From a virus: a stretch of DNA of 49,131 nucleotides. The stretch spans positions 1-49,131 of the IMG/VR virus record IMGVR_UViG_3300007351_000017. The stretch is one strand, 5' to 3'. The notes under the pieces were generated by a model. It was not told where the DNA came from. It saw only the letters and a program-made list of their open reading frames with translations, and did not search any database. A program made the position numbers and the translations under genes. Every line of letters begins with the position of its first letter. Within the stretch, counting starts at the first letter, position 1. Positions 1 through 49,131 of this stretch are shown here, in pieces.

Positions 1-99
1 GGGGGGACGAACAACGAAGACTTAACACTCGACTTTGAGACCACGGCGAATACTGTCGCGGTTGCCAGCACCACGGGAGTAACGGCTATTTCCCTTGGC
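1..99. repeat. terminal direct repeat, copy 1 (identical to 49033..49131); circular-assembly overlap or short terminal redundancy
   Basis: Bases 1-99 are repeated exactly at 49033-49131. The ORF that runs off the 3' end continues in phase from base 100. Confidence 0.95.
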
Positions 100-471
100 T
101 CTCTCAACCTTGCCACGACGGGAACGATCACTGGCGCGATCAAGATCAACTCCGACGCTGACGGGATGAGCCAAGCAGAGATGACCACGGCGGGGATGTA
201 TGGCTCCTTGTTCGTGGCAACGGGGGCAGGAACATGGAACTTGCCGGCGGCGGTGGCCGGGATGTCATTTTGTATGCTGGTTCCAAGCATCGCAGCGGTT
301 GTCATCAATCCGGACGACTCAGACGTTCTGATCTACGATGGAACGGCTGATGATGCGGGACATCAGATCTCCGGTGGTGCAGCGGCCGGGGACTTCATCT
401 GCTTCATCGCTGTGGATACCACCAACTGGCACAGCATGGGACGGAGGGGAACGTGGACACCAGGGTCATAA
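1..471 (+). CDS. 3' part of the junction-spanning tail-fibre-like gene (true join 48301..49131 + 100..471, about 400 aa)
   Basis: Frame 1 is open from base 1 to the TAA at 469-471 and is in phase with the ORF starting at 48301. The stop overlaps the next ATG (TAATG). Confidence 0.8.
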   Translation, partial: GGTNNEDLTLDFETTANTVAVASTTGVTAISLGSLNLATTGTITGAIKINSDADGMSQAEMTTAGMYGSLFVATGAGTWNLPAAVAGMSFCMLVPSIAAVVINPDDSDVLIYDGTADDAGHQISGGAAAGDFICFIAVDTTNWHSMGRRGTWTPGS

Positions 472-1331
472 TGAAACGCCTTATCCTTGCTCTTCTTCTC
501 CTGCCCCTGACTGCCTGGGGGCAGGTCTGCACGGACGAAGTGCCCTGCTCGGCCCGGATGAATCAGGGCATCTTGGGGGCGGGGGTTCCGGCGGCTAGCT
601 CTGTTGCTTTCTGCACAGGGGCGACTACATGTAACACGCCTCCCCAAAATTGTGAGTTACTTTGTGAAGACTTAGGAGGGTCAACTGCTTGCGGTAACAG
701 TCGTGATTCTGTTTGTCGGAATGGATGGACCGTTACAGAGTCAACTGGTACGATAGATTTTGACAACACCCCTGGCGGGACGCACCCATGCACGGGGACA
801 ACAGTTCCATATAGTATCCTTGTTACCGTCCCAAGTGCCGGCAGTGGGGAGGACGCTCGCGCATATGTTGCCTTTGCCTCTGCGGATCGAACAAGATTGT
901 ATATTCAAGGTTATATACGTGTGACAGCCGAAGGGCTTAGTGATACTGATACTCATTCAATGGTCAGTCTCGTAGCATCAACTGATTCTAATTCTCTAGT
1001 GTTCAATCTTCGGCAAGACGCTGGCGGAGCTTTGAAATTTCGTGTCGCAAGCGGAGCTAATTCAGATATTGGAGCAACTGCAATTAGCTTGAATAATTGG
1101 TATCCCTTCCGTATTGATTGGGCAAACAATTCAACGGCTAACTGGTGGGTGGATTACAATAATGACGGTGATTTCGCTGATGCTGGAGAAGATGAAGGCA
1201 CAGTTACTACAATAGATGTTCCTGTTGATTGGATCAAAATAGGTCAACTAAATTTCACAGAAACATTGACTTACGAATTGATATTGTTATCTGTAAGCGA
1301 GACAGCCATGCCAACGGCTTGCACAAGGTGA
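471..1331 (+). CDS. secreted protein with a putative concanavalin/LamG-like jelly-roll domain (fibre or receptor-binding accessory)
   Basis: N-terminus MKRLILALLLLPLTAWGQV looks like a Sec signal peptide. The C-terminal half (SLVFNLRQDAGGALKFRV...WYPFRIDW...WWVDYNNDG) resembles LamG/ConA-like folds. Start is TAATG-coupled to the upstream gene. Confidence 0.7.
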   Translation: MKRLILALLLLPLTAWGQVCTDEVPCSARMNQGILGAGVPAASSVAFCTGATTCNTPPQNCELLCEDLGGSTACGNSRDSVCRNGWTVTESTGTIDFDNTPGGTHPCTGTTVPYSILVTVPSAGSGEDARAYVAFASADRTRLYIQGYIRVTAEGLSDTDTHSMVSLVASTDSNSLVFNLRQDAGGALKFRVASGANSDIGATAISLNNWYPFRIDWANNSTANWWVDYNNDGDFADAGEDEGTVTTIDVPVDWIKIGQLNFTETLTYELILLSVSETAMPTACTR

Positions 1332-1335
1332 TGGC

Positions 1336-2637
1336 ATGATAACACGAGCTTTCTTCGTACTGTTTTATGTCCTTTGCGGTTTGAGCCAGTCCCATGCTGC
1401 ATGTTCGGGAATAAGTCCAACGTGGGCTGCGGCAAGTCCAGCCTTTTCTGACGTGAATGATTGTGCTCAGGAGGTTGGACTACAGGCAGGTGATACTATC
1501 AATATCCCATCAGGCTCGGCCACTTGGTCAAGTCAACTTTTGTTTACGATAGAGGTTGCTTTGGTAGGATCTGGTTCTTCCAGCACAATTATTACTAATG
1601 GGATGGCAGATAATACTCCGTTAATTTACTTCAACATTTCTTCTAATACTGCATCTCCGTCGAGGGTGTCAAATATCCAATTCATTGGAACGGCATCAAA
1701 TGTTGCTGGAGTACACATCAGAATAGATGATGATTTGAATTTTATGGTTGATAACTGTTTCTTTAATGGTGGAGGTAGCGCGACAGGAGATAATGATATA
1801 GGGGTTGCAATATATTCACTAAGATCGTATGGCGTGGTGAATAATAACACTTTTATTACTGCTGCAAGAGAAGTGATACAGGTATGGGGGACGGAGGCAA
1901 CTGCCTGGGGGGAATCAAAATCTCTTGGTGATTCCAACGCCCTTTATGTAGAAGGAAATACGTTTTCTGGAACTTCCGATGAGGTAATTATGGGTTTTGG
2001 TGGTTCCAATTATGTGTTTCGATATAACACAATATCAGGAGGCTATACTCAAATTGATAGTCATGGATCATGTGATGGTGATCCCAGAGGCGGAAGAACA
2101 TTTGAAATATACCGTAACTCAATTACGATAACTGCTGCTTCGTGGGCGGGTTTGTCCCTTCGTGGTGGGACTGGTGTTGTATGGGAAAATGTACTGACCG
2201 AATCAGGCGGAACTTTTTCGCGCCAGATAGGCTTAACCGAGTATCAGTTAGGCTATGCTAGTTGTGTTTGTGACACAGAGTATCCGATTGCCGATCAGAT
2301 AGGTCGTGGTCAAGATCAATCACTCGATCCATTATACATTTGGTCTAATACAACGAATGGATCGCCATCCACAATCAGTTTGTATAGCGCTGGAACTGCT
2401 TGTGGCGAAGTATCACTTTCTGATTATATACAAGAGAATCGGGATTATTATCTGTCTGTGAAAACGGGTTACTCTCCATACATCTGCCCTCACCCCTTGA
2501 CTGGTTTGACAGGTGGATGTTCAGTAACTACAGCGGGACGGTCTGGATACAACATAAGGGTTCTGTCAGCAGGCCAGGGCACTACGAACACCGCGAGCCA
2601 GGGCACGGTAAACATCTGGCCAGGAGGGTCGAATTGA
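1336..2637 (+). CDS. secreted right-handed parallel beta-helix protein (polysaccharide lyase/depolymerase-like)
   Basis: Signal-peptide-like N-terminus MITRAFFVLFYVLCGLSQSHA. Repeated N-x-F/I rungs are present (VDNCFFNGGG, VNNNTFI, VEGNTFSG, FRYNTISGG, IYRNSITI). Confidence 0.75.
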   Translation: MITRAFFVLFYVLCGLSQSHAACSGISPTWAAASPAFSDVNDCAQEVGLQAGDTINIPSGSATWSSQLLFTIEVALVGSGSSSTIITNGMADNTPLIYFNISSNTASPSRVSNIQFIGTASNVAGVHIRIDDDLNFMVDNCFFNGGGSATGDNDIGVAIYSLRSYGVVNNNTFITAAREVIQVWGTEATAWGESKSLGDSNALYVEGNTFSGTSDEVIMGFGGSNYVFRYNTISGGYTQIDSHGSCDGDPRGGRTFEIYRNSITITAASWAGLSLRGGTGVVWENVLTESGGTFSRQIGLTEYQLGYASCVCDTEYPIADQIGRGQDQSLDPLYIWSNTTNGSPSTISLYSAGTACGEVSLSDYIQENRDYYLSVKTGYSPYICPHPLTGLTGGCSVTTAGRSGYNIRVLSAGQGTTNTASQGTVNIWPGGSN

Positions 2638-4658
2638 AGAAGCTGCTTGCAATCCTCCTGCTTCTCACCGCCCTCAACGCCGAGGCAGCGACCAACACGG
2701 CAGGGCAGGGGACGGTCAACACAGCGGGACAGGGGTCTGATATCTCGTGGAACGTGCAGCCCATGACCAAGCTCACGGCCACAGGCGGATCTGGCAGTTG
2801 GTCGAATGGGCGCTACACGGTCGCCAAGGGGGCCACGGTTTCATTCGAGACGGATGCGGCGGGGAGCAGTTGGTGCTGGGACTTCGGGACCAGGCCAGCA
2901 AGTGCTGCCCTCGGCACCTGGGACAACACGAACAAGCTGATCTGCTATTCCAAGAGCGCAACGCCCTCCCACACCTTCAGCGACTACGGCTTCTTCGAGA
3001 TCCAGGTTGCCGTTTCAACCGGGGCACTAACCCGCCGAGGCGTCCTCCTGGTAGACGTTCCCGTTGGCGGCACGGTGATCGACCCGACAGCGGACTGCGG
3101 CGCAAACAACCTGGTTGGGGATGGGACGACGGATAATGCCGGGAAGCTAGCAACCTGCGTCAACGCCATCTCTGGTTCTGTTACAGTCACTTTCCCAACT
3201 GGGACTTACAAGTTTACTGCTCAAAACACATTTTCTACAGGATCAGGACTTACCGCCGTTGCATTACAACCAACATCTGGCGCTGCTGTAGTCCTTACAT
3301 TCGATCCTTCCGAAGACGATTCAGCCGACATATTTATCCTAACCGGTGCTCCAATAGATATAAGGGATATGACATTCACCAGAACTTTTGAGGCCGGGGA
3401 ATCGACAGACAATGTTGACCAAACCAATGCTATATCTGGAAATAGTGTGGTCGCGGTTGCAATACTTAATAGTACGTTCAATAACTTTTCAAACGTAGCC
3501 GATTCATTCACTGGGGTGTTTTCTAAAAGCAATCTTAATAACTGGGGAGCTAGAGGCTTAACTGTATCTGGATGGACTGACGATGGTGATGGGACATATA
3601 GTAAAACAGGTATAGGGTTGACAGTCAGAGCATTTGAAGAAGATGATATTTATGTCACAAAAGCCACGTCATCAACTTTGTCTGATGGTTATTGGTATTA
3701 TGATGGTTCAACGACAACTCTTCACTATAAACCAACTACTGGAGTGCCTGGAGATCATACAACTGTTGCTATATATGCGGTGTCAGCCATTGCTGGGGTT
3801 GTAGGCAATAGCTTCGTAGCTAATTTATATTCGGCGCCTCATTCTCAATACAATGGGCACATGATTTATAATGCCGGAACGGGTTATAGATACGCTGTTG
3901 GTAATTACCATGACCACACAAAAGCCCTTTCTGGTTCAATTTGGGAGGGCACAGGGGCAAACTCATATTTCTACCGAAATATGATGTCTGGAGACAAGAC
4001 AAAAATTGACGACTCATTTACAAAAGTGTTTGTTAATACTAATAGTAGTGGTGCTATTGAACTGAGAGATAGCCATTTAGATGGCCTATGGAGCGGTCCA
4101 CTTGTTGGATCTGCTACGGCATCTCATATTATATCGTCAAATCTCTTTGTTAACACTCCTGTAGCATCTCCCACTGTTTACATCAATGCCGCGTCTGGAT
4201 CTAGCGCAGTTACGAACAATAACATATTCGGTGTTGGTAGTCCCGCTGGAGGGGTCTGGAAAATATACGCTTTTGACGGGGCGGGTTGTTCTGGGTGTTC
4301 GGCCTCCGACGAACCCAACCTCACCGGTTGCGCTTGCCTCTCCGCCTCCGGCAACGTTGACGACGAGACGGCATCGGACGTGGCCTCCCCTGGCGCCTGG
4401 GAGTTTACCGTCCCCACCCTGGCCGTGGATTCTATCGTCACCAAGACTGTGACTGTAACGGCCTCTGATGCTGGCTCCGGCCTTGGCTCGACCGCCCGAT
4501 GGCCCTTTGTCTTAGCGGCACAGATCCAAGCCGAATACGCCGACAACTGGTATTCCGAGATCCAGGACTATGCTGTGGAAACAACTTGGACTAACACCCC
4601 CATCAAAGCTCGGGTGTCAGACGTGGACCACAACTGGACGGTCCCAACAGCGCCATGA
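2634..4658 (+). CDS. secreted PKD-like + pectate-lyase-3-type beta-helix protein (tailspike/depolymerase-like)
   Basis: TTG start at 2634 lies 6 nt after AGGAGG (2622-2627). Signal-peptide-like LKKLLAILLLLTALNAEA, a PKD-like segment (WCWDFGT...HTFSDYGFFEIQVAV), then NLVGDGTTDNAGKLATCVNAI, as seen at the start of Pectate_lyase_3 tailspikes. The upstream part of the long track ORF (from 2517) overlaps the previous gene. Confidence 0.75.
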   Translation: MKKLLAILLLLTALNAEAATNTAGQGTVNTAGQGSDISWNVQPMTKLTATGGSGSWSNGRYTVAKGATVSFETDAAGSSWCWDFGTRPASAALGTWDNTNKLICYSKSATPSHTFSDYGFFEIQVAVSTGALTRRGVLLVDVPVGGTVIDPTADCGANNLVGDGTTDNAGKLATCVNAISGSVTVTFPTGTYKFTAQNTFSTGSGLTAVALQPTSGAAVVLTFDPSEDDSADIFILTGAPIDIRDMTFTRTFEAGESTDNVDQTNAISGNSVVAVAILNSTFNNFSNVADSFTGVFSKSNLNNWGARGLTVSGWTDDGDGTYSKTGIGLTVRAFEEDDIYVTKATSSTLSDGYWYYDGSTTTLHYKPTTGVPGDHTTVAIYAVSAIAGVVGNSFVANLYSAPHSQYNGHMIYNAGTGYRYAVGNYHDHTKALSGSIWEGTGANSYFYRNMMSGDKTKIDDSFTKVFVNTNSSGAIELRDSHLDGLWSGPLVGSATASHIISSNLFVNTPVASPTVYINAASGSSAVTNNNIFGVGSPAGGVWKIYAFDGAGCSGCSASDEPNLTGCACLSASGNVDDETASDVASPGAWEFTVPTLAVDSIVTKTVTVTASDAGSGLGSTARWPFVLAAQIQAEYADNWYSEIQDYAVETTWTNTPIKARVSDVDHNWTVPTAP

Positions 4659-4676
4659 TGAGAGGAGATCCGTACA

Positions 4677-5117
4677 TTGCCACTCACCGAAATCGCTCCG
4701 AATGTCATTGTTGTCGCGAGTCTTGTCGGGATCGCCTCTGGCGCTGCTGGTGCATGGGCGGGGGTCAAGGGTACGCTGCGGGTAGTTGAGAGCAGACTGC
4801 AACGGGCAGAGGACGATGGAAAGGAGCGCAATGGCAAGATAGCCAAACTACAGGAACACAACTTCAACGTTATGGTCAAACATGACTGTGAGGCAATTCG
4901 GACACGATGTCAGTCCGAACTGAAGGAGGATATACGCCGGGTGGAGTATATAGTGAATGAACTTCGGAAAGACATGAAAGAGGAGATAAAAGCCGCTTCT
5001 CTCGACAGGAGGGAAACATGGCAGGCCCTCATGGAGATGGCGTCACCGGATACCAGGGCGAGAATCATCCGAGAGAGGCGGAATCGAGAGACATACGACT
5101 CGCTCGACGAGTCCTGA
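4677..5117 (+). CDS. N-terminal transmembrane, coiled-coil protein (i-spanin-like or other lysis/membrane accessory)
   Basis: TTG start after GAGAGGAG. Hydrophobic IAPNVIVVASLVGIASGAAGAWAGV is followed by a charged helical region. It sits at the head of the lysis cassette. Confidence 0.55.
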   Translation: MPLTEIAPNVIVVASLVGIASGAAGAWAGVKGTLRVVESRLQRAEDDGKERNGKIAKLQEHNFNVMVKHDCEAIRTRCQSELKEDIRRVEYIVNELRKDMKEEIKAASLDRRETWQALMEMASPDTRARIIRERRNRETYDSLDES

Positions 5118-5202
5118 GCCATGCGTTTTTGATCAACCAGTTGACGCTGCGGCTTATCGACCTGGAGCGCAAGGTCAAGGCGATGGAGGGGAGGAAGGAT
5201 GG

Positions 5203-5430
5203 ATGATGACGACGAGCGCGACTGCCCCTACATCAATGAGTGCGCGCAAGAAAGTGGAATTCTATCTGCGCAGTGCCCTCTATTCGCTGGAGATTGGGGA
5301 ATATGTGTTAATGGAAAGCTTTATCGGACAGGCACTGCGGCGATTGCCGGAGTTGAGAGAGGAAGGGCCGCCGCTGAAGAAGGCGAAGCGGAAATCGATC
5401 CTCCCCTGGCTCAGGAGGCGTGAAAGATGA
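5203..5430 (+). CDS. hypothetical small basic protein
   Basis: ATG follows GGGGAGGAAGG. The stop overlaps the endolysin start (ATGATG at 5427). The alternative frame 5199..5423 looks less protein-like. Confidence 0.5.
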   Translation: MMTTSATAPTSMSARKKVEFYLRSALYSLEIGEYVLMESFIGQALRRLPELREEGPPLKKAKRKSILPWLRRRER

Positions 5431-5789
5431 TGCCGACCCGCGTCCGGTTCCTCTATGAGATCGCGCGCCTTCTAGACTACGCCCGGGACCAGGAGATCCA
5501 GTTGGTTTGCTTCTACTTTCATCGAAGCGACGAGGAGCAGGCTCGGTTGGTGGCCGAGGGCAAAAGTCGGGTTCAGAGGTCCAAGCATCAGGACTGGCTC
5601 GCCATGGACTTCGCGTTGTTCGACGATCTTGACGAGGATGGCCGGATCGACCAGGACGAGATCCGATGGAAAGACGACCCCAGGTATACTCGGCTTGGGG
5701 AGTTCTGGGAGGCCCTGGGAGGACGATGGGGGGGCCGGTGGAAGGACCCCTATGATCCCTATCACTTCGAGGCAGGGAGGGAATGGTGA
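5427..5789 (+). CDS. peptidase M15-type endolysin (L-alanyl-D-glutamate / D-Ala-D-Ala peptidase fold)
   Basis: Zinc-ligand pattern SKHQDWLAMD (H-x6-D) plus C-terminal DPYHFE, as in M15 (VanY / phage Ply-type) peptidases. About 120 aa, next to a holin-like gene. Confidence 0.75.
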   Translation: MMPTRVRFLYEIARLLDYARDQEIQLVCFYFHRSDEEQARLVAEGKSRVQRSKHQDWLAMDFALFDDLDEDGRIDQDEIRWKDDPRYTRLGEFWEALGGRWGGRWKDPYDPYHFEAGREW

Positions 5790-5986
5790 TGGCAGATGAT
5801 CCCATTTACCCAACAGTGACCCAGAAGCTGAACAGCCGGACCCTTTGGGTTACGGTGGTCCTACTCGTGGCGGGGCTCGCCGTAGGGTATTTCTTCAACG
5901 GCGCGTGGATGCCGGAAGCGGGAAAGGCCATGTTCGACCTGGGGTTGTTTGCGGCTGGCATCATGGTTGGGAAGGCAGGGAAGTGA
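5789..5986 (+). CDS. holin-like small membrane protein (two predicted TM segments)
   Basis: ATG at 5789 lies 8 nt after GGAGG and overlaps the endolysin stop. Hydrophobic stretches are LWVTVVLLVAGLAVGYFF and LGLFAAGIMVG. Confidence 0.6.
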   Translation: MADDPIYPTVTQKLNSRTLWVTVVLLVAGLAVGYFFNGAWMPEAGKAMFDLGLFAAGIMVGKAGK

Positions 5987-6672
5987 TGGCAAAGGCCGAC
6001 TTCCATTGCGCATTGACCTATACCCTGGCTCTGGCCGCGGGGTATCCCGAGGATGAAGCCCTCAAAATGGGATGGTCCGCAGGGATCGTTGACACGCACG
6101 ATATCACCCGCTCGGCGTCCATCAACGCCATGGACACGCTTGCCCAGCTCTACCAGTTGCAGCCGTTCCATTTCATCCCAGGGGAAACGTCCATCGTCGA
6201 GCCGAACAGTGCGAATGCTCAGTACATCGTCAACCTTGCGCGAATTGGAAACCCCTACCGGTTCGGGATCGCCCTCCATATGCTCCAAGATACCTTCTTC
6301 CACCAGGGGTGGAGTGGCCTCTGGGAGAACGTCAACGAGGTGCCTCCAGAGGACATTATCCAATGGGGTACACCAGCTATTGGACATGCAAAGTTGGGCA
6401 ATGTTCCTGACAACATTACCACCGACTGGAGGTGGACCGACCCCCGCAAAGGGTACGGAGAAGTGATAGACAACAGGCTCCGTGCCATGGACGCAGCGAA
6501 GGCAACGTGGCATTTCCTTCGTCGGGGTGCGCCCTTCCCCGACATCGAGCACCTCATCAGGGGAGAGTATCCGTTCTCGCTCTTCGCGGTTTCCGTGGAC
6601 GCCGATATGGAGCGGGGATTCCGCACGGCGGCGAGGAAACACCTGGCAGCCTTTCTGGAGGTCACGGCATGA
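5986..6672 (+). CDS. hypothetical protein with a zinc-dependent phospholipase C / S1-P1-nuclease-like histidine pattern
   Basis: ATGA overlap with the holin stop. Motifs are FHC near the N-terminus, FHF, LHMLQDTFFH (H-x3-D-x3-H) and IGHAKLG. The resemblance to the PLC family was judged by eye only. Confidence 0.6.
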   Translation: MAKADFHCALTYTLALAAGYPEDEALKMGWSAGIVDTHDITRSASINAMDTLAQLYQLQPFHFIPGETSIVEPNSANAQYIVNLARIGNPYRFGIALHMLQDTFFHQGWSGLWENVNEVPPEDIIQWGTPAIGHAKLGNVPDNITTDWRWTDPRKGYGEVIDNRLRAMDAAKATWHFLRRGAPFPDIEHLIRGEYPFSLFAVSVDADMERGFRTAARKHLAAFLEVTA

Positions 6673-7406
6673 ACAAGCTCGGCAAGCTCCCGGCGAAGGA
6701 CGATAGGCGGACTCTGCGGCTTAGATCCTACATCGAGCCAACTCTGGACGTTCCCGAGACCTTCTGCACCGACTGGAGGTTCATGCAGTTCGTCCCCAAC
6801 CGGATGTTTCGGAATGACATCCTCGGGTGCTGCGTGATCTCGGCTCGGGCAAACCAGTCGTTAAGATTCGAGTTGCGGGAGACGGACACCCTCCCGGAGA
6901 TCGATGACGCCGAGGTTGAGCGGGAATACTTCAAAGAGAGCGGGGGGCAGGACACGGGGCTTTACATGCTTGACTCCCTCAAGGCATGGAGGTCTCAGGG
7001 TTGGGAGTTCTCCTGGCGGACCTATGTCATACATGCGTTTGGTGCTGTGGACTTCCACGACGAGCAACTTGTCAAAGCCGCTATCTATCTCTGCCATGGC
7101 ATCCAGGTCGGGTTCAGCGTTCCTCAATCCTGCATCGACCAGTTCAACTCGGACCAGATCTGGACGCCGAAGTTCTGGGATGGGGGAATCGTTGGGGGCC
7201 ATGCGATCTACGTCATGGACTATGACCGCGACGGTGTGACCTGTATGACCTGGGGCAGACGGCAGAGGATGTCCTGGCCTTTCTGGCACCGCTACGTCGA
7301 CGAAGCTTATGCCGTTGTGGACAGCCGAAACCCATGGCTCGGGGAACCATCCCCACTGGACATCGAACAACTAGAGGCCGACCTACAGGCCGTCACAGGA
7401 GGGTAA
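6669..7406 (+). CDS. papain-like (C1-type) cysteine peptidase-like protein
   Basis: ATGA-coupled start. NDILGCCVISA (nucleophile Cys context) and GGHAIYVMDYD (His context) fit a Cys-His papain fold. Confidence 0.65.
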   Translation: MNKLGKLPAKDDRRTLRLRSYIEPTLDVPETFCTDWRFMQFVPNRMFRNDILGCCVISARANQSLRFELRETDTLPEIDDAEVEREYFKESGGQDTGLYMLDSLKAWRSQGWEFSWRTYVIHAFGAVDFHDEQLVKAAIYLCHGIQVGFSVPQSCIDQFNSDQIWTPKFWDGGIVGGHAIYVMDYDRDGVTCMTWGRRQRMSWPFWHRYVDEAYAVVDSRNPWLGEPSPLDIEQLEADLQAVTGG

Positions 7407-7407
7407 G

Positions 7408-7563
7408 ATGGATTGGGCAGCGCTGATTCCGATCGTGATGGAGCTCCTCAAGAAGTGGGGCGTTGGCGGGGATGACCCAGCTTCCAACGCCCAGGCCCTG
7501 GTGGAAGTCCTCAAATCACTGGCACAGTCCTTTAACGTGGTGATCCAGATCAAGAGTAAGTAA
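7408..7563 (+). CDS. hypothetical 51-aa protein
   Basis: ATG lies 1 nt after the upstream stop, preceded by GGAGGG. It fills the gap to the next gene and is below the 60-aa cutoff of the ORF track. Confidence 0.45.
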   Translation: MDWAALIPIVMELLKKWGVGGDDPASNAQALVEVLKSLAQSFNVVIQIKSK

Positions 7564-7580
7564 TTTCACGGGGTGAAAAA

Positions 7581-7802
7581 ATGCCGGGACAACCTAAGAA
7601 ATTCTACAACACTCGGCCACGCTTTGAACGCTGGCAAGATTGTGATCGCTGTGGGTTTCCAATACCATTCAGCGAATTGTCGAAAGATCCGATCAACGGA
7701 GCTCTTGTGTGTGAGGGCTGTAAGGATGACTTGGGTCATCAACAGCACAAGGACCGCTTACGGCTGCCTGACGAAAACCAATATCGACCGCCGGGAGGTT
7801 AA
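7581..7802 (+). CDS. small zinc-ribbon protein
   Basis: CDRCG...CEGC gives two CxxC pairs. An RBS-like GGGGTGA lies upstream. Confidence 0.6.
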   Translation: MPGQPKKFYNTRPRFERWQDCDRCGFPIPFSELSKDPINGALVCEGCKDDLGHQQHKDRLRLPDENQYRPPGG

Positions 7803-7805
7803 AGT

Positions 7806-8429
7806 ATGAGTACGCCTGCTGAGATCAAGGCCGAGCTCAATTTGATGATGGGCTCGAGATCAGATTACATCGCCGCAAGGCAGTACCAACATATCTCCTG
7901 GGCGGAGCAAGAGCTCGCGTATGCGATAAGGTTTCCGGAGCTCGAGGCATATGCAACGATTCCCCTTGTAGCAAGCCAAACGAGTTACTTGTACCCAAGC
8001 GATTTGTTTGCGATTTACTCGTTGATCTATCCCACACTTGGAAGGAAGCTTGTGAATATCAACATTGAAGTTTTGGATAAGATCATTACGTTGCCAAGCG
8101 GCGCTCCTGCACGCTATGCGCGGTATGGGAAGATGCTCTACATAGACACGTCGCCGACCTCAGACGAAGCAGGAAACACGTTGAAGTTGCGGTACTTGTC
8201 CCAAATTGCGGAGGTTGATGCAAGTTCGTCGGCGTTCACCCTGCCGCACCCATTTCATGAAGCAATTCTGCTTGGCTCACTTTACCGCGCCCATCGAGCG
8301 TTTCGTGAGTATGAGCAAGCTAACGAAGTTAAACGAGATTATCTTGCGTTTGTTAGGTCTAGGGTGATCCAGTTCGAAGAAGAGGACCGCCTTGAAGATG
8401 GCTTTCCGTTGGAGGTCAGATTAACATGA
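7806..8429 (+). CDS. hypothetical structural protein (head-tail adaptor position)
   Basis: GGAGG RBS. First gene of a translationally coupled run preceding the tail genes. Function is inferred from position only. Confidence 0.6.
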   Translation: MSTPAEIKAELNLMMGSRSDYIAARQYQHISWAEQELAYAIRFPELEAYATIPLVASQTSYLYPSDLFAIYSLIYPTLGRKLVNINIEVLDKIITLPSGAPARYARYGKMLYIDTSPTSDEAGNTLKLRYLSQIAEVDASSSAFTLPHPFHEAILLGSLYRAHRAFREYEQANEVKRDYLAFVRSRVIQFEEEDRLEDGFPLEVRLT

Positions 8430-8800
8430 GCCCGATTGGAGGAACGTGGTCCAAGACGGATGCAGGGGGAAAGGAGAGTCAACTTACGATGATTGCTCCT
8501 GGGACGGTTACGGCGTTTGCTAATGGAGACACAACGCCGAGTGTTGTCAATGGCAACGTGTTTAAGACGGCAAACACAGCTACAACGGTGATTACGGACT
8601 TTGATGGGTATGTAGAGGGGCAGGAGATCACTGTGTTAATCAATGATGATTACACAGAGATTGATTTTTCCTCGGCGGCGCTGCAGGGCAACGTGAAGCA
8701 AAAATGGCGCCCGACAACAGGTGACGTGTTGAAGGCTACGGTTGTGTCTGATGTTTGGTATTGTCAGCTCTATAAGAGCCAGGAAGTAATATACCCATAG
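8426..8800 (+). CDS. hypothetical structural protein
   Basis: ATGA overlap with the upstream gene; clean ORF. Confidence 0.6.
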   Translation: MSPIGGTWSKTDAGGKESQLTMIAPGTVTAFANGDTTPSVVNGNVFKTANTATTVITDFDGYVEGQEITVLINDDYTEIDFSSAALQGNVKQKWRPTTGDVLKATVVSDVWYCQLYKSQEVIYP

Positions 8801-8809
8801 GAGGCTAAC

Positions 8810-9061
8810 ATGAAGTGCCGGTACAATAGCTTTAAACAATGCATAGGCAAGGAATGCAACGCATATATGGATATTGCGATGCGAGACCCACAGGGAAATG
8901 TTGTTGATACAAGGGGAGACTGCGCTGATAGGGTGCAGACACAAGTTTTGATAGAGCAGACGCAAGCGATCGCCGCAGGAGTTAGGTTCTTGATGCAACG
9001 GTTTGGAGGAGCTAATAGAGTGGAGGTTCCTCCAGCGATCCTTCGAGGAGGTAGGGGATAA
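8810..9061 (+). CDS. hypothetical Cys-rich small protein
   Basis: GGAGG lies 5 nt upstream of the ATG. The stop overlaps the next start. Confidence 0.55.
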   Translation: MKCRYNSFKQCIGKECNAYMDIAMRDPQGNVVDTRGDCADRVQTQVLIEQTQAIAAGVRFLMQRFGGANRVEVPPAILRGGRG

Positions 9062-10170
9062 TGCCATTCGCAGAGTCCTGGGACGAGGCATCGCCGACAG
9101 ATGGGGATAATGCGTATGATATTGATGATTTTCTGCGGTCACTGAAGACGGCGATTCGAGAGCGACTCGCGGTAGATCACTATACCTACGCCGACGAGTC
9201 GGGTCATACGGATGTAGGTAGGCATCGAGCAGGTACACACGCAACGCTCTATGTTGGCACAACAACGGAGATCAACGCCCTTACGGGAATGGATACGGAT
9301 TCCTGGGCGTTTGATACAGACTTGTCTGTGCTGAAACGATATACCGGCGCTGCGTGGGAAGCTAAGGGCCACGCGGCTAGTCATGCCACGGGCGCTAGTG
9401 ACGCACTTGACGCCTTGACAGTGACAAATGGAGCGGCGCTCGGACAAGCAGTTACTGCAAGAGCGCGGTTTGGGTTTAGCTCGACCACGGCGATCACCGT
9501 AAGTGCCTGTGCGTATCATGTTGCAGGCGCAACAAACTACGTTGCGTATGTGAATACGTCGCTCACGTTTACGCTTGGTTCAGGTGGATCGAACGCCGGC
9601 TCAACGAATCTTGGGAACAACGAGTGGCATTACATCTATATTGATGATTCGGCGATGCAGAGCGCCGGGACGGCGGTACTTGCTGCAGCACGATTAATCA
9701 ACTCAACAACGGCGCCAACTTGGAGTGATGCAAAGAATGGGTGGTACAACGGAGCTGATCGGTGTATCTTCGCTGTACGAACGGATGGTTCGGCGCAGAT
9801 TCGAGAATTCTTCCACGTGGGGGATCAGGTTCAGTTCGCCGATGAGATTGAGGACGCCGCCTCAACCACAGATATTGATAATGCTTGGACTGATGTTACG
9901 TTGACAGTGCCTCTGTTTAATGCACCAGCAATTGTAACCTTCATTGGTGTGTATGGCTCAGCGAACAAAGAGTTCTATTGGCGTACAAATGGCCAAACTG
10001 GTACTGTGGGGAAGAAGATCTTTCGCGCATCAGCAAACACGCAGGTTCCAATGACAACCTGCGACGTGATTCCAGACGCTACGGGGAAGATCGAAGTCAT
10101 AGCGGATGCGTCGAATAATACAACGATTGGCGCCTACACAGTAGGATGGAAATTCCCCAACCGAATGTGA
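9061..10170 (+). CDS. tail fibre / receptor-binding-like protein
   Basis: The N-terminus (DGDNAYDIDDFLRSLKTAIRERLAVDHY) resembles the conserved N-terminal module of many podovirus fibre proteins. The C-terminal part is Thr/Ala/Gly-rich. Confidence 0.6.
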   Translation: MPFAESWDEASPTDGDNAYDIDDFLRSLKTAIRERLAVDHYTYADESGHTDVGRHRAGTHATLYVGTTTEINALTGMDTDSWAFDTDLSVLKRYTGAAWEAKGHAASHATGASDALDALTVTNGAALGQAVTARARFGFSSTTAITVSACAYHVAGATNYVAYVNTSLTFTLGSGGSNAGSTNLGNNEWHYIYIDDSAMQSAGTAVLAAARLINSTTAPTWSDAKNGWYNGADRCIFAVRTDGSAQIREFFHVGDQVQFADEIEDAASTTDIDNAWTDVTLTVPLFNAPAIVTFIGVYGSANKEFYWRTNGQTGTVGKKIFRASANTQVPMTTCDVIPDATGKIEVIADASNNTTIGAYTVGWKFPNRM

Positions 10171-10178
10171 GGTGAAGA

Positions 10179-10382
10179 ATGGCAACAGTCTTGCGGTGTG
10201 ATGTGTGCGGTAAGGCGCCTAACGGAACCGCAAATCAGTTCACGCGGAAAAAGGTGGTACAGCTTGACGGAAAGCCCGTAATGTTGACGGTTTACGTTAC
10301 AGTAGAGAAAATCGCAGGAGACACGGATGCACATCTGTGTCCGCAGGACGCTCGGCGTGCTGTTGACTTAGTGATGGGGTAG
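10179..10382 (+). CDS. hypothetical small protein
   Basis: GAGGTGA RBS; 67-aa ORF between two tail genes. Confidence 0.5.
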   Translation: MATVLRCDVCGKAPNGTANQFTRKKVVQLDGKPVMLTVYVTVEKIAGDTDAHLCPQDARRAVDLVMG

Positions 10383-10386
10383 CCAA

Positions 10387-12003
10387 ATGCCCTCGAAAGT
10401 TTCAGGATACGTGGGAGCTGTTACGGTGCAGCAGGAATCGCCGAAGGTAATTCCCCTTCGGATTCCGACGCCGCTGAAAGGGCTTGTCTTGGATAAGCCT
10501 GCGGGCGAGGCACCACTCAACTCGTTGCTTGTTGCACAGAATGTGCACTTTGTACGAGGGGTGTTGACGAAGATTCCTGGTGCTTCAGCAAGGGGAACGG
10601 CGCTCGACGGACCGCCGTTGGCAATTTTGGAATATGTAAAGTTGTCAGGAACTTCCTACACAGTAGCAATTACAGAGCAATCACTGTACTACTGGAATTA
10701 CAGCACAGCTGATTGGGTGCAGGATACAACAGGGCTTGTTGGAAATACGGATCATTTGGTGTCATGGACGGTTTTGGATGATGCGCTTATTTTTACAAAC
10801 TTCTACCAACTTAAACGCTGGACAGGACCTGGGACGATTACAGATCAGATAACAACAATGCCCTCCGGCGTTACGTCAATTCGAGCGAAATACCTCGCCT
10901 CGTTTGATGGACGGCTCTTGCTGTTCAACCTTGCGGAGGACGGCGCTTCATATCCGGAACGGCTGCGATACTCAGTAAAAAACAACAGCCGTGATCTTGG
11001 GAATTCTGGCTCAGGATATTATTCATTTGATGACAATCCGCAAGCTGGTGCAATGGTAGTTCCGATGGGGGACTACCTTGTCATTGGGAAGGAACGGACG
11101 CTTTACCTTGGGCGACCCACAGGTAGTAGTATAATGCCTTATAGCTTTCGTACTTTCAGGGAAGGAATTGGACCGGCGGTTCCATTCTCGTTAACGATTG
11201 TTGAAGGAATGGGATGGTTCCTCGGATGGGACGAGGTGTATGAGTTGACGCCAGCGGCGGTGACGCCGATCTCAACGGCGGTGTCTGAGGTTATGATCCC
11301 AGGTCTGAATGATGCAGCGTTTGCCTCAGGGTGGGCAAGTATCGTTGAAGATAATAACGAGGCGTGGCTATTGGTCGCCGAAGGTACAGACACAAGCCCA
11401 ACAAGTGGATGGATTTACAACTGGAAAGAACGCGCATGGACAACGGTGTCGTTGCCTGGATCTATTCGATTGACAACAGGAGGTGTATCAAGAAAGGTTA
11501 ACACGTTCTTGGCCTTCGGCGACTTACAAGACACGATTGGCGAACAGACGTGGACAATGGGATACTCCTCTCTCGAGGAGGGAACTCCGGTGCCACTTTT
11601 CGGCGGCTCGGATGGGCAAGTGTACGAGCTCGATGAAAGCCTCTCAAATTGGAACGGCAATGCGCTGGATGCAATAGCCGCGTCCCAAGTGCTGACGTTG
11701 CAAGATAAGGCTGGACAGGACATTGAGTTTTATCTTCATGGCATTCGATTTGGGTACTTGCCTGTAGCAGCGAGTGCTACGATTACTGTGGAGCTTTCGT
11801 TTGATGAAGGTACAACCTGGAGCAACGCCGTTACGGTTACGTTTGCAGCGGGGACGGGACGGCAGGTGGAGTATGTAACGGCGCATTACATGCAGCATTG
11901 TACGGCGGTAATGTTTCGCCTGCGAAACAATGTCGCAGGAGAGAACTTCCGAATTGTTAGTGTAACGCCGCTTGTATCGGCGGCTGCGGAGCCGTTCGCA
12001 TGA
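10387..12003 (+). CDS. tail structural protein (tubular/nozzle-like by size and position)
   Basis: 538-aa ORF in the tail block. No enzymatic motif was recognised. Confidence 0.6.
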   Translation: MPSKVSGYVGAVTVQQESPKVIPLRIPTPLKGLVLDKPAGEAPLNSLLVAQNVHFVRGVLTKIPGASARGTALDGPPLAILEYVKLSGTSYTVAITEQSLYYWNYSTADWVQDTTGLVGNTDHLVSWTVLDDALIFTNFYQLKRWTGPGTITDQITTMPSGVTSIRAKYLASFDGRLLLFNLAEDGASYPERLRYSVKNNSRDLGNSGSGYYSFDDNPQAGAMVVPMGDYLVIGKERTLYLGRPTGSSIMPYSFRTFREGIGPAVPFSLTIVEGMGWFLGWDEVYELTPAAVTPISTAVSEVMIPGLNDAAFASGWASIVEDNNEAWLLVAEGTDTSPTSGWIYNWKERAWTTVSLPGSIRLTTGGVSRKVNTFLAFGDLQDTIGEQTWTMGYSSLEEGTPVPLFGGSDGQVYELDESLSNWNGNALDAIAASQVLTLQDKAGQDIEFYLHGIRFGYLPVAASATITVELSFDEGTTWSNAVTVTFAAGTGRQVEYVTAHYMQHCTAVMFRLRNNVAGENFRIVSVTPLVSAAAEPFA

Positions 12004-12200
12004 AATATCTACGGTCAAACACGCCAGATCTGCCTGTTGTGCCAACGCCGGAGCAGCTCTCTAGTCCAGAGGAACTTTATCAATACCTCCGTGACTTGTC
12101 TGAGCGGCTTACGGATTTACTTGATGACTTCATTATGATCGAGCGTGAGCGCTCGTCAATTCGAGACATTCGGGATAAACCACCTGTAGTAGGAGGATAA
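12000..12200 (+). CDS. hypothetical small protein
   Basis: ATGA overlap with the upstream gene. Confidence 0.5.
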   Translation: MKYLRSNTPDLPVVPTPEQLSSPEELYQYLRDLSERLTDLLDDFIMIERERSSIRDIRDKPPVVGG

Positions 12201-12201
12201 G

Positions 12202-12912
12202 ATGGAGCTACCAAAAGGCATAGCGCTGATGGAGATGTCACAAGCGAATGTGACGAAAGTCTGGACGGAGTTCAATCGGTTTCCCAAGCTGTTTATGGAC
12301 CACCAAAGGGGTGATCAGCAGCATTTCATGCAACAACTTTTAGCAAAGAACTCGTTGTATTTTGTGCTGGATGATGCAGGGATTATCTATTTCACGGACA
12401 TTTTGCCAAAGTACATTGCAAAGTTTCACCTGATGTTTTGGGATAAACAGCTCCGCGGACGGGAACCTATTTGTAAGGATATGATTGGCTGGGCGTTTAA
12501 TACGCTCAAGGTTGAGAAGGTATGGACCTCAATTCCGGCGTTTGCGCGGGTCCAACGGAAGTTCGCCGAGAGGCTAGGCTTTCTTAGAGAAGGGTGCTTT
12601 AGGAAGGGATATCCCTGTATGGGAACAAACTATGATGTTTACTGGTATGGGATGCTGAAGGAGGACTTTGATGGGCAACTTTCTCGGGAGCAGCAGCTCG
12701 GCGTCGGGGACATCGCTAGGCCAGATAGATTACGGGAAGTACGGGAAACTGGTGGACCTGCTGAGCCGATGGCTCATGGGGACGAAGAAGCAACCGGGGC
12801 TACTGCCGAAGGAGCTAGAGTACTATCCCGGCCTGTTGCCAGGGATGCAGGAGCTCCCGGGGGTGATGGGAACGGCGAAGGACTGGATGCAGGAGCTGTA
12901 CCCGGAGATTAA
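12202..12912 (+). CDS. GNAT-type N-acetyltransferase-like protein (RimJ/RimL-like C-terminal motif) with an atypical 3' extension
   Basis: AGGAGG RBS. ARVQRKFAERLGFLREGCFRKG...YDVYWYGMLKEDF matches the GNAT C-terminal signature. After about residue 156 the sequence becomes low-complexity and overlaps the next gene by 242 nt. Confidence 0.6.
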   Translation: MELPKGIALMEMSQANVTKVWTEFNRFPKLFMDHQRGDQQHFMQQLLAKNSLYFVLDDAGIIYFTDILPKYIAKFHLMFWDKQLRGREPICKDMIGWAFNTLKVEKVWTSIPAFARVQRKFAERLGFLREGCFRKGYPCMGTNYDVYWYGMLKEDFDGQLSREQQLGVGDIARPDRLREVRETGGPAEPMAHGDEEATGATAEGARVLSRPVARDAGAPGGDGNGEGLDAGAVPGD

Positions 12913-13696
12913 GGAACTTGCAACGGGTGCTACGGGCAGGCTAACGGACGCGATCTCAAGGTATTATAAGTCCCTTGGGTCTGAGCGTGGGCTTGCAGCA
13001 GCTGAGGCACTTGAGCAGTTGGGCATGGGCGGCGTTGGATCGAGGCATAGTACAGCGGCCGCCGATGCAATAACACGCTCGCAGGAGCGCTTTACGTCGG
13101 ATTGGCTAAGGGAGCTTGCAGGAGCGGAGGCTACCGGCGCGCAGATCGAGCAGCAAGGTCAATCACTTGGGGCGAACTTGTTGTCGGCGCTCTATGGAAC
13201 GGGCCAGACCGAGTGGGAAATGGCAAACAAGGGGCTTGAGAGTCAGTATGGGGAATGGAGTCGAGTTGAGAACTATCCACAGGATGTCATGAAGATGGTT
13301 ACAAGTGCGGCTGGACAGCGAGTGCCCGTAGGGACAACGGCGGCTTCAGATAGTAGCGCGTCAAAGGATGCTTGTTGCTTTATCTTCATTGCCGCCAAAG
13401 GTCATCTGCCGTTTGTGGCACGGCTTTATCGAGATCTGAAAATGAATCGGCGAAATCGCCGAGGGTATTATTGGCTTGCGGATAGGCTTGTACCTTTGAT
13501 GGAGAAATTTCACCCGGTGAAAAAACTTGTCAAAGCAGTAATGGTCAATCCAATGCTCGCCTACGGTGAATATTATTTTGGGATGAAGTGCAGCGGCGTT
13601 ATCTTTGCGCCGATAGCGGCGTTTTGGCTGTTGACCTTTACCCTATTGGGACTTCGCCCGCCGTACCGTAGGCGTGCTTCGCAGGAGGTGGTGTGA
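12671..13696 (+). CDS. internal-virion-like protein with a hydrophobic C-terminus
   Basis: ATG lies 6 nt after GAAGGAGG (12657-12664). C-terminal CCFIFIAAKG...LYRDLKMN...YYW followed by a TM-like FAPIAAFWLLTFTLLGL. Confidence 0.7.
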   Translation: MGNFLGSSSSASGTSLGQIDYGKYGKLVDLLSRWLMGTKKQPGLLPKELEYYPGLLPGMQELPGVMGTAKDWMQELYPEIKELATGATGRLTDAISRYYKSLGSERGLAAAEALEQLGMGGVGSRHSTAAADAITRSQERFTSDWLRELAGAEATGAQIEQQGQSLGANLLSALYGTGQTEWEMANKGLESQYGEWSRVENYPQDVMKMVTSAAGQRVPVGTTAASDSSASKDACCFIFIAAKGHLPFVARLYRDLKMNRRNRRGYYWLADRLVPLMEKFHPVKKLVKAVMVNPMLAYGEYYFGMKCSGVIFAPIAAFWLLTFTLLGLRPPYRRRASQEVV

Positions 13697-14973
13697 TGGC
13701 TTACGTGCCGATCATTCAGCCGCCAGATCCGGGATCGCCGTGGGAGGGACTCCAAACAGTTGGGGGTCTGCTGCTTAAGTATCTTGACACAATGGCAGAT
13801 AAGAAGTACAAGGAATCCCTAGCAGCGCATTATCAGAACGTGACTGATCTTACGCGACTTGAGAAGATGATTGAGATCGGTGGACCAGATGCTCTTCGCA
13901 CCGAGCATGGAGAGCAGATGATTGCACGAGCGTTTAACTTGCCTCCTGATCAACTGCCCAAAGATCCCAAGACAGGAAAATTGATGATTAGCGCGGAGAA
14001 AGATTGGAAGGCGGAGATTGCCAAGGCGAAAGTTGAAGCGGCGAAGAAGTTTGACGTTTGGAACAACCTGTCTCCTGAAGAAGGAAAGAAACTTGTTTTG
14101 TCGGAGATGGGAGTGCTGAAGGCACGAGGAGAAGAAGCAGGAGTGCGGAAGGCAGAAGCTGAAGCTGATATTGCGCCGGATATGCTCGCACAGCAGCTAC
14201 AGAATTTGAAGTCGCAAGGGAAGCTTACCGATGCGCAGGTTAAGGAGATCTTAACGCTGATGGGCCCAAGGGCCGCGAGTTTGAGTGCGTCGGCGTATGC
14301 CTCTACAATGCAGGGTCGAACGGCGGAGGCAGAGCTGAAAGCTGGAGCTCCTGAGGCAAGAGTGAAGCTTGCAGAACAGCAAGCACAGCATTATGCAACG
14401 GAGGATTACAAGACGCTTGCGTTGACGCCGTATTTCAAAGATTTGTATAGTGCACAGTCGCAAGCGGCACTTGCTGATGCAGCGAAGGAGTTCTCTGACG
14501 CGACAAATGGAGAGCTGAAAGTTAGCTCAACGCCAGTAAGCCTTGGACCAGGGAAAGGCTATGGATTGCCTACGCATAATACAAAGACAAAGGAAGGCGG
14601 CGTTATTCCTTTGCCACAAGGGGTTGTACCAATAGCAGAACAGCTGTCTGAGGACAAAGTTGTTGGTAAGTTTTGGACACTGGTCGATAACCCAAAAAGT
14701 CCGTTGTATAGGGTGAATCCTGAGGCAATGAACAAGGACGAAGCACGTGTAGTTGCAGCGTATTTGAAAAGCAATGGGCGAAAGGCGGAGGTTGTTCTTG
14801 CGGAAAAAACAGGGATGTTACGGCAAGATAGATATAAAGTCGTAACGGAGAATCATGTTGGGCAGAAAATTGAGATTGGACCTACATCAATTCCTGGGGG
14901 CAAAGTAGAAATTCAAATTGAAAATGAGCTTGAGAGTGAGGCAAGGAAAAGAATTTGGGGAGCCCAACCATGA
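13693..14973 (+). CDS. coiled-coil K/E/A-rich internal-virion-like protein
   Basis: GTGATG overlap with the upstream gene. Long charged helical repeats. Positioned like T7 gp14/gp15-type proteins. Confidence 0.65.
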   Translation: MMAYVPIIQPPDPGSPWEGLQTVGGLLLKYLDTMADKKYKESLAAHYQNVTDLTRLEKMIEIGGPDALRTEHGEQMIARAFNLPPDQLPKDPKTGKLMISAEKDWKAEIAKAKVEAAKKFDVWNNLSPEEGKKLVLSEMGVLKARGEEAGVRKAEAEADIAPDMLAQQLQNLKSQGKLTDAQVKEILTLMGPRAASLSASAYASTMQGRTAEAELKAGAPEARVKLAEQQAQHYATEDYKTLALTPYFKDLYSAQSQAALADAAKEFSDATNGELKVSSTPVSLGPGKGYGLPTHNTKTKEGGVIPLPQGVVPIAEQLSEDKVVGKFWTLVDNPKSPLYRVNPEAMNKDEARVVAAYLKSNGRKAEVVLAEKTGMLRQDRYKVVTENHVGQKIEIGPTSIPGGKVEIQIENELESEARKRIWGAQP

Positions 14974-17615
14974 GGCCATGGATTGAGATAGAGAAGTCGC
15001 CGGAGTTTCAGAACGCCGACCCGCGGGAGCGGTCGCTGTTTGCGGCGAACTTTATGCGAGAGATGGTTCAATCGGAGCCCGACTTAAAGCCCGAAATTAT
15101 CGGGAAGGTAGGGAAGGAGATTCAACAGCGATTGATTAACCTTGACCCGGGACATCCTGAGAATCAAGCGCAGGATAGACATATGAAGTTTGCCTCGACC
15201 GCTGGGCGGCTGGCGATGCACGTACTTCCATTTGGGAAGTATCTTACGGAAGAGGGCTGGGAAGATTTCAAGAACATTAAGGCCCAGCCGGCACAGCCAC
15301 CAACGGAAGATTTGAATGAATGGGCTGCGGCAGGGTTCAAAGGACCTCGACCGACGTTTTCCGGCGTTCATGGAGCGCTACCCACGACAGTGGAGGAAGA
15401 GCAAGCTAAAGACATTATTAAATCAACGCTTGATGCTGAGCTGTTTATTGGTGGGGGATATGTGCTGAAGGGGTTGGGGTATCTTGGTGCGAAGTCGCTT
15501 GAATACCTAGCGGATACGCGGATCATCAAAGCTGCTCGGCAGGCGTTGCACAACTCAAACTTTGGGAAGCACTTTACCAGGGTGAGCCAATACATGCAAA
15601 CGCCGCAAGGCCAAGCCTTTGTCAAAGGCAAAGATGGCATGATGAATGTACAAGCGGACTGGTTCACCCAGGCAGGGCTGTGGGATGAAGGACTGAGGCT
15701 GGGCGGCGTTTTTGATTTGAGTCAAGCGGAAAGCCGCGCCGCTACGGCGGTGTTTCGTGATCCTGAGTATGCGCGGAACGTAATCAACTCGCTCTCGCGA
15801 GAGGCGCAGATCAGAGTTCAAAAGGCCGTTGATTCTTGGATGGATGTATCGGAGCTTATCTTCAAGGATTTCGTTGGGATTGGTGGGAAGGTGAAGATGC
15901 CTAACGGCAAATGGGTGGAGCCGAAGGCTGTGGAGGGAGGGTATCTTCCCCGAATGCTTCGTCCCGAGCTAAAGAAAGAGATGGGATCGGAGATTGAGAG
16001 GTTCCTCAGGCTGAAGCAACGCGTGGCCGCCGAAGGGAATTTTCTTACGGAAGCAGGGCTTGATGATGGTAAGGCGCTGTGGGACGCCACGTGGGCGAAG
16101 TTCCTTGAGACAAAGCCAAAAGATTCCACAATGCGGGCAGTGCACTTTGCGCTTGATAGAGGGACAGCGAGGTCTGAGGGTGAAGCGATGAACGCGTTAT
16201 CGCGGTCGCTTGAGGAGGCTAACTCGGAGGTTGTGGGGTTTTTCAAGCATTTGGAAAGGCCGCGGGTGGCGAAGGAACTGCCGCCGGAGTTTTATGCCGA
16301 AGACTTTGGGTATGTGACGAGGGAATATGTGATTGACGCGGCGAAGAGAATGTCTGAGATTTCACATTGGGGGCAAGGCGAAAAGCCAGCAAAGCTATAT
16401 GAAATGATTAGGAAAATTCCTGACGCAAATGAGCAAGAGGTTGCATGGAAAACGGTAAGGGCGTTCACGCAGCGGTGGCCGTTGGACGCACGGCCTTCGG
16501 TGAATTTTAGAGAATGGGCAGATGGATATACGGCGGTGAATGTAGCAACACGTATTGGAGCAGGGCTATCCTCGGTGCCGAATGCGATGCAGCCTTTGAT
16601 CTCGAGCTTTATGGAGGCCGGCTGGACCCGTGGAGCAAAGTCACTTTATCAAATGCTTACTTCAGGTGAGGCACGTACGGCGGCAAGGGTGAGCGGCTCC
16701 AACGTTGGGCAAGATGCAATGCGGCTTTTAGCAGGGTATGATCCTGGGACAGGAAAGCTGCGCCGAATGACAGATACGTTACTTGAGATTAACTTGTTTA
16801 ACAAAGAGAATAGAGCGTGGAACGCGCTGTCGGCGACTGTGGGGAAGAACTATGCGGAAGATCTTGCCCAAATCGCAGTAGGAAAAACGCCGTGGAAAAA
16901 TATTCCTTTGATAGGGGACAAACGGATTGAGTGGGCGAAGCGGAGCTTGGGGGAGCTCGGCGTTGATATGTCGAAGATGTCGAAAGACGGCGTTTTGCCG
17001 ATACCAGAATTGCAAAAGGCAATGTATAACTTTGCCTCAAAGTCGCAGCTACAGCATAGAGTGTTTGACGAACCTTTAATCATGAATTCGCCGTATTGGA
17101 AATACTTGTTTTTGTTCAAACGCTTCGGCGTGAAGCAATTTTATTACGCCAAAGATGTTGCTGTTGGGAAGTTTCTTGAAAACCCAATGCCGCTTTTGCG
17201 GCTTATGGCAGGAGGATTTCTGGGCGGCGAATTTGTTGTGCATGGACGGCATCTTGCTGGGGAGCTGATGCGGTGGGGCTATAGCCTTGGGAAAGATCCA
17301 GTTGAATGGGCAAAGGATCGTCGAGGGACTCGGATTGTGCAGCGGGCGCTGGAGAATTTTGCGGCGATCGGGACGCTTGGAATGATCACGGATCTTGGAT
17401 GGCCATCTAAGGATGAAGAGTACGGCGTTGGGCAACTTTGGAGAAACGTTGCCTCGGCGGTTGCGCCGGTGCAGTTACGGGACGCCGCCGACATAAAGGA
17501 AGTCCTCATGGATAGGCCAGCACAAGCAGGAACCTTTCCCGAACTGCTTGAGCAATTAGGTAAGGGAATAGCGGGCTTCTCCCCGCTGGGAAGAGAAGCC
17601 CTGAAGGAAGAGTGA
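14970..17615 (+). CDS. large internal virion / ejection-like protein (881 aa)
   Basis: ATGA overlap with the upstream stop. Largest ORF and last gene of the plus-strand block. Function is positional inference only. Confidence 0.65.
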   Translation: MRPWIEIEKSPEFQNADPRERSLFAANFMREMVQSEPDLKPEIIGKVGKEIQQRLINLDPGHPENQAQDRHMKFASTAGRLAMHVLPFGKYLTEEGWEDFKNIKAQPAQPPTEDLNEWAAAGFKGPRPTFSGVHGALPTTVEEEQAKDIIKSTLDAELFIGGGYVLKGLGYLGAKSLEYLADTRIIKAARQALHNSNFGKHFTRVSQYMQTPQGQAFVKGKDGMMNVQADWFTQAGLWDEGLRLGGVFDLSQAESRAATAVFRDPEYARNVINSLSREAQIRVQKAVDSWMDVSELIFKDFVGIGGKVKMPNGKWVEPKAVEGGYLPRMLRPELKKEMGSEIERFLRLKQRVAAEGNFLTEAGLDDGKALWDATWAKFLETKPKDSTMRAVHFALDRGTARSEGEAMNALSRSLEEANSEVVGFFKHLERPRVAKELPPEFYAEDFGYVTREYVIDAAKRMSEISHWGQGEKPAKLYEMIRKIPDANEQEVAWKTVRAFTQRWPLDARPSVNFREWADGYTAVNVATRIGAGLSSVPNAMQPLISSFMEAGWTRGAKSLYQMLTSGEARTAARVSGSNVGQDAMRLLAGYDPGTGKLRRMTDTLLEINLFNKENRAWNALSATVGKNYAEDLAQIAVGKTPWKNIPLIGDKRIEWAKRSLGELGVDMSKMSKDGVLPIPELQKAMYNFASKSQLQHRVFDEPLIMNSPYWKYLFLFKRFGVKQFYYAKDVAVGKFLENPMPLLRLMAGGFLGGEFVVHGRHLAGELMRWGYSLGKDPVEWAKDRRGTRIVQRALENFAAIGTLGMITDLGWPSKDEEYGVGQLWRNVASAVAPVQLRDAADIKEVLMDRPAQAGTFPELLEQLGKGIAGFSPLGREALKEE

Positions 17616-17877
17616 GATGCGAAAAGCTCGGCGCCGAACAAGCCGTGAAAAGGTTGAGAAGTGGGCTACGATCTCTCGACGACAGGAGCGTCACCCCCCG
17701 AGACGAGCTCGTCCGAAGCGGAAGTCTGGGGCGAGATAGGCCGCGACTCGTCCATTGAAACCGGAAGGCCCATTCGAACTCGGCCTATTGCTTCGGCAGA
17801 GGTAGTAGGCCGACACGTCTTACGCCAGCATGAAAAGCCGTTCCAGAAGATGCAACTTGAAAGTTTGCTGCAAGGCA

Positions 17878-19095
17878 TTATTGCTCTCCCTCCTTTAAGG
17901 CCACGACGTATTTGCCTCCCGAATCTATCATTATCTTTATGTGCTTGCTTTCCTCAAGGGTTTCGATTACCTCCTGTAAGCCGCTGCGGGTAAGGTGATA
18001 CCAGTTCAATTTGAGTAAGTTTGACCAGGAGACCTTTCCCCGGGAGCGGATTTGGGCGAGGACGCGGTCAATGTGGCCGACGAACTGATGATCGCCAATG
18101 TGTTCGTAAGCGAGCTGCATGTTTTCTTTAACCTGTGCAAGAACGTCGAGGGAAAATTTGATGTCGTCAACGTGGATCTCGTAGCGCTGCTTGTCTGCGG
18201 CGGCGACCGCCATTGATAACTTAAACGCCAGGGCGTGTTCGCGCTCCTCAAATGACTCAAGTCGTTCGTCGAATATCGGCGGTCGGTCCTGATACCAAGA
18301 TTCCATAAAATTCTTTGCCTCAAGGGTAAGCTCCATTGGGCCGACCATCTCGGAGATTTTCAATAGCTCTGGGGCTAAAGCCTTACGCAACTTTGCCCGT
18401 TGTACCTTAACCTCATTGTCATGGAAAAGTTTGCGCTTACGCTTCTTCGTTGCCATTACAACGACAAGGCGGGAAGCGAAGCCAAGGCCAACGGCGTCGG
18501 GTGGGACGACGTCCTTAAAGCCTGTTGGGGTGGTAGCGCCGAGGAGATTTAGGCAAGTTTTGTAGAGAAAGAACTGCCCATAGTTTTTGGTTTTGTAGGG
18601 CCAGACATTATGGCAATCGTAAAGGGAGGTAAGTGATGCAATGAGCCCAGAGATGTAGGCATCTTTTCCGATGAAAACGGTGAGCTCTGGGGCGATTACC
18701 GTAGTGCAAGCACCACAAACAAGTTTATCCACGATGTCTTTGGGAAGGTCGTGCATTGAGTATTCGCCGATGTTTTTGAGCTTCTCAACTTCTGCTTTAC
18801 AGCGTAAGCTCATCTCAACAAGAAGCGAGCCGTGGGTAATCTTCTCCATCAAGATGGAGTGGCCTGGAATGCAGCGCAGAAGGTCATGACCTTGGGCGAT
18901 TGCGCTGCTCTTACGGAGGCCGCTCCGTCCGACTAAGATTATGTAGAAGTTGGGGAAGACTGTGAAGTGTTCACAATCGAGCCACACGCGGCGCTCGAGT
19001 GCCGAAGAAATCACTGCTAGACCTACCCATAAGTGGTATATCTCGGGGGCTTCGTGCCATTCGGTGAACTGGAGGTATCGCTTCAACCATGACAT
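17878..19095 (-). CDS. DUF3987-like P-loop ATPase (replicative helicase/primase-associated)
   Basis: HLWVGLAVISSALERRVWL...FYIILVGRSGLRKSSAI (Walker A). The ATG at 19095 immediately follows the upstream stop. The track start at 19203 would overlap the upstream gene. Confidence 0.7.
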   Translation of the reverse strand: MSWLKRYLQFTEWHEAPEIYHLWVGLAVISSALERRVWLDCEHFTVFPNFYIILVGRSGLRKSSAIAQGHDLLRCIPGHSILMEKITHGSLLVEMSLRCKAEVEKLKNIGEYSMHDLPKDIVDKLVCGACTTVIAPELTVFIGKDAYISGLIASLTSLYDCHNVWPYKTKNYGQFFLYKTCLNLLGATTPTGFKDVVPPDAVGLGFASRLVVVMATKKRKRKLFHDNEVKVQRAKLRKALAPELLKISEMVGPMELTLEAKNFMESWYQDRPPIFDERLESFEEREHALAFKLSMAVAAADKQRYEIHVDDIKFSLDVLAQVKENMQLAYEHIGDHQFVGHIDRVLAQIRSRGKVSWSNLLKLNWYHLTRSGLQEVIETLEESKHIKIMIDSGGKYVVALKEGEQ

Positions 19096-19096
19096 T

Positions 19097-19312
19097 CTAT
19101 CCCTCGTCGAACATCCGGATGGAGTGTTTGGAGTAGGCTCGAGATTCCTCGATGCGTTCAATGGCCTGAAGGATGTAAACACGCTTACGTGTGTTAGTGG
19201 CAAGGCGCTCGGCCTCTACGTCGGCCTCAGCCTTTGAGTAGTGCTTTTTGGTAGGTGGGCTACCAGACTCGACAAAGAGCATCCAGAAGACTTGATCTAG
19301 GTCGTTGCTCAT
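19097..19312 (-). CDS. hypothetical 71-aa protein
   Basis: ATGA overlap with the polymerase stop. It ends 1 nt before the next start. Confidence 0.55.
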   Translation of the reverse strand: MSNDLDQVFWMLFVESGSPPTKKHYSKAEADVEAERLATNTRKRVYILQAIERIEESRAYSKHSIRMFDEG

Positions 19313-21615
19313 TTGATCTCCTTCATCGAGCCAAGACGCGGACCGGTCTTGAACTCGGCTGGAATCACAAGCATTGCGGTGCCACAAAGAAACTGGCGCT
19401 CCATCTCCTTCTTCATAACTGACGTTACCCAATCGACTTTATCAGGAGGGCACTGAACAAGCATTGAGTCGTGGATTTGCATGACAATGTGGATGCGAGG
19501 ATCGGAGTAGAAACGCCAATAGCAGCGGAGCATCGCCCTGTTTAAGTTGTCTACGACAGTAGACTGGGGTACGTAAGCGATAGCTTCCCTGACAAGGTCG
19601 TCGCCCCATCGACCGAAGAAGCGCCGCTGACGACCAAACGGAGTTCGAATCGTTCGGGTTCCGTGAAGTTCGCGCTCAACTCGTTCGTGCCACTGAGGGA
19701 TTCCGGGGAAACGCTGATAGTAAAGCTCAAGTACTCGTGAGGCTTCAGCTTCACTGAGTCCTGTGATTTGGGCGAACTTCCGTGGTCCAACTTTATAGTT
19801 TCCAGAATGGACACAGCGTTTCCCAATATCATATTCACGAGTACCTTTGCCAACCTCTTGTTCAGGCTTTCCGAATACAAGACTCGCCACGAATGGGTGG
19901 ACTTTTTTTCCACTTTGAAACCTCCCTAGAAGGTTACCATCACCAGACAAACCAGCAACGGCAATCGCCTCGGCCTGGGCGGAGTCTCCCTCGACGAAGA
20001 CGGTTCCGGCGTCGGCTATGATGATGTCACGGACGGCGCCGGCGATTGAATCATCCTCATCGGCGTGAGGCCAGTTTTGTAAATTCATTCCTGTGCCGAA
20101 TACAGTCTTTGAAGACGTTAATCTCCCGGTTTCAGTGAAGTTGAACGTTGTGCGGATACGGCCATCTGAATCAAGTTGCGCGTCAAGATAGGTTGAAATG
20201 ATCTTTCGAGCACGGCGAATTGTACCGATTAAAGGAAGTAACTGCGACGTTGATTTCTTCATTAGTTTGTCGATAGCAAGCTGATCTGTGGTGATGGAGC
20301 CGGTGGCGCGGTTGCGTTGAACGGGTAGCCGGAGCTGCTTGTAAAGCAGGGTTTGCATAGCCTTTGGCGAATTGACGTTTACCTCCCATCCGGCGAGCTC
20401 ATTGAGCTGGGCTTGCGCCGAGGAGATCTTTGATAAGAGCATTGAGCGCAGATCATCCCGCGTAGCCGTGTCGATCAACAAACCGTGGTCTTGAATGTTT
20501 GACAAGACGCGAAGCAGGGGCATTTTGTAAGTTGTGAAGAAGTCCCACAAGCCGAGCTCTTTCATCTCAACGATTTGTTTCTCGGCGATCTCAAACGTAA
20601 CGGCGCAATCCTTGCAGTTGTAAAGATACATTTGTTCAGGCGGGTCAACGCCGGGACGCCAACTTCGTCCTTCGTCTTTGTAATAGGGCTCGCGGGTGTA
20701 GATTGAGGTAAGGAAGTCAAGGGACTTTTTGAATTCAGGGTACAACACATGCGACGCAACCATAGTGTCCCAATACAAGCCCTGCAAGCAATCGCTGCCG
20801 CCAAGAAAAGATAGCTCGAATAGGGCGTTTTGGATGATCTTCTTCACATTAGGGTTTTGGATAAGCTCGGCGCAGAGTCTCCATGCACCTTCCTCTTGAC
20901 TAGATGAAGACCAATATGAGCCCTTGCCTGTGTCAAAAGGAACACATATGGCGAAGTCTGCGGAGTCGGCGAAGCCGATACATGAAATGTGGCCACGCAT
21001 GAGCTCGATATCAACGGCGACTGCTTCGGAGTGGTTCATTCGAGGAAGATGAAACATCACTTCGTCGTAGGTTGGGGAATGCAGTAGCGCCCGCTTTGGT
21101 AAGTCGAGCTTCGGCGACCTTGCCTCAATGAGGCAGCGCTTGAGGTCTTGAATGAAGATCGGACGCCACTCGTACTGGCGAAGGATCATCGCTGGATGAA
21201 TTGAAGGTACAACTTTCAATCCGGCCTTGCCCTCAAGAATTGAACCTCGCCATTTCATAATACCCTTCTTGCTGGTCAAGCCTTCAAGCGCCAAGTTGCC
21301 GAGGGCAATCACAACATTTGGTCTTATCTTAGCCAATAGCGCAATTAGCTCGTCGAGGCATTGGAACGGCGACGAGATTCCAATTTCCTTGAGACGCTTA
21401 AGGTCGTTGTCTGGCGGACGATACGGAAGGATGTTGTGGACAAAGCATTCTCGGCGATCTATTCCGACTTGAAGCAATGCGCTATCAAGAAGCTGTCCCG
21501 CACCACCGACAAAGGGAACACCCGCCGCTTCCTCCTGACGACCTGGCGCCTCGCCAATTATCGCAATGCGAGCGTCAAGTGGCCCTACGCCGTTAACCCG
21601 CTTCATTGCAAGCAT
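19309..21615 (-). CDS. family A DNA polymerase with an N-terminal family-4 uracil-DNA-glycosylase-like domain and a 3'-5' exonuclease
   Basis: GEAPGRQEEAAGVPFVGGAGQLLD and SIHPA (UDG family 4 motifs). AVDIEL (Exo I). Pol A motifs KVGPRKFAQITGLS...YYQRFPGI and QIHDSMLV. The start is ambiguous between 21624, 21615 and 21606; 21615 lies 9 nt after GGAGG. Confidence 0.85.
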   Translation of the reverse strand: MLAMKRVNGVGPLDARIAIIGEAPGRQEEAAGVPFVGGAGQLLDSALLQVGIDRRECFVHNILPYRPPDNDLKRLKEIGISSPFQCLDELIALLAKIRPNVVIALGNLALEGLTSKKGIMKWRGSILEGKAGLKVVPSIHPAMILRQYEWRPIFIQDLKRCLIEARSPKLDLPKRALLHSPTYDEVMFHLPRMNHSEAVAVDIELMRGHISCIGFADSADFAICVPFDTGKGSYWSSSSQEEGAWRLCAELIQNPNVKKIIQNALFELSFLGGSDCLQGLYWDTMVASHVLYPEFKKSLDFLTSIYTREPYYKDEGRSWRPGVDPPEQMYLYNCKDCAVTFEIAEKQIVEMKELGLWDFFTTYKMPLLRVLSNIQDHGLLIDTATRDDLRSMLLSKISSAQAQLNELAGWEVNVNSPKAMQTLLYKQLRLPVQRNRATGSITTDQLAIDKLMKKSTSQLLPLIGTIRRARKIISTYLDAQLDSDGRIRTTFNFTETGRLTSSKTVFGTGMNLQNWPHADEDDSIAGAVRDIIIADAGTVFVEGDSAQAEAIAVAGLSGDGNLLGRFQSGKKVHPFVASLVFGKPEQEVGKGTREYDIGKRCVHSGNYKVGPRKFAQITGLSEAEASRVLELYYQRFPGIPQWHERVERELHGTRTIRTPFGRQRRFFGRWGDDLVREAIAYVPQSTVVDNLNRAMLRCYWRFYSDPRIHIVMQIHDSMLVQCPPDKVDWVTSVMKKEMERQFLCGTAMLVIPAEFKTGPRLGSMKEIK

Positions 21616-21784
21616 GATTAGCATCCTCCAACTCGGCGCCGTTACGCCGGAGATCCTCTTCCAAGGAAGGCAAAGGCTCGAGCCCAAGGATACGCTCAAT
21701 GCGCTCCACGCGGCAATAAAGCTTGCCTAGTGCGGCTCGAGTTTTGTCAACTCGCTTTCGCAGATTCTTCGGTCGAATTTCCAT
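21593..21784 (-). CDS. hypothetical 63-aa protein
   Basis: GGAGG lies 7 nt upstream of the ATG at 21784. It overlaps the neighbouring genes at both ends. Confidence 0.5.
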   Translation of the reverse strand: MEIRPKNLRKRVDKTRAALGKLYCRVERIERILGLEPLPSLEEDLRRNGAELEDANHACNEAG

Positions 21785-23087
21785 TTGACTGCCTCCAGGC
21801 TTCGTCGATGAAGATAGATGCTTTTTCAAAAAGTAAAGGATCTTTTTCACAACCAATCGCTTTGCGATTGAGGCTGACGGCGGCCGCTAGGCTAGCGCCG
21901 CTACCAGCGAAACAATCAAGCACGGTTTCGCCGGGGATGGTGCTGTTCTCGATGATACGTTGGAGCAGAGCGAGGGGCTTTTGAGCGGGGTGGATTTTGA
22001 GGTTGCCGCCAACAGGGGGAACGGCGAAAACGTTGGGGAGCATCTGGGTAAGCGTGCGGTTTGAGTCACCGTCCTTTTGGCAAAACAAGATTGGCTCATA
22101 TGCGGGCGCATAGCGCTGATAGGTATAGGATGTCATGGTTGTGGTACCTTTGGCCCAGATCAAAGGTATTTCGTCGATGGTGAACCAACGGCGAACAAGG
22201 CTACAGATTTCCCCATAAGACCAAATTGCAAAGAACAAATACAAGTACCCTCCCGGAGTAAGGGATCTCTGAAGCTCAGGGAGTATGCTCGTAAGTAGCT
22301 CGATGCAGTTTTCCTCCTTATCCCAAGCTGCATCGTCCCATCTTTCCTCGAGACCTACATTCCAAGGTGGGTCGATGATAGCGCAGTGGATAGAGGCATC
22401 AGGAAGCTCCTTTAGGAAGTCTTGAGCGGCGGTGCATTTGAAAGTCCAAGGGACCTCACGGCGTTCAGGGGCCAACTCGAGCTCCTCGTCAAGTTCAGTT
22501 AAAACTTCCCGCCAGGCGGTTTCCTCTTTCTTTTTGAGCTTCGCCAAAACTGTGCGCTTTTTGTTACCGGAAAGTGTTGGGTCAACCTCAAGGCCCTTTG
22601 AAACTTTGATTGCGTCGGAGACAAAGCCGATGCTTTTGCCAAGGATCTCGGCGACATCCTCGACGCCAAAGCCATCACCACTCTTGTCGCCCTGAAGACG
22701 CCGCCCAAATTTGGCTTGACCAAGCTCATAGATCTTGCGAACGGCGTCGCATTCCTCTTGATAGGACAAGTTACGACGCTTGATGTTCTCCTCAAGTTCA
22801 ATCCATTGCTGATCTATTGGGTCAAGAACCTTGATATCGTTTACGGGAACAGAAGGCCAGCCAAGACTACGGCAAGCCTGAAGGCGACAATATCCGGCTA
22901 TAAGTTGGTCGCCGGAGACAACGATAGGGTGGAGCAAACCGCGCTGTTTGATGCTAATCGCAAGCTCTTTGATATGGTCAGGATCTACCTTTCGGCGTTG
23001 TCGCTCAGGGATGACGACGCCGTCAGTTGGAAGATATGTTATTTCAACCCGTGAAATATCGGGTTCAAAACGCTGCATATCTTTCAC
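21747..23087 (-). CDS. ParB-like nuclease domain fused to an N6-adenine/N4-cytosine DNA methyltransferase
   Basis: N-terminal HIKELAISIKQRGLLHPIVV...LIAGYCRLQACRSLGW (ParB/Srx fold). IIDPPWNV (motif IV) comes before VLDCFAGSGAS (motif I), the beta-class order. GTG at 23087 lies 6 nt after AAGGAG; ATG at 23078 is an alternative. Confidence 0.85.
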   Translation of the reverse strand: MKDMQRFEPDISRVEITYLPTDGVVIPERQRRKVDPDHIKELAISIKQRGLLHPIVVSGDQLIAGYCRLQACRSLGWPSVPVNDIKVLDPIDQQWIELEENIKRRNLSYQEECDAVRKIYELGQAKFGRRLQGDKSGDGFGVEDVAEILGKSIGFVSDAIKVSKGLEVDPTLSGNKKRTVLAKLKKKEETAWREVLTELDEELELAPERREVPWTFKCTAAQDFLKELPDASIHCAIIDPPWNVGLEERWDDAAWDKEENCIELLTSILPELQRSLTPGGYLYLFFAIWSYGEICSLVRRWFTIDEIPLIWAKGTTTMTSYTYQRYAPAYEPILFCQKDGDSNRTLTQMLPNVFAVPPVGGNLKIHPAQKPLALLQRIIENSTIPGETVLDCFAGSGASLAAAVSLNRKAIGCEKDPLLFEKASIFIDEAWRQSNGNSTEESAKAS

Positions 23088-23231
23088 ATTTTGCTCCTTT
23101 CCTTTTGCGGGTGTGGGGTTCCCGCGTTGCTGCAAATCGCCACAAGGTTGTTGTCACGCGCCATTGCTCCTTCCCACCTCAGCCCCACTCTGGGGTGCCG
23201 CCCTCGCTACGCTGTGGGCGGTGCGGCTAGA

Positions 23232-23525
23232 TTAGCCATTGGCCTCGTATGCGGCCATGACTTCTTGAAGGACACGCTCATTGGCCCGTTGCTCGATCAG
23301 TAATGCGCCAACGAGACCTGGGTATTGATTCTTACCTTCCCATGCACGGGGGCCACTGCCGTGGAATTCACCGTATTCGAGGAGCGCATCGAACAGTTTG
23401 CCAGTGACCTCAATAGCCTTCTTGATACGAGCGATTTGTGCCTCGTAGTCGGGCTTGCAGCGTTCGGGCATGTGCATTTGACTGCCCATACCTATTCCAG
23501 CTTCTCCACTGCTAAATACTCCCAT
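23232..23525 (-). CDS. hypothetical protein
   Basis: AAGGAGG RBS; clean 97-aa ORF. Confidence 0.6.
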   Translation of the reverse strand: MGVFSSGEAGIGMGSQMHMPERCKPDYEAQIARIKKAIEVTGKLFDALLEYGEFHGSGPRAWEGKNQYPGLVGALLIEQRANERVLQEVMAAYEANG

Positions 23526-23772
23526 GTTTTCCTCCTTTCGTCTCCCACCTGCACCCGGTGGGGGCGGAATTTTGAGCGTTGTTCACCGAGACGCACCCCT
23601 CGGGGTTACACATAGTTAGGGTACGCAGTACCCGGTAGCATTAGGCATCACCTCCTTTTGGTTGCTGGGGGCCGGGCTTGAGTACCGGCTGTAGGTCGTT
23701 GCGCTCACGCCTACGGGGATACAGCGCCGGTCCCCTGCGTGTCCTTCCACGCCGCCCCAGCATGGTCAATCA
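23526..23772 (-). ncRNA. candidate structured RNA / leader element B (multi-hairpin junction closed by an 8-bp stem)
   Basis: 247 nt with no credible ORF. On the transcribed (minus) strand TGCTGGGG (23762-23755) pairs with CCCCAGCA (23670-23663). This encloses four abutting hairpins (23737-52, 23715-35, 23691-714, 23671-89). Three more hairpins lie downstream. Confidence 0.4.
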
Positions 23773-24177
23773 TTACGGCCCACCATGGACCGGGCATCGC
23801 CAGCCCTCCTGCACATCACAGCCACAAGCGGGCCCGGATTTGTTGGGACCTTCCACCGCCTTCAACGCAGCAAGGCAGATGGTCTCTGGAATTTTATCCT
23901 CGTACGGATCACCATACGAGTAATACCAATCGCATTTGGTGAATGACACCAAACCGCCATTTATGGAACAGGAATACCCACGTTCCATCATCTTGTTCCT
24001 CACCATCCACGCCTGGGCTATGTCGGTGGAGGGGTGCCAGTCGAAGAAAGGCATGACTGGTTTATCCAGAGTTATCCACCATGACAGTTTCGGCCCCATA
24101 GGGTGCAAGTGCGGCTTCCACCCCATCACCGCCACCGCCACCCGTCGGTCTATCTCACGCAGTTCGTCGTCGGTCAT
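23773..24177 (-). CDS. phage ABA-sandwich-domain-like protein
   Basis: GAAGGAG lies 5 nt upstream of the ATG at 24177. MTDDELREIDRRVAVAVMGW...WHPSTDIAQAWMV matches the typical N-terminal signature of this small phage family. Confidence 0.7.
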   Translation of the reverse strand: MTDDELREIDRRVAVAVMGWKPHLHPMGPKLSWWITLDKPVMPFFDWHPSTDIAQAWMVRNKMMERGYSCSINGGLVSFTKCDWYYSYGDPYEDKIPETICLAALKAVEGPNKSGPACGCDVQEGWRCPVHGGP

Positions 24178-24197
24178 GGCTGCTCCTTCATAAAGCT

Positions 24198-24413
24198 TCA
24201 CCCCCTCAATTTCCAAATTATGACATGCTCTATCCCACCATTTTCTGAGATACGCTGGTCCAAATGCCTCTCCGCGCTGAACTCCACCGTGTCCGGTGGA
24301 ATGGCGAAAGAAGGGAACGTGAGGAAGTCCTTTGGGGTAGCATTTGATAAGGTCAATGTCTTGTTCCAATTCCTGGTCTCGATGTAGTTCCGAACTGCGC
24401 CAAGGAGGGTCAT
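24198..24413 (-). CDS. hypothetical 71-aa protein
   Basis: ATGA overlap with the upstream stop, and it ends just before the RBS of the next gene. It competes with the in-frame N-terminal extension of 23773..24468. Confidence 0.45.
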   Translation of the reverse strand: MTLLGAVRNYIETRNWNKTLTLSNATPKDFLTFPSFAIPPDTVEFSAERHLDQRISENGGIEHVIIWKLRG

Positions 24414-24691
24414 GGCGTCTCCTTTTGTTTCTCATCAACGGGCTCATAGGTCGCTTTGAATGTGTCATCTCGGCATGGATAAACCTCGCCCTTCACCCCT
24501 TTGATTATCCAATCTCCTAGATGTGCTTTCATGTCTCCTTCCAGGGTTGGAATGATGATGGGGACGCCTGGTTGAGTGAAGTTGGCTTGGATGCCATCTC
24601 CAACCCAGTCTTCAATAGTTACGTGGGCATCCACGAGTCCATCCCATTGGATAGCTTCAATCACAACGGGTTTCTTTCGGAACTTTGGCAT
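24410..24691 (-). CDS. small conserved phage protein (PGDYG-like C-terminal motif)
   Basis: AAGGAG lies 7 nt upstream of the ATG at 24691. MPKFRKKPVVIEAIQW...HLGDWIIKGVKGEVYPCRDDTFKATYEPV. The upstream part of the track ORF is the structured leader. Confidence 0.7.
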   Translation of the reverse strand: MPKFRKKPVVIEAIQWDGLVDAHVTIEDWVGDGIQANFTQPGVPIIIPTLEGDMKAHLGDWIIKGVKGEVYPCRDDTFKATYEPVDEKQKETP

Positions 24692-24867
24692 CTCTATTCT
24701 CCTTTTGGTCAAGTGTCGCAGGGTGCCGGATTCCAACCGGCTTAGAGCGGGGAGGGTTCGAACCCCCATAACGCCGCCCCGGTTTTCCGGGCTGCTGCCG
24801 TTTCCTCGGCTTCCTAGCAGTCTAGGCACGTCTGCCCGCGTGTTCGCACCACGCCGCCCCTGCGGTG
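24692..24867 (-). ncRNA. candidate structured RNA / leader element A with a tRNA-like T-arm minihelix
   Basis: 176-nt ORF-free gap. Minus-strand closing stem CGCAGGG (24864-24858) / CCCTGCG (24723-24717). Internal GGGGCGG-CGTTAT-GGGGG-TTCGAAC-CCTCC-CCGCTCT (24780-24744). A 5-bp stem with 7-nt loop sits at 24741-24725. Confidence 0.4.
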
Positions 24868-25071
24868 TTAATCCTCCCGAAACGCGGCGTTATACGCTTT
24901 CATCAGCCGCTGCAAGTCCTCTTGCGGACCCTTCACCGTAAAACGACGCTCCAGCCACCCTCCAGACTCCATCCAAGTGATGCTAAGGCCATGGAACTGA
25001 GCTTCCTTTAAAAAGTCTCTAATTGGAGTCCACAGCAGTCGGCCCGCCGTGAATCCGGCTATGGCATTCAT
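24868..25071 (-). CDS. hypothetical 67-aa protein
   Basis: GGAGG lies upstream of the ATG at 25071 (GTG at 25074 is an alternative). Confidence 0.55.
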   Translation of the reverse strand: MNAIAGFTAGRLLWTPIRDFLKEAQFHGLSITWMESGGWLERRFTVKGPQEDLQRLMKAYNAAFRED

Positions 25072-25184
25072 CACACCTCCAGCCTCTGAATGAGGCTGTT
25101 GATACTGCCGTTGATGCTCAGCATGTTTTGGATAAGCATCTCAATTCCTCTCTTGTGATCTTAAAGAGCGCAACCTTCAAATAA

Positions 25185-25206
25185 GGCACCACAGGTGCGT
25201 GGTGCC
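25185..25206 (-). terminator. hairpin downstream of 25219..25611 (possible intrinsic terminator)
   Basis: 8-bp stem GGCACCAC/GTGGTGCC with a 6-nt loop. On the minus strand it is followed by TTATTTGAAGG, a weak U-tract. Confidence 0.4.
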
Positions 25207-25218
25207 CTAGGCTGAAAG

Positions 25219-25611
25219 CTACATCCCCCAGAGGGAATCGATCCGGTTTGTCAAACGTTCTTTGCCCATCTTGTCAACAAAGGACTCAATGATCAAATGG
25301 GCATAGAAGGTGAGCCCAGCAAGGTCCTCGCTTGCGAAGCTTGTGCCCTCCCAGGAAAAGCCGGTGGCATTACAAAAGTCTTCCCAACGGAAGGTGCCGA
25401 TGGTGAAGCGCTCAAACACGGCTTTTCCGGCGTAGTCTGGATCGTCGATGATATGGCACTGAATTGGAATAACCCAATTGCCCTTCTCCGAAAGGTAAGG
25501 ATCCTTGAATGTCCCCACGACTTCGAGGACGTAATCCGCCTCGGGAGCGGGCTCATTTCCAGCCTTCTTCGCATGCTCGTCCCTGGTTATTCCGATGTCG
25601 ACGACTGGCAT
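25219..25611 (-). CDS. DUF669-like protein (putative ssDNA-binding partner of Sak4-type ATPases)
   Basis: 130 aa. Its position downstream of the AAA_24-like ATPase and Cas4-like nuclease matches a common phage recombination module. Sequence resemblance was judged by eye only. Confidence 0.6.
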   Translation of the reverse strand: MPVVDIGITRDEHAKKAGNEPAPEADYVLEVVGTFKDPYLSEKGNWVIPIQCHIIDDPDYAGKAVFERFTIGTFRWEDFCNATGFSWEGTSFASEDLAGLTFYAHLIIESFVDKMGKERLTNRIDSLWGM

Positions 25612-25613
25612 TG

Positions 25614-25850
25614 TTATTCCTCCGTGGCTTTGTCTGGTGTGCTGAGTTCAATCAGCAAGTTTTGGAGATAATATCCTTTGGCGTTTTCGATTTGGTCAAG
25701 GGTGTAACGGACGGCTTTAAGGTGCACTGCACAGAGATAAAACGTATCACCATCGCTGAGCGTGACCTCAACAGCAACGTTGTTGCAGCCAACCTTTTGG
25801 CAGAGAAGCTTTGGCTCTCCCTCAGCTTGAACAATAGAGCGGATTTTCAT
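25614..25850 (-). CDS. hypothetical protein
   Basis: Clean 78-aa ORF, translationally coupled to its neighbours. Confidence 0.55.
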   Translation of the reverse strand: MKIRSIVQAEGEPKLLCQKVGCNNVAVEVTLSDGDTFYLCAVHLKAVRYTLDQIENAKGYYLQNLLIELSTPDKATEE

Positions 25851-26047
25851 TTTGCTTCCTCCTTTCGGATTAGTTTTTGCCCAAGAGCTGTTCCCAGCCC
25901 AACGCCGTAGACCGCAAAGTGCTTTTCACACATATAGGCCCACGGTCCCATCTTTGTTTTGCCATCAACGCTGGAGGGCGTTTTCGCCTTGCAAAAGTCA
26001 CAAGGCGGAATGCTATTCACCTCCACCCATGTGCCATCGCGCTTCAT
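25847..26047 (-). CDS. small Cys/His zinc-binding-like protein
   Basis: CDFC ... CEKH pattern; ATGA overlaps at both ends. Confidence 0.55.
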   Translation of the reverse strand: MKRDGTWVEVNSIPPCDFCKAKTPSSVDGKTKMGPWAYMCEKHFAVYGVGLGTALGQKLIRKEEAK

Positions 26048-26928
26048 CGATCACCTCCCTTCGCTTTGGATTCAGCCCAATCCGCGAGGCGCTTCAAAAT
26101 TGAGGAGATCCCACCGTCTGGTGGAATGCCATTTGATAGGTCCTCAAACGTAAAGTCCTCAACGGGGGCTACGATGCCGAACTTCGCCAGGCGAGACTTC
26201 GCCGTGTAAATGCGGTCAGGTTGAGTCATCACGCGGAAACGCTTTGAGCTTCGACGTTGAGCGCCAGCTTGGGTATCGGTGACGTCGTCCACCTGGGTAT
26301 GCCATACCTCGTCAAACGGATTGGTGATTTGGTAGGCGAGCTTCCCTACAACAAGGGGATACATCCAGCCCTTGCCGGTGCCCTGTTCCTGCTTGAACTC
26401 CTGATGGGCTGTGAGGACAAAATGCTTTCCTGCGGCAAAGCAGTAATTGATTGCCTCCATAATCATCGCCATAGCGGCGCCCCATTCAGGCTGCGTTGGG
26501 CTTTGACCAAGGTGATTCGAGCTCGCCAAAACGTAGGTTACAGCGGCATCTTGCAGGGCTGTTAAATCGTCGGCGCCGATAGATTTGATTTCGTCGTTGC
26601 GAGAGAACTCCCGCACAGCCTCGTCGATCAGCTTCCACGCCTTTGGTTGGCGCCGCCCATCTTCTTCCCATACACGAATCGGCGCGACATAAATGTCATC
26701 TTCGCCCGCGAGGGTAAGTGCCCCTTGCCCAAGGTCAATTATTCCAGTTGGGCGGGGGAGGGTGCCAAGCAAAAGGGTTTTGCCTGTTCCGGCGCGACCA
26801 TACAAAAGGCCGCGAAAGCGAAAGTTTGCTGGGTCGAGAAGCTCCGCTGCCTTAAGGATACGAAGGGTGGGCTTCGCCGGATTCACTGTGCCGAGCGCCT
26901 CACGCTTTGGGCGATTGTCTTGGGTCAT
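26044..26928 (-). CDS. AAA_24 / Sak4-like RecA-fold ATPase (recombination)
   Basis: Walker A LLYGRAGTGKTLL near the N-terminus, about 290 aa, adjacent to a Cas4-like exonuclease. Confidence 0.75.
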   Translation of the reverse strand: MTQDNRPKREALGTVNPAKPTLRILKAAELLDPANFRFRGLLYGRAGTGKTLLLGTLPRPTGIIDLGQGALTLAGEDDIYVAPIRVWEEDGRRQPKAWKLIDEAVREFSRNDEIKSIGADDLTALQDAAVTYVLASSNHLGQSPTQPEWGAAMAMIMEAINYCFAAGKHFVLTAHQEFKQEQGTGKGWMYPLVVGKLAYQITNPFDEVWHTQVDDVTDTQAGAQRRSSKRFRVMTQPDRIYTAKSRLAKFGIVAPVEDFTFEDLSNGIPPDGGISSILKRLADWAESKAKGGDR

Positions 26929-27845
26929 GGTAGCTCCTCGATGCCGATTGCCGGAGCGCCTTGGAAGGGCACCCAGGGCTGGGGCTGAAATGTGTTGCGC
27001 TTAAGGGCTTCATGGGCTGGCCCCGGGCCGCTTTTGCAAAGCTCAATAAACGTACATTCCCGGAAGAAGCGAACGCAGTGGCCTGTGCGTTGGGGCCAGA
27101 ACGCAGAGCGCAGGTAGGACACAATCTCTTGAGCTTTGGCCTGAAGGTTTCGGCGCCAATTATCAACTTTCCAGTCGTCGAAGCGTGTGATCTTACGAAC
27201 GACAGGGTATTCGCCTTCGCGGTTTCGGCTTGTTCGAACTACGTTAGCGACAATACCTCGAATGGGACGGTGGACAAGGGAAGATCCCATCGCCGAATAC
27301 GACTCGAACTGAAAGTTCGGCGAAACAACGATTGTGTCAGGATGCCCAGTGGTCTTGTGATCCATGATGTAAAGCTCGTCATCTTGTGAGCAAATGCGGT
27401 CAATCTTGCCGACGAGGATCACCTCGACTTCGTCACCACCTACGGTTATTGTCATGATGGGAAGGGTAGCGCCGACCTCAATATAATTCTCATATGTGGT
27501 GAACATATCCTTTCCCAAGGGAAAGTTCATAAGGTAGGCCATCACCAAAGCCCAACACTCGTCGGGGTTGAGGAAACCTCGGCGCTTAAAGCCGCCGATC
27601 TCCATTTGGCGCATGATAGGCTCGGCGAATGGCGTGTAATATTCCTTTGCCAAATCGGCTGCACCAACATCATCAACTTTGCCAAGCTCGTATGCGGCGA
27701 CGCCGAGATGAAAGGCAGAGCCGAGCTCTGCTTTGAGGCGCTCCTCTTCAACGGTCAAGTGCTCGATATGGCGGTGGAAAAAGTATCGAGGGCATGTGTC
27801 AAGGGCATTACATGCCGATGGATCAAGCGTTAAGCGAAGTTTCAT
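26925..27845 (-). CDS. PD-(D/E)XK Cas4/RecB-like exonuclease with a Cys cluster
   Basis: AGGAGG RBS before the ATG at 27845. N-terminal LDTCPRYFF and C-terminal CVRFFRECTFIELC (Fe-S-type cysteines). Central VILVGKIDRI...LYIMDHKT nuclease core. Confidence 0.75.
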   Translation of the reverse strand: MKLRLTLDPSACNALDTCPRYFFHRHIEHLTVEEERLKAELGSAFHLGVAAYELGKVDDVGAADLAKEYYTPFAEPIMRQMEIGGFKRRGFLNPDECWALVMAYLMNFPLGKDMFTTYENYIEVGATLPIMTITVGGDEVEVILVGKIDRICSQDDELYIMDHKTTGHPDTIVVSPNFQFESYSAMGSSLVHRPIRGIVANVVRTSRNREGEYPVVRKITRFDDWKVDNWRRNLQAKAQEIVSYLRSAFWPQRTGHCVRFFRECTFIELCKSGPGPAHEALKRNTFQPQPWVPFQGAPAIGIEELP

Positions 27846-27880
27846 CTTTCCTCCTTCCGAAGGTGGAGAGGCTCCCGCCT

Positions 27881-28159
27881 TCAATCAAGAATTTCGGCAA
27901 GCTCCAACTCAAGAAAAACGTCGTCGATTAACTTTGTTAATTCTTCGGCCTTTGGCTTCACCTCCTTTCGCTTCGGCGCTTTGCGAGTGGTATAGCGAAC
28001 GGCGATCTCGTTGCGCTTTGCCCGTAGGGCTTCAATGTGAGGGAAGGGGAAGAGGCCCTTGCGAAGGTCGATATCAAGGACCTCTTCCACAGGGAGGGAG
28101 GTTGGGGGAGAGAACGGAGGAACGCAAACGCCGCCGTTAGCGAGAAAGTAGACTTTCAT
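27881..28159 (-). CDS. hypothetical protein
   Basis: 92-aa ORF with a weak RBS. It overlaps the upstream gene by 23 nt. Confidence 0.45.
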   Translation of the reverse strand: MKVYFLANGGVCVPPFSPPTSLPVEEVLDIDLRKGLFPFPHIEALRAKRNEIAVRYTTRKAPKRKEVKPKAEELTKLIDDVFLELELAEILD

Positions 28160-28322
28160 CTAATCGCCCCGCGATTTCAAAGATTGACTCGCCTCGTCTG
28201 AGGCGTTCGAGAAGCAGTTCAAGGGCAGTCCGGACAAGAAAACTGAACTGCCGATCGTAAGGGATATATTCCCTTATCTCGTCGATCTGCTCCTCAGGGA
28301 TGTAGACATGCTGGCGTTTCAT
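28137..28322 (-). CDS. ribbon-helix-helix (CopG/Arc-like) DNA-binding protein
   Basis: MKRQHVYIPEEQIDEIREYI... has a beta-strand-helix-helix layout; 61 aa. Confidence 0.55.
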   Translation of the reverse strand: MKRQHVYIPEEQIDEIREYIPYDRQFSFLVRTALELLLERLRRGESIFEIAGRLDESLLSR

Positions 28323-28397
28323 CCGAGATTCCGCCTCGTTGGGCCGTATTGTGTCAACATTGTATCATCCCCTTTTCCAGTTGTCAAGTGAAATCTT

Positions 28398-28610
28398 TCA
28401 AGCTTTAGGAGATTTCTTTTCGCTTGGCATGCCGTGTAGGGTGTAGCGCCAATCGTCAAAGAAATATCGCCGAATGTCGCCTGGGCGCCGGCCAAGTCGA
28501 TCGGCGATCTGTTGCACGAAGTGCTGGTGAGCGGCGTCTCGAGAGGGCGCCGAGGTCCACATTTCATGAACTTCGCCGAAAAAATTATATTTGCCATTCC
28601 ACTTAGTCAT
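28398..28610 (-). CDS. hypothetical 70-aa protein
   Basis: GGAGG lies 6 nt upstream of the ATG at 28610. The upstream part of the track ORF (to 28808) overlaps 28603..28941 out of frame. Confidence 0.55.
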   Translation of the reverse strand: MTKWNGKYNFFGEVHEMWTSAPSRDAAHQHFVQQIADRLGRRPGDIRRYFFDDWRYTLHGMPSEKKSPKA

Positions 28611-28941
28611 CGAGGACCTCCGCCAAAATGGAGTCGAGATCAAGGTCATCCGCAAGATCGGGCTCGGCTTCGCGTTGGAGCGCTTTGCGTAGGCGCACGC
28701 CGAACGGATTCGGCTTGTTGGCGATGGCTGCTTCGAGGGACTCAAAGGCTTCGGCGATGCCAGATGCCTGAGATACGAAATAGAGAGTGTTGCCAGGACA
28801 GCGATCACCTGCTGTATCCCAGATCGTGATCACAGTCCATTCAGTGATTCCTGGAACGCCGATATATTTGGCGTGGTCAACCTTGAAAGGTCGATTAGGA
28901 AGCAATGTTTTGATTTGGGCGATAGCCTCATCTTGGGTCAT
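28603..28941 (-). CDS. hypothetical protein with an acidic C-terminus
   Basis: GGAGG RBS overlaps the stop of the upstream micro-ORF; 112 aa. Confidence 0.6.
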   Translation of the reverse strand: MTQDEAIAQIKTLLPNRPFKVDHAKYIGVPGITEWTVITIWDTAGDRCPGNTLYFVSQASGIAEAFESLEAAIANKPNPFGVRLRKALQREAEPDLADDLDLDSILAEVLDD

Positions 28942-28950
28942 TTGAGCCTC

Positions 28951-29049
28951 CTACCATTTACCATAGATGTAATGTCGAATGAAGAGAAGCATTGTTATCC
29001 AGGCTGTGAACCAGAGGACAATACGTTCGACTTTGCGAAGGAGTGTCAC
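28951..29049 (-). CDS. 32-aa hydrophobic micro-protein (single TM)
   Basis: GTG lies 5 nt after GGAGG. VTLLRKVERIVLWFTAWITMLLFIRHYIYGKW. Its stop is embedded in the RBS of the next gene. Confidence 0.35.
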   Translation of the reverse strand: MTLLRKVERIVLWFTAWITMLLFIRHYIYGKW

Positions 29050-29078
29050 GATAACCTCCTAGGTGAGATGGTGAAGGA

Positions 29079-29120
29079 TTAAAAAAGTGGCTAGCGCCGC
29101 TGCAAGCGCAAGCGCTAGCC
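29079..29120 (-). terminator. intrinsic terminator (minus strand)
   Basis: 9-bp arms GGCTAGCGC (29089-97) / GCGCTAGCC (29112-20) with an inner CGCT-GCA-AGCG stem. On the minus strand this is followed by TTTTTT (29086-29081). Confidence 0.6.
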
Positions 29121-29146
29121 GCTCTACAACTTGCCAAAGACAAAGG

Positions 29147-29428
29147 TTATATACCCGCGGTTCTCCTTTCTTTTTTCACTTTTCTAATCGCCGCCCGAAG
29201 GGGACAATCCTCTTCAAGGTGGAAGAAGTCCAGATCATCTTGTGTAAGGTGATAGTATTCCCAAAGGCCGCGCTTTAGCGGAACGCGCACACGCCCGGGG
29301 TCTCGCTTCCAGACCCTGACGGCGCCGTTCACCTTCCAGCGTGAACAGCTTCCATCGCTGTTGCGTGCGTTGTTTGCATGCAACATTTCCCCGTGCCGAA
29401 GTGCCTTTGCTTGGGCTAAGGTAATCAT
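29147..29428 (-). CDS. hypothetical 93-aa protein
   Basis: CCAAAAGGAG RBS lies 5 nt upstream of the ATG at 29428. The longer track ORF lacks an RBS. Confidence 0.6.
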   Translation of the reverse strand: MITLAQAKALRHGEMLHANNARNSDGSCSRWKVNGAVRVWKRDPGRVRVPLKRGLWEYYHLTQDDLDFFHLEEDCPLRAAIRKVKKERRTAGI

Positions 29429-29474
29429 GTTTTCTCCTTTTGGCGAACGGCGGTCAACTCGGCGCCGTAGGCGC

Positions 29475-29783
29475 TTAGATTGCCTGCTTACGCAGGTTTG
29501 CTGGCAAGGTAAGCCGGTCAATGATCTTCTGTAGCTGCTCTATTGGCCCAGCATCGCCGGGGCCGTTCTGGGCAAGCTCCAGAGTCTCTTCGCTTTCATC
29601 CTGATCTGGTCGCCGACCATAAATAGCAACTATACCTGTGGAGAGAACTTCCGCCGAGAGAATGAGCGCAGCGGTGTTTGCTCTTATCGCGTATTCCTCT
29701 CCAACAGGTGCGTAAACAAGCTGCGTTCGGCCAAATGGCCGAAGATACTGCGTTACCTCTACTTCGTCACGTTGCTTAGCCAT
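29475..29783 (-). CDS. hypothetical protein
   Basis: TAGGAGG RBS; 102 aa. Confidence 0.6.
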   Translation of the reverse strand: MAKQRDEVEVTQYLRPFGRTQLVYAPVGEEYAIRANTAALILSAEVLSTGIVAIYGRRPDQDESEETLELAQNGPGDAGPIEQLQKIIDRLTLPANLRKQAI

Positions 29784-29793
29784 TTCATACCTC

Positions 29794-29886
29794 CTAAGGA
29801 TGAAGGCACTTGATGAGCGCCGCTAAGAGGAGCAATCCAAGGATCTCTATCATCAGGGCGTTGATGAAACCTCTAGCGAAGCTCAT
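29794..29886 (-). CDS. 30-aa hydrophobic micro-protein (single TM)
   Basis: GGAGG lies 7 nt upstream of the ATG. MSFARGFINALMIEILGLLLLAALIKCLHP. Its stop is embedded in the next RBS. Confidence 0.35.
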   Translation of the reverse strand: MSFARGFINALMIEILGLLLLAALIKCLHP

Positions 29887-29947
29887 GCCAAAGCCTCCTT
29901 TTCAAGGAAAAACAAAGGCGGAATTGCATGGTGAAGCTGAGCGTTGC

Positions 29948-30277
29948 CTAGAGCTCCCCAAGCTCAGCAAAGACTTCGTCAAGAGCGCCGAACAAATCCT
30001 CCTTTGAGATTGCTTCATGCCGCTTTGCTGCTTGCCACGCTTCAGCGATATACCGTCCATCTTTATCAAAAAACAGGACGAAACCGTCAGGGTATTCCCA
30101 ACGCTGCCAGCCGAAGGGAAACGTTTGGATTGCTGGAGCGCCGTGCCGCTTCCGCGCTTCCAGCCCGTCAAAGCAAAAGTGCCGTGTGGGCAGGCGAAAG
30201 CGAAGCTTGTAGGGACGTTGGTTGTCTGACGCTTCTTGGAGCGCCGCTTCGGTGAAAGGCAAGGCCCACGTCGTCAT
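29948..30277 (-). CDS. hypothetical 109-aa protein
   Basis: GGAGG lies 6 nt upstream of the ATG at 30277. Confidence 0.6.
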   Translation of the reverse strand: MTTWALPFTEAALQEASDNQRPYKLRFRLPTRHFCFDGLEARKRHGAPAIQTFPFGWQRWEYPDGFVLFFDKDGRYIAEAWQAAKRHEAISKEDLFGALDEVFAELGEL

Positions 30278-30324
30278 GTTGCACCTCCATTTGGGGAGGG
30301 CTTCCACCCTCCCCAGATTTTGTG

Positions 30325-30480
30325 TTATGCCGACTCGTGCTCAACGCCGAGCTCGATGCAAGCGAGCTTGCCGAGTTCCTCCCGCTCGGCGGGCTTGAGC
30401 GCCTTTAGCTCCTCGATGGTGACCTTCCTTCCGTGGGGATCCTGCTCGAAATACGTCTTGATTGCGGTTACGTTCTTCAT
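30325..30480 (-). CDS. hypothetical 51-aa protein
   Basis: MKNVTAIKTYFEQDPHGRKVTIEELKALKPAEREELGKLACIELG. It is below the track cutoff and the antisense track ORF 30236..30760 looks spurious. RBS is weak (GGGGG). Confidence 0.5.
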   Translation of the reverse strand: MKNVTAIKTYFEQDPHGRKVTIEELKALKPAEREELGKLACIELGVEHESA

Positions 30481-30553
30481 GTTGCACCCCCATGCTTTGG
30501 CATTGTTTGGCGCGTCAGCGCCATCGGCGTTATTTCACGCCGTGAAAAACCGT

Positions 30554-31093
30554 TCACAAAATACCTTCGTCGCGAAGCCTTTGGACCATTTGTTCTTCGT
30601 CGATCCGCGCTTCGCGCTGCGCTTTGTGCTTTATCTTGCCGAGCTTGTGCGCTCGTTTGCGCCGTTCAACCTGAGCCCAAGGGTGCTCAAATTCAGGATC
30701 ACGCAAACGCCGCTTGTGCTCATGCAGGATCAAATCGAACTTATCTTCAAAGCGAGATAGTGTGTGGAAACGCTGTGCGGGCAGGAAATTTCGAGGAGTC
30801 AAGCGAACCTGGGTTGCAAATCCTCGGCTCATCGCCGAAAGAATCCCTTTGGGTATCACTAAAATGTGGACAATTTCAGCTTGGTGAATCAAGTGAAGCG
30901 CGGCGAAGTGCCAGCGTGTAGACGTGTTGAACGTTGTATTCCATACATTATCGACGTTGCTTCGCACCTTTGCCAATCGAACGCCGAGGTTTGATCCTTC
31001 GATTAGGGCTACATGACCTTCCCAATGAGAAAAGGGAAGGTCATTTGCCAAGAGTCGCTCAACTAGTTGAGTCTTAAAGGTCTGAAAAGACAT
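30554..31093 (-). CDS. hypothetical protein with a basic C-terminal tail
   Basis: 179-aa ORF overlapping the upstream gene by 20 nt. Confidence 0.6.
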   Translation of the reverse strand: MSFQTFKTQLVERLLANDLPFSHWEGHVALIEGSNLGVRLAKVRSNVDNVWNTTFNTSTRWHFAALHLIHQAEIVHILVIPKGILSAMSRGFATQVRLTPRNFLPAQRFHTLSRFEDKFDLILHEHKRRLRDPEFEHPWAQVERRKRAHKLGKIKHKAQREARIDEEQMVQRLRDEGIL

Positions 31094-31511
31094 CGTCTAT
31101 TGCCTTTTCAAGGTCGCCATTGGCAACCTTTTGTCTTGCCTCGAAACGCCGTAGTGCGTCAATCTCGTTCTCCCGCAGGACAGCGCCGCGCCAAACCAAA
31201 TAGAGCATTTGTTGAGCCCATTTGAAATGACATCCATGGGACGTTGCTTGTGGTGGTTTGTATTTGTGCGCCAATTCGTGCAACACTGTCCCTTCAGTGA
31301 GCCCACTATGATACAACTTCATCCACCCTTTTCGAGTGTTGATTCGGCCATTCAAGCTCTTCGTTGTTGCGTTGTCAAACATCACAATAGGCGCCGTCCA
31401 ACCAACGGCGTCACAAATTAGGTCTGTCATTGTTTGCGCCTCTTCGAGGGTTAGCCTCCGCTCATACTCTTTTGCGCCTATTGCCGTTTGGCTGTCACCA
31501 ATGTATCGCAT
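31074..31511 (-). CDS. SprT-like / HExxH zinc-metallopeptidase-like protein
   Basis: GGGAGGAG RBS. TVLHELAHKY...SHGCHF fits HExxH followed by a downstream His. Confidence 0.65.
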   Translation of the reverse strand: MRYIGDSQTAIGAKEYERRLTLEEAQTMTDLICDAVGWTAPIVMFDNATTKSLNGRINTRKGWMKLYHSGLTEGTVLHELAHKYKPPQATSHGCHFKWAQQMLYLVWRGAVLRENEIDALRRFEARQKVANGDLEKAIDDVFSDL

Positions 31512-31674
31512 TTTCTCCTCCCTTCCAGGATTTCTCGTTAGGTCTTTGTGCCATTTTTCCCAACCTTCCGGTTGCTTTCGCTTAGGGCGTTTTCACTGGG
31601 TAATTTCAATGGACATTTTGGGTGTAAACGCCGAAAATCATTCGCGAAATTGGGTCAAAAAATTCGGTTCCGGA

Positions 31675-31735
31675 TAAATGCGAATATGTTATTGTAAATA
31701 TTTGTAACTTATTGATATTATTATACTTTTGTATT
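31675..31735. promoter_or_regulatory. AT-rich island inside a 437-bp intergenic region (candidate promoter/origin element)
   Basis: The stretch aaatgcgaatatgttattgtaaatatttgtaacttattgatattattatacttttgtatt stands out against the otherwise GC-balanced genome. A minus-strand TATAAT sits at 31725-31720. Confidence 0.35.
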
Positions 31736-31915
31736 CCCGACCGGTTTGGTGGATTTACCCCCATCCGGGACGGAAAACCGCGAAATGGATTTTGTAACAA
31801 TTCCATGGGTTTATCCCATGTATGTCCATTGAAACGCCTCACCACCGTTAACCCCCCGAATCCATTGGATTTTTTGGTAACATCCCGTTATCATTGCCCT
31901 ATTCCCTCACCAGAA

Positions 31916-31935
31916 CCCACGCCGGCGGGCGTGGG
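31916..31935 (-). terminator. GC hairpin just downstream of 31949..32374
   Basis: CCCACGCC-GGCG-GGCGTGGG is a perfect 8-bp stem. No U-tract follows on the minus strand. Confidence 0.3.
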
Positions 31936-31948
31936 CTCGGCGTGAAGG

Positions 31949-32374
31949 CTAGAGCAGCTTCGCAATCAACTTCGCTACGGCCCCTTGCCTCTTTTCAAGC
32001 GGCATTGCCATAACCTGCTCATACCGCTCCGGCGCCTTGCTCTTTAAGATTTTCAACACAAGCTTTTCGTCACTTTCCATCGCCTCTCGCTTGGTTCGCC
32101 ATTCCCCTGCGTAGAGTGCGGCGCACACCTTTTCCATGTTATCCTTCGCGATTTCCACGGTTCCCGCACCAGCGGCGCTATCGCGCAATTTCTGGTTCGC
32201 CCCGTGTTTTGCACTTTCCTTTACGATAAAGGGAAGCGCCATCCATGCAGCATGATCAAATCCCGGTGTTTTGGCGAAGTCGAACAAAAAACTTTTTCCG
32301 TCGACAAACGCCACTGAAAATTGTGTTCCATCTTCATTCCATTCCGTCCCCCGAATCAATCTTTTCCTGGCCAT
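31949..32374 (-). CDS. first early gene, hypothetical protein
   Basis: ACAGGAGG RBS; 141 aa. It sits directly downstream of a sigma70-like promoter. Confidence 0.65.
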   Translation of the reverse strand: MARKRLIRGTEWNEDGTQFSVAFVDGKSFLFDFAKTPGFDHAAWMALPFIVKESAKHGANQKLRDSAAGAGTVEIAKDNMEKVCAALYAGEWRTKREAMESDEKLVLKILKSKAPERYEQVMAMPLEKRQGAVAKLIAKLL

Positions 32375-32414
32375 AACATCCTCCTGTTTTGTGCCCGCTA
32401 TGCGAGCTTAATGT

Positions 32415-32429
32415 ATGGGCGGCGCCCAT
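32415..32429. promoter_or_regulatory. operator-like palindrome ATGGGC-GGC-GCCCAT at the predicted early transcription start
   Basis: Perfect 6+6 inverted repeat with a 3-bp spacer, 7 nt downstream of the -10. The same arms recur at 42834-42848. Confidence 0.4.
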
Positions 32430-32435
32430 GATTGC

Positions 32436-32464
32436 AATGTAACACCTTGCCATTGGGATGTCAA
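32436..32464 (-). promoter_or_regulatory. sigma70-like early promoter (leftward)
   Basis: Minus strand reads TTGACA (32464-32459), 17 nt, TGT-TACATT (extended -10, 32441-32436). An A/T-rich tract lies upstream at 32465-32520. Confidence 0.5.
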
Positions 32465-32571
32465 TAACGCAATATTCATGCCAAAAAATTTTTATTTGGG
32501 CCATTTGGGACAATATATTTTTGTGCCGATGGCCCACGACGCAACGGCGCTTCAGCCGTCGCCATTGGTAA

Positions 32572-32700
32572 TGTCGATTGTAGCAATGTCGCGTTTGGCA
32601 ATGTCGCGGATTGCGATGTCGATTGTCGACTGACCAACGGCGCCCGTTGATTGTCGATTGTCGTCAAGGTGATTGTCGCGCAAGCGATTGTCGATTGTCG
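32572..32700. repeat. iteron-like array: 10 copies of TGTCG, mostly as (G/A)AT(T)GTCG, partly in 7-bp tandem register
   Basis: TGTCG starts at 32572, 32587, 32602, 32617, 32624, 32652, 32659, 32674, 32689 and 32696. The 17-mer tgtcgattgtcgactga occurs twice. Confidence 0.8.
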
Positions 32701-33000
32701 ACTGAACCGCCGAGCGGCGTGGTCGCATGATCCCCGTGGGATGGTCGGCGCGCCGACAGCACCATGGGCACCGCGGGGCGACGGCGCTTGGGCAGCTTGG
32801 ACACCCCCACACGGGGCGCTGGCGCGCGCGCAACGAGGGTTATCAAATCGCATAACAGTTGACCCTTTGTGCCATCACCTGACGCCTTTGACGCTTCAGC
32901 GCAACTTCGCCGCTTCAGCGCAATTGGTGTTGGATTGAACGGCGCTCTGGGCAACGGGCGTCGGGGGATTTTTCACGGCGCCTAGATAGGCGCTATCGCA

Positions 33001-33043
33001 GGTTTGGGTTTTGGTTTGGGTTTGGGTTTTGACTTTGGTTTTC
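33001..33043. repeat. G/T-only microsatellite-like tract (TTTGGG/TTTTGG units)
   Basis: The tract reads ggtttgggttttggtttgggtttgggttttgactttggttttc. Confidence 0.7.
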
Positions 33044-33321
33044 TTAAAACCTCTGAGTTTTCGTTCGGCGCCGAGACGCCGCTATGGCGATGGTTTCCGT
33101 CGCACGGCGCCGAGTTCCCTTATGAGGCTACCATGTTCAGGATGAGCTACCGTTAAGCTGTGAGCTTCCTTCTTCGTAAACATGTGGGCGCCGCATGGCT
33201 GTGAGTTACCTATGGTCTCCCTTAAAAACGATTTTTCACATCGGCGAAATAATGCCCCGGCGTGGCTGAGTGTGTCGCCATGGCACAATACGGCGTTTCG
33301 TCGCAGCCTGTCGCTTTTCAC

Positions 33322-33350
33322 TTGACACGCTCCCTAGGGTATGATATGGT
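33322..33350 (+). promoter_or_regulatory. sigma70-like promoter for the rightward (terminase/morphogenesis) operon
   Basis: TTGACA (33322-27), 17 nt, TATGGT (33345-50). Confidence 0.45.
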
Positions 33351-33961
33351 GGGGGAAACGGCGAAGACGTGCCGGTATTTCATGGGGTGAAATAGTGGAG
33401 CAAATCGCTTTCGACTTTGATCATAATGTGAGCCGAACGATAATGCATTTTCATGCCTTAGGTAAGTCGCCGAAAGATATATCATCGGCGATTGGCTTAA
33501 GCGAAGCTTCTGTTAAGGCCACTATGGCTTCTCCGCTATATCAGTCGGAGCTAAAACGCCTTCAAGATCAGGCATCCCAACGCGTAGTGGAGGAGGCGGC
33601 AGACGCGGCTTCATTGCTTCAACGCGAAGCGGTGAAGTCCGTTAACGTGTTGCTGGAGCTGCGTGATTATGGGATGCAGGAAGGTGTACGGCGCCAATCG
33701 GCGGTTGATATCCTTGACCGCGCTGGGTATGGCAAGGTGGTTCGAGCTGAGCACATCCACACTGTTGTGATTCCGGCGGCCCAGATGCGCCGCCTCGACG
33801 AAACGTATGAGCTCGTTAAGTCCGCCCCGAGTGGGGCCTTTAGTCTTCCTTCGGCGTCGAACGGCGCTAGCCTAGCTGATCGTATCCCCAATAACTTGGG
33901 GCAATCTGAAGAGCGACAGCTCAAGCTGCCCTTCGGCGCCGAGGCGAAAGGTGCTCAATAA
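33341..33961 (+). CDS. terminase small subunit-like HTH protein
   Basis: HTH-like LGKSPKDISSAIGLSEASVKATM, directly upstream of the large terminase. If the promoter at 33322-33350 is real, the true start is downstream (for example GTG at 33395). Confidence 0.6.
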   Translation: MIWWGKRRRRAGISWGEIVEQIAFDFDHNVSRTIMHFHALGKSPKDISSAIGLSEASVKATMASPLYQSELKRLQDQASQRVVEEAADAASLLQREAVKSVNVLLELRDYGMQEGVRRQSAVDILDRAGYGKVVRAEHIHTVVIPAAQMRRLDETYELVKSAPSGAFSLPSASNGASLADRIPNNLGQSEERQLKLPFGAEAKGAQ

Positions 33962-35675
33962 CGCCGCTCAAATTCTCTGCGAGCAAGGCCAGGAGGCCCT
34001 GGGCGAAGCTGTCCGGGCGTTAACGCCGCGTGAGCGCGATGACTTTCGGCAGCGTGAACGAGCCCGATGCCGTAAGTCCCTTTTCTATCTTGCTCGAACG
34101 GTTCTTGGGTTTTCAAAGCTCACATCACATCTACATCTTCAGGTCTGCGACTTCGTCCAACGTCCGGTGCACCGACTTGATAGCGGAGAGTTGACTCGCC
34201 GTAAGGGCGTTATCCTACCACGGGGACATTTCAAATCTTCCTGCGTCACCCTATCTTACCCAATTTGGTTGGTGATCCAGCCTGACCTCGGCCGCGTTCC
34301 GGTGTCGTCGAGTTGGGATAATGACGAAGTCTCGCCTTTGTTCGGCGATCCCACGATGGACGAAGTGCCAGGCAAAGACCTTACGATGTTGATCGCTAAC
34401 GAAACGGCGACTGGCGCCGAACATTTCTTGAGCTGGATCGAGCAAGTATTCGAAGGCAATGAGTTCTTCCGCTTTTTGTTTTGGGAACTCTGTCCTCGTC
34501 CTGGCGTTAACGTGAAACGTTGGAACCAAAAGGAAATGCTTTTACCGGGCAGGGGGATCAACCGGCCTGAAGCCACAATTGAAACGATTGGGGTGGGCGG
34601 CGCTGCTCAAGGTCGCCATTACCGCATTCAAATCAAAGATGACCTCGTTGGAAAAAATGCGATGGAATCGCTGGAGGTAATGGCAAAAACCCGCGAGTGG
34701 GTTACGTACAGCGACTCAATCTTCGTCAACCCCACAACCGATATTGACTTGTTTGTCGGCACTCGGTGGGCCCGAGGGGACATCTACGATGATTACTTTA
34801 GAGATGGGCGCTATGCGGTTTTCACTCGGCGCGCTATTGAAGATGGTAGACCCCTCTTTCCTGAAGAGTTTTCCTTGGACTTTTTCAATCACATTGCCAA
34901 GCGGCGACCTTTCTATTTCCGATCTCAGTATCAAAACGACCCACGAGGCGAAGGCGCTATTGATCTCGATTCAGCACGTCTCCAAAGATATGAGCTTCGG
35001 CGAACCGAGAATGACGTCTCGTTCATTGTGCGAACTCCGAATCCAAACGGCGGCGCCGATCTCATAGAGCGCATCATGCTCGGCGGTTGCTTTGGTGCAA
35101 TGTCCCTCGATCCGTCACATTCGGAGAACCTCCGTACCGGCTCGCGGAAGGCGATTCTTGTTTGTGCAAGGGATTGGAAAGGCCGGACGTTTGTGATTGA
35201 TGGCTGGACAAGCCGCGGTTCGCATGACGAAATGTTTGACGCGGCGTTTAGGCTGTACGAGCGGTATGGGTTTACCCTTGGCATTGAAACCGTGGCGTTT
35301 CAGAAGTTCCTTTTGTGGGCGTTCAAAAAAGAGGAACGCCGTCGGCGCCAATGGATCTCCAAACGTGCTCTTTTAACATCGACCAAAAAGACAAAGGTTG
35401 AGCGCATTCGCTCTACGATTCAGAATGATTTGAATCTCGAGTTGCTGTATGTGCCTGAGTCTGGGATGTCACCGGATTTTCAGGACGTGATTCAAATCCT
35501 TCTTGAGTCAATGGATAACTTTCCGGAATCGCAGGATCTTGATGTGCTCGATTGTTTGGCGTATTGCTTGCAAATGCTGGCCTCCGGCGAACCGATGTCG
35601 GAGGAAGATGCGCGGAGTGCTGAAGAAGGCGAAACGCGGGAACATGAGCTGCGCTCCGCTTTAACGGGGTATTGA
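33951..35675 (+). CDS. terL: terminase large subunit
   Basis: GVILPRGHFKSS (P-loop variant typical of terminases), VGTRWARGDIYDDY, and a C-terminal RNaseH-like nuclease region (VLDCLAY). 574 aa. Confidence 0.8.
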   Translation: MLNNAAQILCEQGQEALGEAVRALTPRERDDFRQRERARCRKSLFYLARTVLGFSKLTSHLHLQVCDFVQRPVHRLDSGELTRRKGVILPRGHFKSSCVTLSYPIWLVIQPDLGRVPVSSSWDNDEVSPLFGDPTMDEVPGKDLTMLIANETATGAEHFLSWIEQVFEGNEFFRFLFWELCPRPGVNVKRWNQKEMLLPGRGINRPEATIETIGVGGAAQGRHYRIQIKDDLVGKNAMESLEVMAKTREWVTYSDSIFVNPTTDIDLFVGTRWARGDIYDDYFRDGRYAVFTRRAIEDGRPLFPEEFSLDFFNHIAKRRPFYFRSQYQNDPRGEGAIDLDSARLQRYELRRTENDVSFIVRTPNPNGGADLIERIMLGGCFGAMSLDPSHSENLRTGSRKAILVCARDWKGRTFVIDGWTSRGSHDEMFDAAFRLYERYGFTLGIETVAFQKFLLWAFKKEERRRRQWISKRALLTSTKKTKVERIRSTIQNDLNLELLYVPESGMSPDFQDVIQILLESMDNFPESQDLDVLDCLAYCLQMLASGEPMSEEDARSAEEGETREHELRSALTGY

Positions 35676-35676
35676 G

Positions 35677-36807
35677 ATGGACCCAGGTGCAGATCCAGGT
35701 GTTGGTGATATTGGGCCCTTAGGCGACGTTGGTTTGGGGATTGATCCGGGTATGGGGGTTGATCCTGGGACCTTGTCCGGGATTTTGTCCAGCTTGAGCT
35801 CGTCAGAATCTGAGTCGGAGTCTGAGACGGAGTCTACTACAGCGAACCCTGCTCACGAGTTTGCAATGATGCGCCCTGAGCGGGCGTTTCAAATAAATCA
35901 GCAGTTGAAGCTGGGAAACCTTGCAGCAGTACCTAGTAACATTTTGTCCTCGATAATGAATATGCCTTCAGTGAAAAGCGCGTATAGCGCGGCAAAGCTG
36001 GGTAAATCAGTTGTGTCTGGGATTCGCGGCGCAGCTGCGGGCTCGAAATCGTCGTTAAGTCCTATTGGCGTCGCGCAAGCCTTCTCCAATTTAGCCCCTT
36101 CGTTTGTTACGGCGCTAAAGCACACAATCAACCCGCCAACGAACCCGCATGAGGTTGCGGCGGCGGAGTTGCAGGCGGCGATTGCTGCGGATCGGTTTGG
36201 CAAAGCGGGGCTTAAGATGGCTCTTGGCTTTCCAGCTAGCCAAATGATGTCGATTGTGGAGGCGATGGATCAACCTCCGTTGACGCCGCAGGAAATAATG
36301 GATGTTCATGCAACGCGGCTTACGCCAGATAGAAATCCGGGCTTTACCTCAATGGGACCAAATGCACTGGGGCTCGGCGAAATGCTCGGCATTGTGGACA
36401 ACGATACGTTTAACGCAGCGGTTCAGGCGGAAGTTGACTCATTAACAGATCGGCTCGGCGAATTTGCACAGCAATTTTCGTCGAAAGATATTTTTAATCA
36501 AGCTTTTCAAACCACGGCGGCGCAGTTTAGCCTTCGCGGAAACCCAAATGTTTCCTTCAACACAATGGCATTGCCAACGCAGAATCGTACGGGGACGCTT
36601 GAAGGGGTAACTGATAATAAGGGCGCACCGCTCGGCGCTGGCGCCCAGGGCCCAGGGTCGCCGACGGACTTCATCAAGGCGTTTATTAAGAGCCGTAAGA
36701 CTGACGATGAAAGCGATTATGATGAATTGCTTGCGCAGCTTGGTCAGGCTGAACATCTTCGGCGCCCCGCGCCGCCATGGCTAAAGAATCCGTGGAGACT
36801 TAGATGA
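35677..36807 (+). CDS. hypothetical protein with a D/G/P-rich and Ser/Glu/Thr-rich N-terminus
   Basis: MDPGADPGVGDIGPLGDVGLGIDPGMGVDPG then LSSLSSSESESESETESTT; 376 aa. Confidence 0.6.
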   Translation: MDPGADPGVGDIGPLGDVGLGIDPGMGVDPGTLSGILSSLSSSESESESETESTTANPAHEFAMMRPERAFQINQQLKLGNLAAVPSNILSSIMNMPSVKSAYSAAKLGKSVVSGIRGAAAGSKSSLSPIGVAQAFSNLAPSFVTALKHTINPPTNPHEVAAAELQAAIAADRFGKAGLKMALGFPASQMMSIVEAMDQPPLTPQEIMDVHATRLTPDRNPGFTSMGPNALGLGEMLGIVDNDTFNAAVQAEVDSLTDRLGEFAQQFSSKDIFNQAFQTTAAQFSLRGNPNVSFNTMALPTQNRTGTLEGVTDNKGAPLGAGAQGPGSPTDFIKAFIKSRKTDDESDYDELLAQLGQAEHLRRPAPPWLKNPWRLR

Positions 36808-37817
36808 TTAATCAAATTAACGTCATAACGACTTCAATCGCCGGAACCGGCGGAGGCCGTCTTATAGCCTTGATCCTTAACACGCTTGCGTCAAGGGGAA
36901 TCTGGCCAAGGGTTTACCTTCAACTCCTACCAGATAAAGGAATGGCGTCACTCTTGCGTGTCGGGTATCAAAGCATTGATGACTTCGTCGATGATGGGGA
37001 GCCGGTGATTTGCTTCGACACAGGTGTCGGCGGTCGTGTAGGGGAGATCTTCTTAAACTGTCGGGGGCAAAAGATCTTTTACCTTGTTCTCTTGCATGAG
37101 GAATATGAGAAAGTCTTGACTTGTCCTGACGTGGTGAAGGTTGGGTACTCGAGCTTTCTTTGCCGTGCGGCGAACGGCGTTGGGTATTTCCCAGGGCCTA
37201 CGGACGTTTATAACTTCTTTCCCGATTCGGATCTTCCTCGGTCAAACTACGTTTTGTATTACATGAAAAAGGCGGGTTGGGTTGGAGTGAGCGCCGTAGA
37301 GATGATCTGCCAGGCAAAGCCTGGGATGATCCCTGCGACGCTTGGGATGGATGGGATGAATGAGCGGGTACTCGCTGAGGGTCATATCATTCGTCCAAAG
37401 ATGCCGATTATGGATGTCGGTGCTCCAGCACACAAGAAAGAGGCGCTTCGCCTTGCGTATCAGCGTGCACAGATGTACGTGGCCGCCGACTCAAACGGCG
37501 GTTGGGGGAATAGCCTTTGCCTTAGTGAAGCCATGCTTTGCAAATGTCCTGTGGTATCAACGGATACGCCGTGTTTTGCTGAATTTGTCATTCCGGAGGT
37601 AACGGCTCGAGCTGTACCACGGGATGCGGCGCCCGAGCTGCCACATGGCACATGGATGACTCGACCAGCGCCGGAGCATCTTAAGGCACGGGCGCTTGAG
37701 GTTTGGGATAACCCCGAGGAAACAAAGAAAATGGTTGAAGCGGCGTACACGCATGTTCGGCGGTTTGACGTTTGGGCGTGGTCCAAATGGTTTGGAGGTA
37801 TCCTTGGATCGCTTTGA
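36804..37817 (+). CDS. GT-B fold glycosyltransferase (family 1/4-like)
   Basis: C-terminal signature WGNSLCLSEAMLCKCPVVSTDTPCFAEFV resembles the GT1 E-x7-E / EAMA-G-PVV region. Confidence 0.55.
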   Translation: MINQINVITTSIAGTGGGRLIALILNTLASRGIWPRVYLQLLPDKGMASLLRVGYQSIDDFVDDGEPVICFDTGVGGRVGEIFLNCRGQKIFYLVLLHEEYEKVLTCPDVVKVGYSSFLCRAANGVGYFPGPTDVYNFFPDSDLPRSNYVLYYMKKAGWVGVSAVEMICQAKPGMIPATLGMDGMNERVLAEGHIIRPKMPIMDVGAPAHKKEALRLAYQRAQMYVAADSNGGWGNSLCLSEAMLCKCPVVSTDTPCFAEFVIPEVTARAVPRDAAPELPHGTWMTRPAPEHLKARALEVWDNPEETKKMVEAAYTHVRRFDVWAWSKWFGGILGSL

Positions 37818-39777
37818 TCCGGTGCTCGGCGCACTTGTGCAGGATCTCCGTGGGAATTGGGAGGGCACAAGTACCCTCAGCCCTAACGTAACCGGCACGG
37901 GTGCCCTGACGCCTGAGGCCGCGGAGCGGAACGCCGCCGTAGGCAAGATGTTGATGGAACTTGCCTTTGGCGCTTCGGCTGGCCCAGGCACGGTGGCCTC
38001 CGCGCAAGAGGCAGCTAAAGGCCAAGAGCAAATTCCCCAGCTTTTGTGGGGCGAAGCCGCAGGGGCGCCGAGGGAACTTGAAGGCTGGGAGAGGGGGCTC
38101 GCAGCCCTTGGGGGAATTCCCTTCTTGGGGATGCTTGCAAAGGGCGCCGGTCAAAGTGAGCGCTTTTTCTCCAAACTTGGGGGCTGGGCCAAAAAGCCGG
38201 GACGGTTCCCAAAGGAAGCGCCCGCTGAAGAGTTTAGTAATATCTTGATGAGTGGAGTCAAAAAGGGAGAGTTCAAACCGGAGGAGCTTGAATGGAACGC
38301 CGTTTCGGGGTTGCTGAAAGATCGCGTAGGGGAGAAGCTCACACGTGAAGATGTGATTGATGCGATTGACTTGGGTGGGGTTAAGGTGGAGGAGAAAGTG
38401 TATTCTTCGCGAGGGTACGAGGATAAGCAAAGGCTCTTAGAGGAGCAAGCTAACCTTCGAAATGAATTACGAGGACTGGAGTACCCACTCTTTAATGTTG
38501 GCCTGGGGCGCGCCGTCGTAGAACGCTTAACAGGAAGACCCTTACGCCCTGATGAAAGCCATATTGTGCGCCTTCGCGAATATGTGCATGAGCAGCGAGC
38601 ACAAGGGAATTCGTTTACCTTGGCCGATTATGGTCGGTACCGAGATCAGTATAGACGTGACCTCGAGGCTCGCGGCGAGAGCTATATTGATAATACTCGA
38701 GCGGAGGAAATTCGTACACGCCTAAGTGAAACTTATCAAGAGTTGGGTGAATTAGAACAGAACAAGACGCGTTGGTCCCAATATTCTCTTCCCGGCGATG
38801 AGCCTGGCTCGTATAGGGAATTGATTATGACGCTGGATCGCCCACCAGGCAAGAATAGGGAAGCAATGTTTGCTGAAGCTGATCGTATAAATGCAGAGAT
38901 TTCTGCTGTTGGGGGAGGTCGGACTTGGGACGATCTTACTGAGGCAGAGCGGCGTGAGGCTGATAGGTTGGTTGATGAAGCAGCACAAATACATGAAATT
39001 ATCCGCTATGAGGGGCAGGAGTCCTTCACACACGAAGGTCATTGGCCAAACGTGGAGAATCCCCTTCTTCATGTTCGATTCGGCGAACGCTATATTGATG
39101 GAAAACGCACGCTTTTCGTGCATGAAATGCAGAGTGATTGGCATCAGCAGGGTGCAAAAGCAGGTTACCAAGAGGCGAAGCCCTACGTACGCGGTATGGG
39201 GGAATGGCAAGAGGATATTCAACCTGTACCAAACGCTCCATTTAAGAAATCCTGGCCTGAGCTCGGCATGAAACGGATGCTGATCTGGGCGAAGGAAAAC
39301 GGGTATGAGCGGATTGCGTGGCCGGGGACGCCGGCGCAAATGGAACGAATTGAGGGCCATTCAAAAGAGGGCCTCCGGCGCTGGTACAACGAAGTTATGC
39401 CGAATACAATGAACAAGCTGATGAAGCCATATGGTGGAAAGGTGCAACGCACCAGCGGTGCGGATGCCGATAACCTCGAGACGATGAAGATTCGGCTCGC
39501 CCATTACTTCATGGAGCAGCACGGCGATTCCATTGAGGATGCTGCCCGGGGCATAAATGAGATGTCCCCTGGGGAGATCGAATTTCATTACACTCGAGCG
39601 GGGCTTGCGGCGCCGGAGAAAGGCCAGGTCAATTACATTGATTTGCCCGAGGCAACGCCGCGGTCTTGGCCGTTGTTTATTGGGGCGCCGATGATCGGCA
39701 TAGCGCAGCCACGAACTGCGGAGCAAGGCGAGTATGATCCTGCCCTTGGCGGTGTGCTTATTGGAGCATCTCAATAA
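37804..39777 (+). CDS. large hypothetical protein (657 aa), possible virion-associated/polyvalent-type protein
   Basis: TTG at 37804 lies 5 nt after GGAGG; the track start 37696 lies inside the GT gene. Conserved-looking block HEGHWPNVENPLLHVRF...LFVHEMQSDWHQQG; function unknown. Confidence 0.6.
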   Translation: MDRFDPVLGALVQDLRGNWEGTSTLSPNVTGTGALTPEAAERNAAVGKMLMELAFGASAGPGTVASAQEAAKGQEQIPQLLWGEAAGAPRELEGWERGLAALGGIPFLGMLAKGAGQSERFFSKLGGWAKKPGRFPKEAPAEEFSNILMSGVKKGEFKPEELEWNAVSGLLKDRVGEKLTREDVIDAIDLGGVKVEEKVYSSRGYEDKQRLLEEQANLRNELRGLEYPLFNVGLGRAVVERLTGRPLRPDESHIVRLREYVHEQRAQGNSFTLADYGRYRDQYRRDLEARGESYIDNTRAEEIRTRLSETYQELGELEQNKTRWSQYSLPGDEPGSYRELIMTLDRPPGKNREAMFAEADRINAEISAVGGGRTWDDLTEAERREADRLVDEAAQIHEIIRYEGQESFTHEGHWPNVENPLLHVRFGERYIDGKRTLFVHEMQSDWHQQGAKAGYQEAKPYVRGMGEWQEDIQPVPNAPFKKSWPELGMKRMLIWAKENGYERIAWPGTPAQMERIEGHSKEGLRRWYNEVMPNTMNKLMKPYGGKVQRTSGADADNLETMKIRLAHYFMEQHGDSIEDAARGINEMSPGEIEFHYTRAGLAAPEKGQVNYIDLPEATPRSWPLFIGAPMIGIAQPRTAEQGEYDPALGGVLIGASQ

Positions 39778-40295
39778 TGGGCTACTTTTACAAAGGTCCG
39801 CATACCTACGGCGATATCAAAGTGCTGGATTGTGGCGGTCCGTACAACGTCTATGCAGGAAAGTTCTGCTCAATCGCCGAAGGCGTTGAGGCATATTTGG
39901 ACTGCGATCATCGACCAGATTTCATTTCAACGTATCCCTTTTCCCAATGGGGTTTGCCCACGCCAGGGCATCCTTTTGGGAAAGGGGATATCACGATTGG
40001 GAATGATGTTTGGGTTGGGCGTAAGGCAACTTTGATGTCCGGCATTACGATTGGCAATGGCGCTGTTATTGGGGCGCATTCTGTTGTAACAAAGTTCGTT
40101 CCCGGGTACACCGTTGTAGCAGGGAGTCCAGCGAAAATTCGAAAGTATCGCTTTGACAACAATACAATCCTGTGGCTGCAAGAGCTTTGCTGGTGGGATT
40201 GGCCAGAGGAAATTATCGCTAGGGCTGCACCAATATTGATGTCCTCGGACATTGAGGCATTGCGGAGGTTTGTGCGTGACAATTTCATCGGGTGA
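39777..40295 (+). CDS. xenobiotic acetyltransferase (XAT) class hexapeptide-repeat acyltransferase (Vat/CatB-like)
   Basis: GKFCSIAEGV...CDHRPDFISTYPF...KGDITIGNDVWVGRKATLMSGITIGNGAVIGAHSVVTKFVPGYTVVAGSPAKIRKYRFDNNTILWLQELCWWDWP aligns by eye with Vat(D)/CatB along most of its length, including the catalytic-His context. Confidence 0.8.
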   Translation: MGYFYKGPHTYGDIKVLDCGGPYNVYAGKFCSIAEGVEAYLDCDHRPDFISTYPFSQWGLPTPGHPFGKGDITIGNDVWVGRKATLMSGITIGNGAVIGAHSVVTKFVPGYTVVAGSPAKIRKYRFDNNTILWLQELCWWDWPEEIIARAAPILMSSDIEALRRFVRDNFIG

Positions 40296-40357
40296 AATAG
40301 CACAAGATTTTCTTTATGAGTGCGCCGAGGTTTGTCGGCAACTCCTGGAGGTAGATC

Positions 40358-40510
40358 ATGCCGAGCAGATCCTCAAAACAACGGCGATTGATGGGCGCCG
40401 CCCTTGCAATCAAACGTGGCGAAGCGGAGCCCAAGGGCGAAGCTGGAAGACTTGCAGAGCAAATGAGCGAAAAGCAGCTTCGAGACTTCGCTGAGAAGGA
40501 GAAGAAATAA
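40358..40510 (+). CDS. DUF3008-like small protein
   Basis: GGAGG lies 7 nt upstream. MPSRSSKQRRLMGAALAIKRGE...MSEKQLRDFAEK matches the DUF3008 signature. It is below the track cutoff. Confidence 0.65.
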   Translation: MPSRSSKQRRLMGAALAIKRGEAEPKGEAGRLAEQMSEKQLRDFAEKEKK

Positions 40511-40869
40511 TGGGTGAGTTCTTCGGCGACGTTTCGAGTGGGATGGCACCGCAGGGTTGGGGGTATTTACTCGGCGAACTTGGGCGCGAAGCGATCTTTA
40601 GCGGCGTGAAATCGTTGTTTGGTGGCTCGACCCAGGCGCCAACTGCGTCAGCGCAGTTCCCTAACATTGCGACGGCGGGAAGCAAACGGGGGAATCCGGC
40701 GTATGAGGATGAGCTGCTTGCGAAGGTATTGATGCATATCCTTAAGCAAGCGAAGATGGGCCAAGCGCCGCAGCGCCGTATTACCTCGTTGAACGACCTT
40801 TCTCAAGGCATGGCGCCGCCGGATATGGGCCTTATGAACCTTGACGATATGATGAGGACTTTGCAATGA
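40510..40869 (+). CDS. hypothetical protein
   Basis: TAATG coupling upstream and ATGA coupling to the portal gene. Confidence 0.6.
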   Translation: MGEFFGDVSSGMAPQGWGYLLGELGREAIFSGVKSLFGGSTQAPTASAQFPNIATAGSKRGNPAYEDELLAKVLMHILKQAKMGQAPQRRITSLNDLSQGMAPPDMGLMNLDDMMRTLQ

Positions 40870-42767
40870 TTGAGCTGAATTTAGGGCCTGGCGAACTTGA
40901 GAAGCTTTACGACGAATTAGACGAAGAGATCCAGTGGGTTGATGAGACTAATTCGGAGTATCAAGAGCGCCTTGCTCATCATCAGCGCCTTTACCTTGGT
41001 AAGCCAAAGCAAAAGGTGAAAAATTTTCCTTGGCCCCGTGCAAGCAATGTTGTTGTTCCGATTGTGGGTACCTTCGTTGATGCGGTGTTTGCGAGGCATA
41101 TGAATTCGCTGTTTGGAACGCCGACATTTTGGATGACAAAGGCTTTGTCAAAGGCCTGGGTTCCTGCGGCGCCGCTTTGGCGGGATTTCCTTGAATATGA
41201 GTCGTACTATACGTTTGGGCTGTGGAATTTCAGCTGCAACTTTTTGATGACGGCGGTTAAGCATGGCTTAGCGATAGCTAAGGTCGCGTGGGAGCGAACG
41301 CCGGGCAAGTATTGGGTTGAAAATCCTCAGTCCAAAGGTCTTCAGGAGGTCCCGTATCTCAAAAAAGATGGCCCGATGTTGATCTCACTTCCGTTGGAAC
41401 AATGTATTTGGGCAGATGGCTCGGTCGATGTTGCTTCGGCGAGATGGGTAGGGTGGAAGTACTTCATTCATGAGCGTACGCTTGATTTCGGCGCTCGGCG
41501 GGGCTTTTACAGCAATGTTGACAAGGCGAAGGGTGGGATTGAAGAGCGACAGTTGTCGCCGGAGCAACAAGAGAAAGAAGACGCGGCAGGACGTTCGGCG
41601 GCTAGGCGTCCTCGTGGCGTTTGGCTTCATGAGGTTTCGTGGTCGCTTGACCTTGATGGAGATGGCATTGAGGAAGAGGTTGTTCTTTGGCTTGAGCGGC
41701 GAACTCGGACGATAGTTCGTGCGACCTGGCATCCGTATTGGCATCAGCGCCGATATTTCGTCGGGATGAATTACTGGCCGGTTGAAGGCCAGGTCGAAGG
41801 CCTGGGTATGTGTGGGATGCTGGAGCAACTTGCCGAGGCAATATCAACGGTGCACAATCAAGCAACTGATAACGCAACCGCCGCGAATACTCGGATTTGG
41901 GGAGCTAAGCCCGGCAACCCGCAGATTCGGCAGGGAATGCAACTCTATCCTGGAAAGGTCGTGTTCCTTGACGATCCGGAGAAGGACCTCGTTGGAAAGC
42001 AGCTCGGCGAAGTGTATCCATCAATTATCGAGCGAGAGGCTATACTTCGTGATTACTCAGAGCGCCGTGTGGGGGTTACGGATTACAGCCTTGGGCGAGA
42101 GTCACCTGTTGTCGGGTGGCGAGCTACAGCAACGTCTACGTTGTCGCTTTTGCAAGAAGCCGCTAGAAGATTTGATCTTACACTTCGATCTATTCGCGAG
42201 GGATATCGTGAGGTTGGGCTGCAAGTGACGGAGTTATATCAGCAATATAAGCCAATGGAGCGGCTTGCTAACTTTTTTGAGGAGAGGTTGCCGGAGGTGT
42301 TGTATTTCATGCAGCATCCGCCGTCCCGCGTGCGAGATGGGCTTGATGTGATGGTGGCGGCGTCCTCGGCTTCGCAAAACCGGGAGCAAGAAAAAGAGAG
42401 CTTTTTGCAGCTTTTCCAAATCTTGCAGACCTATTATTCAAGTGTTTTCAATGCGGCAGCGGCGATCGAAAATCCGCAAATTGGACCGCTGGCAAAGGGC
42501 TCATTGATCGCGTCGCTTGAGCGTGGTGGGGAATTGATGAAGCGCCTCCTTGAGGCGTGGCCGTTGCCTGATCCAAAAACCTTTGTGGTAGATCAAGGTG
42601 CAATTATGGAGGTGTTGAATGGCCTTAGGGGACAGAATCCCGGTGGGGTACCTGGAACCGGTGGCCCAGCAATGGCTGGACGACCCACTAACGCAGGCGT
42701 TCTTCCGCCACCTGGCGGCGGCCCAGGAGCGGGCGTTGGCGGAATGGGAGAAGGCGAAAACATATGA
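40866..42767 (+). CDS. portal protein (Gly/Pro-rich C-terminus)
   Basis: 633 aa, upstream of the scaffold and capsid genes. Assigned by size, position and general portal-like composition. Confidence 0.6.
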   Translation: MIELNLGPGELEKLYDELDEEIQWVDETNSEYQERLAHHQRLYLGKPKQKVKNFPWPRASNVVVPIVGTFVDAVFARHMNSLFGTPTFWMTKALSKAWVPAAPLWRDFLEYESYYTFGLWNFSCNFLMTAVKHGLAIAKVAWERTPGKYWVENPQSKGLQEVPYLKKDGPMLISLPLEQCIWADGSVDVASARWVGWKYFIHERTLDFGARRGFYSNVDKAKGGIEERQLSPEQQEKEDAAGRSAARRPRGVWLHEVSWSLDLDGDGIEEEVVLWLERRTRTIVRATWHPYWHQRRYFVGMNYWPVEGQVEGLGMCGMLEQLAEAISTVHNQATDNATAANTRIWGAKPGNPQIRQGMQLYPGKVVFLDDPEKDLVGKQLGEVYPSIIEREAILRDYSERRVGVTDYSLGRESPVVGWRATATSTLSLLQEAARRFDLTLRSIREGYREVGLQVTELYQQYKPMERLANFFEERLPEVLYFMQHPPSRVRDGLDVMVAASSASQNREQEKESFLQLFQILQTYYSSVFNAAAAIENPQIGPLAKGSLIASLERGGELMKRLLEAWPLPDPKTFVVDQGAIMEVLNGLRGQNPGGVPGTGGPAMAGRPTNAGVLPPPGGGPGAGVGGMGEGENI

Positions 42768-42833
42768 AGATCATGTTCGGTGTAGGGAAGTTTACTTCGG
42801 CGTCGAATGGGTGTTTCGGGCGCCGATAGTCTT

Positions 42834-42848
42834 ATGGGCTAAGCCCAT
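42834..42848. promoter_or_regulatory. palindrome ATGGGC-TAA-GCCCAT upstream of the scaffold/capsid genes
   Basis: Same 6-bp arms and 3-bp spacer as 32415-32429. It lies in the 105-bp portal-scaffold gap. Confidence 0.35.
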
Positions 42849-42872
42849 ACAACCCGAGGTGGAGGATTAGAA

Positions 42873-43568
42873 ATGGAGCAACCTGGAGAAGGCAGTGGGG
42901 CGATTGATCCGAAGGTTCTCTTAGAGAGACTCGGCGCCTTGCATCAGCAAGTGGAGGGGCTTGCTGGCAAGGTCGAAGGGATTGAGGAGCTGAAGACGGG
43001 CCTGGCCACAATTGCGAAAGCCGCAGAAACTGCTGCAGCGGCGCAGAAGAGGCCTCCGGCGGAGCCATCGGCGAAGGACGGTCCGAGTCGTGAGGATATC
43101 CGTGTGGGGCTGTTTGAAAAACCGGATGAGATTCTTGGCTCGCTGATTGAGCAAAAGAACAAACCGGTGGTTGGGCTTGTTCTTGAGACTCGGCGTCAAA
43201 TGGCAAAGATGGAGGCTCGGACACAGCATCAGGATTGGGAGCGATATGCGGCGGAGATTGATTCGGTGGAGCAGCAGGTTACACCCTCGGCGCTTGCAAT
43301 GCCTGGCGCATATGAGGCGCTTTACCGAATGGTAAAGGGGCGTCACACCGACGACCTTGTCAAAGAAGCTGTGGCGAACGCCGCGAAAGATCCGGCGAAT
43401 TTCAAAGAGGGCCCGGGGCGGGGTCCGGCGAAGACGCCGCAGGAAAAGGCTGCAGCGACGGAGCTTTCGGCGGATGAGGATGCTGCACGGTCGCTTTTCG
43501 GCTTGTCGAAGGAAGAATGGATAAAATATCAGGGCTTTGGAATGCCTGAGGCAAAGGAGGCAAAGTAG
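42873..43568 (+). CDS. scaffolding-like protein
   Basis: Ala/Glu/Lys-rich helical 231-aa protein between the portal and capsid genes. Confidence 0.55.
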   Translation: MEQPGEGSGAIDPKVLLERLGALHQQVEGLAGKVEGIEELKTGLATIAKAAETAAAAQKRPPAEPSAKDGPSREDIRVGLFEKPDEILGSLIEQKNKPVVGLVLETRRQMAKMEARTQHQDWERYAAEIDSVEQQVTPSALAMPGAYEALYRMVKGRHTDDLVKEAVANAAKDPANFKEGPGRGPAKTPQEKAAATELSADEDAARSLFGLSKEEWIKYQGFGMPEAKEAK

Positions 43569-44033
43569 ATGACTGTGAAGGAAAAAACGCCGGTCGTTCG
43601 GGTGGAGCCTGGTGATGCGATTATTGACGACCAGTCTGACATTCGCCAGCTCAAAGAGTTCCTTGCTCGCTTTCGCAGTGATGCCTTTTTAGCGGTTCGA
43701 GGAAAGAAGGTTGATAAGCATTACATGTGGGTAATCAACCATACTCGCGCTGTGGCGCAGTATTTGTCATATGGCTTCACCGTATGTAAAGATCCGGATA
43801 TTGTCGTCTGGGATCAGGGCGGAATGGGTTCTGAGAAAGCAGACGGTAGTAAGGTCGTAGGGGACCTTATCCTTATGGAGATGCCGATGGAGCGCTGGAG
43901 AATGTTCGAAGAACTCCGGCTCGAGAGGCTTAGGGATTTCCTCGGCGGTCCGAAACGGGCCAAAGAGCAGTTTCATCATGATGGTAAGTCATCTGGTGTA
44001 GAGACCTTTGAAGCAAGCGGAAAGACGTTCTAA
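43569..44033 (+). CDS. hypothetical head-module protein
   Basis: AAGGAGG RBS; 154 aa. Confidence 0.55.
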   Translation: MTVKEKTPVVRVEPGDAIIDDQSDIRQLKEFLARFRSDAFLAVRGKKVDKHYMWVINHTRAVAQYLSYGFTVCKDPDIVVWDQGGMGSEKADGSKVVGDLILMEMPMERWRMFEELRLERLRDFLGGPKRAKEQFHHDGKSSGVETFEASGKTF

Positions 44034-44048
44034 GGAGGTAACGCAGAC

Positions 44049-44597
44049 TTGGCAACGATCACTTTGGGCAAGATCGAGTTTGCGTTCACAATCTCGGGCA
44101 ATAGCCCGATGGTGCTGGCGTTTCCGGAGTCCACGAGCCTTGCTGCTGTGGCGGGAGAGGTTGTTTATCTCTCAGCGGGGCAGGTGACCGAAGCGGCAAA
44201 TTCGAGCTATGTCATTACGACATCGCCGCTCCTCGGCGTTCTCGCGGACGATGGCCAGAACACCACGGCGAACCTGTACAACGCAGGTGTCTACATCGCT
44301 AACCAGGACAACGTGTTTTCGGCGAACTTGGTTAACGACTCGGGAACCAGGATTGTGACGCACAAAGGGTACGTGGGTGCGACTCTGGGGCTTTACGCCG
44401 ATACAACGAACAGCAAGGTCTATGCCGCTGGAACCGCGGTAGCGACCGGCGTTATTCGACCTGCTCAGGTTTCAACAACGGCGTATCCTCGGATTCGCGT
44501 TTTGGCTCTGGACAAACGGGACACGGAGGGCGATACTGGCGGTCGGGTTTTGTTTGTGTTCATGCCGCAGCATTGCCAGCTGATGTCTACATCGTAG
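44049..44597 (+). CDS. head decoration / accessory capsid-like protein
   Basis: TTG start 10 nt after GGAGG. Beta-rich 182-aa protein immediately upstream of the capsid gene. Confidence 0.5.
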   Translation: MATITLGKIEFAFTISGNSPMVLAFPESTSLAAVAGEVVYLSAGQVTEAANSSYVITTSPLLGVLADDGQNTTANLYNAGVYIANQDNVFSANLVNDSGTRIVTHKGYVGATLGLYADTTNSKVYAAGTAVATGVIRPAQVSTTAYPRIRVLALDKRDTEGDTGGRVLFVFMPQHCQLMSTS

Positions 44598-44610
44598 AGG
44601 AGGTGAGGAG

Positions 44611-45519
44611 ATGACTATCCGGTCAACGAACTTCTCGGAGCTCCTCGCCCCTGGACTGCGAAAGATCTATTTCGACAAGTTCAATGAGCTTCCGACGGAG
44701 TACGACAAAATCGCCAACGTCATGACAACTAAGCGAGCTTACGAGGATGATTATCGTATGGCTGGCTTTGGGTTGTGGGGGACCAAGACGGAAGGCACGG
44801 CAACAACGTATAGCGATGCAATGCCGGGAGGCACGAGGCGCTACACCCCATCGCCGTTTGGGCTCGGCTTCCGCATCACGCGGGAGATGGTGGATGACGA
44901 CCTGTATATGGTGATGGGCAAAAGGATGTCAGCGAAGTTGGCTTGGGCAGGTCGGGCCACGGTGGAGAACACCTTTGCGGGCCTTATCAACGATGCCTTC
45001 AACGGAACAACGTACACGGGCTTTGATAGCCTTGCACTTTGCAGCACCGTGCATACGCTTCTTAGAGGAGGAACGTATGCGAACAAGCCGTCTACCGACA
45101 CAACCCTTTCGGTGACGGCGCTCCAGGCAGCGATTAACTCATTCGACAACATGGTCTCGGATGAGAACCTCAAGATCGCCCTGCGCCCACGGACGCTTTT
45201 GGTAGCGCCGGAGTGGAAGTGGGCTGCGCGTGAGATCCTTCGGTCGGAGTACAAGCCGTACACGGCGAACAATGAGGTGAATCCGCTGAAAGAGGAAGAC
45301 CTGCAATTCATGGTCTATCATTATTTCAGCTCGACCGACGATTGGCATCTCATGGCTGCTCCCGGGCAGCATGACGTGAACTTCTTCTGGCGCATCCGTC
45401 CGGAGTTTCACAACGGCGACGACTTTGACACCGGCGATGCGAAGTTCCGCGGGTATCAGCGGTACACCTGCGGATTTGGGGACTGGCACGGCTGGTATGG
45501 GAGCAGCGGTGCAGCGTAA
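44611..45519 (+). CDS. major capsid protein
   Basis: 302 aa with GGAGGTGAGGAG RBS. Position and length fit an HK97-fold coat protein. Confidence 0.65.
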   Translation: MTIRSTNFSELLAPGLRKIYFDKFNELPTEYDKIANVMTTKRAYEDDYRMAGFGLWGTKTEGTATTYSDAMPGGTRRYTPSPFGLGFRITREMVDDDLYMVMGKRMSAKLAWAGRATVENTFAGLINDAFNGTTYTGFDSLALCSTVHTLLRGGTYANKPSTDTTLSVTALQAAINSFDNMVSDENLKIALRPRTLLVAPEWKWAAREILRSEYKPYTANNEVNPLKEEDLQFMVYHYFSSTDDWHLMAAPGQHDVNFFWRIRPEFHNGDDFDTGDAKFRGYQRYTCGFGDWHGWYGSSGAA

Positions 45520-45538
45520 CCGCGGGAGGAGGTGACGC

Positions 45539-45799
45539 ATGGCCGCAATTGATAAGACTGATGTTGGGGTGACGACCTTCGCCACCGTTGCGGGGAAGTT
45601 GGTTGGTGCAGGATTCTTCACCGTTGAGGGGTCTGGGCAGGCTTTCACGGGGATATATTGTGAAAGTGAGACCAGCGCCGGTGTCGTAACCACGTCGTAT
45701 CTCTGGCCGAGCACAACTGGTGTTTGGCAAAAGGGAACGACCCAGCCTACTATTGCAACGCAGGATTCAGCGGGCGCGGCGATTGGCGCCGCTGATTAG
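45539..45799 (+). CDS. Thr/Ser/Gly-rich small protein
   Basis: GGAGGAGGTGA RBS; 86 aa. It lies between the capsid gene and the glycosyltransferase cluster. Confidence 0.55.
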   Translation: MAAIDKTDVGVTTFATVAGKLVGAGFFTVEGSGQAFTGIYCESETSAGVVTTSYLWPSTTGVWQKGTTQPTIATQDSAGAAIGAAD

Positions 45800-45808
45800 G
45801 AGTTCAAA

Positions 45809-46711
45809 ATGGTTGACATCCAAATCGCTATTATGACCTATAGTGGGTCGGAGCGGGATGGAATTTTGGCAGATGCGGCTGAGCGAGTTAGACGCTTGCT
45901 CAGTAGTATCTGTCGAAACACCGAACGAAGGGTTCCTCGGATTGTGGTGTCGGATGAGGACTCTGTGAACGCTGACGGCATTATGAAAGTAAGCGCCGTT
46001 GCTAAGGCGTTCGGCGTTGAGTGGCGACTCAACGTTCCGTGGGGAGGAGTCTCCGCGAACTACAACAATGGAGTCCGTGCAACCGACTCGAAGTGGGTGA
46101 TTTGTTTATCTGACGATACGGTGGTCACAAAGGGTTGGCTTACGGCGATGGAATACTTCATTTTAATGAATGAAGATCTTGGCCTTGGCCAACTTGGCTG
46201 GCCCCTTATCTTCTCGTATCGGATGAAACTTCACGGCCTGATCAGCCAAGAGGAGGAGTTTTACAACGGAAAGTTGCGGCTTGAGGACTTTGATCCGTTG
46301 GCGGTTTACCACCTGAACGAAGACGGCATGGGCTTTGCCCCTTATCTCCGAGGAAACTGCTCCGGGAGCGCGTTTGTACTTGACCGAGGGCTCTTTGATC
46401 AAATGGGTGGATTTCCTGAGGATAATTTTCAGCCGGACGAGTACTTCGGGTGGTGGACTTGGGTCAACACAAATCGGCTTTGTGTGCAGGTTCCGGCGCC
46501 GCCAGTCTTCCACTACGGTGGCGCATCCAGCTGGGGTGACCATGCGAAGCATGAGAGCTCCCCTTACAATACGACCCGGCGGTCGTGGGAACGGTTGACT
46601 GGCGTTCCCTTCGAAAAGCGGGGAGCCGACTCTGTTCAAATTGCGAACTCCAAAAGCTGGAAGCTTCGTGATATGCGATTCCTTCGGTGGTGGGAAGATG
46701 ATCGGACTTGA
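45809..46711 (+). CDS. GT-A fold glycosyltransferase (family 2-like)
   Basis: IAIMTYSGSE N-terminal strand, ANYNNGVRATDSKWVICLSDDTVV (DxD context). Confidence 0.65.
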   Translation: MVDIQIAIMTYSGSERDGILADAAERVRRLLSSICRNTERRVPRIVVSDEDSVNADGIMKVSAVAKAFGVEWRLNVPWGGVSANYNNGVRATDSKWVICLSDDTVVTKGWLTAMEYFILMNEDLGLGQLGWPLIFSYRMKLHGLISQEEEFYNGKLRLEDFDPLAVYHLNEDGMGFAPYLRGNCSGSAFVLDRGLFDQMGGFPEDNFQPDEYFGWWTWVNTNRLCVQVPAPPVFHYGGASSWGDHAKHESSPYNTTRRSWERLTGVPFEKRGADSVQIANSKSWKLRDMRFLRWWEDDRT

Positions 46712-47156
46712 CCTTGGGTGTGGAAGATACCGCATGCCCTTGCCGAGGTGCTTCGGAGTAGACCTCAAAAAAGAGGCTCTGCCTGAGGTGGTCGGCGACT
46801 GCGCGTGTCTTCCTGTCAAGTCTGAATCAGTCCAATACGTGTATTGCTCTCACGTGTTGGAACACTTCACTAAGGAGGGAGGCGAGGAACTTCTGCAGGA
46901 AATTTGGAGAGTGTTGGTGCCGTTAGGAACTCTTTTCCTAACGGTGCCCAACCTCTCCTGGGCTATGTGTAACATGGAGCGTGGGCCTGTTGCTCTTCAA
47001 GTTCTGTATGGAGGGCAGCATGATGCGCTTGATGTGCATAAGTGGGGATACACAAAGAAAAGTGTGTGCGATGCGCTGCAACGCGCAGGATTTTCGGTAA
47101 CCTATGCTAGAGAGCAGTACTACCAAATTAACTTAGATGCAAGGAGGCTAGGATGA
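46698..47156 (+). CDS. class I SAM-dependent methyltransferase
   Basis: IGLDLGCG (motif I), YCSHVLEHF, RVLVPLGTLFLTVPN. The ATG at 46698 overlaps the GT2 end by 14 nt. Confidence 0.7.
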   Translation: MIGLDLGCGRYRMPLPRCFGVDLKKEALPEVVGDCACLPVKSESVQYVYCSHVLEHFTKEGGEELLQEIWRVLVPLGTLFLTVPNLSWAMCNMERGPVALQVLYGGQHDALDVHKWGYTKKSVCDALQRAGFSVTYAREQYYQINLDARRLG

Positions 47157-48022
47157 TTATCGGCGTTCCATCTGGAATAGGGGACATTTCTTGGGCGTAT
47201 AGCAAGCTGTGCCATGTTGGGCAGTTGGATTACGAAATTGCTACAGGGTGGCCATTTCGAGCGGATGAGTATATGAAGATGCTTCCTGGGGTTAGGGTAG
47301 TTATGTATGGGGATTTTTCATTTGATGAAATAGTGGCGTTTGAGCAGGTTCAGTTGAAGATAGGAAATGGAATGGTGACTTGGCAAGCTGTAAAGGATTC
47401 GGGGTATGGGCGAGTGCTGCTGCAACCAAATCACCATTTAGAGCGCGGGATTCCTCTTCAGCGCTGGATGCCAGATTTGGAAACAGATTATCATTACCCA
47501 ATGAACATTCCTCAGACGGCAGTGGCTACGGCGGAGTCCCTTCTGTTCGGCGTTCCACGTCGTGAGACTTTAGTCGGAATATCTTGTGCCTCTTACCGTG
47601 GCGCGAAGGCGTGGAAAACTTGGGAACTTTTGGAGTGGACAGATTTTTGCAAAACGTTGTTAGCCGAAGGCTTTGGCCTTATTTTTCTCGGCGGTCGTTG
47701 GGATGATCTTACAGACGCTGTGGCGCTTGAGTTCACTGAGTGGCCTAACCTCGTTGGAAAAACGTCATTCGCTACTGCTTGTGCGTTGCATCAAATGGTT
47801 CCTTGGTACGTTGGCTTTTCATCTGGCCTGGGTATCATCAGAACTGTGTTACGGCAGAATTGCATGATGCTTTGGCCGGAGCATCAGCAACCCTTGTCTA
47901 CATCTTGGGCCGATCCGGAGGATTTAGAAACGCGAAGGTATGTAGTAAGCCCTTATGTGGCACTAAATACCGTAACGAAGATATTTCTTCGTCATGCGAA
48001 GGAGACACAAAATGGCGAATGA
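47153..48022 (+). CDS. GT9-like glycosyltransferase (heptosyltransferase fold)
   Basis: AKAWKTWELLEWTDFCKTLLAEGFGLIFLGGRWDD...NLVGKTSF...YVGFSSGLGI follows the GT9 C-terminal domain pattern. Confidence 0.6.
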   Translation: MIIGVPSGIGDISWAYSKLCHVGQLDYEIATGWPFRADEYMKMLPGVRVVMYGDFSFDEIVAFEQVQLKIGNGMVTWQAVKDSGYGRVLLQPNHHLERGIPLQRWMPDLETDYHYPMNIPQTAVATAESLLFGVPRRETLVGISCASYRGAKAWKTWELLEWTDFCKTLLAEGFGLIFLGGRWDDLTDAVALEFTEWPNLVGKTSFATACALHQMVPWYVGFSSGLGIIRTVLRQNCMMLWPEHQQPLSTSWADPEDLETRRYVVSPYVALNTVTKIFLRHAKETQNGE

Positions 48023-48290
48023 TGTGCAGGGGAATCCGTGGGTGATTGATACGGCTAGTGCGACGGCGCTTACAAGCAACCTCGTTAAGATTAGCCGTAT
48101 GGTATGGCGAGAGCCCACAACCGTTGGACATGCTCTTAGCGTAACGGACGCTAACAGCAAAGAGGTTTGGGACGAGTATGCGATTGCTGCAGGAAACGGC
48201 ATTAACTACGAACGTGAAGTAGAGAATTGGGTCAATGGGCTCATTGTTCCGACGCTCGATAGCGGGACACTTCTTATCTACATTCGGTAA
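48012..48290 (+). CDS. hypothetical 92-aa protein
   Basis: GGAG lies 7 nt upstream of the ATG at 48012. It overlaps the GT9-like gene by 11 nt. Confidence 0.55.
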   Translation: MANDVQGNPWVIDTASATALTSNLVKISRMVWREPTTVGHALSVTDANSKEVWDEYAIAAGNGINYEREVENWVNGLIVPTLDSGTLLIYIR

Positions 48291-48300
48291 GGAGCAGGCA

Positions 48301-49131
48301 ATGAAGAAACTTTGGGTTACTTTGCTGATCTTGCTCTTTGCAGCGTCAGCGTCGGCGATTGAGCCTGGGCTTATACAGGTATGTGAAGAAGACGGAGCGC
48401 CGTGTGGATGGTTTGCAAAGCTAAAAGTTACAAATGGAACGCTTACGGATAATGCTGATAGCACAGTGTCTGTGACTACACAGGCAGCAGACGCCGACCT
48501 AACGTCCATCGCCGGAGGGGTGACCGGCATTGTCAAGGGCCTTGGCAACGGCAGTGGCTTTACGGCTGCGGCTGCCGGGACGGATTACGTCGGTGGTGCT
48601 GCCTCCTCCACGGACAACGAGCTTGTGCGGTATGACTCGACCTCGGGGAAGGTGATACAGACGTCGTCGGTCATCCTTGACGACACATACAAGCTCTACC
48701 GCAACAGCACGACGGATGCGCACACCCTTTGTCTGCAAGGCTATCACGGGGACAGCACGGCGTTTGTTGACGCCCTCTGTATCGAGAACGAAACGGCGGC
48801 ATTAGGTAAAGTGAAGGTGACAGTAGGCGCCAACGCCACCTTTGAGACTGGCACCATACTCGTTGCTTCCGACTCCATCCACGCCCAGACGGGGACGACA
48901 GCAGACGATGATATGTATCTCGCTGCTTACGACGTGGACGGGGCCGCATATCGAAACCTCATTACCCTGAAGGCCAGCAACACCCCTCAACTCCTGCTCA
49001 AGTCAACAGCCGTGATGAACCTCGGCGGTGTGGGGGGGACGAACAACGAAGACTTAACACTCGACTTTGAGACCACGGCGAATACTGTCGCGGTTGCCAG
49101 CACCACGGGAGTAACGGCTATTTCCCTTGGC
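48301..49131 (+). CDS. 5' part of the junction-spanning secreted tail-fibre-like protein
   Basis: AAGGAG RBS. Signal-peptide-like MKKLWVTLLILLFAASASA and fibre-type motif TDNELVRYDSTSGKVIQTSSVILDD. No stop codon before the window end; it continues at base 100. Confidence 0.8.
   Translation, partial: MKKLWVTLLILLFAASASAIEPGLIQVCEEDGAPCGWFAKLKVTNGTLTDNADSTVSVTTQAADADLTSIAGGVTGIVKGLGNGSGFTAAAAGTDYVGGAASSTDNELVRYDSTSGKVIQTSSVILDDTYKLYRNSTTDAHTLCLQGYHGDSTAFVDALCIENETAALGKVKVTVGANATFETGTILVASDSIHAQTGTTADDDMYLAAYDVDGAAYRNLITLKASNTPQLLLKSTAVMNLGGVGGTNNEDLTLDFETTANTVAVASTTGVTAISLG
49033..49131. repeat. terminal direct repeat, copy 2
   Basis: Identical to bases 1-99. Confidence 0.95.

What the first reader, a model, noticed from the sequence alone, without database searches (positions are those of the whole stretch)
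1..4658. Four consecutive fibre/depolymerase-like proteins that all start with Sec-type signal peptides
Four genes in a row begin with a short basic N-terminus, a Leu/Ala-rich hydrophobic core and an A-x-A-like site:
- the junction-spanning gene (48301..49131 + 100..471, MKKLWVTLLILLFAASASA);
- 471..1331 (MKRLILALLLLPLTAWG);
- 1336..2637 (MITRAFFVLFYVLCGLSQSHA);
- 2634..4658 (LKKLLAILLLLTALNAEA).

Two of them are clear right-handed beta-helix enzymes. One of those has PKD-like and Pectate_lyase_3-type features. A third protein is LamG/ConA-like.

Virion tail fibres and tailspikes are assembled in the cytoplasm and normally lack signal peptides. These proteins may therefore be exported, soluble or envelope-anchored glycan-degrading or glycan-binding proteins made during infection. 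Alternatively the hydrophobic N-termini may serve another role, such as membrane-associated assembly.
Basis: partly seen in the sequence, partly recalled or inferred. Interest (0 to 1): 0.62.

Follow-up and report, generated by a model that had tools for sequence, protein, structure and literature searches.

The report
Phage fibre and enzyme genes with export signals
A complete 49-kb uncultured phage carries four neighbouring late genes (a knob-tipped fibre and sugar-binding or sugar-cutting proteins) that all start with textbook secretion signals, so they are probably sent out of the cytoplasm where the virus particle is built, a route not described for such proteins of tailed phages.

Summary
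The window is a closed 49,032-bp tailed-phage genome. Exactly four of 57 predicted proteins have a strong Sec/signal-peptidase-I-type N-terminus, and the four are adjacent and tightly packed or overlapping.

- **P1** is a mosaic fibre. Its C-terminal knob fold matches phage spikes and fibres.
- **P2** is Cys-rich with a weakly supported ConA-like/polysaccharide-lyase-like domain.
- **P3** is a right-handed beta-helix from a large family of secreted bacterial proteins.
- **P4** has a PKD domain. Its beta-helix is not verified.

Several points argue for real export:
- Signal sequences diverge while mature N-termini are conserved.
- Two homologue pairs, one member with and one without the signal, align from the predicted cleavage site.
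- Cysteines are paired and enriched 4.4-fold.

The phage also has an ordinary signal-less tail fibre beside its adaptor and nozzle. Close relatives fill the same slot with signal-less proteins. The four genes are therefore an exchangeable accessory cassette.

My best reading (0.45) is exported, disulfide-bonded glycan-targeting proteins acting outside the cytoplasm. The main rival (0.28) is docking to virions after holin action.

This scan has found the same phenomenon on other DNA several times. I found no paper describing it for tailed-phage fibres. No trained predictor or experiment was available.

The parts
48301..49131 (+). P1, first part (residues 1-277) of the 400-aa junction-spanning fibre gene. 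Signal peptide is 48301-48357 (MKKLWVTLLILLFAASASA|IEPG). The conserved N-module with a C-x6-C loop is 48358-48525.
   Evidence: The N-module (residues 17-73) is 56% identical to a 597-aa signal-bearing protein in L008, while the two signal sequences are unrelated.
100..471 (+). P1, second part (bases 1-99 repeat 49033-49131). The C-terminal knob domain is about 76-468 (residues 270-400), with a nearly invariant Cys pair (C335, C378).
   Evidence: 1,381 relatives at E <= 1e-3, with the domain always at the extreme C-terminus. AF2 domain pLDDT is 85-95. Best PDB matches are the Pa223 capsid spike, CBA120 TSP4 and T4 gp9/gp10. There are 236 BFVD hits. The Cys pair is present in 115 of 126 domains.
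471..1331 (+). P2, 286 aa. Signal peptide is 471-521 (MKRLILALLLLPLTAWG|QVC). It has a Cys-rich N-terminal third (8 Cys in residues 20-82) and a possible ConA-like / polysaccharide-lyase-like domain (residues 128-251).
   Evidence: Pfam gave only a sub-threshold GEVED hit, and the word-index search found no homologue. Residues 128-251 are 26% identical to a PF14099 protein of L004, with pairwise E 6e-6.
1336..2637 (+). P3, 433 aa. Signal peptide is 1336-1398 (MITRAFFVLFYVLCGLSQSHA|ACSG). It is a right-handed beta-helix with a disordered C-terminal tail (residues 414-433).
   Evidence: 152 homologues were found, mostly in bacterial MAGs, many with signals and T9SS/dockerin/MYXO-CTERM tags. The AF2 model has pLDDT 89.3. 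Foldseek places it among CE8/GH87/PL6 enzymes and phage tailspikes, all with TM <= 0.43. Cys pairs co-vary.
2634..4658 (+). P4, 674 aa, TTG start behind AGGAGG. Signal peptide is 2634-2687 (LKKLLAILLLLTALNAEA|ATNT). The PKD domain is about 2814-3017. The rest is of unverified fold.
   Evidence: No homologue was found other than itself and no PDB sequence match. Only a weak local hhalign match to the P3 family cap motif was seen.
2567..2735 (+). Four copies of an 8-residue unit TA[GS]QGT[TV]N. Two end P3 and two begin mature P4, bracketing the P4 signal-peptide coding segment.
   Evidence: The P3 tail is disordered in the model.
48012..48290 (+). A 92-aa signal-less protein gene immediately upstream of P1. 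The ORF is callable from 47994, but the conserved start is MANDxxGNPW at 48012. It is a conserved partner gene of signal-bearing runs in other phages.
   Evidence: It is 36% identical to L008 7606-7884, which directly precedes the protein sharing P1's N-module. It is 43% identical to a gene in L029 that is followed by three signal-bearing proteins. It is 38-39% identical to a gene in L031 that is followed by a signal-less 999-aa protein.
9061..10170 (+). Comparator, not part of the cassette. This is the phage's canonical signal-less tail fibre (369 aa), lying between the SU10-type adaptor (7806-8429) and the nozzle-like protein (10387-12003).
   Evidence: Its N-terminal 57 aa are 63% identical to the 262-aa fibre of relative L002, and the rest is unrelated. 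The adaptor matches PF24175. The nozzle-like protein matches phrog_3287.

Best explanation
The four genes form an exchangeable, late-expressed cassette of genuinely Sec-exported proteins.

**Proposed function.** The set consists of a knob-tipped trimeric fibre (P1), a ConA-like / lyase-like protein (P2), a beta-helix carbohydrate-active enzyme of a secreted bacterial family (P3), and a PKD-bearing protein (P4).
- It targets envelope or extracellular polysaccharide.
- It does so separately from the cytoplasmically built tail, which has its own signal-less fibre.
- It is released with the burst as a stable extracellular binding and degrading set. That set would clear matrix or capsule, or destroy or mask receptors on the infected cell and its debris.

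**Shown.** The signals, their restriction to these four genes, the cassette nature, the P3 and P1 folds, and the cysteine pattern.

**Inferred.** Actual export and cleavage, the glycan substrates, and that the proteins stay off the virion.
For: **Signals.**
- Only these four of 57 proteins carry canonical tripartite signals, with 11-14-residue cores and AxA-type sites. They are adjacent (p = 1.4e-4) and tightly packed or overlapping.
- Signal sequences differ while the mature N-termini are conserved. Examples are P1 against L008 and P3 against P0003/P0011/P0009, all with '...A|AC(S/A)G.SP.W'.
- Homologues exist with and without the signal, and the alignment begins at the predicted cleavage site: L008 against L025 and L019 against L017. 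The signal therefore behaves as a detachable pre-sequence.

**Family context.**
- The P3 family is mostly bacterial. 73 of 109 M-starting members score as signal-bearing. Some carry T9SS, dockerin or MYXO-CTERM tags.
- P2's only detectable relative is a signal-bearing PF14099 protein on the same contig as a P3 relative.

**Cysteines.**
- Mature P1-P4 have 1.92% Cys against 0.44% in 14 signal-less virion proteins (Fisher p = 1.4e-7), arranged in close pairs.
- Cys pairs co-vary in the P3 family (phi 0.88 for C384-C395).

**A separate tail.**
- The tail has its own signal-less fibre with a lineage-conserved anchor.
- Relatives with 72-76% identical capsid protein fill the same slot with signal-less proteins.
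Against: - No trained predictor and no experiment was available. Export and cleavage are inferred.
- P1 has a phage spike/fibre knob fold and RBP-like mosaicism. Its relatives reach 2,600 aa. Long fibres make little sense as free soluble proteins.
- A signal-less 92-aa partner gene travels with signal-bearing runs. That fits a virion adaptor better than a free secreted set.
- The slot holds signal-less fibre or beta-helix proteins in relatives, which suggests a virion-type role for the slot.
- The P1 knob was not found in 185,579 prokaryote species genomes by pattern scan, so it is phage-specific rather than host-derived cargo.
- No lipoprotein o-spanin was found, so a diderm host is not proven.
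- L002's signal-less 636-aa protein also has 11 Cys.
Confidence: 0.45

Rival explanations
1. **Exported virion parts.** The proteins are exported and oxidatively folded in the periplasm. They dock onto finished particles only when holin lesions merge cytoplasm and periplasm, before or as the outer membrane fails. They would act as capsid or tail accessory fibres and spikes. The mature N-module of P1 would bind a virion-borne adaptor, possibly the 92-aa protein.
For: - P1's knob matches the Pa223 capsid spike, CBA120 TSP4 and T4 gp9/gp10, plus 236 viral models.
- The architecture is mosaic: the N-module is shared with L008, and the knob with over 1,000 clusters.
- The [92-aa gene + N-module fibre] pair is co-inherited in a phage whose 18-kb fragment shows no similarity to this capsid protein.
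- The cassette sits in a variable slot of the structural operon that holds signal-less fibre or beta-helix proteins in relatives. It lies directly after the capsid genes, as the Pa223 capsid-spike analogy would suggest.
- Signal gain and loss within one protein family fits a function carried out after the compartments merge.
Against: - I found no description of such assembly for any tailed phage in six literature searches.
- This phage already has a complete signal-less adaptor, fibre and nozzle set.
- P3, and weakly P2, belong with monomeric secreted bacterial enzymes rather than trimeric tailspikes.
- The protein after the 92-aa homologue in L029 does not share P1's N-module.
- Later checks of the same bold claim on other DNA in this scan priced it at 9-30 in 100.
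Confidence: 0.28
2. **Display on the infected cell.** The exported proteins are retained on or in the host envelope. There they remodel, coat or strip surface glycans during infection. The effect would be superinfection exclusion, protection of progeny from re-adsorption, or adhesion of the infected cell.
For: - Bacterial phage-fibre-like MAT proteins have a signal peptide followed by a conserved anchor domain and are displayed on the Bdellovibrio surface.
- Huge phages encode sortase substrates and outer-membrane proteins with signals. [quoted passage not shown]
- Many P1 relatives have a proline-rich stretch right after the signal.
- Neighbouring glycosyltransferase and methyltransferase genes fit a glycan-remodelling theme (note e1-3257474).
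Against: - P1-P4 have no outer-membrane barrel, lipobox, sortase motif or T9SS C-terminal domain.
- Sec alone does not reach the surface of a diderm cell.
- Expression from the late structural operon next to the lysis genes leaves little time for exclusion to matter.
Confidence: 0.12
3. **Not export signals.** The hydrophobic N-termini are uncleaved membrane tethers or assembly or oligomerisation helices, and the proteins stay on the cytoplasmic side.
For: No experimental evidence of cleavage exists. Hydrophobic N-termini can tether proteins.
Against: - Cores of 11-14 residues are too short to span a membrane.
- Small residues at -3/-1 occur in all four.
- Homologues lacking the segment start exactly at the predicted cleavage site.
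- The P3 family is an extracytoplasmic family with secretion tags.
- Paired, enriched cysteines point to an oxidising compartment.
Confidence: 0.08
4. **Artefact.** The pattern comes from wrong start codons or from chance hydrophobic N-termini.
For: P4 uses a TTG start. A longer in-frame ORF from 2517 exists.
Against: - Genes abut or overlap the previous stop, with Shine-Dalgarno-like sequences before P1, P3 and P4.
- None of the other 53 proteins scores comparably.
- Signals are conserved in position across homologues.
Confidence: 0.02

Closest known systems
Podovirus tail fibres, tailspikes and capsid spikes (Pa223 gp52 capsid spike, CBA120 TSP4, T4 gp9/gp10 domains, P22/Sf6-type depolymerase tailspikes)
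   Same: - P1's C-terminal knob fold matches these.
- The architecture is mosaic, with a conserved N-module and exchangeable distal parts.
- P3 has the right-handed beta-helix fold.
- The genes sit in a variable slot of the late structural operon.
   Different: - Known examples have no signal peptide and assemble in the cytoplasm.
- P1-P4 have cleavable-looking Sec signals and paired cysteines.
- P3 resembles monomeric bacterial enzymes more than trimeric spikes.
- The phage has a separate canonical fibre.
Bdellovibrio bacteriovorus MAT (mosaic adhesive trimer) fibres (PMC10769870)
   Same: These have a signal peptide followed by a conserved N-terminal domain, a phage-like trimeric fibre and a variable C-terminal binding domain. 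They are exported and act outside the cytoplasm on surface glycans.
   Different: They are encoded in a bacterial chromosome and displayed on the predator. I made no sequence comparison with P1. P1's conserved part is the C-terminal knob, not a 130-aa N-domain.
Phage-encoded exported proteins (secreted and SAR endolysins, T4 RI antiholin with its cleavable signal, Porphyromonas phage proteins with signal peptides, huge-phage sortase substrates and outer-membrane proteins)
   Same: These are phage genes whose products use the host Sec pathway.
   Different: They are lysis regulators or enzymes, small envelope proteins, or proteins of unknown function. None is described as a run of fibre or depolymerase-type proteins in the structural operon.
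Secreted bacterial beta-helix carbohydrate-active enzymes (CE8 pectin methylesterase, GH87, PL6 alginate lyases, RbmB)
   Same: P3 shares the fold. Like many members of its own family, it has a signal peptide.
   Different: - TM-scores are at most 0.43 and identity is 10-16%.
- P3 itself has no Pfam hit.
- The catalytic residues and substrate are unknown.
- P3 appears to belong to an uncharacterised family.
Filamentous-phage coat and receptor-binding proteins (pVIII, pIII). This comparison rests on my own knowledge.
   Same: These are virion proteins made with signal peptides. pIII is folded with periplasmic disulfides before joining the particle.
   Different: Inoviruses assemble at the membrane by extrusion. 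This phage is a tailed, HK97-capsid, terminase-packaging phage with a lysis cassette.

Membership tests
Sec / signal peptidase I signal peptide | Positively charged n-region | tested here: met
   The n-regions are MKK, MKR, MITR and (M)KK.
Sec / signal peptidase I signal peptide | Uncharged hydrophobic core of about 7-15 residues, shorter than a membrane span | tested here: met
   Cores are 14, 12, 12 and 11 residues.
Sec / signal peptidase I signal peptide | Small neutral residues at -3 and -1 of a cleavage site 3-7 residues after the core | tested here: met
   Sites are ASA|I, AWG|Q, SHA|A and AEA|A. Homologues lacking the segment begin at the equivalent site.
Sec / signal peptidase I signal peptide | Not a lipoprotein (lipobox) or Tat (twin-arginine) signal | tested here: met
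   A lipobox scan of all frames found none in these genes. No RR motif is present in the n-regions, by reading the N-termini.
Sec / signal peptidase I signal peptide | Call by a trained predictor, and experimental export and cleavage | not testable with these tools
   SignalP and DeepTMHMM were not available. The phage is uncultured.
Right-handed parallel beta-helix (pectate-lyase-like) carbohydrate-active enzymes: P3 | The beta-helix fold | tested here: met
   The AF2 model has pLDDT 89.3 and pTM 0.88. Foldseek gives probability 1.0 to CE8, GH87, PL6 and tailspikes.
Right-handed parallel beta-helix (pectate-lyase-like) carbohydrate-active enzymes: P3 | Match to a curated family model (PF13229, PF12708 or a CAZy family) and identified catalytic residues | tested here: not met
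   P3 has no Pfam or NCBIfam hit. Only some homologues carry PF13229 or PF12708. The invariant residues E206, R229, H243, N261 and R276 have no assigned role.
Pectate_lyase_3 / beta-helix: P4 | HMM or profile match | tested here: not met
   Pfam at E <= 1 returned only PKD. hhalign against the P3 family gave 5.9% probability, limited to the cap motif.
PKD domain: P4 | PF00801 above the gathering score | tested here: met
   24.4 bits against a cut-off of 23.5, residues 61-128.
LamG / concanavalin-like: P2 | HMM match to a ConA-clan family | tested here: inconclusive
   There is no Laminin_G hit. GEVED scored 20.7 bits, below its 24.4 cut-off. P2 shows 26% identity over 131 aa to a PF14099 protein, pairwise E 6e-6.
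Virion tail fibre / tailspike of this phage lineage | N-terminal anchor domain shared with the fibres of close relatives | tested here: not met
   P1-P4 have no match in relatives L002 or L025. The signal-less gene 9061-10170 does have one (63% identity over 57 aa).
Virion tail fibre / tailspike of this phage lineage | Presence in purified particles | not testable with these tools
   The phage is uncultured. No cultured phage carries a P1 homologue.
T9SS cargo | C-terminal sorting domain (PF18962 / TIGR04183) | tested here: not met
   P1-P4 have no such hit. The P1 C-terminal domain folds like phage knobs instead.
Bdellovibrio MAT fibre family | Conserved ~130-aa beta-rich domain after the signal peptide, and a trimeric beta-prism | not tested
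   Only the paper was read. No sequence or structure comparison was made.

The most novel reading that the evidence does not exclude
In this phage and in a large, phylogenetically scattered set of uncultured tailed phages, accessory fibres and spikes are made as Sec-exported, disulfide-bonded proteins. They join the DNA-filled particle only after the holin opens the inner membrane. On this reading, part of a tailed virion matures outside the cytoplasm. The conserved signal-less 92-aa protein would be the docking adaptor.
Probability: 0.27. Interest if true: 0.9.

Novelty: new variant of a known kind. Interest (0 to 1): 0.64.

Why it matters
Tailed-phage host-recognition and depolymerase proteins are taken to fold and assemble in the cytoplasm. 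This window and its relatives challenge that in two ways.
- A complete phage genome carries a four-gene cassette of such proteins with secretion signals.
- A fibre family of more than a thousand clusters has the signal in about two thirds of M-starting members.

If the proteins are free exported enzymes and lectins, phages carry a dedicated secretome for attacking capsule, matrix or receptors. That would be a source of oxidatively stabilised depolymerases.

If they end up on the particle, tailed-phage assembly has an extracytoplasmic step that has not been described.

Either outcome can be tested with simple export fusions and recombinant proteins. The finding also affects how metagenomic phage genes are annotated: a signal peptide should not be taken to exclude a fibre-type protein, and a fibre fold should not be taken to imply a cytoplasmic virion part.

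Tried and rejected
- **P4 and P2 homologues.** A pattern scan of IMG/VR and the word-index search found nothing for P4 but itself, and nothing for P2. PDB sequence searches of P3 and P4 were empty or noise. PHROGs gave nothing for any of the four.
- **P2 as the split-off LamG domain of a P0011-like fusion.** No similarity was found.
- **L002's 188-aa post-capsid protein carrying a P1-like knob.** Only a 5% probability local match was found, so I dropped the idea.
- **Correlating the knob Cys pair with signal presence.** This was uninformative. The pair is near-universal, and many 'no-signal' sequences look 5'-truncated.
- **P1 knob in prokaryote genomes.** None was found. A second genome scan with the P3 family failed because no stretch was conserved enough to seed it. 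Host phylum was therefore not inferred.
- **92-aa protein against L025's 107-aa protein at the same position.** They are unrelated. It has no PDB relative.
- **Prepilin, lipoprotein and Tat signals.** I considered and rejected these from the sequence.
- **The Bacteroidetes 'Q rule'.** Only P2 would expose Q, so this is not a Bacteroidota signature.

Full report
**What the window is.** The first and last 99 bases are identical, and the record is an IMG/VR virus with terminal repeats. The unit genome is 49,032 bp and closed.
- It encodes a large terminase, a portal and an HK97-type major capsid protein.
- It has an M15-type endolysin within a lysis cassette, an SU10-type head-tail adaptor and a nozzle-like virion protein.
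- The capsid protein is at most 40% identical to that of any phage in the phage collection searched (cultured and uncultured records). The matches include short-tailed phages of Pelagibacter and Roseobacter, and phages of Caulobacter.
- The gene order around the finding is:
  - capsid gene (44611-45519);
  - an 86-aa gene;
  - a 92-98-aa gene;
  - the four flagged genes;
  - the lysis cassette (4677-7406);
  - the adaptor, tail fibre, nozzle and internal proteins (7806-17615).

All four ORFs are present as described, and the junction gene reads through the circular join.
- Starts are well supported. Shine-Dalgarno-like sequences precede P1 (AAGGAG), P3 (AAGGTGA) and P4 (AGGAGG before its TTG). 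P2 overlaps the P1 stop, P3 starts 5 nt after the P2 stop, and P4 overlaps the P3 stop.
- A tripartite signal-peptide heuristic that I wrote scored these four at 3.2-3.9. None of the other 53 predicted proteins exceeded 1.64.
- Hydrophobic cores are 11-14 residues. Sites are ASA|I, AWG|Q, SHA|A and AEA|A. There is no lipobox and no twin arginine.
- Four of 57 proteins being contiguous on a circle has a chance probability of 1.4e-4.
- No trained predictor was available, so the call also leans on the comparative evidence below.

**What the four proteins are.**

*P1 (400 aa)* is a mosaic fibre.
- A full HMMER scan of 1.84 billion representatives gave 1,381 relatives at E <= 1e-3.
- Nearly all share only the last ~130-155 residues. 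That domain always sits at the extreme C-terminus, in proteins of 101 to 2,581 aa.
- A second short motif (residues ~76-143) is repeated up to 16 times in giant relatives.
- The domain modelled well (pLDDT 85-95).
- Its best solved match is the trimeric capsid spike of Pseudomonas phage Pa223, followed by CBA120 TSP4 and T4 gp9/gp10.
- 236 predicted viral structures match at E <= 1e-3, mostly from uncultured tailed phages.
- Pa223 gp52 is a capsid-anchored triple beta-helix with a C-terminal knob.

*P3 (433 aa)* has 152 relatives in the word-index search, most from bacterial MAGs.
- Some carry T9SS, dockerin or MYXO-CTERM tags or beta-helix Pfam hits.
- Its model (pLDDT 89.3) is a right-handed beta-helix. 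It resembles CE8, GH87 and PL6 enzymes and phage tailspikes only distantly (TM <= 0.43).
- It has no Pfam hit of its own. It therefore appears to belong to an uncharacterised secreted beta-helix family.

*P4 (674 aa)* has a PKD domain just above threshold. It has no detectable homologue. Its beta-helix remains unverified.

*P2 (286 aa)* has a Cys-rich N-terminal third.
- Its only detectable relative is a signal-bearing PF14099 (Polysacc_lyase) protein: 26% identity over 131 aa, pairwise E 6e-6.
- That protein lies on the same contig (L004) as a P3 relative fused to a LamG domain.

**Evidence that the signals are real pre-sequences.**
1. The signal sequence diverges while the mature N-terminus is conserved.
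   - P1 and a 597-aa protein of L008 share '(E/D)PGLIQVCEEDG(A/S)PCGWF' directly after unrelated signals.
   - P3 and its relatives P0003, P0011 and P0009 share 'A|AC.G.SP.W' after unrelated cores.
2. The same protein family occurs with and without the signal, and the alignment starts at the predicted cleavage site.
   - L008's third signal-bearing protein aligns from residue 22 to residue 2 of a signal-less 263-aa protein of L025 (54% identity).
   - L019 6004-6477 aligns likewise to the signal-less L017 6846-7226.
3. Cysteines are enriched and paired.
   - Mature P1-P4 hold 33 Cys in 1,718 residues. Fourteen signal-less virion proteins hold 20 in 4,563 (Fisher p = 1.4e-7).
   - They lie in close pairs such as 28/35, 20/26, 48/54, 384/395 and 552/555.
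   - In the P3 family, Cys pairs appear and disappear together (phi 0.88 for C384-C395).
   - The P1 knob has a Cys pair in 115 of 126 domains.

**How general it is.**
- Of 135 M-starting representatives of the P1 family, 90 score as signal-bearing.
- In 13 IMG/VR loci found with the knob alignment, the knob protein is signal-bearing in most. It sits in runs of up to five same-strand signal-bearing genes. Examples are five in L013, and four-gene runs in L019 and L015.
- Eleven of the 14 contigs I tested show no similarity to this phage's capsid protein, though many are fragments.
- The knob was not found by pattern scan in one genome each of 185,579 prokaryote species.
- A P3 relative with a signal is the last of three signal-bearing genes in a 51-kb phage-like contig. 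Two small genes, one a lipoprotein, separate it from the amidase endolysin.
- This scan has reported the same phenomenon on other DNA at least seven times. Later checks upheld the observation and priced the boldest reading at 9-30 in 100.

**What is specific to this window.**
- The tail is complete without these proteins. Gene 9061-10170 is a signal-less fibre. Its first 57 residues are 63% identical to the fibre of relative L002 and the rest is unrelated. It lies between the adaptor and the nozzle.
- Relatives with 72-76% identical capsid protein fill the slot between the capsid genes and the lysis genes differently.
  - L002 and L001 have 188-, 159-, 104-, 636- (possibly beta-helix-like by eye, untested) and 107-aa proteins.
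  - L025 has the same glycosyltransferase cassette followed by 107-, 402-, 163- and 263-aa proteins.
  - None of these carries a signal.
- The four genes are therefore one alternative cassette of a hypervariable accessory slot, not the lineage's tail fibre set.
- A signal-less 92-aa gene directly upstream of P1 recurs in other phages.
  - In L008 it directly precedes the protein sharing P1's N-module, after a glycosyltransferase-like gene and a gene with a radical-SAM-like Cys motif.
  - In L029 it precedes three signal-bearing proteins.
  - In L031 it precedes a signal-less 999-aa protein.

**Interpretation.** The data strongly favour genuine export and oxidative folding. What happens next is not resolved.
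- *For a free or envelope-acting set.*
  - P3, and weakly P2, belong with secreted bacterial enzymes.
  - The tail has its own fibre.
  - The cassette sits beside the lysis genes.
- *For virion docking after holin action.*
  - P1 has a spike/fibre fold and mosaicism.
  - Some relatives are of giant size.
  - The cassette's position is just after the capsid genes.
  - The 92-aa partner gene travels with it.
  - The signal is evolutionarily labile.
- *Odds.*
  - Exported accessory glycan-targeting set: 0.45.
  - Post-holin docking: 0.28.
  - Display on the infected cell: 0.12.
  - Non-export roles: 0.08.
  - Artefact: 0.02.

**Literature.** In six searches I found no description of signal-bearing fibre or depolymerase runs in tailed phages. 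The nearest papers are:
- Matrishin et al. 2023, on signal peptides on Porphyromonas phage genes of unknown function;
- a 2026 preprint on huge-phage sortase substrates and outer-membrane proteins;
- the Bdellovibrio MAT fibres, which show that phage-like trimeric fibres can be Sec-exported.

**Limits.**
- There was no SignalP, no experiment and no host assignment.
- P2, P4 and the 92-aa protein were not modelled.

Noticed in passing
window 2567-2735: Four copies of an 8-residue unit TA[GS]QGT[TV]N straddle the P3/P4 boundary, two at the disordered end of P3 and two at the start of mature P4. The P4 signal-peptide coding segment sits between them. This looks like a linker repeat into which a gene boundary plus signal was introduced, or a recombination joint.
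   Followed up: partly
window 48012-48290; L008 7606-7884; L029 252-551; L031 5944-6285: A small signal-less protein (MANDxxGNPW...VPTLDSG.L.I.I) is conserved immediately upstream of runs of signal-bearing proteins in unrelated phages. Once it precedes a signal-less 999-aa protein. It has no family, PDB or PHROG match. It is a candidate adaptor or chaperone.
   Followed up: partly
window 9061-10170: This is a canonical tail fibre without a signal. Its N-terminal 57 residues are 63% identical to the fibre of a relative, and the remainder is unrelated. That is the classic conserved-anchor, swapped-tip pattern.
   Followed up: yes
L008 5998-7583: Between capsid genes and the 92-aa gene, another phage carries a glycosyltransferase-like gene and a gene with a radical-SAM-like Cys motif (CxxxCxxC). 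These sit where this window has GT2/MT/GT9-like genes. Neither L008 annotation was tested against a family library. Glycan- or peptide-modifying enzymes thus seem to travel with these exported-protein runs.
   Followed up: no
L004 5744-19043: A 49-kb contig with a VirB4-like gene holds a run of very Cys-rich signal-bearing proteins (27, 16 and 32 Cys) after Cys-free large proteins. The run includes the nearest non-phage relatives of both P3 (fused to LamG) and P2 (PF14099). It is unclear whether this contig is a phage, a plasmid or a hybrid.
   Followed up: partly
L014 504-8396: A 2,615-aa protein with a textbook signal peptide ends in the P1-type knob. This is among the largest members of the family seen here.
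   Followed up: no
L017 6846-7226 vs L019 6004-6477; L025 15381-16172 vs L008 9927-10160: These are homologous proteins that differ by the presence or absence of the signal peptide, with the alignment starting at the predicted cleavage site. Signal gain and loss is evolutionarily labile in these modules.
   Followed up: yes
window 45539-45799; L002 7277-7843: The 86-aa protein after the capsid gene is conserved in relatives (71% identity in L025, 37% in L002). In L002 it carries a ~100-residue C-terminal extension. Similarity of that extension to the P1 knob is not statistically supported.
   Followed up: partly

Follow-up and report, generated by a model that had tools for sequence, protein, structure and literature searches.

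Elements A and B, two paralogous copies of one structured RNA located in gaps between genes of a single minus-strand operon of the window (the whole 49,131-nucleotide stretch of viral DNA analysed here), very probably belong to a large and genuine family of tRNA-shaped RNAs carried by phages and prophages. Each member consists of a closing stem, a CG linker, a D-arm-like hairpin, a moderately structured insert of 26–175 nt and a T-arm-like hairpin placed directly against the closing stem's 3′ arm. The family, which is apparently uncatalogued in Rfam 15 and the searchable literature, is not one of decoding tRNAs, tmRNAs, YrlA RNAs or riboswitches; its members may instead be tRNA mimics that are excised by tRNA-processing enzymes and act as scaffolds for phage-specific RNA cargo, a reading to which we give slightly less than an even chance. 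The parts of the two copies are as follows.

24717–24864 (−): element A, whole tRNA-shaped RNA, from the 5′ to the 3′ arm of the closing stem; matched over its full length by covariance model R3 and present in the RNAfold minimum-free-energy structure
24858–24864 (−): A, closing (acceptor-like) stem, 5′ arm CGCAGGG
24838–24854 (−): A, D-arm-like hairpin GCGTG-GTGCGAA-CACGC, with a stem that covaries family-wide
24742–24837 (−): A, variable insert ("cargo"), 96 nt, predicted to form four abutting hairpins
24744–24780 (−): A, nested tRNA-like minihelix within the cargo, GGGGCGG / GGGGG-TTCGAAC-CCTCC / CCGCTCT
24725–24741 (−): A, T-arm-like hairpin GCCGG-TTGGAAT-CCGGC, with a T stem that covaries in sets A2 and A3
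24717–24723 (−): A, closing stem, 3′ arm CCCTGCG
23663–23762 (−): element B, whole tRNA-shaped RNA, 100 nt, matched by models R2 and R3
23755–23762 (−): B, closing stem, 5′ arm TGCTGGGG
23737–23752 (−): B, D-arm-like hairpin GCGTG-GAAGGA-CACGC
23690–23736 (−): B, variable insert, 47 nt, with hairpins GGGGA-11 nt loop-TCCCC and then GTAGG..CCTAC
23671–23689 (−): B, T-arm-like hairpin GCCGG-TACTCAAGC-CCGGC
23663–23670 (−): B, closing stem, 3′ arm CCCCAGCA, followed by ACCA

That the two gaps hold copies of one conserved structured RNA had been proposed in a preliminary description from the A and B sequences, and is strengthened by the homologues and covariance models described below. The 5′ motif common to both is the 12-mer GGGGCGGCGTGG, which occurs exactly only at 23747–23758 (−) and 24849–24860 (−), and the third copy mentioned in that description is a 10/12 match at 24769–24780 (−). 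The motif runs, as reported, into a hairpin with identical GCGTG/CACGC stems and different loops (GTGCGAA in A, GAAGGA in B); both closing stems lie where they had been placed, in agreement with RNAfold, and the two positions beside the motif at which A and B differ show compensation in both arms (C:G versus U:A and A:U versus U:A). At the innermost family position of the closing stem of A, G24857 faces A24724 in a G-A mismatch. The stem of the last hairpin, GCCGG/CCGGC, is also identical in A and B, a feature absent from the preliminary description together with the tRNA-like scaffold, the end of B at 23663 and the generic nature of the ribosome-binding context downstream.

Other boundaries and contexts had to be redrawn. 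The interval originally assigned to B, 23526–23772, does contain the element, but its 23526–23662 portion lies outside and is no stabler than shuffled sequence (z = +0.19). Likewise, the ribosome-binding context CCAAAAGGAG is indeed found after both copies, but is generic to this phage rather than a part of the element, having 13 occurrences with at most one mismatch where about 4 are expected and another exact copy at 29434–29443. Both elements start 3–10 nt past a stop codon and end 1–8 nt ahead of a Shine-Dalgarno sequence, and neither a promoter nor a terminator belonging to them could be detected. Folding stability by itself is weak evidence for A and B, with z-scores relative to shuffled sequence of −2.2 for A and −0.28 for the long B interval of the preliminary description.

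Membership is instead established by covariance models built without any window sequence. R3 recognises A with 55.5 bits (E = 1.9e-8) and B with 47.9 bits (E = 4.3e-7), the next match in the window having E = 0.11; R2, which consists of type-1 members only, gives 67.8 bits for B (E = 2.1e-15) and does not recover A (10.5 bits). These window-independent models thus match A and B and no other sites in the window. Among 92 distinct homologues, which keep the closing stem and the first hairpin paired as the earlier proposal of a conserved fold implied, pairing is maintained in 95.5% of cells, as opposed to 27–39% when the partner columns are slid; the alignments concerned (A4 and A3) were fitted to a model of this same structure, so that the pairing percentages are somewhat inflated. 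In the same homologues, two-sided changes occur at eight of the nine closing-stem pairs and at all five D-stem pairs, and the T stem varies in a compensated way (GCCGG, GCTGG, GCAGG, GTTGG and others) in sets chosen independently of it. All three helices covary across the family. Covariation extends to a base of the D loop and one of the T loop, which are G:C in most members, C:G in A and in L009, and A:U in the second L011 copy. The closing stem is most commonly 8 bp and usually 8–9 bp long, within a range of 7–21 bp (14–21 bp in about 15% of members), and most often ends in GG; the D-like loop contains GG and the T-like loop a UCRA core.

The family is both large and widely distributed. A scan of viral contigs with the 5′ motif yielded 115 stretches, in which model search identified 34 elements, the majority of matches to this 17-base pattern being chance-level. 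A scan of viral contigs with the T-arm motif gave at least 120 matches and 95 elements among the 100 loci searched, and a scan of bacterial genome contigs at least 120 matches and 60 elements among 80 loci, in prophage-like contexts; the hosts in the latter scan include Alpha-, Beta- and Gammaproteobacteria, Acidobacteria, Planctomycetes, Verrucomicrobia, Chloroflexi, Clostridia and others, and no family copy was detected in E. coli genomes. Four cultured phages have a copy, unannotated in every case.

Caulobacter phage DMCA, PQ480021: about 25550–25690
Acidovorax phage AP1, OM049504: about 4320–4450
Komagataeibacter phage phiKX1, LC644975: about 52660–52815
Pseudanabaena phage Pan3, ON968454: about 36560–36730

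In searches for close relatives of this phage with two flanking proteins as queries, viral contigs contained none for one and a single distant locus for the other, metagenomes returned the same distant contig, and the only match of the 1.8 kb region to cultured phages by BLAST was the neighbouring 93-aa gene. No neighbour gene is conserved across the family, the commonest cluster, a RecT-family protein, being found at 8 of about 95 loci; YqaJ nucleases and S24 repressors also recur. Consistent with the class being uncatalogued, as first suspected, scanning the whole window against Rfam 15 at the gathering thresholds gave no match, and literature searches by motif sequences and keywords found no description of the family. 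At E ≤ 10, the 23400–25000 region gave chance-level matches (NiCo on the wrong strand, Six3os1 and a snoRNA) and a weak one to mascRNA.

The resemblance of the scaffold to canonical tRNA, and especially to long-arm class II tRNAs and bacterial tRNA-Sec, lies in the order and spacing of the closing stem, 2 nt linker, D-like hairpin and abutting T-like hairpin, in the GG of the D loop and the UCRA core of the T loop, and in an arrangement that is contiguous and co-oriented with tRNA genes. Some members combine canonical TTCGAAT or TTCAAAT T loops with GTGGGA D loops. When the anticodon arm of E. coli tRNA-Phe is placed on the scaffold of A, B, L038 or the consensus, ARAGORN calls a tRNA, whereas controls with shuffled arms give 0 calls out of 40. 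Over 182 loci containing 38 tRNA genes, 31 of these genes are no more than 500 nt from an element and all 31 share its strand; ten tRNA genes begin only 1–12 nt downstream of one, and many copies are found within tRNA arrays or beside a single tRNA.

Unlike tRNA, however, the family carries its long insert in place of the anticodon and variable arms, has a closing stem of variable length and does not conserve CCA. An anticodon-arm-like hairpin (5 bp stem, 7 nt loop) follows the D arm in only 1 of 170 members; at this position, B has an 11 nt loop and A four unrelated hairpins. CCA follows the closing stem in 11 of 186 members and is not enriched, and neither is U at position −1; NCCA is present in a few members (B, L008, L102 and the second L012 copy). 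Because the commonest T loop is 8 nt long (NAUCRAGY) and lacks U54, and CG takes the place of U8-N9 in the linker, the core of the scaffold departs from that of real tRNA. Natural elements escape detection by both ARAGORN and RF00005. ARAGORN calls no tRNA or tmRNA in the window, nor in 18 viral loci with elements, and over the 182 loci only two of its calls overlap an element, one being a tRNA-Gly that flanks it (L286) and the other a nested pseudo-tRNA (L302); RF00005 has no match at E ≤ 10 over 23400–25000, and no Rfam tRNA or tmRNA match falls on A or B.

The insert, with a median length of 79 nt, is the hypervariable part of the element, 158 of 184 inserts being singletons. In the L116/L317/L332 cluster the insert is conserved and the closing and D stems differ. 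As a group, inserts are only marginally stabler than shuffled sequence (mean z = −0.45, p = 6e-6), and they are enriched in the GNRA hairpin CCGAAAGG, beyond which no motif is universal to the family. The conservation within this cluster, the folding and the GNRA enrichment argue that the insert is under selection. In A, it includes the nested minihelix, which combines an acceptor-like stem containing two G-U pairs with a canonical-looking T arm and is the site of the weak mascRNA match (E = 9), the only Rfam near-match inside A; an internal T-arm-like hairpin is found in only 4 of 184 members. An intron within a tRNA can be dismissed as an identity for the insert, which is not flanked by halves of an anticodon stem. 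A CsrA sponge, suggested by ANGGA in the D loop, was also rejected: the motif is missing from other subtypes and the family is abundant in Alphaproteobacteria.

A tRNA-like shell whose sequence is conserved across phyla, and whose interior differs in nearly every copy, is an unusual design; it points to a host partner of the shell that is universal, most likely the machinery of tRNA processing, and to cargo functions that diversify rapidly. We propose that the element, transcribed within its operon or tRNA array, would pass for a tRNA by its imitation of the acceptor/T stack and D/T-loop elbow, and would on that account be excised by host tRNA-maturation enzymes. Cleavage by RNase P, either on the 5′ side of the element or at the 5′ terminus of an adjacent downstream tRNA, would be followed by trimming of the 3′ end and leave a stable small RNA, with processing and stability conferred by the scaffold and a phage-specific activity by the variable insert; excision would at the same time divide the early polycistronic mRNA at this site. 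The status of the element as an RNase P substrate is putative, with indirect support from the tRNA-like elbow and stack and from the tRNA genes that start 1–12 nt downstream. What RNase P and aminoacylation normally see is a 7 bp stem with a free NCCA, and the usual length of the closing stem counts against the proposal, as do the lack of enrichment of CCA and of U at −1, the departures of the core from real tRNA, the marginal stability of the inserts and the searches for insert targets, which gave none. Taken as a whole, the combination of a real tRNA-like family with an excision-and-scaffold mechanism is mildly favoured. More tentatively, phages across many bacterial phyla may use this natural tRNA scaffold to hijack host tRNA processing, modification and stability for the expression of a hypervariable RNA cargo, and the cargos could be fast-evolving conflict effectors (decoys, sponges or guides) in phage-host or phage-phage conflict, sometimes including nested pseudo-tRNAs. 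Among the functions listed in the preliminary description, a small stable RNA and a processing site stay the best candidates.

Mimicry of this kind has precedents. In mascRNA of MALAT1, the TMERs of murine gammaherpesvirus 68 and the engineered "tRNA scaffold", a tRNA-like fold lends processing and stability to another RNA. The engineered scaffold holds its cargo in place of the anticodon arm, exactly as the present family does; unlike the latter, these systems are eukaryotic, viral-eukaryotic or artificial, and a natural counterpart from bacteria or phages is missing from both Rfam 15 and the searchable literature. YrlA is a tRNA mimic without a decoding role whose D and T arms are conserved; phages carry it too, and in M. 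smegmatis the RNA is acted on by tRNA enzymes, RNase P among them (PMC4201824). Its architecture is permuted, with a T arm, a capped "acceptor" stem-loop and a D arm, ends on the anticodon-stem side and a stem that binds Ro60 (PMC4201824). The new family, which is likewise phage-borne and non-decoding, differs from YrlA by its unpermuted topology, with ends at the acceptor position; moreover, it has no conserved neighbour and no Ro60/TROVE gene or domain was found among the window proteins scanned.

The strongest competitor of excision as a cargo-bearing RNA, in our view unlikely, is that the element merely punctuates transcripts in cis: the tRNA-like fold would recruit RNase P or RNase E to cut the early transcript between cistrons, its stable 5′ structure would protect or insulate the downstream mRNA and ribosome-binding site, and the insert would have no function. 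The position of the window copies, which fill operon gaps between a stop codon and a Shine-Dalgarno sequence and lack a detectable promoter or terminator, suits such a role, as does the L065 copy, whose stem directly adjoins the ribosome-binding site, and the prevalence of singleton inserts is what neutral sequence would look like. However, many copies reside in tRNA arrays or by a single tRNA, where mRNA punctuation is unneeded, and an ordinary tRNA could serve this purpose equally well; furthermore, inserts are long in spite of the compactness of phage genomes and, where relatives exist, they are better conserved than the scaffold stems.

Considerably less probable is an antisense or immunity RNA. 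The P1/P7 C4 and P4 CI RNAs (RF01695) are phage-encoded, cloverleaf-like molecules with variable loops that are cut from an operon transcript by RNase P. An RNA of this type, pairing through its variable loops with its own or a competitor's transcript, would match the layout of a closing stem with variable hairpin loops, the occurrence in phages and prophages, often near S24 repressors, and a hypervariable specificity region suited to heteroimmunity. Against this, the Rfam C4 model has no match even at E ≤ 10, and the new family is distinguished by explicit D/T-arm mimicry, a far wider host range and the lack of detectable complementarity to its flanks. Over about 150 loci per side, the longest complementarity between insert and 2.5 kb of same-strand flank is 8.69 nt against 8.59 nt for shuffled sequence downstream and 8.59 against 8.56 nt upstream, a comparison that bears on pairings longer than 7–8 nt; within the window, no complementarity exceeds the 11–12 nt expected by chance.

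Still less probable is a translation-active relative of tRNA or tmRNA that is aminoacylated and acts on the ribosome in rescue, recoding or sensing. The scaffold satisfies the acceptor, D-arm and T-arm criteria of ARAGORN in the chimeras, and a few copies carry NCCA after the stem. Bacterial tRNA-Sec has an 8/5 acceptor/T stack, which the 8 + 5 bp stack of the family recalls; tmRNA, which is also found in some phages, likewise has a long structured interior framed by the 5′ and 3′ ends of a tRNA-like acceptor/T module. Nevertheless, many closing stems exceed 8 bp and CCA shows no enrichment; to this are added the lack of ARAGORN calls on natural elements and of Rfam tRNA or tmRNA matches on A and B, and the near-absence of anticodon-arm-like hairpins. 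Compared with tmRNA, the family has a full D hairpin but no resume codon or tag frame, no conserved series of pseudoknots and no G3:U70, position 3:70 being U:A, C:G or A:U in the members inspected; the apparent open frame in L025 and L065 is a covarying hairpin, no tag frame is conserved, and neither the ARAGORN nor the Rfam tmRNA model matches the window.

There is also little to recommend a DNA-level element (a recombination or attachment site, small mobile element or protein-binding array) with incidental hairpins. Genomes often contain several copies at non-syntenic positions, that of phage DMCA sits between transposase and integrase genes, and closing stems resemble short terminal inverted repeats; yet structure-preserving covariation affects three helices that are not inverted copies of each other, the G-U pairs are A-C mismatches on the opposite strand, orientation with respect to tRNA genes is strictly the same (31/31) and target-site duplications were not seen. 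Least credible of all is a riboswitch, leader or antitermination element controlling the downstream gene, a function also entertained in the preliminary description. It would suit the position of the two window copies in 5′ untranslated gaps of the early operon just ahead of ribosome-binding sites, and is disfavoured because the interior is hypervariable where a ligand pocket would be, neighbours are unconserved, the downstream one is often a tRNA, many copies lie inside tRNA arrays and no terminator/anti-terminator alternative was found.

If the assignment of A and B to a family of tRNA-shaped RNAs is correct, present annotation misses a large class of RNA genes that spans a broad phylogenetic range of phages and prophages. 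The copies in Caulobacter, Acidovorax, Komagataeibacter and Pseudanabaena phages offer testable systems in culturable hosts, and the family may represent a natural blueprint for stable RNA expression in bacteria. Should its members indeed be excised scaffolds for phage-specific cargo, they would form a new major class of non-coding RNA in phages, a counterpart in bacteria of the tRNA-miRNA RNAs of herpesviruses.

By independent tests at the sequence level, A and B, two tRNA-shaped RNAs of the minus-strand early operon, are members of a family of phage and prophage RNAs in which a variable insert, or cargo, replaces the anticodon arm. The virus is an SU10-like podophage, and both sit in its minus-strand replication module, which has genes for DUF3987, UDG-PolA fusion, ParB-methylase, AAA_24 and PD-(D/E)XK nuclease proteins. 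Their shared parts, all on the minus strand, are:

24849-24860 (A) and 23747-23758 (B), minus strand: the 12-mer GGGGCGGCGTGG
24858-24864 (A) and 23755-23762 (B), minus strand: 5' arm of the closing stem, CGCAGGG in A and TGCTGGGG in B
Within A and B, minus strand: first hairpin, GCGTG-GTGCGAA-CACGC in A and GCGTG-GAAGGA-CACGC in B
Within A and B, minus strand: last hairpin, GCCGG-TTGGAAT-CCGGC in A and GCCGG-TACTCAAGC-CCGGC in B
24717-24723 (A) and 23663-23670 (B), minus strand: 3' arm of the closing stem, CCCTGCG in A and CCCCAGCA in B

The motif and first hairpin are common to both gaps in the minus-strand reading, as the preliminary description stated, and the two differences between A and B beside the motif are indeed both matched in the partner arm; the closing stems that it proposed are borne out as well, RNAfold reproducing each of them. 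An exact search of the window for the 12-mer found no third copy outside A and B. The last hairpin, which precedes the closing stem and whose own stem is identical in the two elements, had been overlooked. The interval first assigned to B (23526-23772) proved too long, since the element ends at 23663 and the remaining 137 nt are no stabler than shuffled sequence (z=+0.19); greater stability than shuffled controls holds for A (z=-2.2) but hardly for the long B interval (z=-0.28), and folding energy by itself is weak evidence. Finally, CCAAAAGGAG, described at first as a 3' context shared by both elements, is one that this phage uses generally for ribosome binding, with 13 occurrences in the window at no more than one mismatch vs about 4 expected. 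Neither a promoter nor a terminator of their own was found for A or B in the window.

Directly after B (23606-23661, minus strand), a near-perfect Shine-Dalgarno sequence, AAAGGAGGTGA, is followed by two ATGs, the second of which (23639-23641) opens an 11-codon mini-ORF, MLPGTAYPNYV, ending at 23606, about 80 nt before the next real gene starts at 23525; this may encode a leader peptide or have arisen by chance. Elsewhere in the window, the DNA polymerase gene (19309-21699, minus strand) is a fusion of a uracil-DNA glycosylase superfamily domain, a 3'-5' exonuclease and a family A polymerase, downstream of which lies a ParB-N6/N4 DNA methylase fusion (21747-23135), and the late genes include a group-1 glycosyltransferase (36804-37817, plus strand) and a hexapeptide-repeat acyltransferase (39777-40295, plus strand), possible modifiers of the virion or of the host surface.

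The common architecture consists of a closing stem, a linker whose C is invariant and whose G is nearly so, a hairpin of 5 bp, the variable interior, and a second 5-bp hairpin flush with the closing stem's 3' arm. This scaffold is tRNA-like: its spacing (stem, 2 nt, first hairpin, last hairpin against the 3' strand) is that of tRNA and therefore puts the first hairpin where the D arm would be and the last in the place of the T arm. Canonical T loops (TTCGAAT, TTCAAAT) occur in several members together with D loops such as GTGGGA, and the commonest subtype (D loop GAWGGA, T loop NAUCRAGY) keeps GG in the former and UCRA in the latter. Moreover, one D-loop and one T-loop base co-vary, being G/C in most members, C/G in A (GUGCGAA / UUGGAAU) and L009, a further locus, and A/U in the second copy of L011; this is suggestive, in a small sample, of the co-change that the tRNA elbow pair G19:C56 predicts. 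When the interior was swapped for the anticodon arm and variable loop of E. coli tRNA-Phe, ARAGORN called a tRNA in chimeras of A, B, L038 and consensus scaffolds, vs 0/40 when the D arm was shuffled and 0/40 when the T arm was; shuffled loops also gave fewer calls (12/40 and 25/40).

Covariation supports all three helices in the aligned sequences. Among 92 distinct sequences selected by their T arm, 95.5% of cells pair vs 27-39% with partner columns slid by 1-3 positions, percentages that lean slightly towards structure because the alignment was fitted to the model; two-sided changes affect 8/9 closing-stem and 5/5 first-hairpin pairs, and the observed covariation values were reached by 0/500 shuffles. 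The MAFFT seed alignment agrees with this. The last hairpin is fixed by the search pattern in this set, and its stem covaries in the sets selected by the 5' motif (GCCGG, GCTGG, GCAGG, GTTGG, GTGGG, TCAGG and others). Closing stems are most often 8 bp long (44 members), followed by 7 bp (33) and 9 bp (29), with a tail at 14-21 bp. Covariance model R2, trained on 30 short genomic and viral members, scores B at 67.8 bits (E=2e-15) and misses A, a member of a different loop subtype; R3, trained on six viral members with 7-nt T loops, finds both A (55.5 bits, E=1.9e-8) and B (47.9 bits, E=4.3e-7). After these two, the best R3 match in the window (567-652, minus strand; 17.3 bits, E=0.11) overlaps a 10/12 copy of the motif (634-645) inside a plus-strand ORF and is probably due to chance.

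Scanning viral contigs for the 5' motif and hairpin yielded 115 stretches, about a third of which have, in addition, the 3' hairpin and a closing stem with complementary arms; a model built from 12 sequences (R1) recovered 34 elements from these loci, frequently as two copies per contig (L012, L025/L080, L011, L069, L073, L054). A 20-nt T-arm motif gave at least 120 matches, with 95 full elements in 100 loci searched, and a scan of one bacterial genome per species gave at least 120 more, with 60 elements in 80 loci. The hosts, among the matches listed, are Alpha-, Beta- and Gammaproteobacteria, Acidobacteria, Planctomycetes, Verrucomicrobia, Chloroflexi, Elusimicrobia and Clostridia; complete E. 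coli genomes contain no copy. Phage genes recur in the neighbourhood (RecT, YqaJ nuclease, S24 repressors), none of them conserved: each is present in at most 8 of about 95 loci. Unannotated copies exist in four cultured phages: Acidovorax AP1, Caulobacter DMCA, Pseudanabaena Pan3 and Komagataeibacter phiKX1. That of DMCA (PQ480021; L119:2890-3031, plus strand) lies between an annotated transposase gene and a divergent integrase gene, a gap that may be an insertion hot spot or neighbour an attachment site. L080:5804-6242 (also L025) carries a tandem pair with different inserts, each element followed by the same ~111-nt repeat (97% identical) with two G/C-rich hairpins, CCCCCC-TTATCA-GGGGGG and CCTCCCC-TGATAA-GGGGAGG; element and spacer appear to have been duplicated as a single unit. 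In L262, an Rfam Burkholderiales-2 RNA (1542-1615, minus strand; 93.5 bits) lies ~900 nt from the element on the opposite strand.

Inserts span 26-175 nt (median 79 nt), and 158 of 184 have no detectable relative among the remainder. Their folds are slightly stabler than those of dinucleotide-shuffled controls (mean z=-0.45, p=6e-6), and the GNRA hairpin CCGAAAGG is over-represented in them; no excess of insert-to-flank complementarity was found. In the related members L116, L317 and L332 the cargo is nearly identical despite wholly altered closing and D stems, compensated every time, and is therefore under selection. An internal T-arm-like hairpin occurs in four of 184 members, including A (minihelix at 24744-24780), and in Pan3. 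In L302:3746-3887 (minus strand) and L328:3768-3909 (plus strand), the cargo itself is a nested pseudo-tRNA, nearly complete and with 6 nt in its anticodon loop: a tRNA-like RNA within a tRNA-like shell; the L328 copy scores 46.5 bits on the Rfam tRNA model, above the gathering score.

In the genome, the element behaves like a tRNA gene. ARAGORN predicts 38 tRNA genes in 182 element-bearing loci, 31 of them within 500 nt of the element and all 31 on its strand; in ten cases (Met in four, Gly in two, Arg, Val, Cys and one ochre suppressor) the tRNA starts 1-12 nt past the model match. In L142 the element is flanked by tRNA-Trp and tRNA-Met, and in Novimethylophilus kurashikiensis (L170:1978-2186, plus strand) a predicted ochre-suppressor tRNA (anticodon TTA) follows 4 nt after it.

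A riboswitch or leader acting on the genes downstream is disfavoured by the hypervariable interior and the unconserved downstream genes. C4 RNA is rejected, the Rfam C4 model giving no match and the inserts being no more complementary to their flanks than expected, as is YrlA, which is circularly permuted relative to the family and linked to Ro60, features that the family lacks. Neither ARAGORN nor Rfam identifies A or B as a tRNA or tmRNA; a tmRNA is further excluded by the lack of a G3:U70 pair and a tag reading frame, and a decoding tRNA by an anticodon-arm-like hairpin after the D arm in only 1 of 170 members.

We found no previous record of the family: the Rfam check suggested at the outset returned no match in Rfam 15, a full-text literature search with the motif sequences gave nothing, and the four cultured-phage copies are unannotated. 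It may sit unnamed in one of the large catalogues of candidate viral RNAs that have been compiled automatically (PMC10690425).

The most likely mechanism, in our view, is excision by tRNA enzymes, although closing stems exceeding 7 bp, an unconserved CCA after the stem and the non-canonical 8-nt T loop argue against it. By mimicking the acceptor/T stack and elbow, the shell would let host tRNA-maturation enzymes excise and stabilise the RNA from whatever transcript carries it, and an RNase P cut at an adjacent downstream tRNA would be enough to make its 3' end. mascRNA, the herpesvirus tRNA-miRNA RNAs and the engineered tRNA scaffold are close analogues. Excision of A or B would at the same time sever the early mRNA there, and the cargo would supply some phage-specific activity.

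Follow-up and report, generated by a model that had tools for sequence, protein, structure and literature searches.

A tRNA-like frame in a conserved family of structured phage RNAs

Introduction

The window analysed here is a stretch of viral DNA of 49,131 nucleotides (positions 1 to 49,131 of the IMG/VR record IMGVR_UViG_3300007351_000017). On its minus strand, a short gap between two open reading frames (ORFs) contains a canonical T arm that is stacked on a 7-bp acceptor-like stem. This arrangement raises the question of what kind of RNA is encoded in the gap. An earlier note described this minihelix together with an anticodon-arm-like hairpin and a boxA/boxB-like arrangement, and proposed a tRNA mimic, an attP-type tRNA fragment or an antitermination site. 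We show that the gap contains element A, which belongs to a conserved family of structured RNAs that are carried by phages and built on a tRNA-like frame, and that a second member (element B) is present in the same window.

Results

Structure of elements A and B

Elements A and B and the neighbouring signals are arranged as follows. P1 is the closing stem and P2 is the D-arm-like hairpin; MFE and CM denote the fold and the covariance model alignment on which an assignment is based.

24718-24863, minus: element A, whole family member, 146 nt, intergenic; full-length match to model CM R1 (35.5 bits, E = 7e-5)
C24864-G24717, minus: optional eighth P1 pair of element A
24857-24863, minus: P1 5' strand GCAGGGG, paired with 24718-24724 (CM alignment and MFE fold)
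24718-24724, minus: P1 3' strand ACCCUGC (CM alignment and MFE fold)
24855-24856, minus: linker CG, directly 5' of P2
24838-24854, minus: P2, D-arm-like hairpin GCGUG-GUGCGAA-CACGC (CM alignment)
24742-24837, minus: variable insert, 96 nt (MFE fold)
24824-24837, 24792-24820 and 24778-24791, minus: hairpins of the insert (MFE fold), besides the nested minihelix
24743-24780, minus: minihelix in the insert, GGGGCGG / CGUUAU / GGGGG-UUCGAAC-CCUCC / CCGCUCU / A (read from the sequence)
24725-24741, minus: T-arm-like hairpin GCCGG-UUGGAAU-CCGGC (CM alignment to the family T hairpin, the stem of which covaries in the family)
24868-24870, minus: TAA stop of the upstream 67-68-aa ORF (24868-25074), 4 nt before P1 of element A
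24689-24704, minus: Shine-Dalgarno (SD) sequence AAGGAGA and ATG of the downstream ORF (93 aa; start 26 nt beyond element A)
23664-23761, minus: element B, paralogous family member (CM R1, 68.4 bits, E = 5e-11; predicted fold)
U23762-A23663, minus: eighth P1 pair of element B, followed by A-CCA at 23659-23662
23737-23752, minus: P2 hairpin of element B, GCGUG-GAAGGA-CACGC (CM alignment)
23671-23689, minus: T-arm-like hairpin of element B, GCCGG-UACUCAAGC-CCGGC (CM alignment)

CM R1 is a covariance model of P1, linker, P2, insert and T-like hairpin, and the sequences of the window were excluded when it was built. Elements A and B are its only matches in the window, and the match and score of A are the same when the filters of the model are off. 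Element B scores 68 bits on the modelled strand and 8 bits on the opposite one, and a T-arm-like hairpin identical to that of B is found at another locus, L140. In P1 of A, the innermost G of GCAGGGG is opposite A24724. The RNA of the intergenic region 24692-24870 has a folding energy of -75.1 kcal/mol (z = -2.56). The sequence GGGGCGGCG occurs exactly three times in the window, at 24852-24860, 24772-24780 and 23750-23758.

Minihelix in element A

The minus strand at 24780-24743 reads exactly as the earlier note gave it, with one G-U pair in the T-stem and two in the 7-bp acceptor-like stem, and the hairpin GCCGG-TTGGAAT-CCGGC is indeed present at 24741-24725, two A's after CCGCTCT. The roles assigned to these two structures have to be revised, however. 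The hairpin is not anticodon-arm-like, but is the equivalent of the family T arm, stacked on the closing stem. The minihelix is not the core unit; it sits in the non-conserved insert and is present in A alone among 54 distinct members checked, none of the other 53 having one. The tRNA-like nature of the locus is upheld, but for an element of 146 nt and not for a minihelix of 38 nt.

The window contains five T-arm-like hairpins, as compared with 2.0 +/- 1.4 expected from Markov-1 simulated genomes. A complete T arm with a 7-bp minihelix appears in 5 of 200 simulated genomes, and the minihelix of A is therefore unusual but not extreme. No relatives of it are found in IMG/VR with the pattern GGGGCGGCGTN{2,9}GGGTTCRAA, the single match to which is read as chance, being apparently coding DNA. 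The first 10 nt of the minihelix repeat the 5' core of the family. The minihelix is probably an extra branch, in which part of the element's 5' core was duplicated internally and joined to a T arm.

A PolA search of IMG/VR for close relatives in which conservation of the minihelix could be followed gave identities of 31-34% only. Among 5.8 billion proteins, the upstream 67-aa protein has itself as its only homolog. Phages commonly encode the downstream 93-aa protein, with best matches at most 59% identical, but it is matched in only one distinct contig (L027, the same as L405) among about 138 loci searched, indicating that it is not linked to the RNA element.

Architecture and covariation of the family

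All members share P1, a 2-nt linker, P2, a hypervariable insert and a T-arm-like hairpin that is directly stacked on the 3' strand of P1 with no nucleotide between. This continuity of P1 and the T hairpin is the acceptor/T coaxial stack of tRNA. P1 is at least 7 bp and up to 19 bp long, whereas the T stem is always 5 bp. The insert, which occupies the place of the anticodon and variable arms of tRNA, holds one to five hairpins and is 45-136 nt long, with neither length nor sequence conserved among 57 members. The total length is 95-190 nt. The 3' flanks are A/C-rich and unstructured, and no discriminator base or CCA is conserved across members.

The frame is supported by covariation. In the 57 members, 13 of the 17 base pairs change on both sides while 98% of the cells are paired, a level reached by none of 500 shuffles. 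When relatives were picked without regard to P2, all five P2 pairs show changes on both sides and 95.6% of the cells are paired, as compared with 3-63% for slid controls. The pattern GGGGCGGCGTGG-N4-10-CACGC finds numerous IMG/VR loci that share the closing stem and the T-like hairpin, and an independent scan with the 3' motif finds members with the P2 stems GCACG/CGUGC, AUGCG/CGCAU, GUACG/CGUAC and GCGCC/GGCGC. G-U cells (13) and A-C cells (10) are similar in number, and the strand is not fixed by these counts alone. A loose Python descriptor search was swamped by false positives, and the covariance model was used instead.

The T hairpin of A aligns with GCCGG-UUCGAAU-CCGGC and GCCGG-UAUCAAGC-CCGGC in relatives. 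About 15% of the members have the T loop UUCGAAU or UUCAAAU, and most have non-canonical T loops (UAUCAAGC, AGUAGCGC). The type I T loop is accompanied by a P2 loop of the GA type in 38 of 39 members, and the type II T loop by one of the GU type in 7 of 8. This association could reflect shared ancestry instead of a tertiary contact.

Comparison with known RNA families

The earlier note held that no normal tRNA gene is present, and this is borne out: neither a tRNA nor a tmRNA is called by ARAGORN anywhere in the window, Rfam gives nothing at gathering scores, and both are also negative for 13-22 related loci. At loose thresholds, RF00005 aligns the acceptor and T arm alone of A with 14.4 bits, as compared with a cutoff of 29, and no conserved arm of 5 bp and 7 nt follows P2; identity with tRNA was rejected. 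Identity with tmRNA (no match to the tmRNA clan even at E <= 10) and with YrlA or Y RNA (no match to RF02553 at the gathering score or E <= 10) was rejected as well. Below threshold, the family matches tRNA-Sec (25 bits, E = 0.004) and tRNA best among the Rfam models. Neither Rfam 15 nor the searched literature contains the family; this comparison covers sources other than the catalogue of 10,006 candidate viral RNAs (PMC10690425).

The family resembles tRNAs, above all the class II and tRNA-Sec-like ones (RF00005, RF01852), in its closing stem and 5-bp T-like stem with no nucleotide between, in the 2-nt linker to a hairpin at the D position with a short GG-containing loop, in the UUCGAAU loop of some members and in the clustering of copies with real tRNA genes. 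It differs from them in having the 45-136-nt insert instead of an anticodon arm, P1 of up to 19 bp, mostly non-canonical T loops, no conserved discriminator or CCA, and scores far below the cutoffs. In the tRNA-like domain of tmRNA (RF00023, two-piece forms), the two ends are likewise joined in an acceptor-like stem with the T arm on the 3' side, and the anticodon arm has given way to foreign sequence. However, the family is much shorter and possesses a true D-like stem; neither pseudoknots nor a tag reading frame are seen in it, and a G3:U70 pair with an ACCA end is not the rule.

The C4 antisense RNA of P1/P7, the CI RNA of P4 and species 1 and 2 of T4 are small stable phage RNAs that are excised from longer transcripts by host tRNA-processing enzymes, and the variable loops of C4 and CI serve phage-specific targeting. 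The family has a distinct architecture, without sequence or Rfam similarity to these RNAs (C4, RF01695, is not matched). No antisense target of A or B is found in their own phage genome, in which only matches of 10-12 nt, at chance level, occur.

YrlA RNAs are tRNA-like Y RNAs of bacteria and phages that have been proposed as substrates of tRNA enzymes (PMC4201824), and they resemble the family as non-coding tRNA mimics without an anticodon loop that also occur in phages (PMC4201824; RF02553). The tRNA-like module of YrlA is capped, however, and its ends form the Ro-binding stem (in part after PMC4201824), whereas the ends of the family form an acceptor-like stem. The family has no Rfam match and no Ro gene is seen nearby; no gene for Ro/TROVE, Rsr, RtcB or another RNA-handling protein is found among the 40 window ORFs scanned. 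The ncRNA units of UG27 reverse transcriptases (RTs) also have a conserved scaffold around a highly variable central hairpin, are about 150 nt long, form arrays of several units, are phage-borne and show no evident complementarity to known targets. Each of them is, however, a single long hairpin with interruptions, which carries the motifs AUCN7UANAG and UUYA and always adjoins an RT and two accessory ORFs (bioRxiv 10.64898/2026.09.22.753630), whereas the neighbours of the family are not conserved and no RT domain is found among the window ORFs scanned.

Distribution and genomic setting

Members are found in cultured phages of Caulobacter, Acidovorax, Komagataeibacter, Alcaligenes and Pseudanabaena; among these carriers are Caulobacter phage DMCA, Acidovorax phage AP1, Komagataeibacter phage phiKX1 and Alcaligenes phage vB_Af_QDWS595. 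The family is enriched in phage DNA: among loci that all have the 5' motif, CM R1 matches 21 of 100 viral but 1 of 100 bacterial loci, and the type-I consensus has no match in 5,426 E. coli genomes. Phage loci not selected for the element contain one copy in roughly 0.7 Mb. Tandem or paired copies are found at L091 (17 nt apart), L106, L140, L090 and L352 as well as in the window, and copies in one genome share flanks (repeat D15).

The usual site is between codirectional ORFs. An upstream stop codon is located 4-17 nt before P1 in 25 of the 57 members, and an SD sequence and start codon 6-29 nt after P1 in 17 of them; A and B are both tightly placed in this manner. Some copies lie near tRNA genes: a copy in L090 is 116 nt from tRNA-Glu on the same strand, the phiKX1 copy follows tRNA-Met at a distance of 118 nt and precedes, by 14 nt, a strong hairpin with U5 after it, and the copy of the Alcaligenes phage has three tRNA genes downstream. 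A simple terminator scan gave no call after the phiKX1 and DMCA copies, but strong hairpins are seen there on folding. The DMCA copy is flanked by a transposase and an integrase. Some members sit among early, recombination and accessory genes (RecT, NinB, Xre). No neighbouring protein is conserved across the loci, the neighbours being RecT, NinB and unknowns. The family RNA would act without a dedicated partner gene, and the flanking proteins vary between loci.

Discussion

Of the explanations offered by the earlier note, a tRNA mimic is the best one. With respect to conservation, the frame is kept in relatives, whereas the minihelix with its T arm is confined to A among the members checked and the boxA-like bases are not conserved. 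YrlA and tmRNA find no match in Rfam or by ARAGORN.

Excision of a stable tRNA-shaped RNA with a phage-specific variable domain by tRNA-processing enzymes is regarded, tentatively, as the most likely mechanism. The element would take on the L shape of a tRNA, with the P2 loop touching the T loop at the elbow, and host tRNA-maturation enzymes would recognise this predicted fold within phage polycistronic transcripts. Cleavage, with RNase P acting on the 5' side and RNase E, RNase Z or exonucleases on the 3' side, would split the flanking cistrons and free a stable tRNA-shaped small RNA, the variable domain of which may be the phage-specific working part as a decoy, a sponge or a base-pairing RNA. 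The stacked helices of 7 + 5 bp with a T-like loop fit a putative RNase P substrate in geometry only. The long P1 extensions of some members argue against such a substrate, a leader paired to the trailer being a poor one for RNase P, and the T loops, which are non-canonical in most members, might fail to be recognised as tRNA elbows. The lack of a conserved discriminator base or CCA, and of complementarity above chance between A or B and the phage genome, also weighs against the mechanism.

It is unlikely, but conceivable, that the element is never excised and acts in cis between cistrons, its compact fold serving as a block to 3' exonucleases for the upstream cistron, a 5' stabiliser for the downstream one or a tuner of translational coupling between adjacent ORFs. 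The tight spacing to stop and start codons, which both window copies show, and the A/C-rich, unstructured 3' flanks are consistent with this role, which must be generic because the flanking genes are unrelated. A simple stabiliser, however, needs no conserved three-helix frame, and loop sequences are kept across phages of Alphaproteobacteria, Betaproteobacteria and cyanobacteria. In addition, some copies are located not between ORFs but beside tRNA genes and before a terminator-like hairpin, and the tandem copies of L091 are only 17 nt apart. If the element proves to be an intercistronic stabiliser only, the result would be a useful annotation of modest interest.

A decoy function is distinctly unlikely. 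The frame would then titrate a host factor that reads the acceptor, T arm or elbow, for example a defence nuclease that targets tRNA, an enzyme of processing or modification, or a Ro-like protein, and the insert would be a mere spacer. A tRNA-like frame without an anticodon arm, the phage specificity of the family, the presence of several copies per genome, the setting among early, recombination and accessory genes and the precedent of YrlA (PMC4201824) argue for this function. It is weakened by the non-canonical T loops of most members, which speak against close mimicry, and by the lack of Ro, Rsr, RtcB or other RNA-handling genes among the window ORFs scanned. Moreover, the best-known defences directed at tRNA cleave the anticodon loop, a feature that the family lacks.

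It is quite improbable that the element works at the DNA level as a small mobile or recombination module, with P1 as terminal inverted repeats or with a fold in single-stranded DNA. P1 of up to 19 bp resembles inverted repeats, and the P1 extension CCATCACATCA/TGATGTGATGG is identical in L147, L155, L352 and L358, and partly in AP1, despite different inserts. The shared flanks of copies within a genome, the similar G-U and A-C counts and the site of the DMCA copy also accord with such a module. Three separate helices covary and loop sequences are conserved, however, which points to a single strand that folds; the strand specificity of the model is strong (68 vs 8 bits), the modelled strand follows the flanking ORFs and neighbouring tRNA genes, and no recombinase or transposase recurs beside the element.

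The chance that element A is a lambda-type nut site, or another processive antitermination RNA of an early operon, is very small. The octamer CGCTCTAA at 24742-24749 is boxA-like, with CGCUCUAA matching boxA at 7 of 8 positions, and is directly followed by a hairpin; two copies lie within one long early operon, and a terminator-like hairpin follows the phiKX1 element. Chance alone accounts for such octamers (at most one mismatch), however, of which there are 30 where 33 +/- 6 are expected. B lacks the octamer, and the four bases immediately 5' of the T hairpin differ among the 57 members. Lambda boxB has a GNRA-like pentaloop, whereas the putative boxB of A is the T-like hairpin of the family, with a loop of 7-9 nt, and forms part of a larger conserved fold. 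Some members, moreover, lie next to tRNA genes and outside early operons. The boxA/boxB reading of the earlier note is therefore abandoned.

Least probable of all is a decayed tRNA gene or attP-type tRNA fragment without its own function, to which the canonical T arm of the inner minihelix, the 14.4-bit tRNA alignment of acceptor and T arm and a descent that the family may have from class II or tRNA-Sec-like tRNAs could point, because the compensatory changes by which the frame is kept in 57 members from very different phages indicate purifying selection on structure, both halves of the structure are present, no integrase is found among the 40 window ORFs scanned and the E. coli genomes contain no match.

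Excision by tRNA-processing enzymes is thus preferred as the working explanation. A broader and more doubtful extension of it is that phages of many lineages use a natural tRNA scaffold, letting host tRNA maturation excise and stabilise hypervariable cargo RNAs. The cargoes would be effectors specific to the phage, such as decoys or guides directed against the host or against defence, and would evolve by swapping of inserts while the chassis is kept. Murine gammaherpesvirus 68, with its tRNA-miRNA units, and the synthetic tRNA-scaffold trick would offer parallels. If true, such a scaffold would represent a new class of phage small RNAs.

If the excision reading holds, the family would be a common and conserved RNA of environmental phages that has so far been unnamed, and would add a new form of tRNA mimicry to phage biology. 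The covariance model would then serve for annotating phage genomes and masking false ORFs, and the element itself would offer a natural, evolvable scaffold for stable RNA expression in bacteria.

Two copies of a structured element in the window

The 5' edge of the region of element A, a 146-nt intergenic element, is GATTAACACCGCAGGGGCGGCGTGG, and a repeat search detects it again 1.1 kb downstream as GATTGACCATGCTGGGGCGGCGTGG (repeat D15). The intergenic RNA at this second copy, element B, is likewise folded as a closed multi-branch structure. The closing stems of A and B differ by compensatory changes (GCAGGG/CCCUGC vs GCUGGGG/CCCCAGC), and both elements contain the first hairpin GCGUG-loop-CACGC and the last hairpin GCCGG-loop-CCGGC, which directly adjoins the 3' strand of the closing stem. 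R1, a covariance model (CM) of the family built from 22 members, none of which is from the window, matches the window exactly twice, with E-values that are rough:

23664-23761, minus strand, element B, 68.4 bits, E=5e-11
24718-24863, minus strand, element A, 35.5 bits, E=7e-5

Nothing beyond A and B scores above 9 bits in the early region when the filters of R1 are off, and R1 gives 8 bits for the opposite strand of B.

B ends in an 8-bp stem followed by A-CCA (23659-23662), which resembles the 3' end of a mature tRNA. The region 3' of B (23526-23663, minus strand) contains a strong SD sequence (GGAGG, 23651-23655) and a 10-codon mini-ORF encoding MPNATGYCVP (23616-23648), which is followed by ~90 nt more and then by a 97-aa gene. 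The stability of this 138-nt leader is unremarkable (z=0.12).

Recovery and distribution of the family

When IMG/VR is scanned with GGGGCGGCGTGG-N4-10-CACGC, at least 118 stretches are obtained, and at least 23 distinct sequences among the matches listed contain the closing stem and last hairpin of the family. The same 5' pattern gives at least 120 stretches in 185,579 bacterial and archaeal genomes, with two dubious candidates among the matches listed. A second scan of IMG/VR was made with the 3' motif GGTATCAAKCCCNGCCCC, and is therefore blind to the 5' half of the family. It gives at least 19 further members that passed a structural filter and were accepted on inspection, and in these members the first hairpin is altered by paired substitutions (GCACG/CGUGC, AUGCG/CGCAU, GUACG/CGUAC and GCGCC/GGCGC). 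R1 matches 21 of 100 viral loci bearing the 5' motif vs one of 100 bacterial loci, the sole bacterial match being a Pirellulales MAG, and it matches one contig in ~0.7 Mb of phage DNA gathered for an unrelated reason. The consensus of type I (by the loop of the last hairpin) has no match in 5,426 E. coli genomes.

Unannotated copies are present in Caulobacter phage DMCA (PQ480021.1, 25554-25686), Acidovorax phage AP1, Komagataeibacter phages phiKX1 and phiKX2 (the former confirmed by sequence and CM, the latter only a BLAST match), N4-like Alcaligenes phage vB_Af_QDWS595 and Pseudanabaena phage Pan3. The DMCA copy (L360) is located in a stretch of 546 nt without annotation that separates the integrase gene from a gene annotated as transposase, and is followed by a hairpin of -32.6 kcal/mol. 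One viral contig, L147, carries a Burkholderiales-2 RNA (RF02917, 84 bits) at 2669-2742, ~1.1 kb from a family member, and this match hints that the host of the phage is betaproteobacterial.

The family is not in Rfam 15. A search of 8 million full texts for its conserved sequence words gives no relevant paper, the one match being an unrelated DNA-detection study, and topic searches of the literature find no description of it. The 10,006 viral candidate RNAs catalogued in PMC10690425 may include the family under no name.

Architecture and covariation

The closing stem, P1, is 7 to 19 bp long with inner pairs that are mostly GGG/CCC, and is followed by a 2-nt linker, which is CG in 51 of the 57 members. 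P2 is a 5-bp hairpin, and its loops include GAAGGA, GAUGGA, GUGGGA and GAAAGCAGA. The insert is 45-136 nt long (median 79), forms one to five hairpins and has no conserved sequence; an A nucleotide separates it from the last hairpin in 54/57 members. The last hairpin has 5 bp and a loop of type I (UAUCAAGC), type II (UUCGAAU or UUCAAAU) or type III (AGUAGCGC), and the 3' strand of P1 abuts it without a spacer.

All five P2 pairs vary on both sides in a set picked regardless of P2, with 95.6% of the cells paired, as compared with 3-63% in slid controls. When the 57 members are aligned to the model, 13 of the 17 pairs vary on both sides and 98.0% of the cells are paired (none of 500 shuffles is as high), counts that are biased towards structure because this alignment is fitted to the model and the first set was filtered for P1 and T-stem pairing. 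Each of the three helices has support from covariation.

A last loop of type I accompanies a GA-type P2 loop in 38 of 39 cases, and one of type II accompanies a GU-type P2 loop in 7 of 8. This association fits a loop-loop contact like that of the tRNA elbow, and could also reflect shared ancestry. UUGGAAU occurs with GUGCGAA in A, vs UUCGAAU with GUGGGA in its relatives, and AGUAACGC occurs with ..GUAG.. at locus L183, vs AGUAGCGC with ..GCAG.. in the relatives of this locus. Each of these is a single case that resembles the exchange of one tertiary pair.

Five contigs with differing inserts (L147, L155, L352, L358 and that of AP1, L361) have a common P1 extension, (C)CATCACATCA...TGATGTGATG(G). 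The same extension around different inserts suggests modular exchange or an added function of the extended stem.

The minihelix within element A

The minus strand at 24780-24743 reads GGGGCGG-CGTTAT-GGGGG-TTCGAAC-CCTCC-CCGCTCT-A, and after two A's GCCGG-TTGGAAT-CCGGC follows at 24741-24725, exactly as described in an earlier note. That note also excluded a normal tRNA gene, and indeed ARAGORN finds 0 tRNA and 0 tmRNA in the window, where Rfam 15 gives no match at gathering scores. The Rfam tRNA model at loose thresholds aligns the acceptor and T arm alone (14.4 bits vs a cutoff of 29). The hairpin at 24725-24741, previously read as anticodon-arm-like, is the T-arm equivalent of the family according to the CM alignment. 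The tRNA-like minihelix at 24743-24780 holds as a sequence but not as a unit; it lies within the non-conserved insert of A. A complete minihelix with a T arm and 7-bp stem arises in 5 of 200 Markov-simulated genomes, which is unusual, but not extreme. The inner canonical T arm is found in A alone among 54 distinct members; no true relatives of the minihelix are found in IMG/VR, and no close relatives of this phage are found for comparison. The first ten bases of the minihelix, GGGGCGGCGT, repeat the 5' core of the family, of which the genome has just three occurrences, and the minihelix thus probably arose when part of the element was duplicated internally and joined to a T arm.

Genomic setting

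The window is a complete phage genome of ~49 kb, as the repeat search detects an exact 99-nt direct repeat at its two ends (1-99 and 49033-49131), and it is either a circular assembly or has short direct repeats at its termini. The plus strand carries late genes (SU10-type portal and adaptor, capsid protein), and the minus strand carries a long early/replication operon encoding an AAA_24 ATPase, a PD-(D/E)XK nuclease, a ParB-methylase fusion, a UDG-PolA fusion and a DUF3987 protein. Among the 40 window ORFs scanned, none is found to encode an integrase, a reverse transcriptase or an RNA-handling enzyme. A is located inside the early operon, 4 nt past a stop codon and 26 nt ahead of the next start codon:

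24870-24868, minus strand, TAA stop of the upstream 67-68-aa ORF
24691-24689, minus strand, ATG of the downstream 93-aa ORF

The 93-aa protein (24410-24691, minus strand) has no Pfam domain, and its relatives number in the hundreds in contigs from phages and metagenomes (46-59% identity). It represents a widespread family of uncharacterised phage proteins. Upstream, a short terminator-like hairpin, GCACCTGTGGTGC, at 25198-25186 (minus strand) is followed by CTTATTT, another boxA-like octamer, CGCTCTTT, at 25163-25170, and a 22-codon ORF (25139-25071, minus strand) with a stop codon that overlaps the start of the 67-aa ORF. The two fusions of the replication module (19309-21699 and 21747-23135, minus strand) are a family-A DNA polymerase that carries a uracil-DNA-glycosylase-like domain at its N-terminus, and a ParB-N domain joined to an N6/N4 DNA methylase. 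A direct-repeat cluster on TGTCGATTGTCGA(C) (repeat families D7 and D19) at 32558-32705, near the start of the early operon and close to its divergence from the late genes (~33330), is a candidate operator or iteron array.

Two family copies lie near each other in the window and in five other contigs, where they are 17 nt to 1.2 kb apart:

L091, 5232-5544, 17 nt apart
L106, 1705-2034
L090, 5696-6146
L140, 1130-2559
L352, 6804-7282

The copies in L106, and likewise those in L090, have common flanks and P1 and differing inserts. In L090 a tRNA-Glu gene follows the two copies 116 nt on, on the same strand. The phiKX1 copy is located 118 nt past tRNA-Met and 14 nt ahead of a hairpin of -26 kcal/mol followed by U5, and in the Alcaligenes phage three tRNA genes lie ~1 kb downstream of the element. 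Away from tRNA genes, the ORFs on either side of the element run in the same direction. In 25/57 members an open frame upstream ends with its stop codon 4-17 nt ahead of P1, and in 17/57 an SD sequence with a start codon lies 6-29 nt beyond P1. No conserved flanking proteins are found across the loci, and the neighbours sampled include RecT, NinB and unknowns.

Possible function

The element is conserved, strand-specific, phage-enriched and structured, with a frame of tRNA geometry (7 + 5 stacked bp, a 2-nt linker and a hairpin at the D position). Its best sub-threshold Rfam matches are tRNA-Sec (25 bits, E=0.004, on contig L120) and tRNA, and it is placed in genomes as phage tRNA genes are. 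We tentatively favour the reading that the frame is recognised by host tRNA-maturation enzymes, which would cut the polycistronic RNA at the edges of the element and release a stable tRNA-shaped RNA, with the variable domain as its working part. Against this reading stand the P1 extensions of up to 19 bp, the lack of a conserved discriminator or CCA among the members, the non-canonical T loops of most members and the lack of an antisense target within the phage genome.

It is rather unlikely that the element acts purely in cis, as an intercistronic stabiliser or a device for coupling, and somewhat less likely that it is a decoy for a host tRNA-binding factor. A mobile or recombination module acting at the DNA level would agree with the long P1 extensions common to several contigs and with the G-U (13) vs A-C (10) counts, which do not fix the strand, and is improbable. 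The boxA-like match in A, from which the earlier note proposed a nut site as an alternative, is a chance match: octamers with one mismatch number 30 vs 33 +/- 6 by chance, and neither B nor any other part of the family has the match of A. An antiterminator of the nut or put kind is very improbable, and a decayed tRNA or attP fragment is the least probable reading.

C4 RNA of phages P1 and P7 and CI RNA of phage P4 are processed by RNase P. These RNAs, T4 species 1 and 2 RNAs and the tRNA-miRNA units of murine gammaherpesvirus 68 may be conceptual relatives of the element. The UG27 reverse-transcriptase ncRNA arrays that were recently described in phages have the same theme, a conserved scaffold round a variable hairpin, in arrays, but differ in fold and in their obligatory neighbouring proteins. 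The identities as tRNA, tmRNA and YrlA each failed their detection tests. The element is not a member of any family tested, and it works most like a tRNA mimic.

Follow-up and report, generated by a model that had tools for sequence, protein, structure and literature searches.

A variable sugar-enzyme cassette behind the capsid gene of a podovirus-like phage and its relatives may glycosylate a phage-made, probably virion, protein

AAH and TibC are GT9-related enzymes that O-heptosylate the adhesins AIDA-I and TibA in the cytoplasm ahead of Sec export, and TibC forms a dodecameric assembly with iron-binding features. Chlorovirus PBCV-1 glycosylates its major capsid protein with virus-encoded, host-independent enzymes (e.g., A064R). 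To our knowledge, a short methylated sugar chain on a phage-made protein has so far been demonstrated in mycobacteriophages only. Mycobacteriophage glycosyltransferases in tandem with an O-methyltransferase glycosylate subunits of the capsid and the tail tube, with the C termini as the reported sites (PMC11600133, PMC12619734, PMC12363180); Che8, Corndog, and Myrna are examples (Freeman et al. 2023, via PMC11600133, PMC12363180, PMC12619734). Phage glycosyltransferase clusters are also reported to attach mono- to trisaccharides, heptose included, to 5hmC (10.1101/2023.12.21.572611).

We analyzed a stretch of viral DNA of 49,131 nucleotides (the window), which is one complete genome, circularly assembled and ~49,032 bp long, with a direct terminal repeat of 99 bp (1..99, identical to 49033-49131). 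The genome is podovirus-like, with an SU10-type portal and adaptor. The gene of the major capsid protein (44611..45519, plus strand; HK97/Mu gpT-like, PF25209 E 3.5e-18, phrog_371) heads a co-transcribed block that continues on the same strand with small1 (45539..45799), a GT2 glycosyltransferase (45809..46711), a methyltransferase (MT; 46698..47156), a GT9-fold glycosyltransferase (47153..48022), and small2 (48012..48290). The block is contiguous with the capsid gene, with spacers of 9-19 nt or overlapping start and stop codons: small1 follows the capsid gene after 19 nt with a GGGAGGAGG ribosome-binding site, while GT2 shares 14 nt with MT, MT shares 4 nt (ATGA) with GT9, and GT9 shares 11 nt with small2. 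No convincing promoter or terminator was found inside the capsid-cassette block. The first-pass annotation had described the three enzyme genes as overlapping and translationally coupled and had placed them in the late operon, directly behind the capsid gene and an 86-aa protein; all three ORFs are present with the overlaps given above, and the gene order upholds the placement. It had also assigned to this operon two genes that indeed lie in it further upstream on the plus strand, a GT1/GT4-like (GT-B) glycosyltransferase (36804..37817; PF00534 E 2.7e-7, phrog_2170) and an XAT hexapeptide-repeat O-acetyltransferase of the Vat-CatB type (39777..40295; PF00132 E 5e-11). All five enzymes are acidic and have no transmembrane segments (maximum 19-residue Kyte-Doolittle hydropathy <1.5).

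The GT9-fold (GT-B) enzyme has 289 aa. Its single sequence falls under the Pfam cut-off (PF01075, 17.6 bits versus 22, E 0.0026); the profile of its family (50 sequences) matches WaaF (1psw, E 2e-6). Foldseek comparison of the AlphaFold model (pLDDT 96.2) returned WaaF, a Veillonella GT9, and WaaC as the best PDB matches (E ~2e-8, TM 0.59-0.64), with TibC also present but further off (E ~5e-4, TM 0.37-0.43). Thus, family profile and model both return the heptosyltransferase fold proposed for this protein. Residue D11, which aligns with D13 of WaaC, is invariant, and where WaaC and WaaF have the aspartate of the D(T/S)GL motif, the phage family has serine. The net charge of the N-terminal acceptor domain averages -4.7 (n=50), as compared to +7 in WaaC and +6 in WaaF, and this acidity disfavors an anionic acceptor such as LPS core or DNA. 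The family comprises 259 homologues, found so far on phage-like contigs only, and tblastn searches of 50,697 phage records found no match for either GT9 or GT2.

The GT-A fold, family-2 assignment of GT2 rests on PF00535 (30.3 bits, E 4.7e-7; gathering score 23.3), with a match limited to residues 24-118. Residues D102-D103 (DXD), D210, and H235 are unchanged across 23 homologues, and the best Foldseek matches were TarP, BcsA, PcManGT, K4CP, and TarS, obtained with a model that is poor beyond residues 1-120. MT is a minimal class I SAM-dependent enzyme of 152 aa (PF08241, 39.5 bits, cut-off 21.2, E 9e-10) with SAM motif I at residues 2-9 (IGLDLGCG). GT2 is probably the chain-extending enzyme and MT probably a sugar O-methyltransferase; in relatives L001, L002, and L008, the two domains are fused in single proteins of ~470 aa. 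XAT resembles the NCBIfam models Vat (E 4.7e-38) and WbbJ (E 2e-18), both under the equivalog cut-offs. It clusters with Hexapep genes of L001 and L002, while the GT1/GT4-like gene clusters with GT1 genes of L001, L002, and L004, and orthologues of both lie inside the post-capsid cassettes of relatives. The enzyme identities read initially from the sequence are therefore upheld by the Pfam matches together with the profile and model of GT9.

A search for the cassette in related metagenomic phages, which the first-pass annotation had suggested, recovered the same order in 30 distinct relatives: the capsid gene, small1 or a Phage_cement_2 protein, a variable set of sugar enzymes, and GT9. The content of the cassette differs, with GT2 in 20/30 loci and a methyltransferase in 24/30, and further members include an NAD epimerase/dehydratase, a rhamnosyl-O-methyltransferase-family enzyme (RMNT_CmcI), B12-radical-SAM enzymes, GT4, and hexapeptide acetyltransferases. 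The L002 cassette adds a GmhA-like isomerase and a heptose-7-phosphate kinase of the HddA/WcbL type. The earlier suggestion of a methylated or acetylated oligosaccharide is strengthened by the epimerase/dehydratase, rhamnosyl-O-methyltransferase-family, and heptose genes of the relatives and by the GT2-MT fusions. The minimal cassette, in L033, consists of small1 and GT9 alone, and L025, L032, and L036 carry small1, MT, and GT9. Because GT9 is the sole glycosyltransferase in these four loci, it must itself act on the acceptor there. Furthermore, the pairwise identities of GT9 track those of the capsid protein (r=0.84; Mantel test, 0/2000 permutations reach r), and GT9 is thus an old component of the lineage and not recently gained cargo. 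GT9 thus forms the conserved anchor of the cassette and is probably its initiating, acceptor-recognizing transferase.

The gene between the capsid and the enzymes encodes an 86-aa orphan protein rich in Thr, Ser, and Gly, defined by family alignment and HMM matches; no relatives were found by Pfam, PDB, or hhalign. A small1 match directly follows the capsid gene in 24 of the 30 distinct GT9-positive loci, and a Phage_cement_2 protein takes this position in three. In all 24, small1 has 69-92 aa and a free C terminus, while every GT9-negative small1 (L039, L047, L050, and L107) carries a C-terminal extension of ~100-115 aa, a comparison that covers about four independent cassette-free lineages and is uncorrected for phylogeny. 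In the GT9-positive locus L029, a small1-type module closes a 442-aa fiber-like protein. We infer that small1 is a candidate capsid-associated glycan acceptor. The C terminus of the capsid protein itself (WRGVYGSSGG) is identical in phages with and without GT9 and therefore holds no acceptor signature.

On its downstream side, the cassette ends at small2, which encodes a conserved 92-aa protein. Homologues of this protein (clusters s2 and 13) come after GT9 in many loci; however, they also occur in GT9-negative loci, where the capsid gene is followed by cluster 23, then cluster 13, and onward to the adaptor gene. Because this structural family exists without the cassette, the protein, initially listed as flanking the cassette, belongs to a structural module outside the system. 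The genes that follow had been called fiber genes, and this label did not hold: the next four are translationally coupled and encode proteins that begin with Sec-type signal peptides and contain several cysteines, with no demonstrated fibers among them. The first starts at 48301 (48301..49131, plus strand), crosses the terminal repeat, and ends at window position 471 (400 aa overall); the others span 471-1331, 1336-2637, and 2634-4658. Their signal peptides read MKKLWVTLLILLFAASASA, MKRLILALLLLPLTAWG, MITRAFFVLFYVLCGLSQSHA, and LKKLLAILLLLTALNAEA, followed by IE, QV, AC, and AT, respectively, and the proteins contain PKD and weak GEVED domains. We treat them as context and as alternative acceptor candidates.

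Together, the evidence leans toward a phage-made protein, over host LPS or DNA, as the target, and the most likely product is a short methylated sugar chain on such a protein. We give about an even chance to the reading that the cassette glycosylates a phage-encoded, probably virion, protein in the cytoplasm. The system would be expressed together with the head genes. GT9 would put the first sugar, possibly a heptose, straight onto the protein, GT2 would lengthen the chain, MT would O-methylate a sugar, and the GT4-like enzyme and XAT, encoded elsewhere in the late operon, would contribute one more sugar and O-acetylation; we infer this order, the sugars, and the acceptor. The likeliest acceptor would be a virion-surface protein, with the free C-terminal tail of small1 as the specific candidate. 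If so, the particle would wear a glycan coat whose composition varies among related phages. Against this reading stand the absence of an acceptor signature at the capsid C terminus, the closer match of the GT9 model to lipid-A-core heptosyltransferases than to the protein heptosyltransferase TibC, and the DNA-glycosylation clusters reported near phage structural genes (Pyle et al., 10.1101/2023.12.21.572611).

The enzymes might instead act as AAH/TibC do, on co-encoded exported proteins and not on the virion, with the four downstream signal-peptide proteins and the tailspike- or lectin-like proteins of relatives as candidates. The run of four coupled genes, whose products have several cysteines and textbook Sec signal peptides, argues for this, as does the occurrence of TibC among the structural matches of GT9. 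Moreover, signal-peptide-like proteins of at least 200 aa are more frequent behind the capsid gene in GT9-positive than in GT9-negative loci (20/174 versus 4/133; Fisher p=0.009), although this comparison uses a crude signal-peptide rule and statistics that ignore phylogeny; several such proteins resemble pectate lyases or lectins or contain long Pro/Thr linkers, and pure poly-Thr/Ser tracts were observed in GT9-positive loci only. We nevertheless consider this explanation unlikely, as the TibC match is weak and the phage enzyme ~90-100 residues shorter than TibC chains, the vicinity of GT9 and a signal-peptide gene is not kept (absent in L001, L007, L019, and L033), and a multi-sugar, methylated and acetylated chain would be ill-suited to Sec export of unfolded substrates. 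It also seems improbable that, late in infection, the cassette alters a glycan of the host envelope, be it LPS core, O-antigen, or capsule, with receptor masking, superinfection exclusion, or prevention of progeny adsorption to debris as the effect. All five enzymes are soluble, and the window encodes no membrane-anchored glycosyltransferase, flippase, or GtrA/GtrC-, Wzx/Wzy/WaaL-type protein. The scanned window ORFs yielded no integrase or recombinase, and 185,579 species-representative genomes no prophage copy; because the cassette is co-transcribed with the capsid gene, exclusion would come too late to help. The nearest solved structures to GT9 are indeed the LPS heptosyltransferases WaaF and WaaC, GT2 is likened to TarP, a prophage-encoded wall-teichoic-acid glycosyltransferase, XAT has WbbJ/WcaF-like similarity, and lysis genes and exported proteins lie close by; however, the acidic acceptor domain, the serine in the D(T/S)GL motif, and the divergence of GT9 along with the capsid gene all speak against an envelope target.

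Hypermodification of phage DNA with a glycan, in the 5hmC/5hmU style and as a means of restriction evasion, appears distinctly unlikely. When nearly all window ORFs of at least 90 aa on the coding strands were compared with Pfam, there were no base-hydroxymethylating genes among them, that is, no C5-cytosine methyltransferase, TET/JBP-type dioxygenase, or thymidylate-synthase-like hydroxymethylase. The T4 alpha- and beta-glucosyltransferases are not among the best 50 structural matches of GT9, which is acidic both as a whole and in its acceptor domain, and the cassette is tied to the capsid gene and small1 and not to replication genes. These points outweigh, in our view, the precedent of glycosyltransferase clusters acting on 5hmC, some near structural genes (10.1101/2023.12.21.572611), the changing cassette content, which would fit an arms race with restriction systems, and the presence in this phage of its own PolA and a ParB-fused N6/N4 DNA methylase. 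Last, we find it very unlikely that the genes are auxiliary metabolic cargo that diverts host nucleotide sugars or modifies a small molecule. Glycosyltransferases and methyltransferases are often annotated as "moron" genes, phrog_2170 of the GT1 gene falls into this category, and there is a weak NCBIfam likeness, far under the cut-offs, to the mycofactocin enzymes MftF and MftM; yet the constant position in 30 loci, the co-divergence of GT9 and capsid, and the translational coupling within the head operon argue otherwise.

Among known systems, WaaC and WaaF (CAZy GT9) share with the phage GT9 the GT-B fold, as its best structural matches, along with the N-terminal G-D catalytic motif and the K-x-W nucleotide-sugar region. 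The phage enzyme differs in its length (289 versus 323-348 aa), its acidic instead of strongly basic acceptor domain, the serine in place of the D(T/S)GL aspartate, its score under the Pfam GT9 cut-off when taken alone, and its location in a phage head operon. With AAH/TibC, the system shares the proposed cytoplasmic modification of a protein and an enzyme gene adjoining genes of exported beta-rich proteins, while the structural match and chain length set them apart. PBCV-1 offers a likeness by description, with no homology implied, in its fused glycosyltransferase and sugar methyltransferase domains, as in L001, L002, and L008; it is, in contrast, a giant virus whose host is a eukaryotic alga, and its glycans are N-linked. 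The clusters of Pyle et al. (10.1101/2023.12.21.572611) likewise unite sugar-tailoring genes with enzymes of the GT-A and GT-B types, some near structural genes, but they come with either a C5-methyltransferase together with 5mYOX or a ThyS-like enzyme, none of which was found in the window, and their GT-B resembles T4 beta-glucosyltransferase, with a charged DNA-binding groove, while the phage GT9 is acidic. The mycobacteriophage analogy drawn by the first-pass annotation does not extend to homology, as the tblastn searches of GT2 and GT9 against the 50,697 phage records were empty; moreover, the virus here is podovirus-like, the core enzyme has a GT9 fold, and the cassette is fixed beside the capsid gene and variable in content. 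In function, however, the analogy stands: both systems have soluble phage glycosyltransferases in tandem with an O-methyltransferase, and here, too, the C terminus of a virion protein is the proposed target, which would place the glycan on the outside of the particle.

The first 99 bases of the window recur exactly at its end as a direct terminal repeat (1-99 = 49033-49131), and one gene crosses the junction. Because both ends carry these identical bases, we regard the window as a complete genome that was assembled as a circle of ~49,032 bp. On the plus strand, the late operon extends from ~33.3 kb across the repeat to ~17.6 kb. In order, it encodes the large subunit of the terminase (33951-35675; phrog_38, E 1e-51), an SU10-type portal (40866-42767), a scaffold-like protein, two small proteins of the head module, the major capsid protein (44611-45519; PF25209, E 3.5e-18), the block studied here, and, beyond it, the SU10-type adaptor (7806-8429) along with tail genes. 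The replication genes are on the minus strand and include those for a PD-(D/E)XK nuclease and a DUF3987 protein. The two genes at 19309-21699 and 21747-23135 on this strand encode a family A DNA polymerase (PolA), which carries a UDG-superfamily domain at its N-terminus, and an N6/N4 DNA methylase with a fused ParB N-terminal domain. A Pfam scan of the window ORFs detected no integrase or recombinase, and a promoter and terminator scan of 42700-49131 gave background level only.

The first-pass annotation had described a GT2 glycosyltransferase, a methyltransferase, and a GT9-like enzyme encoded behind the capsid gene. We found that the three ORFs are real and that each has a significant family match, obtained for the GT9-like protein only through its family profile and structural model. 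The overlaps between GT2 and methyltransferase (14 nt), methyltransferase and GT9 (4 nt), and GT9 and the next gene (11 nt) fit translational coupling. Gaps of 19 nt between the capsid gene and small1, the gene for an 86-aa protein (45539-45799), and of 9 nt between small1 and GT2 each contain a ribosome-binding site. The GT2 (45809-46711) matched PF00535 over residues 24-118 with 30.3 bits (gathering score 23.3), and D102-D103 of its DXD motif (LSDDT), D210, and H235 show no or almost no variation among 23 homologues. Its AlphaFold model was poor (mean pLDDT 57.9, confident for residues 1-120 only) because just 5 sequences went into it. The top Foldseek matches of this model, which is poor beyond residue 120, were all GT2 enzymes (TarP, BcsA, PcManGT, K4CP, and TarS; E 1e-8 to 1e-6). 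Judged by profile and motifs, the protein is an ordinary predicted GT-A enzyme. The methyltransferase (46698-47156) matched PF08241 with 39.5 bits (cut-off 21.2) and carries the glycine-rich SAM motif I, LDLGCG, at residues 3-8. In three loci of related phages (L001, 7565-8989; L002, 4523-5953; L008, 8595-10004), GT2 and methyltransferase form one protein of ~470 aa, with 37% identity to the window in the GT2 part and 25% in the methyltransferase part. This fusion suggests that the two activities are functionally linked. In another relative, L017, an enzyme of the RMNT_CmcI rhamnosyl-O-methyltransferase family takes the place of the window-type methyltransferase. Both the fusion and this replacement hint, indirectly, at a sugar hydroxyl as the substrate of the methyltransferase.

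The two sugar enzymes annotated elsewhere in the late operon, a GT1/GT4-like protein (36804-37817) and an XAT-type hexapeptide acetyltransferase (39777-40295), retained their identities in Pfam and NCBIfam profile matches. All five window enzymes are acidic and have no transmembrane segment. The enzyme assignments are sound, and the original observation of sugar-modifying enzymes is confirmed. A PHROGs search gave no match for GT2, GT9, small1, or small2 (the 92-aa protein encoded after GT9, 48012-48290). A word-indexed homologue search returned only 4 relatives of the window GT2 and 2 of small1, while an exhaustive search of representatives with a two-sequence profile was uninformative, its 15 matches being mostly proteins of ~80 aa.

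Alone, the GT9-like protein (47153-48022, 289 aa) scored 17.6 bits with PF01075, under the curated threshold of 22. The search with this protein yielded 259 homologues, many with precomputed PF01075 matches, and a family profile of 50 sequences matched WaaF with an E of 2e-6. The AlphaFold model (pLDDT 96.2) adopts a GT-B fold, and its top nine Foldseek matches were WaaF, a Veillonella GT9 (3tov), and WaaC (E 2e-8 to 2e-7, TMq 0.55-0.64). The N-terminal G-D motif, PSGIGD, lines up with SSMGD in WaaC and with SWVGD in WaaF. D11 of this motif, invariant in the 50 sequences, corresponds to D13 of WaaC, which we take to be the catalytic base. The family also retains the K-x-W region. At the D(T/S)GL sugar-binding motif, whose Asp is presumably D261 in WaaC, it reads GFSSGLG, with Ser in place of Asp. 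BFVD contains GT9-like proteins of uncultured phages with 11-13% identity, and no functional study tied to them was found in the literature searched.

Two observations in relatives bear on what this enzyme does. The cassette of L002 (5950-7477) encodes a GmhA-like phosphoheptose-isomerase homologue (PDB 1x94, E 8e-9) and an HddA/WcbL-type heptose-7-phosphate kinase (PDB 3k85, 4n3o, and 4usk, E ~1e-33). These activities are the first steps of the nucleotide-heptose pathway, so that a phage carries part of this pathway. The pair is the best, although indirect, evidence that the GT9-fold enzyme may handle heptose in at least one relative, with ADP-heptose or a different heptose nucleotide as the possible donor. 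Furthermore, GT9 is the sole glycosyltransferase in some loci, which consist of small1 and GT9 (L033) or of small1, methyltransferase, and GT9 (L025, L032, and L036), and there the acceptor must be its direct substrate. Orthology with these loci leads us to infer that the window GT9 is likewise the initiating enzyme.

The same cassette, which the first-pass annotation proposed to look for in related metagenomic phages, does recur there. Relatives comprised 30 IMG/VR loci obtained with the GT9 profile and the best 80 of 381 IMG/VR capsid-protein relatives; ORFs were called and proteins clustered for all 111 loci, and the clusters were labelled with Pfam and precomputed annotations. The contigs bearing homologues are 44-52 kb long. 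In 30 distinct loci the order is portal, scaffold, two small proteins, capsid, small1, cassette, and GT9, with 1 to 8 genes (646-5843 nt) in the capsid-to-GT9 interval. The content of the cassette varies: GT2 is present in 20 of the 30 loci, methyltransferases of several unrelated families in 24, NAD epimerase/dehydratases in 6, and B12-radical-SAM enzymes in 3, along with GT4, hexapeptide acetyltransferase, and ATP-grasp enzymes and an occasional LAGLIDADG homing endonuclease. Genes for the latter lie in or beside the capsid-cassette region of L002 (9567-10004), L009 (between capsid gene and small1), L031, and L054 (9879-10346), and the capsid ORF of L009 that adjoins the endonuclease is apparently truncated (236 aa). 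The GT1 and acetyltransferase of the window cluster with genes inside the post-capsid cassettes of L001 and L002, so the five window enzymes plausibly form one system at two sites.

In pairwise comparisons of 29 GT9-bearing loci, identity in GT9 (30-94%) rises and falls with identity in the capsid protein (32-99%); the Pearson r is 0.84, a value reached in 0 of 2000 permutations of a Mantel test. We conclude that GT9 has long been inherited together with the head genes. GT9 has also been lost, as L039 is without the cassette though its capsid protein is 79% identical to that of the GT9-bearing L007. Other relatives have ordinary fibre-like genes at the cassette position, and L054 and L069 have an unrelated GT-A and two GT4 genes there. 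The capsid protein has at most 40% identity to that of any deposited phage, the closest being Bacillus phage PK1 (L005, OM112209.1; 39.6%). PK1 has neither GT9 nor small1; a NeuD/PglB/VioB-type sugar acetyltransferase (38537-39214) lies beside a beta-helix protein in its structural region. One GT9-bearing relative, L003, encodes a sulfatase-family protein (PF00884; 9637-10890) among its tail genes.

Small1, encoded directly after the capsid gene, belongs to an orphan family. Pfam, PDB-sequence, and hhalign comparisons tied it neither to Phage_cement_2 proteins nor to small2 or c2, a small protein encoded before the capsid gene, and the c2 and small2 profiles had no significant match among PDB sequences. 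In 3 loci a Phage_cement_2 protein occupies the small1 slot (PF09956, 25.5 bits against a gathering score of 24), which suggests that the slot codes for a capsid-surface accessory protein. In all 24 GT9-bearing loci that have small1, the protein is 69-92 aa long and has a conserved C-terminal tail that contains Thr/Ser and reads ...GTVVGxQ(S/T) or, in the subgroup of the window, ...TQD(S/T)AGAA. In every cassette-less locus that has small1, ~100-115 aa are appended to this domain (L039, 188 aa; L047, 182 aa; L050, 184 aa; L107, ~196 aa). We read the pattern as a glycan and a protein domain being possible alternative elaborations of the same small1 C-terminus, in a comparison that covers only ~4 independent cassette-less lineages and ignores kinship. 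The GT9-bearing L029 encodes a 442-aa fibre-like protein (13052-14380) whose terminal small1-type module has the same free tail, ...GTVVGTQT. In cassette-less relatives (L047, 5503-6540; homologues in L048-L051), the gene after the extended small1 codes for a protein of 345 aa that has numerous transmembrane segments. An O-antigen-ligase/Wzy_C-like H-x-x-N-D...E-x-G motif was noted in this protein by eye, and it had no Pfam match at E <= 0.01. An acceptor signature at the C-terminus of the capsid protein was ruled out, as its WRGVYGSSGG ending is the same with and without GT9.

The heptosyltransferase-like fold raises the host LPS core as an acceptor, and the evidence argues against it. Whereas the N-terminal acceptor domains of E. 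coli WaaC and WaaF are strongly basic (net +7/+6, pI 9.7-9.9), that of the phage family is acidic (net -4.7 on average, from -9 to +2, n=50); the family also has Ser for the D(T/S)GL Asp, though it retains D11 and the K-x-W region. In addition, the window has no membrane component, flippase, ligase, or lysogeny module, and no prophage copy was found in 185,579 species-representative reference genomes, which matched neither GT9 nor capsid patterns. That the cassette serves sugar hypermodification of DNA is improbable. We keep this reading in play because phage DNA-glycan clusters, heptose included, have been reported near structural genes (Pyle et al., 10.1101/2023.12.21.572611). However, the window ORFs contain no 5hmC- or 5hmU-making enzyme (C5-methyltransferase plus 5mYOX, or ThyS-like) at Pfam E <= 0.01, a threshold that highly divergent forms could escape, no T4 glucosyltransferase appears in the 50 best structural matches of GT9, and GT9 is acidic.

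A somewhat less remote, still unlikely, reading is that the cassette glycosylates exported proteins in the manner of AAH and TibC, which heptosylate adhesins ahead of export. The four genes after small2 had been labelled fibre genes, a label that the N-termini of their products, each a textbook Sec signal peptide, do not support (48301-49131 continuing across the repeat into 1-471, 471-1331, 1336-2637, and 2634-4658, all on the plus strand). These consecutive, late, translationally coupled genes encode proteins of 286-674 aa with 6-10 cysteines each, and the domains found among them are PKD and, as a weak match, GEVED; Sec signal peptides together with cysteines are unusual for presumed tail-fibre genes of a tailed phage. 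Among proteins of at least 200 aa, such N-termini occur in 20 of 174 in GT9-bearing loci versus 4 of 133 in loci without GT9 (Fisher p=0.009, by a crude rule that ignores kinship), and some of these proteins are pectate-lyase/tailspike-like or lectin-like with long Pro/Thr linkers. Against this, their adjacency to the cassette is not conserved, and the structural match of TibC to the GT9 model is weak (E 5e-4 to 3e-3, TMq 0.37-0.43). S/T-rich tracts are weakly enriched, in 7 of 677 proteins of GT9-bearing loci versus 5 of 827 in the others. Pure, mucin-like poly-Thr/Ser tracts were seen in three structural-region proteins of GT9-bearing loci (L001, 12573-13472 and 15512-15802; L017, 16844-17560) and in none of the others. 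Directly after the signal-peptide genes lies a probable lysis cassette (4677-5117 and 5427-5789). One of its two products has a transmembrane segment at the N-terminus, and the other, of 120 aa, shows an H...D...H motif like that of M15 peptidases, noted by eye.

Because the operon is shared with the head genes, mycobacteriophages provide a precedent, and small1 form correlates with the cassette, the glycosylation target leans toward a phage protein. As a specific, tentative model that we consider possible rather than probable, a large uncultured clade of phages with SU10-type portals would carry a vertically inherited, capsid-linked protein-glycosylation island of variable content. The phage-specific GT9 family would start O-glycosylation, possibly heptosylation, on the free C-terminal tail of small1, a putative capsid accessory protein of ~80 aa, and tailoring enzymes would go on to diversify this glycan. 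In relatives that have lost the island, small1 would have been extended by a protein domain of ~100 aa instead. Given the small1-tail hypothesis and the minimal systems of three genes, the question of the target can be tested directly.

If a phage protein of the virion is the target, virion glycosylation would extend to an abundant environmental lineage (381 IMG/VR capsid relatives and 259 GT9 homologues), and GT9 may represent a new family of protein-directed GT9 enzymes. Small1, methyltransferase, and GT9 would offer a defined minimal system for testing. Were the small1 tail the acceptor, capsids with a glycan coat would be widespread in environmental phages and not peculiar to mycobacteriophages. 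The variable cassette would imply diversifying selection on virion surface glycans in nature, which bears on phage-host recognition, particle persistence, and the engineering of therapy phages. Should the target prove to be DNA or host LPS, one would have to explain why the cassette stays linked to the capsid gene.

Among known systems, the gtrABC and O-antigen modification modules of temperate phages have a membrane glycosyltransferase, a flippase, and a lysogeny module, none of which was found in the window. With WaaC and WaaF, the phage GT9 shares the GT-B fold, the catalytic Asp of the G-D motif, and the K-x-W region; it differs in having neither the basic acceptor domain nor the D(T/S)GL Asp and in falling below the Pfam threshold alone. 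The similarity to AAH and TibC is not close, as TibC chains have ~370-390 residues with extra elements and the phage GT9 has 289. By function, the closest system is virion glycosylation of mycobacteriophages. Within the literature searched, actinobacteriophages are the only phages shown to glycosylate virions with enzymes of their own, and their virion glycans are described there as shielding particles from antibodies. The enzymes of these phages are not homologous to those of the window, and tblastn of the window GT2 and GT9 against the collection of deposited and cultured phages returned no match. The likeness lies in the make-up of the cassette: the Che8/Corndog-type actinobacteriophage cassette, as described in PMC11600133, combines phage-encoded glycosyltransferases and an O-methyltransferase in one cluster, and so, as far as its genes tell, does the window.
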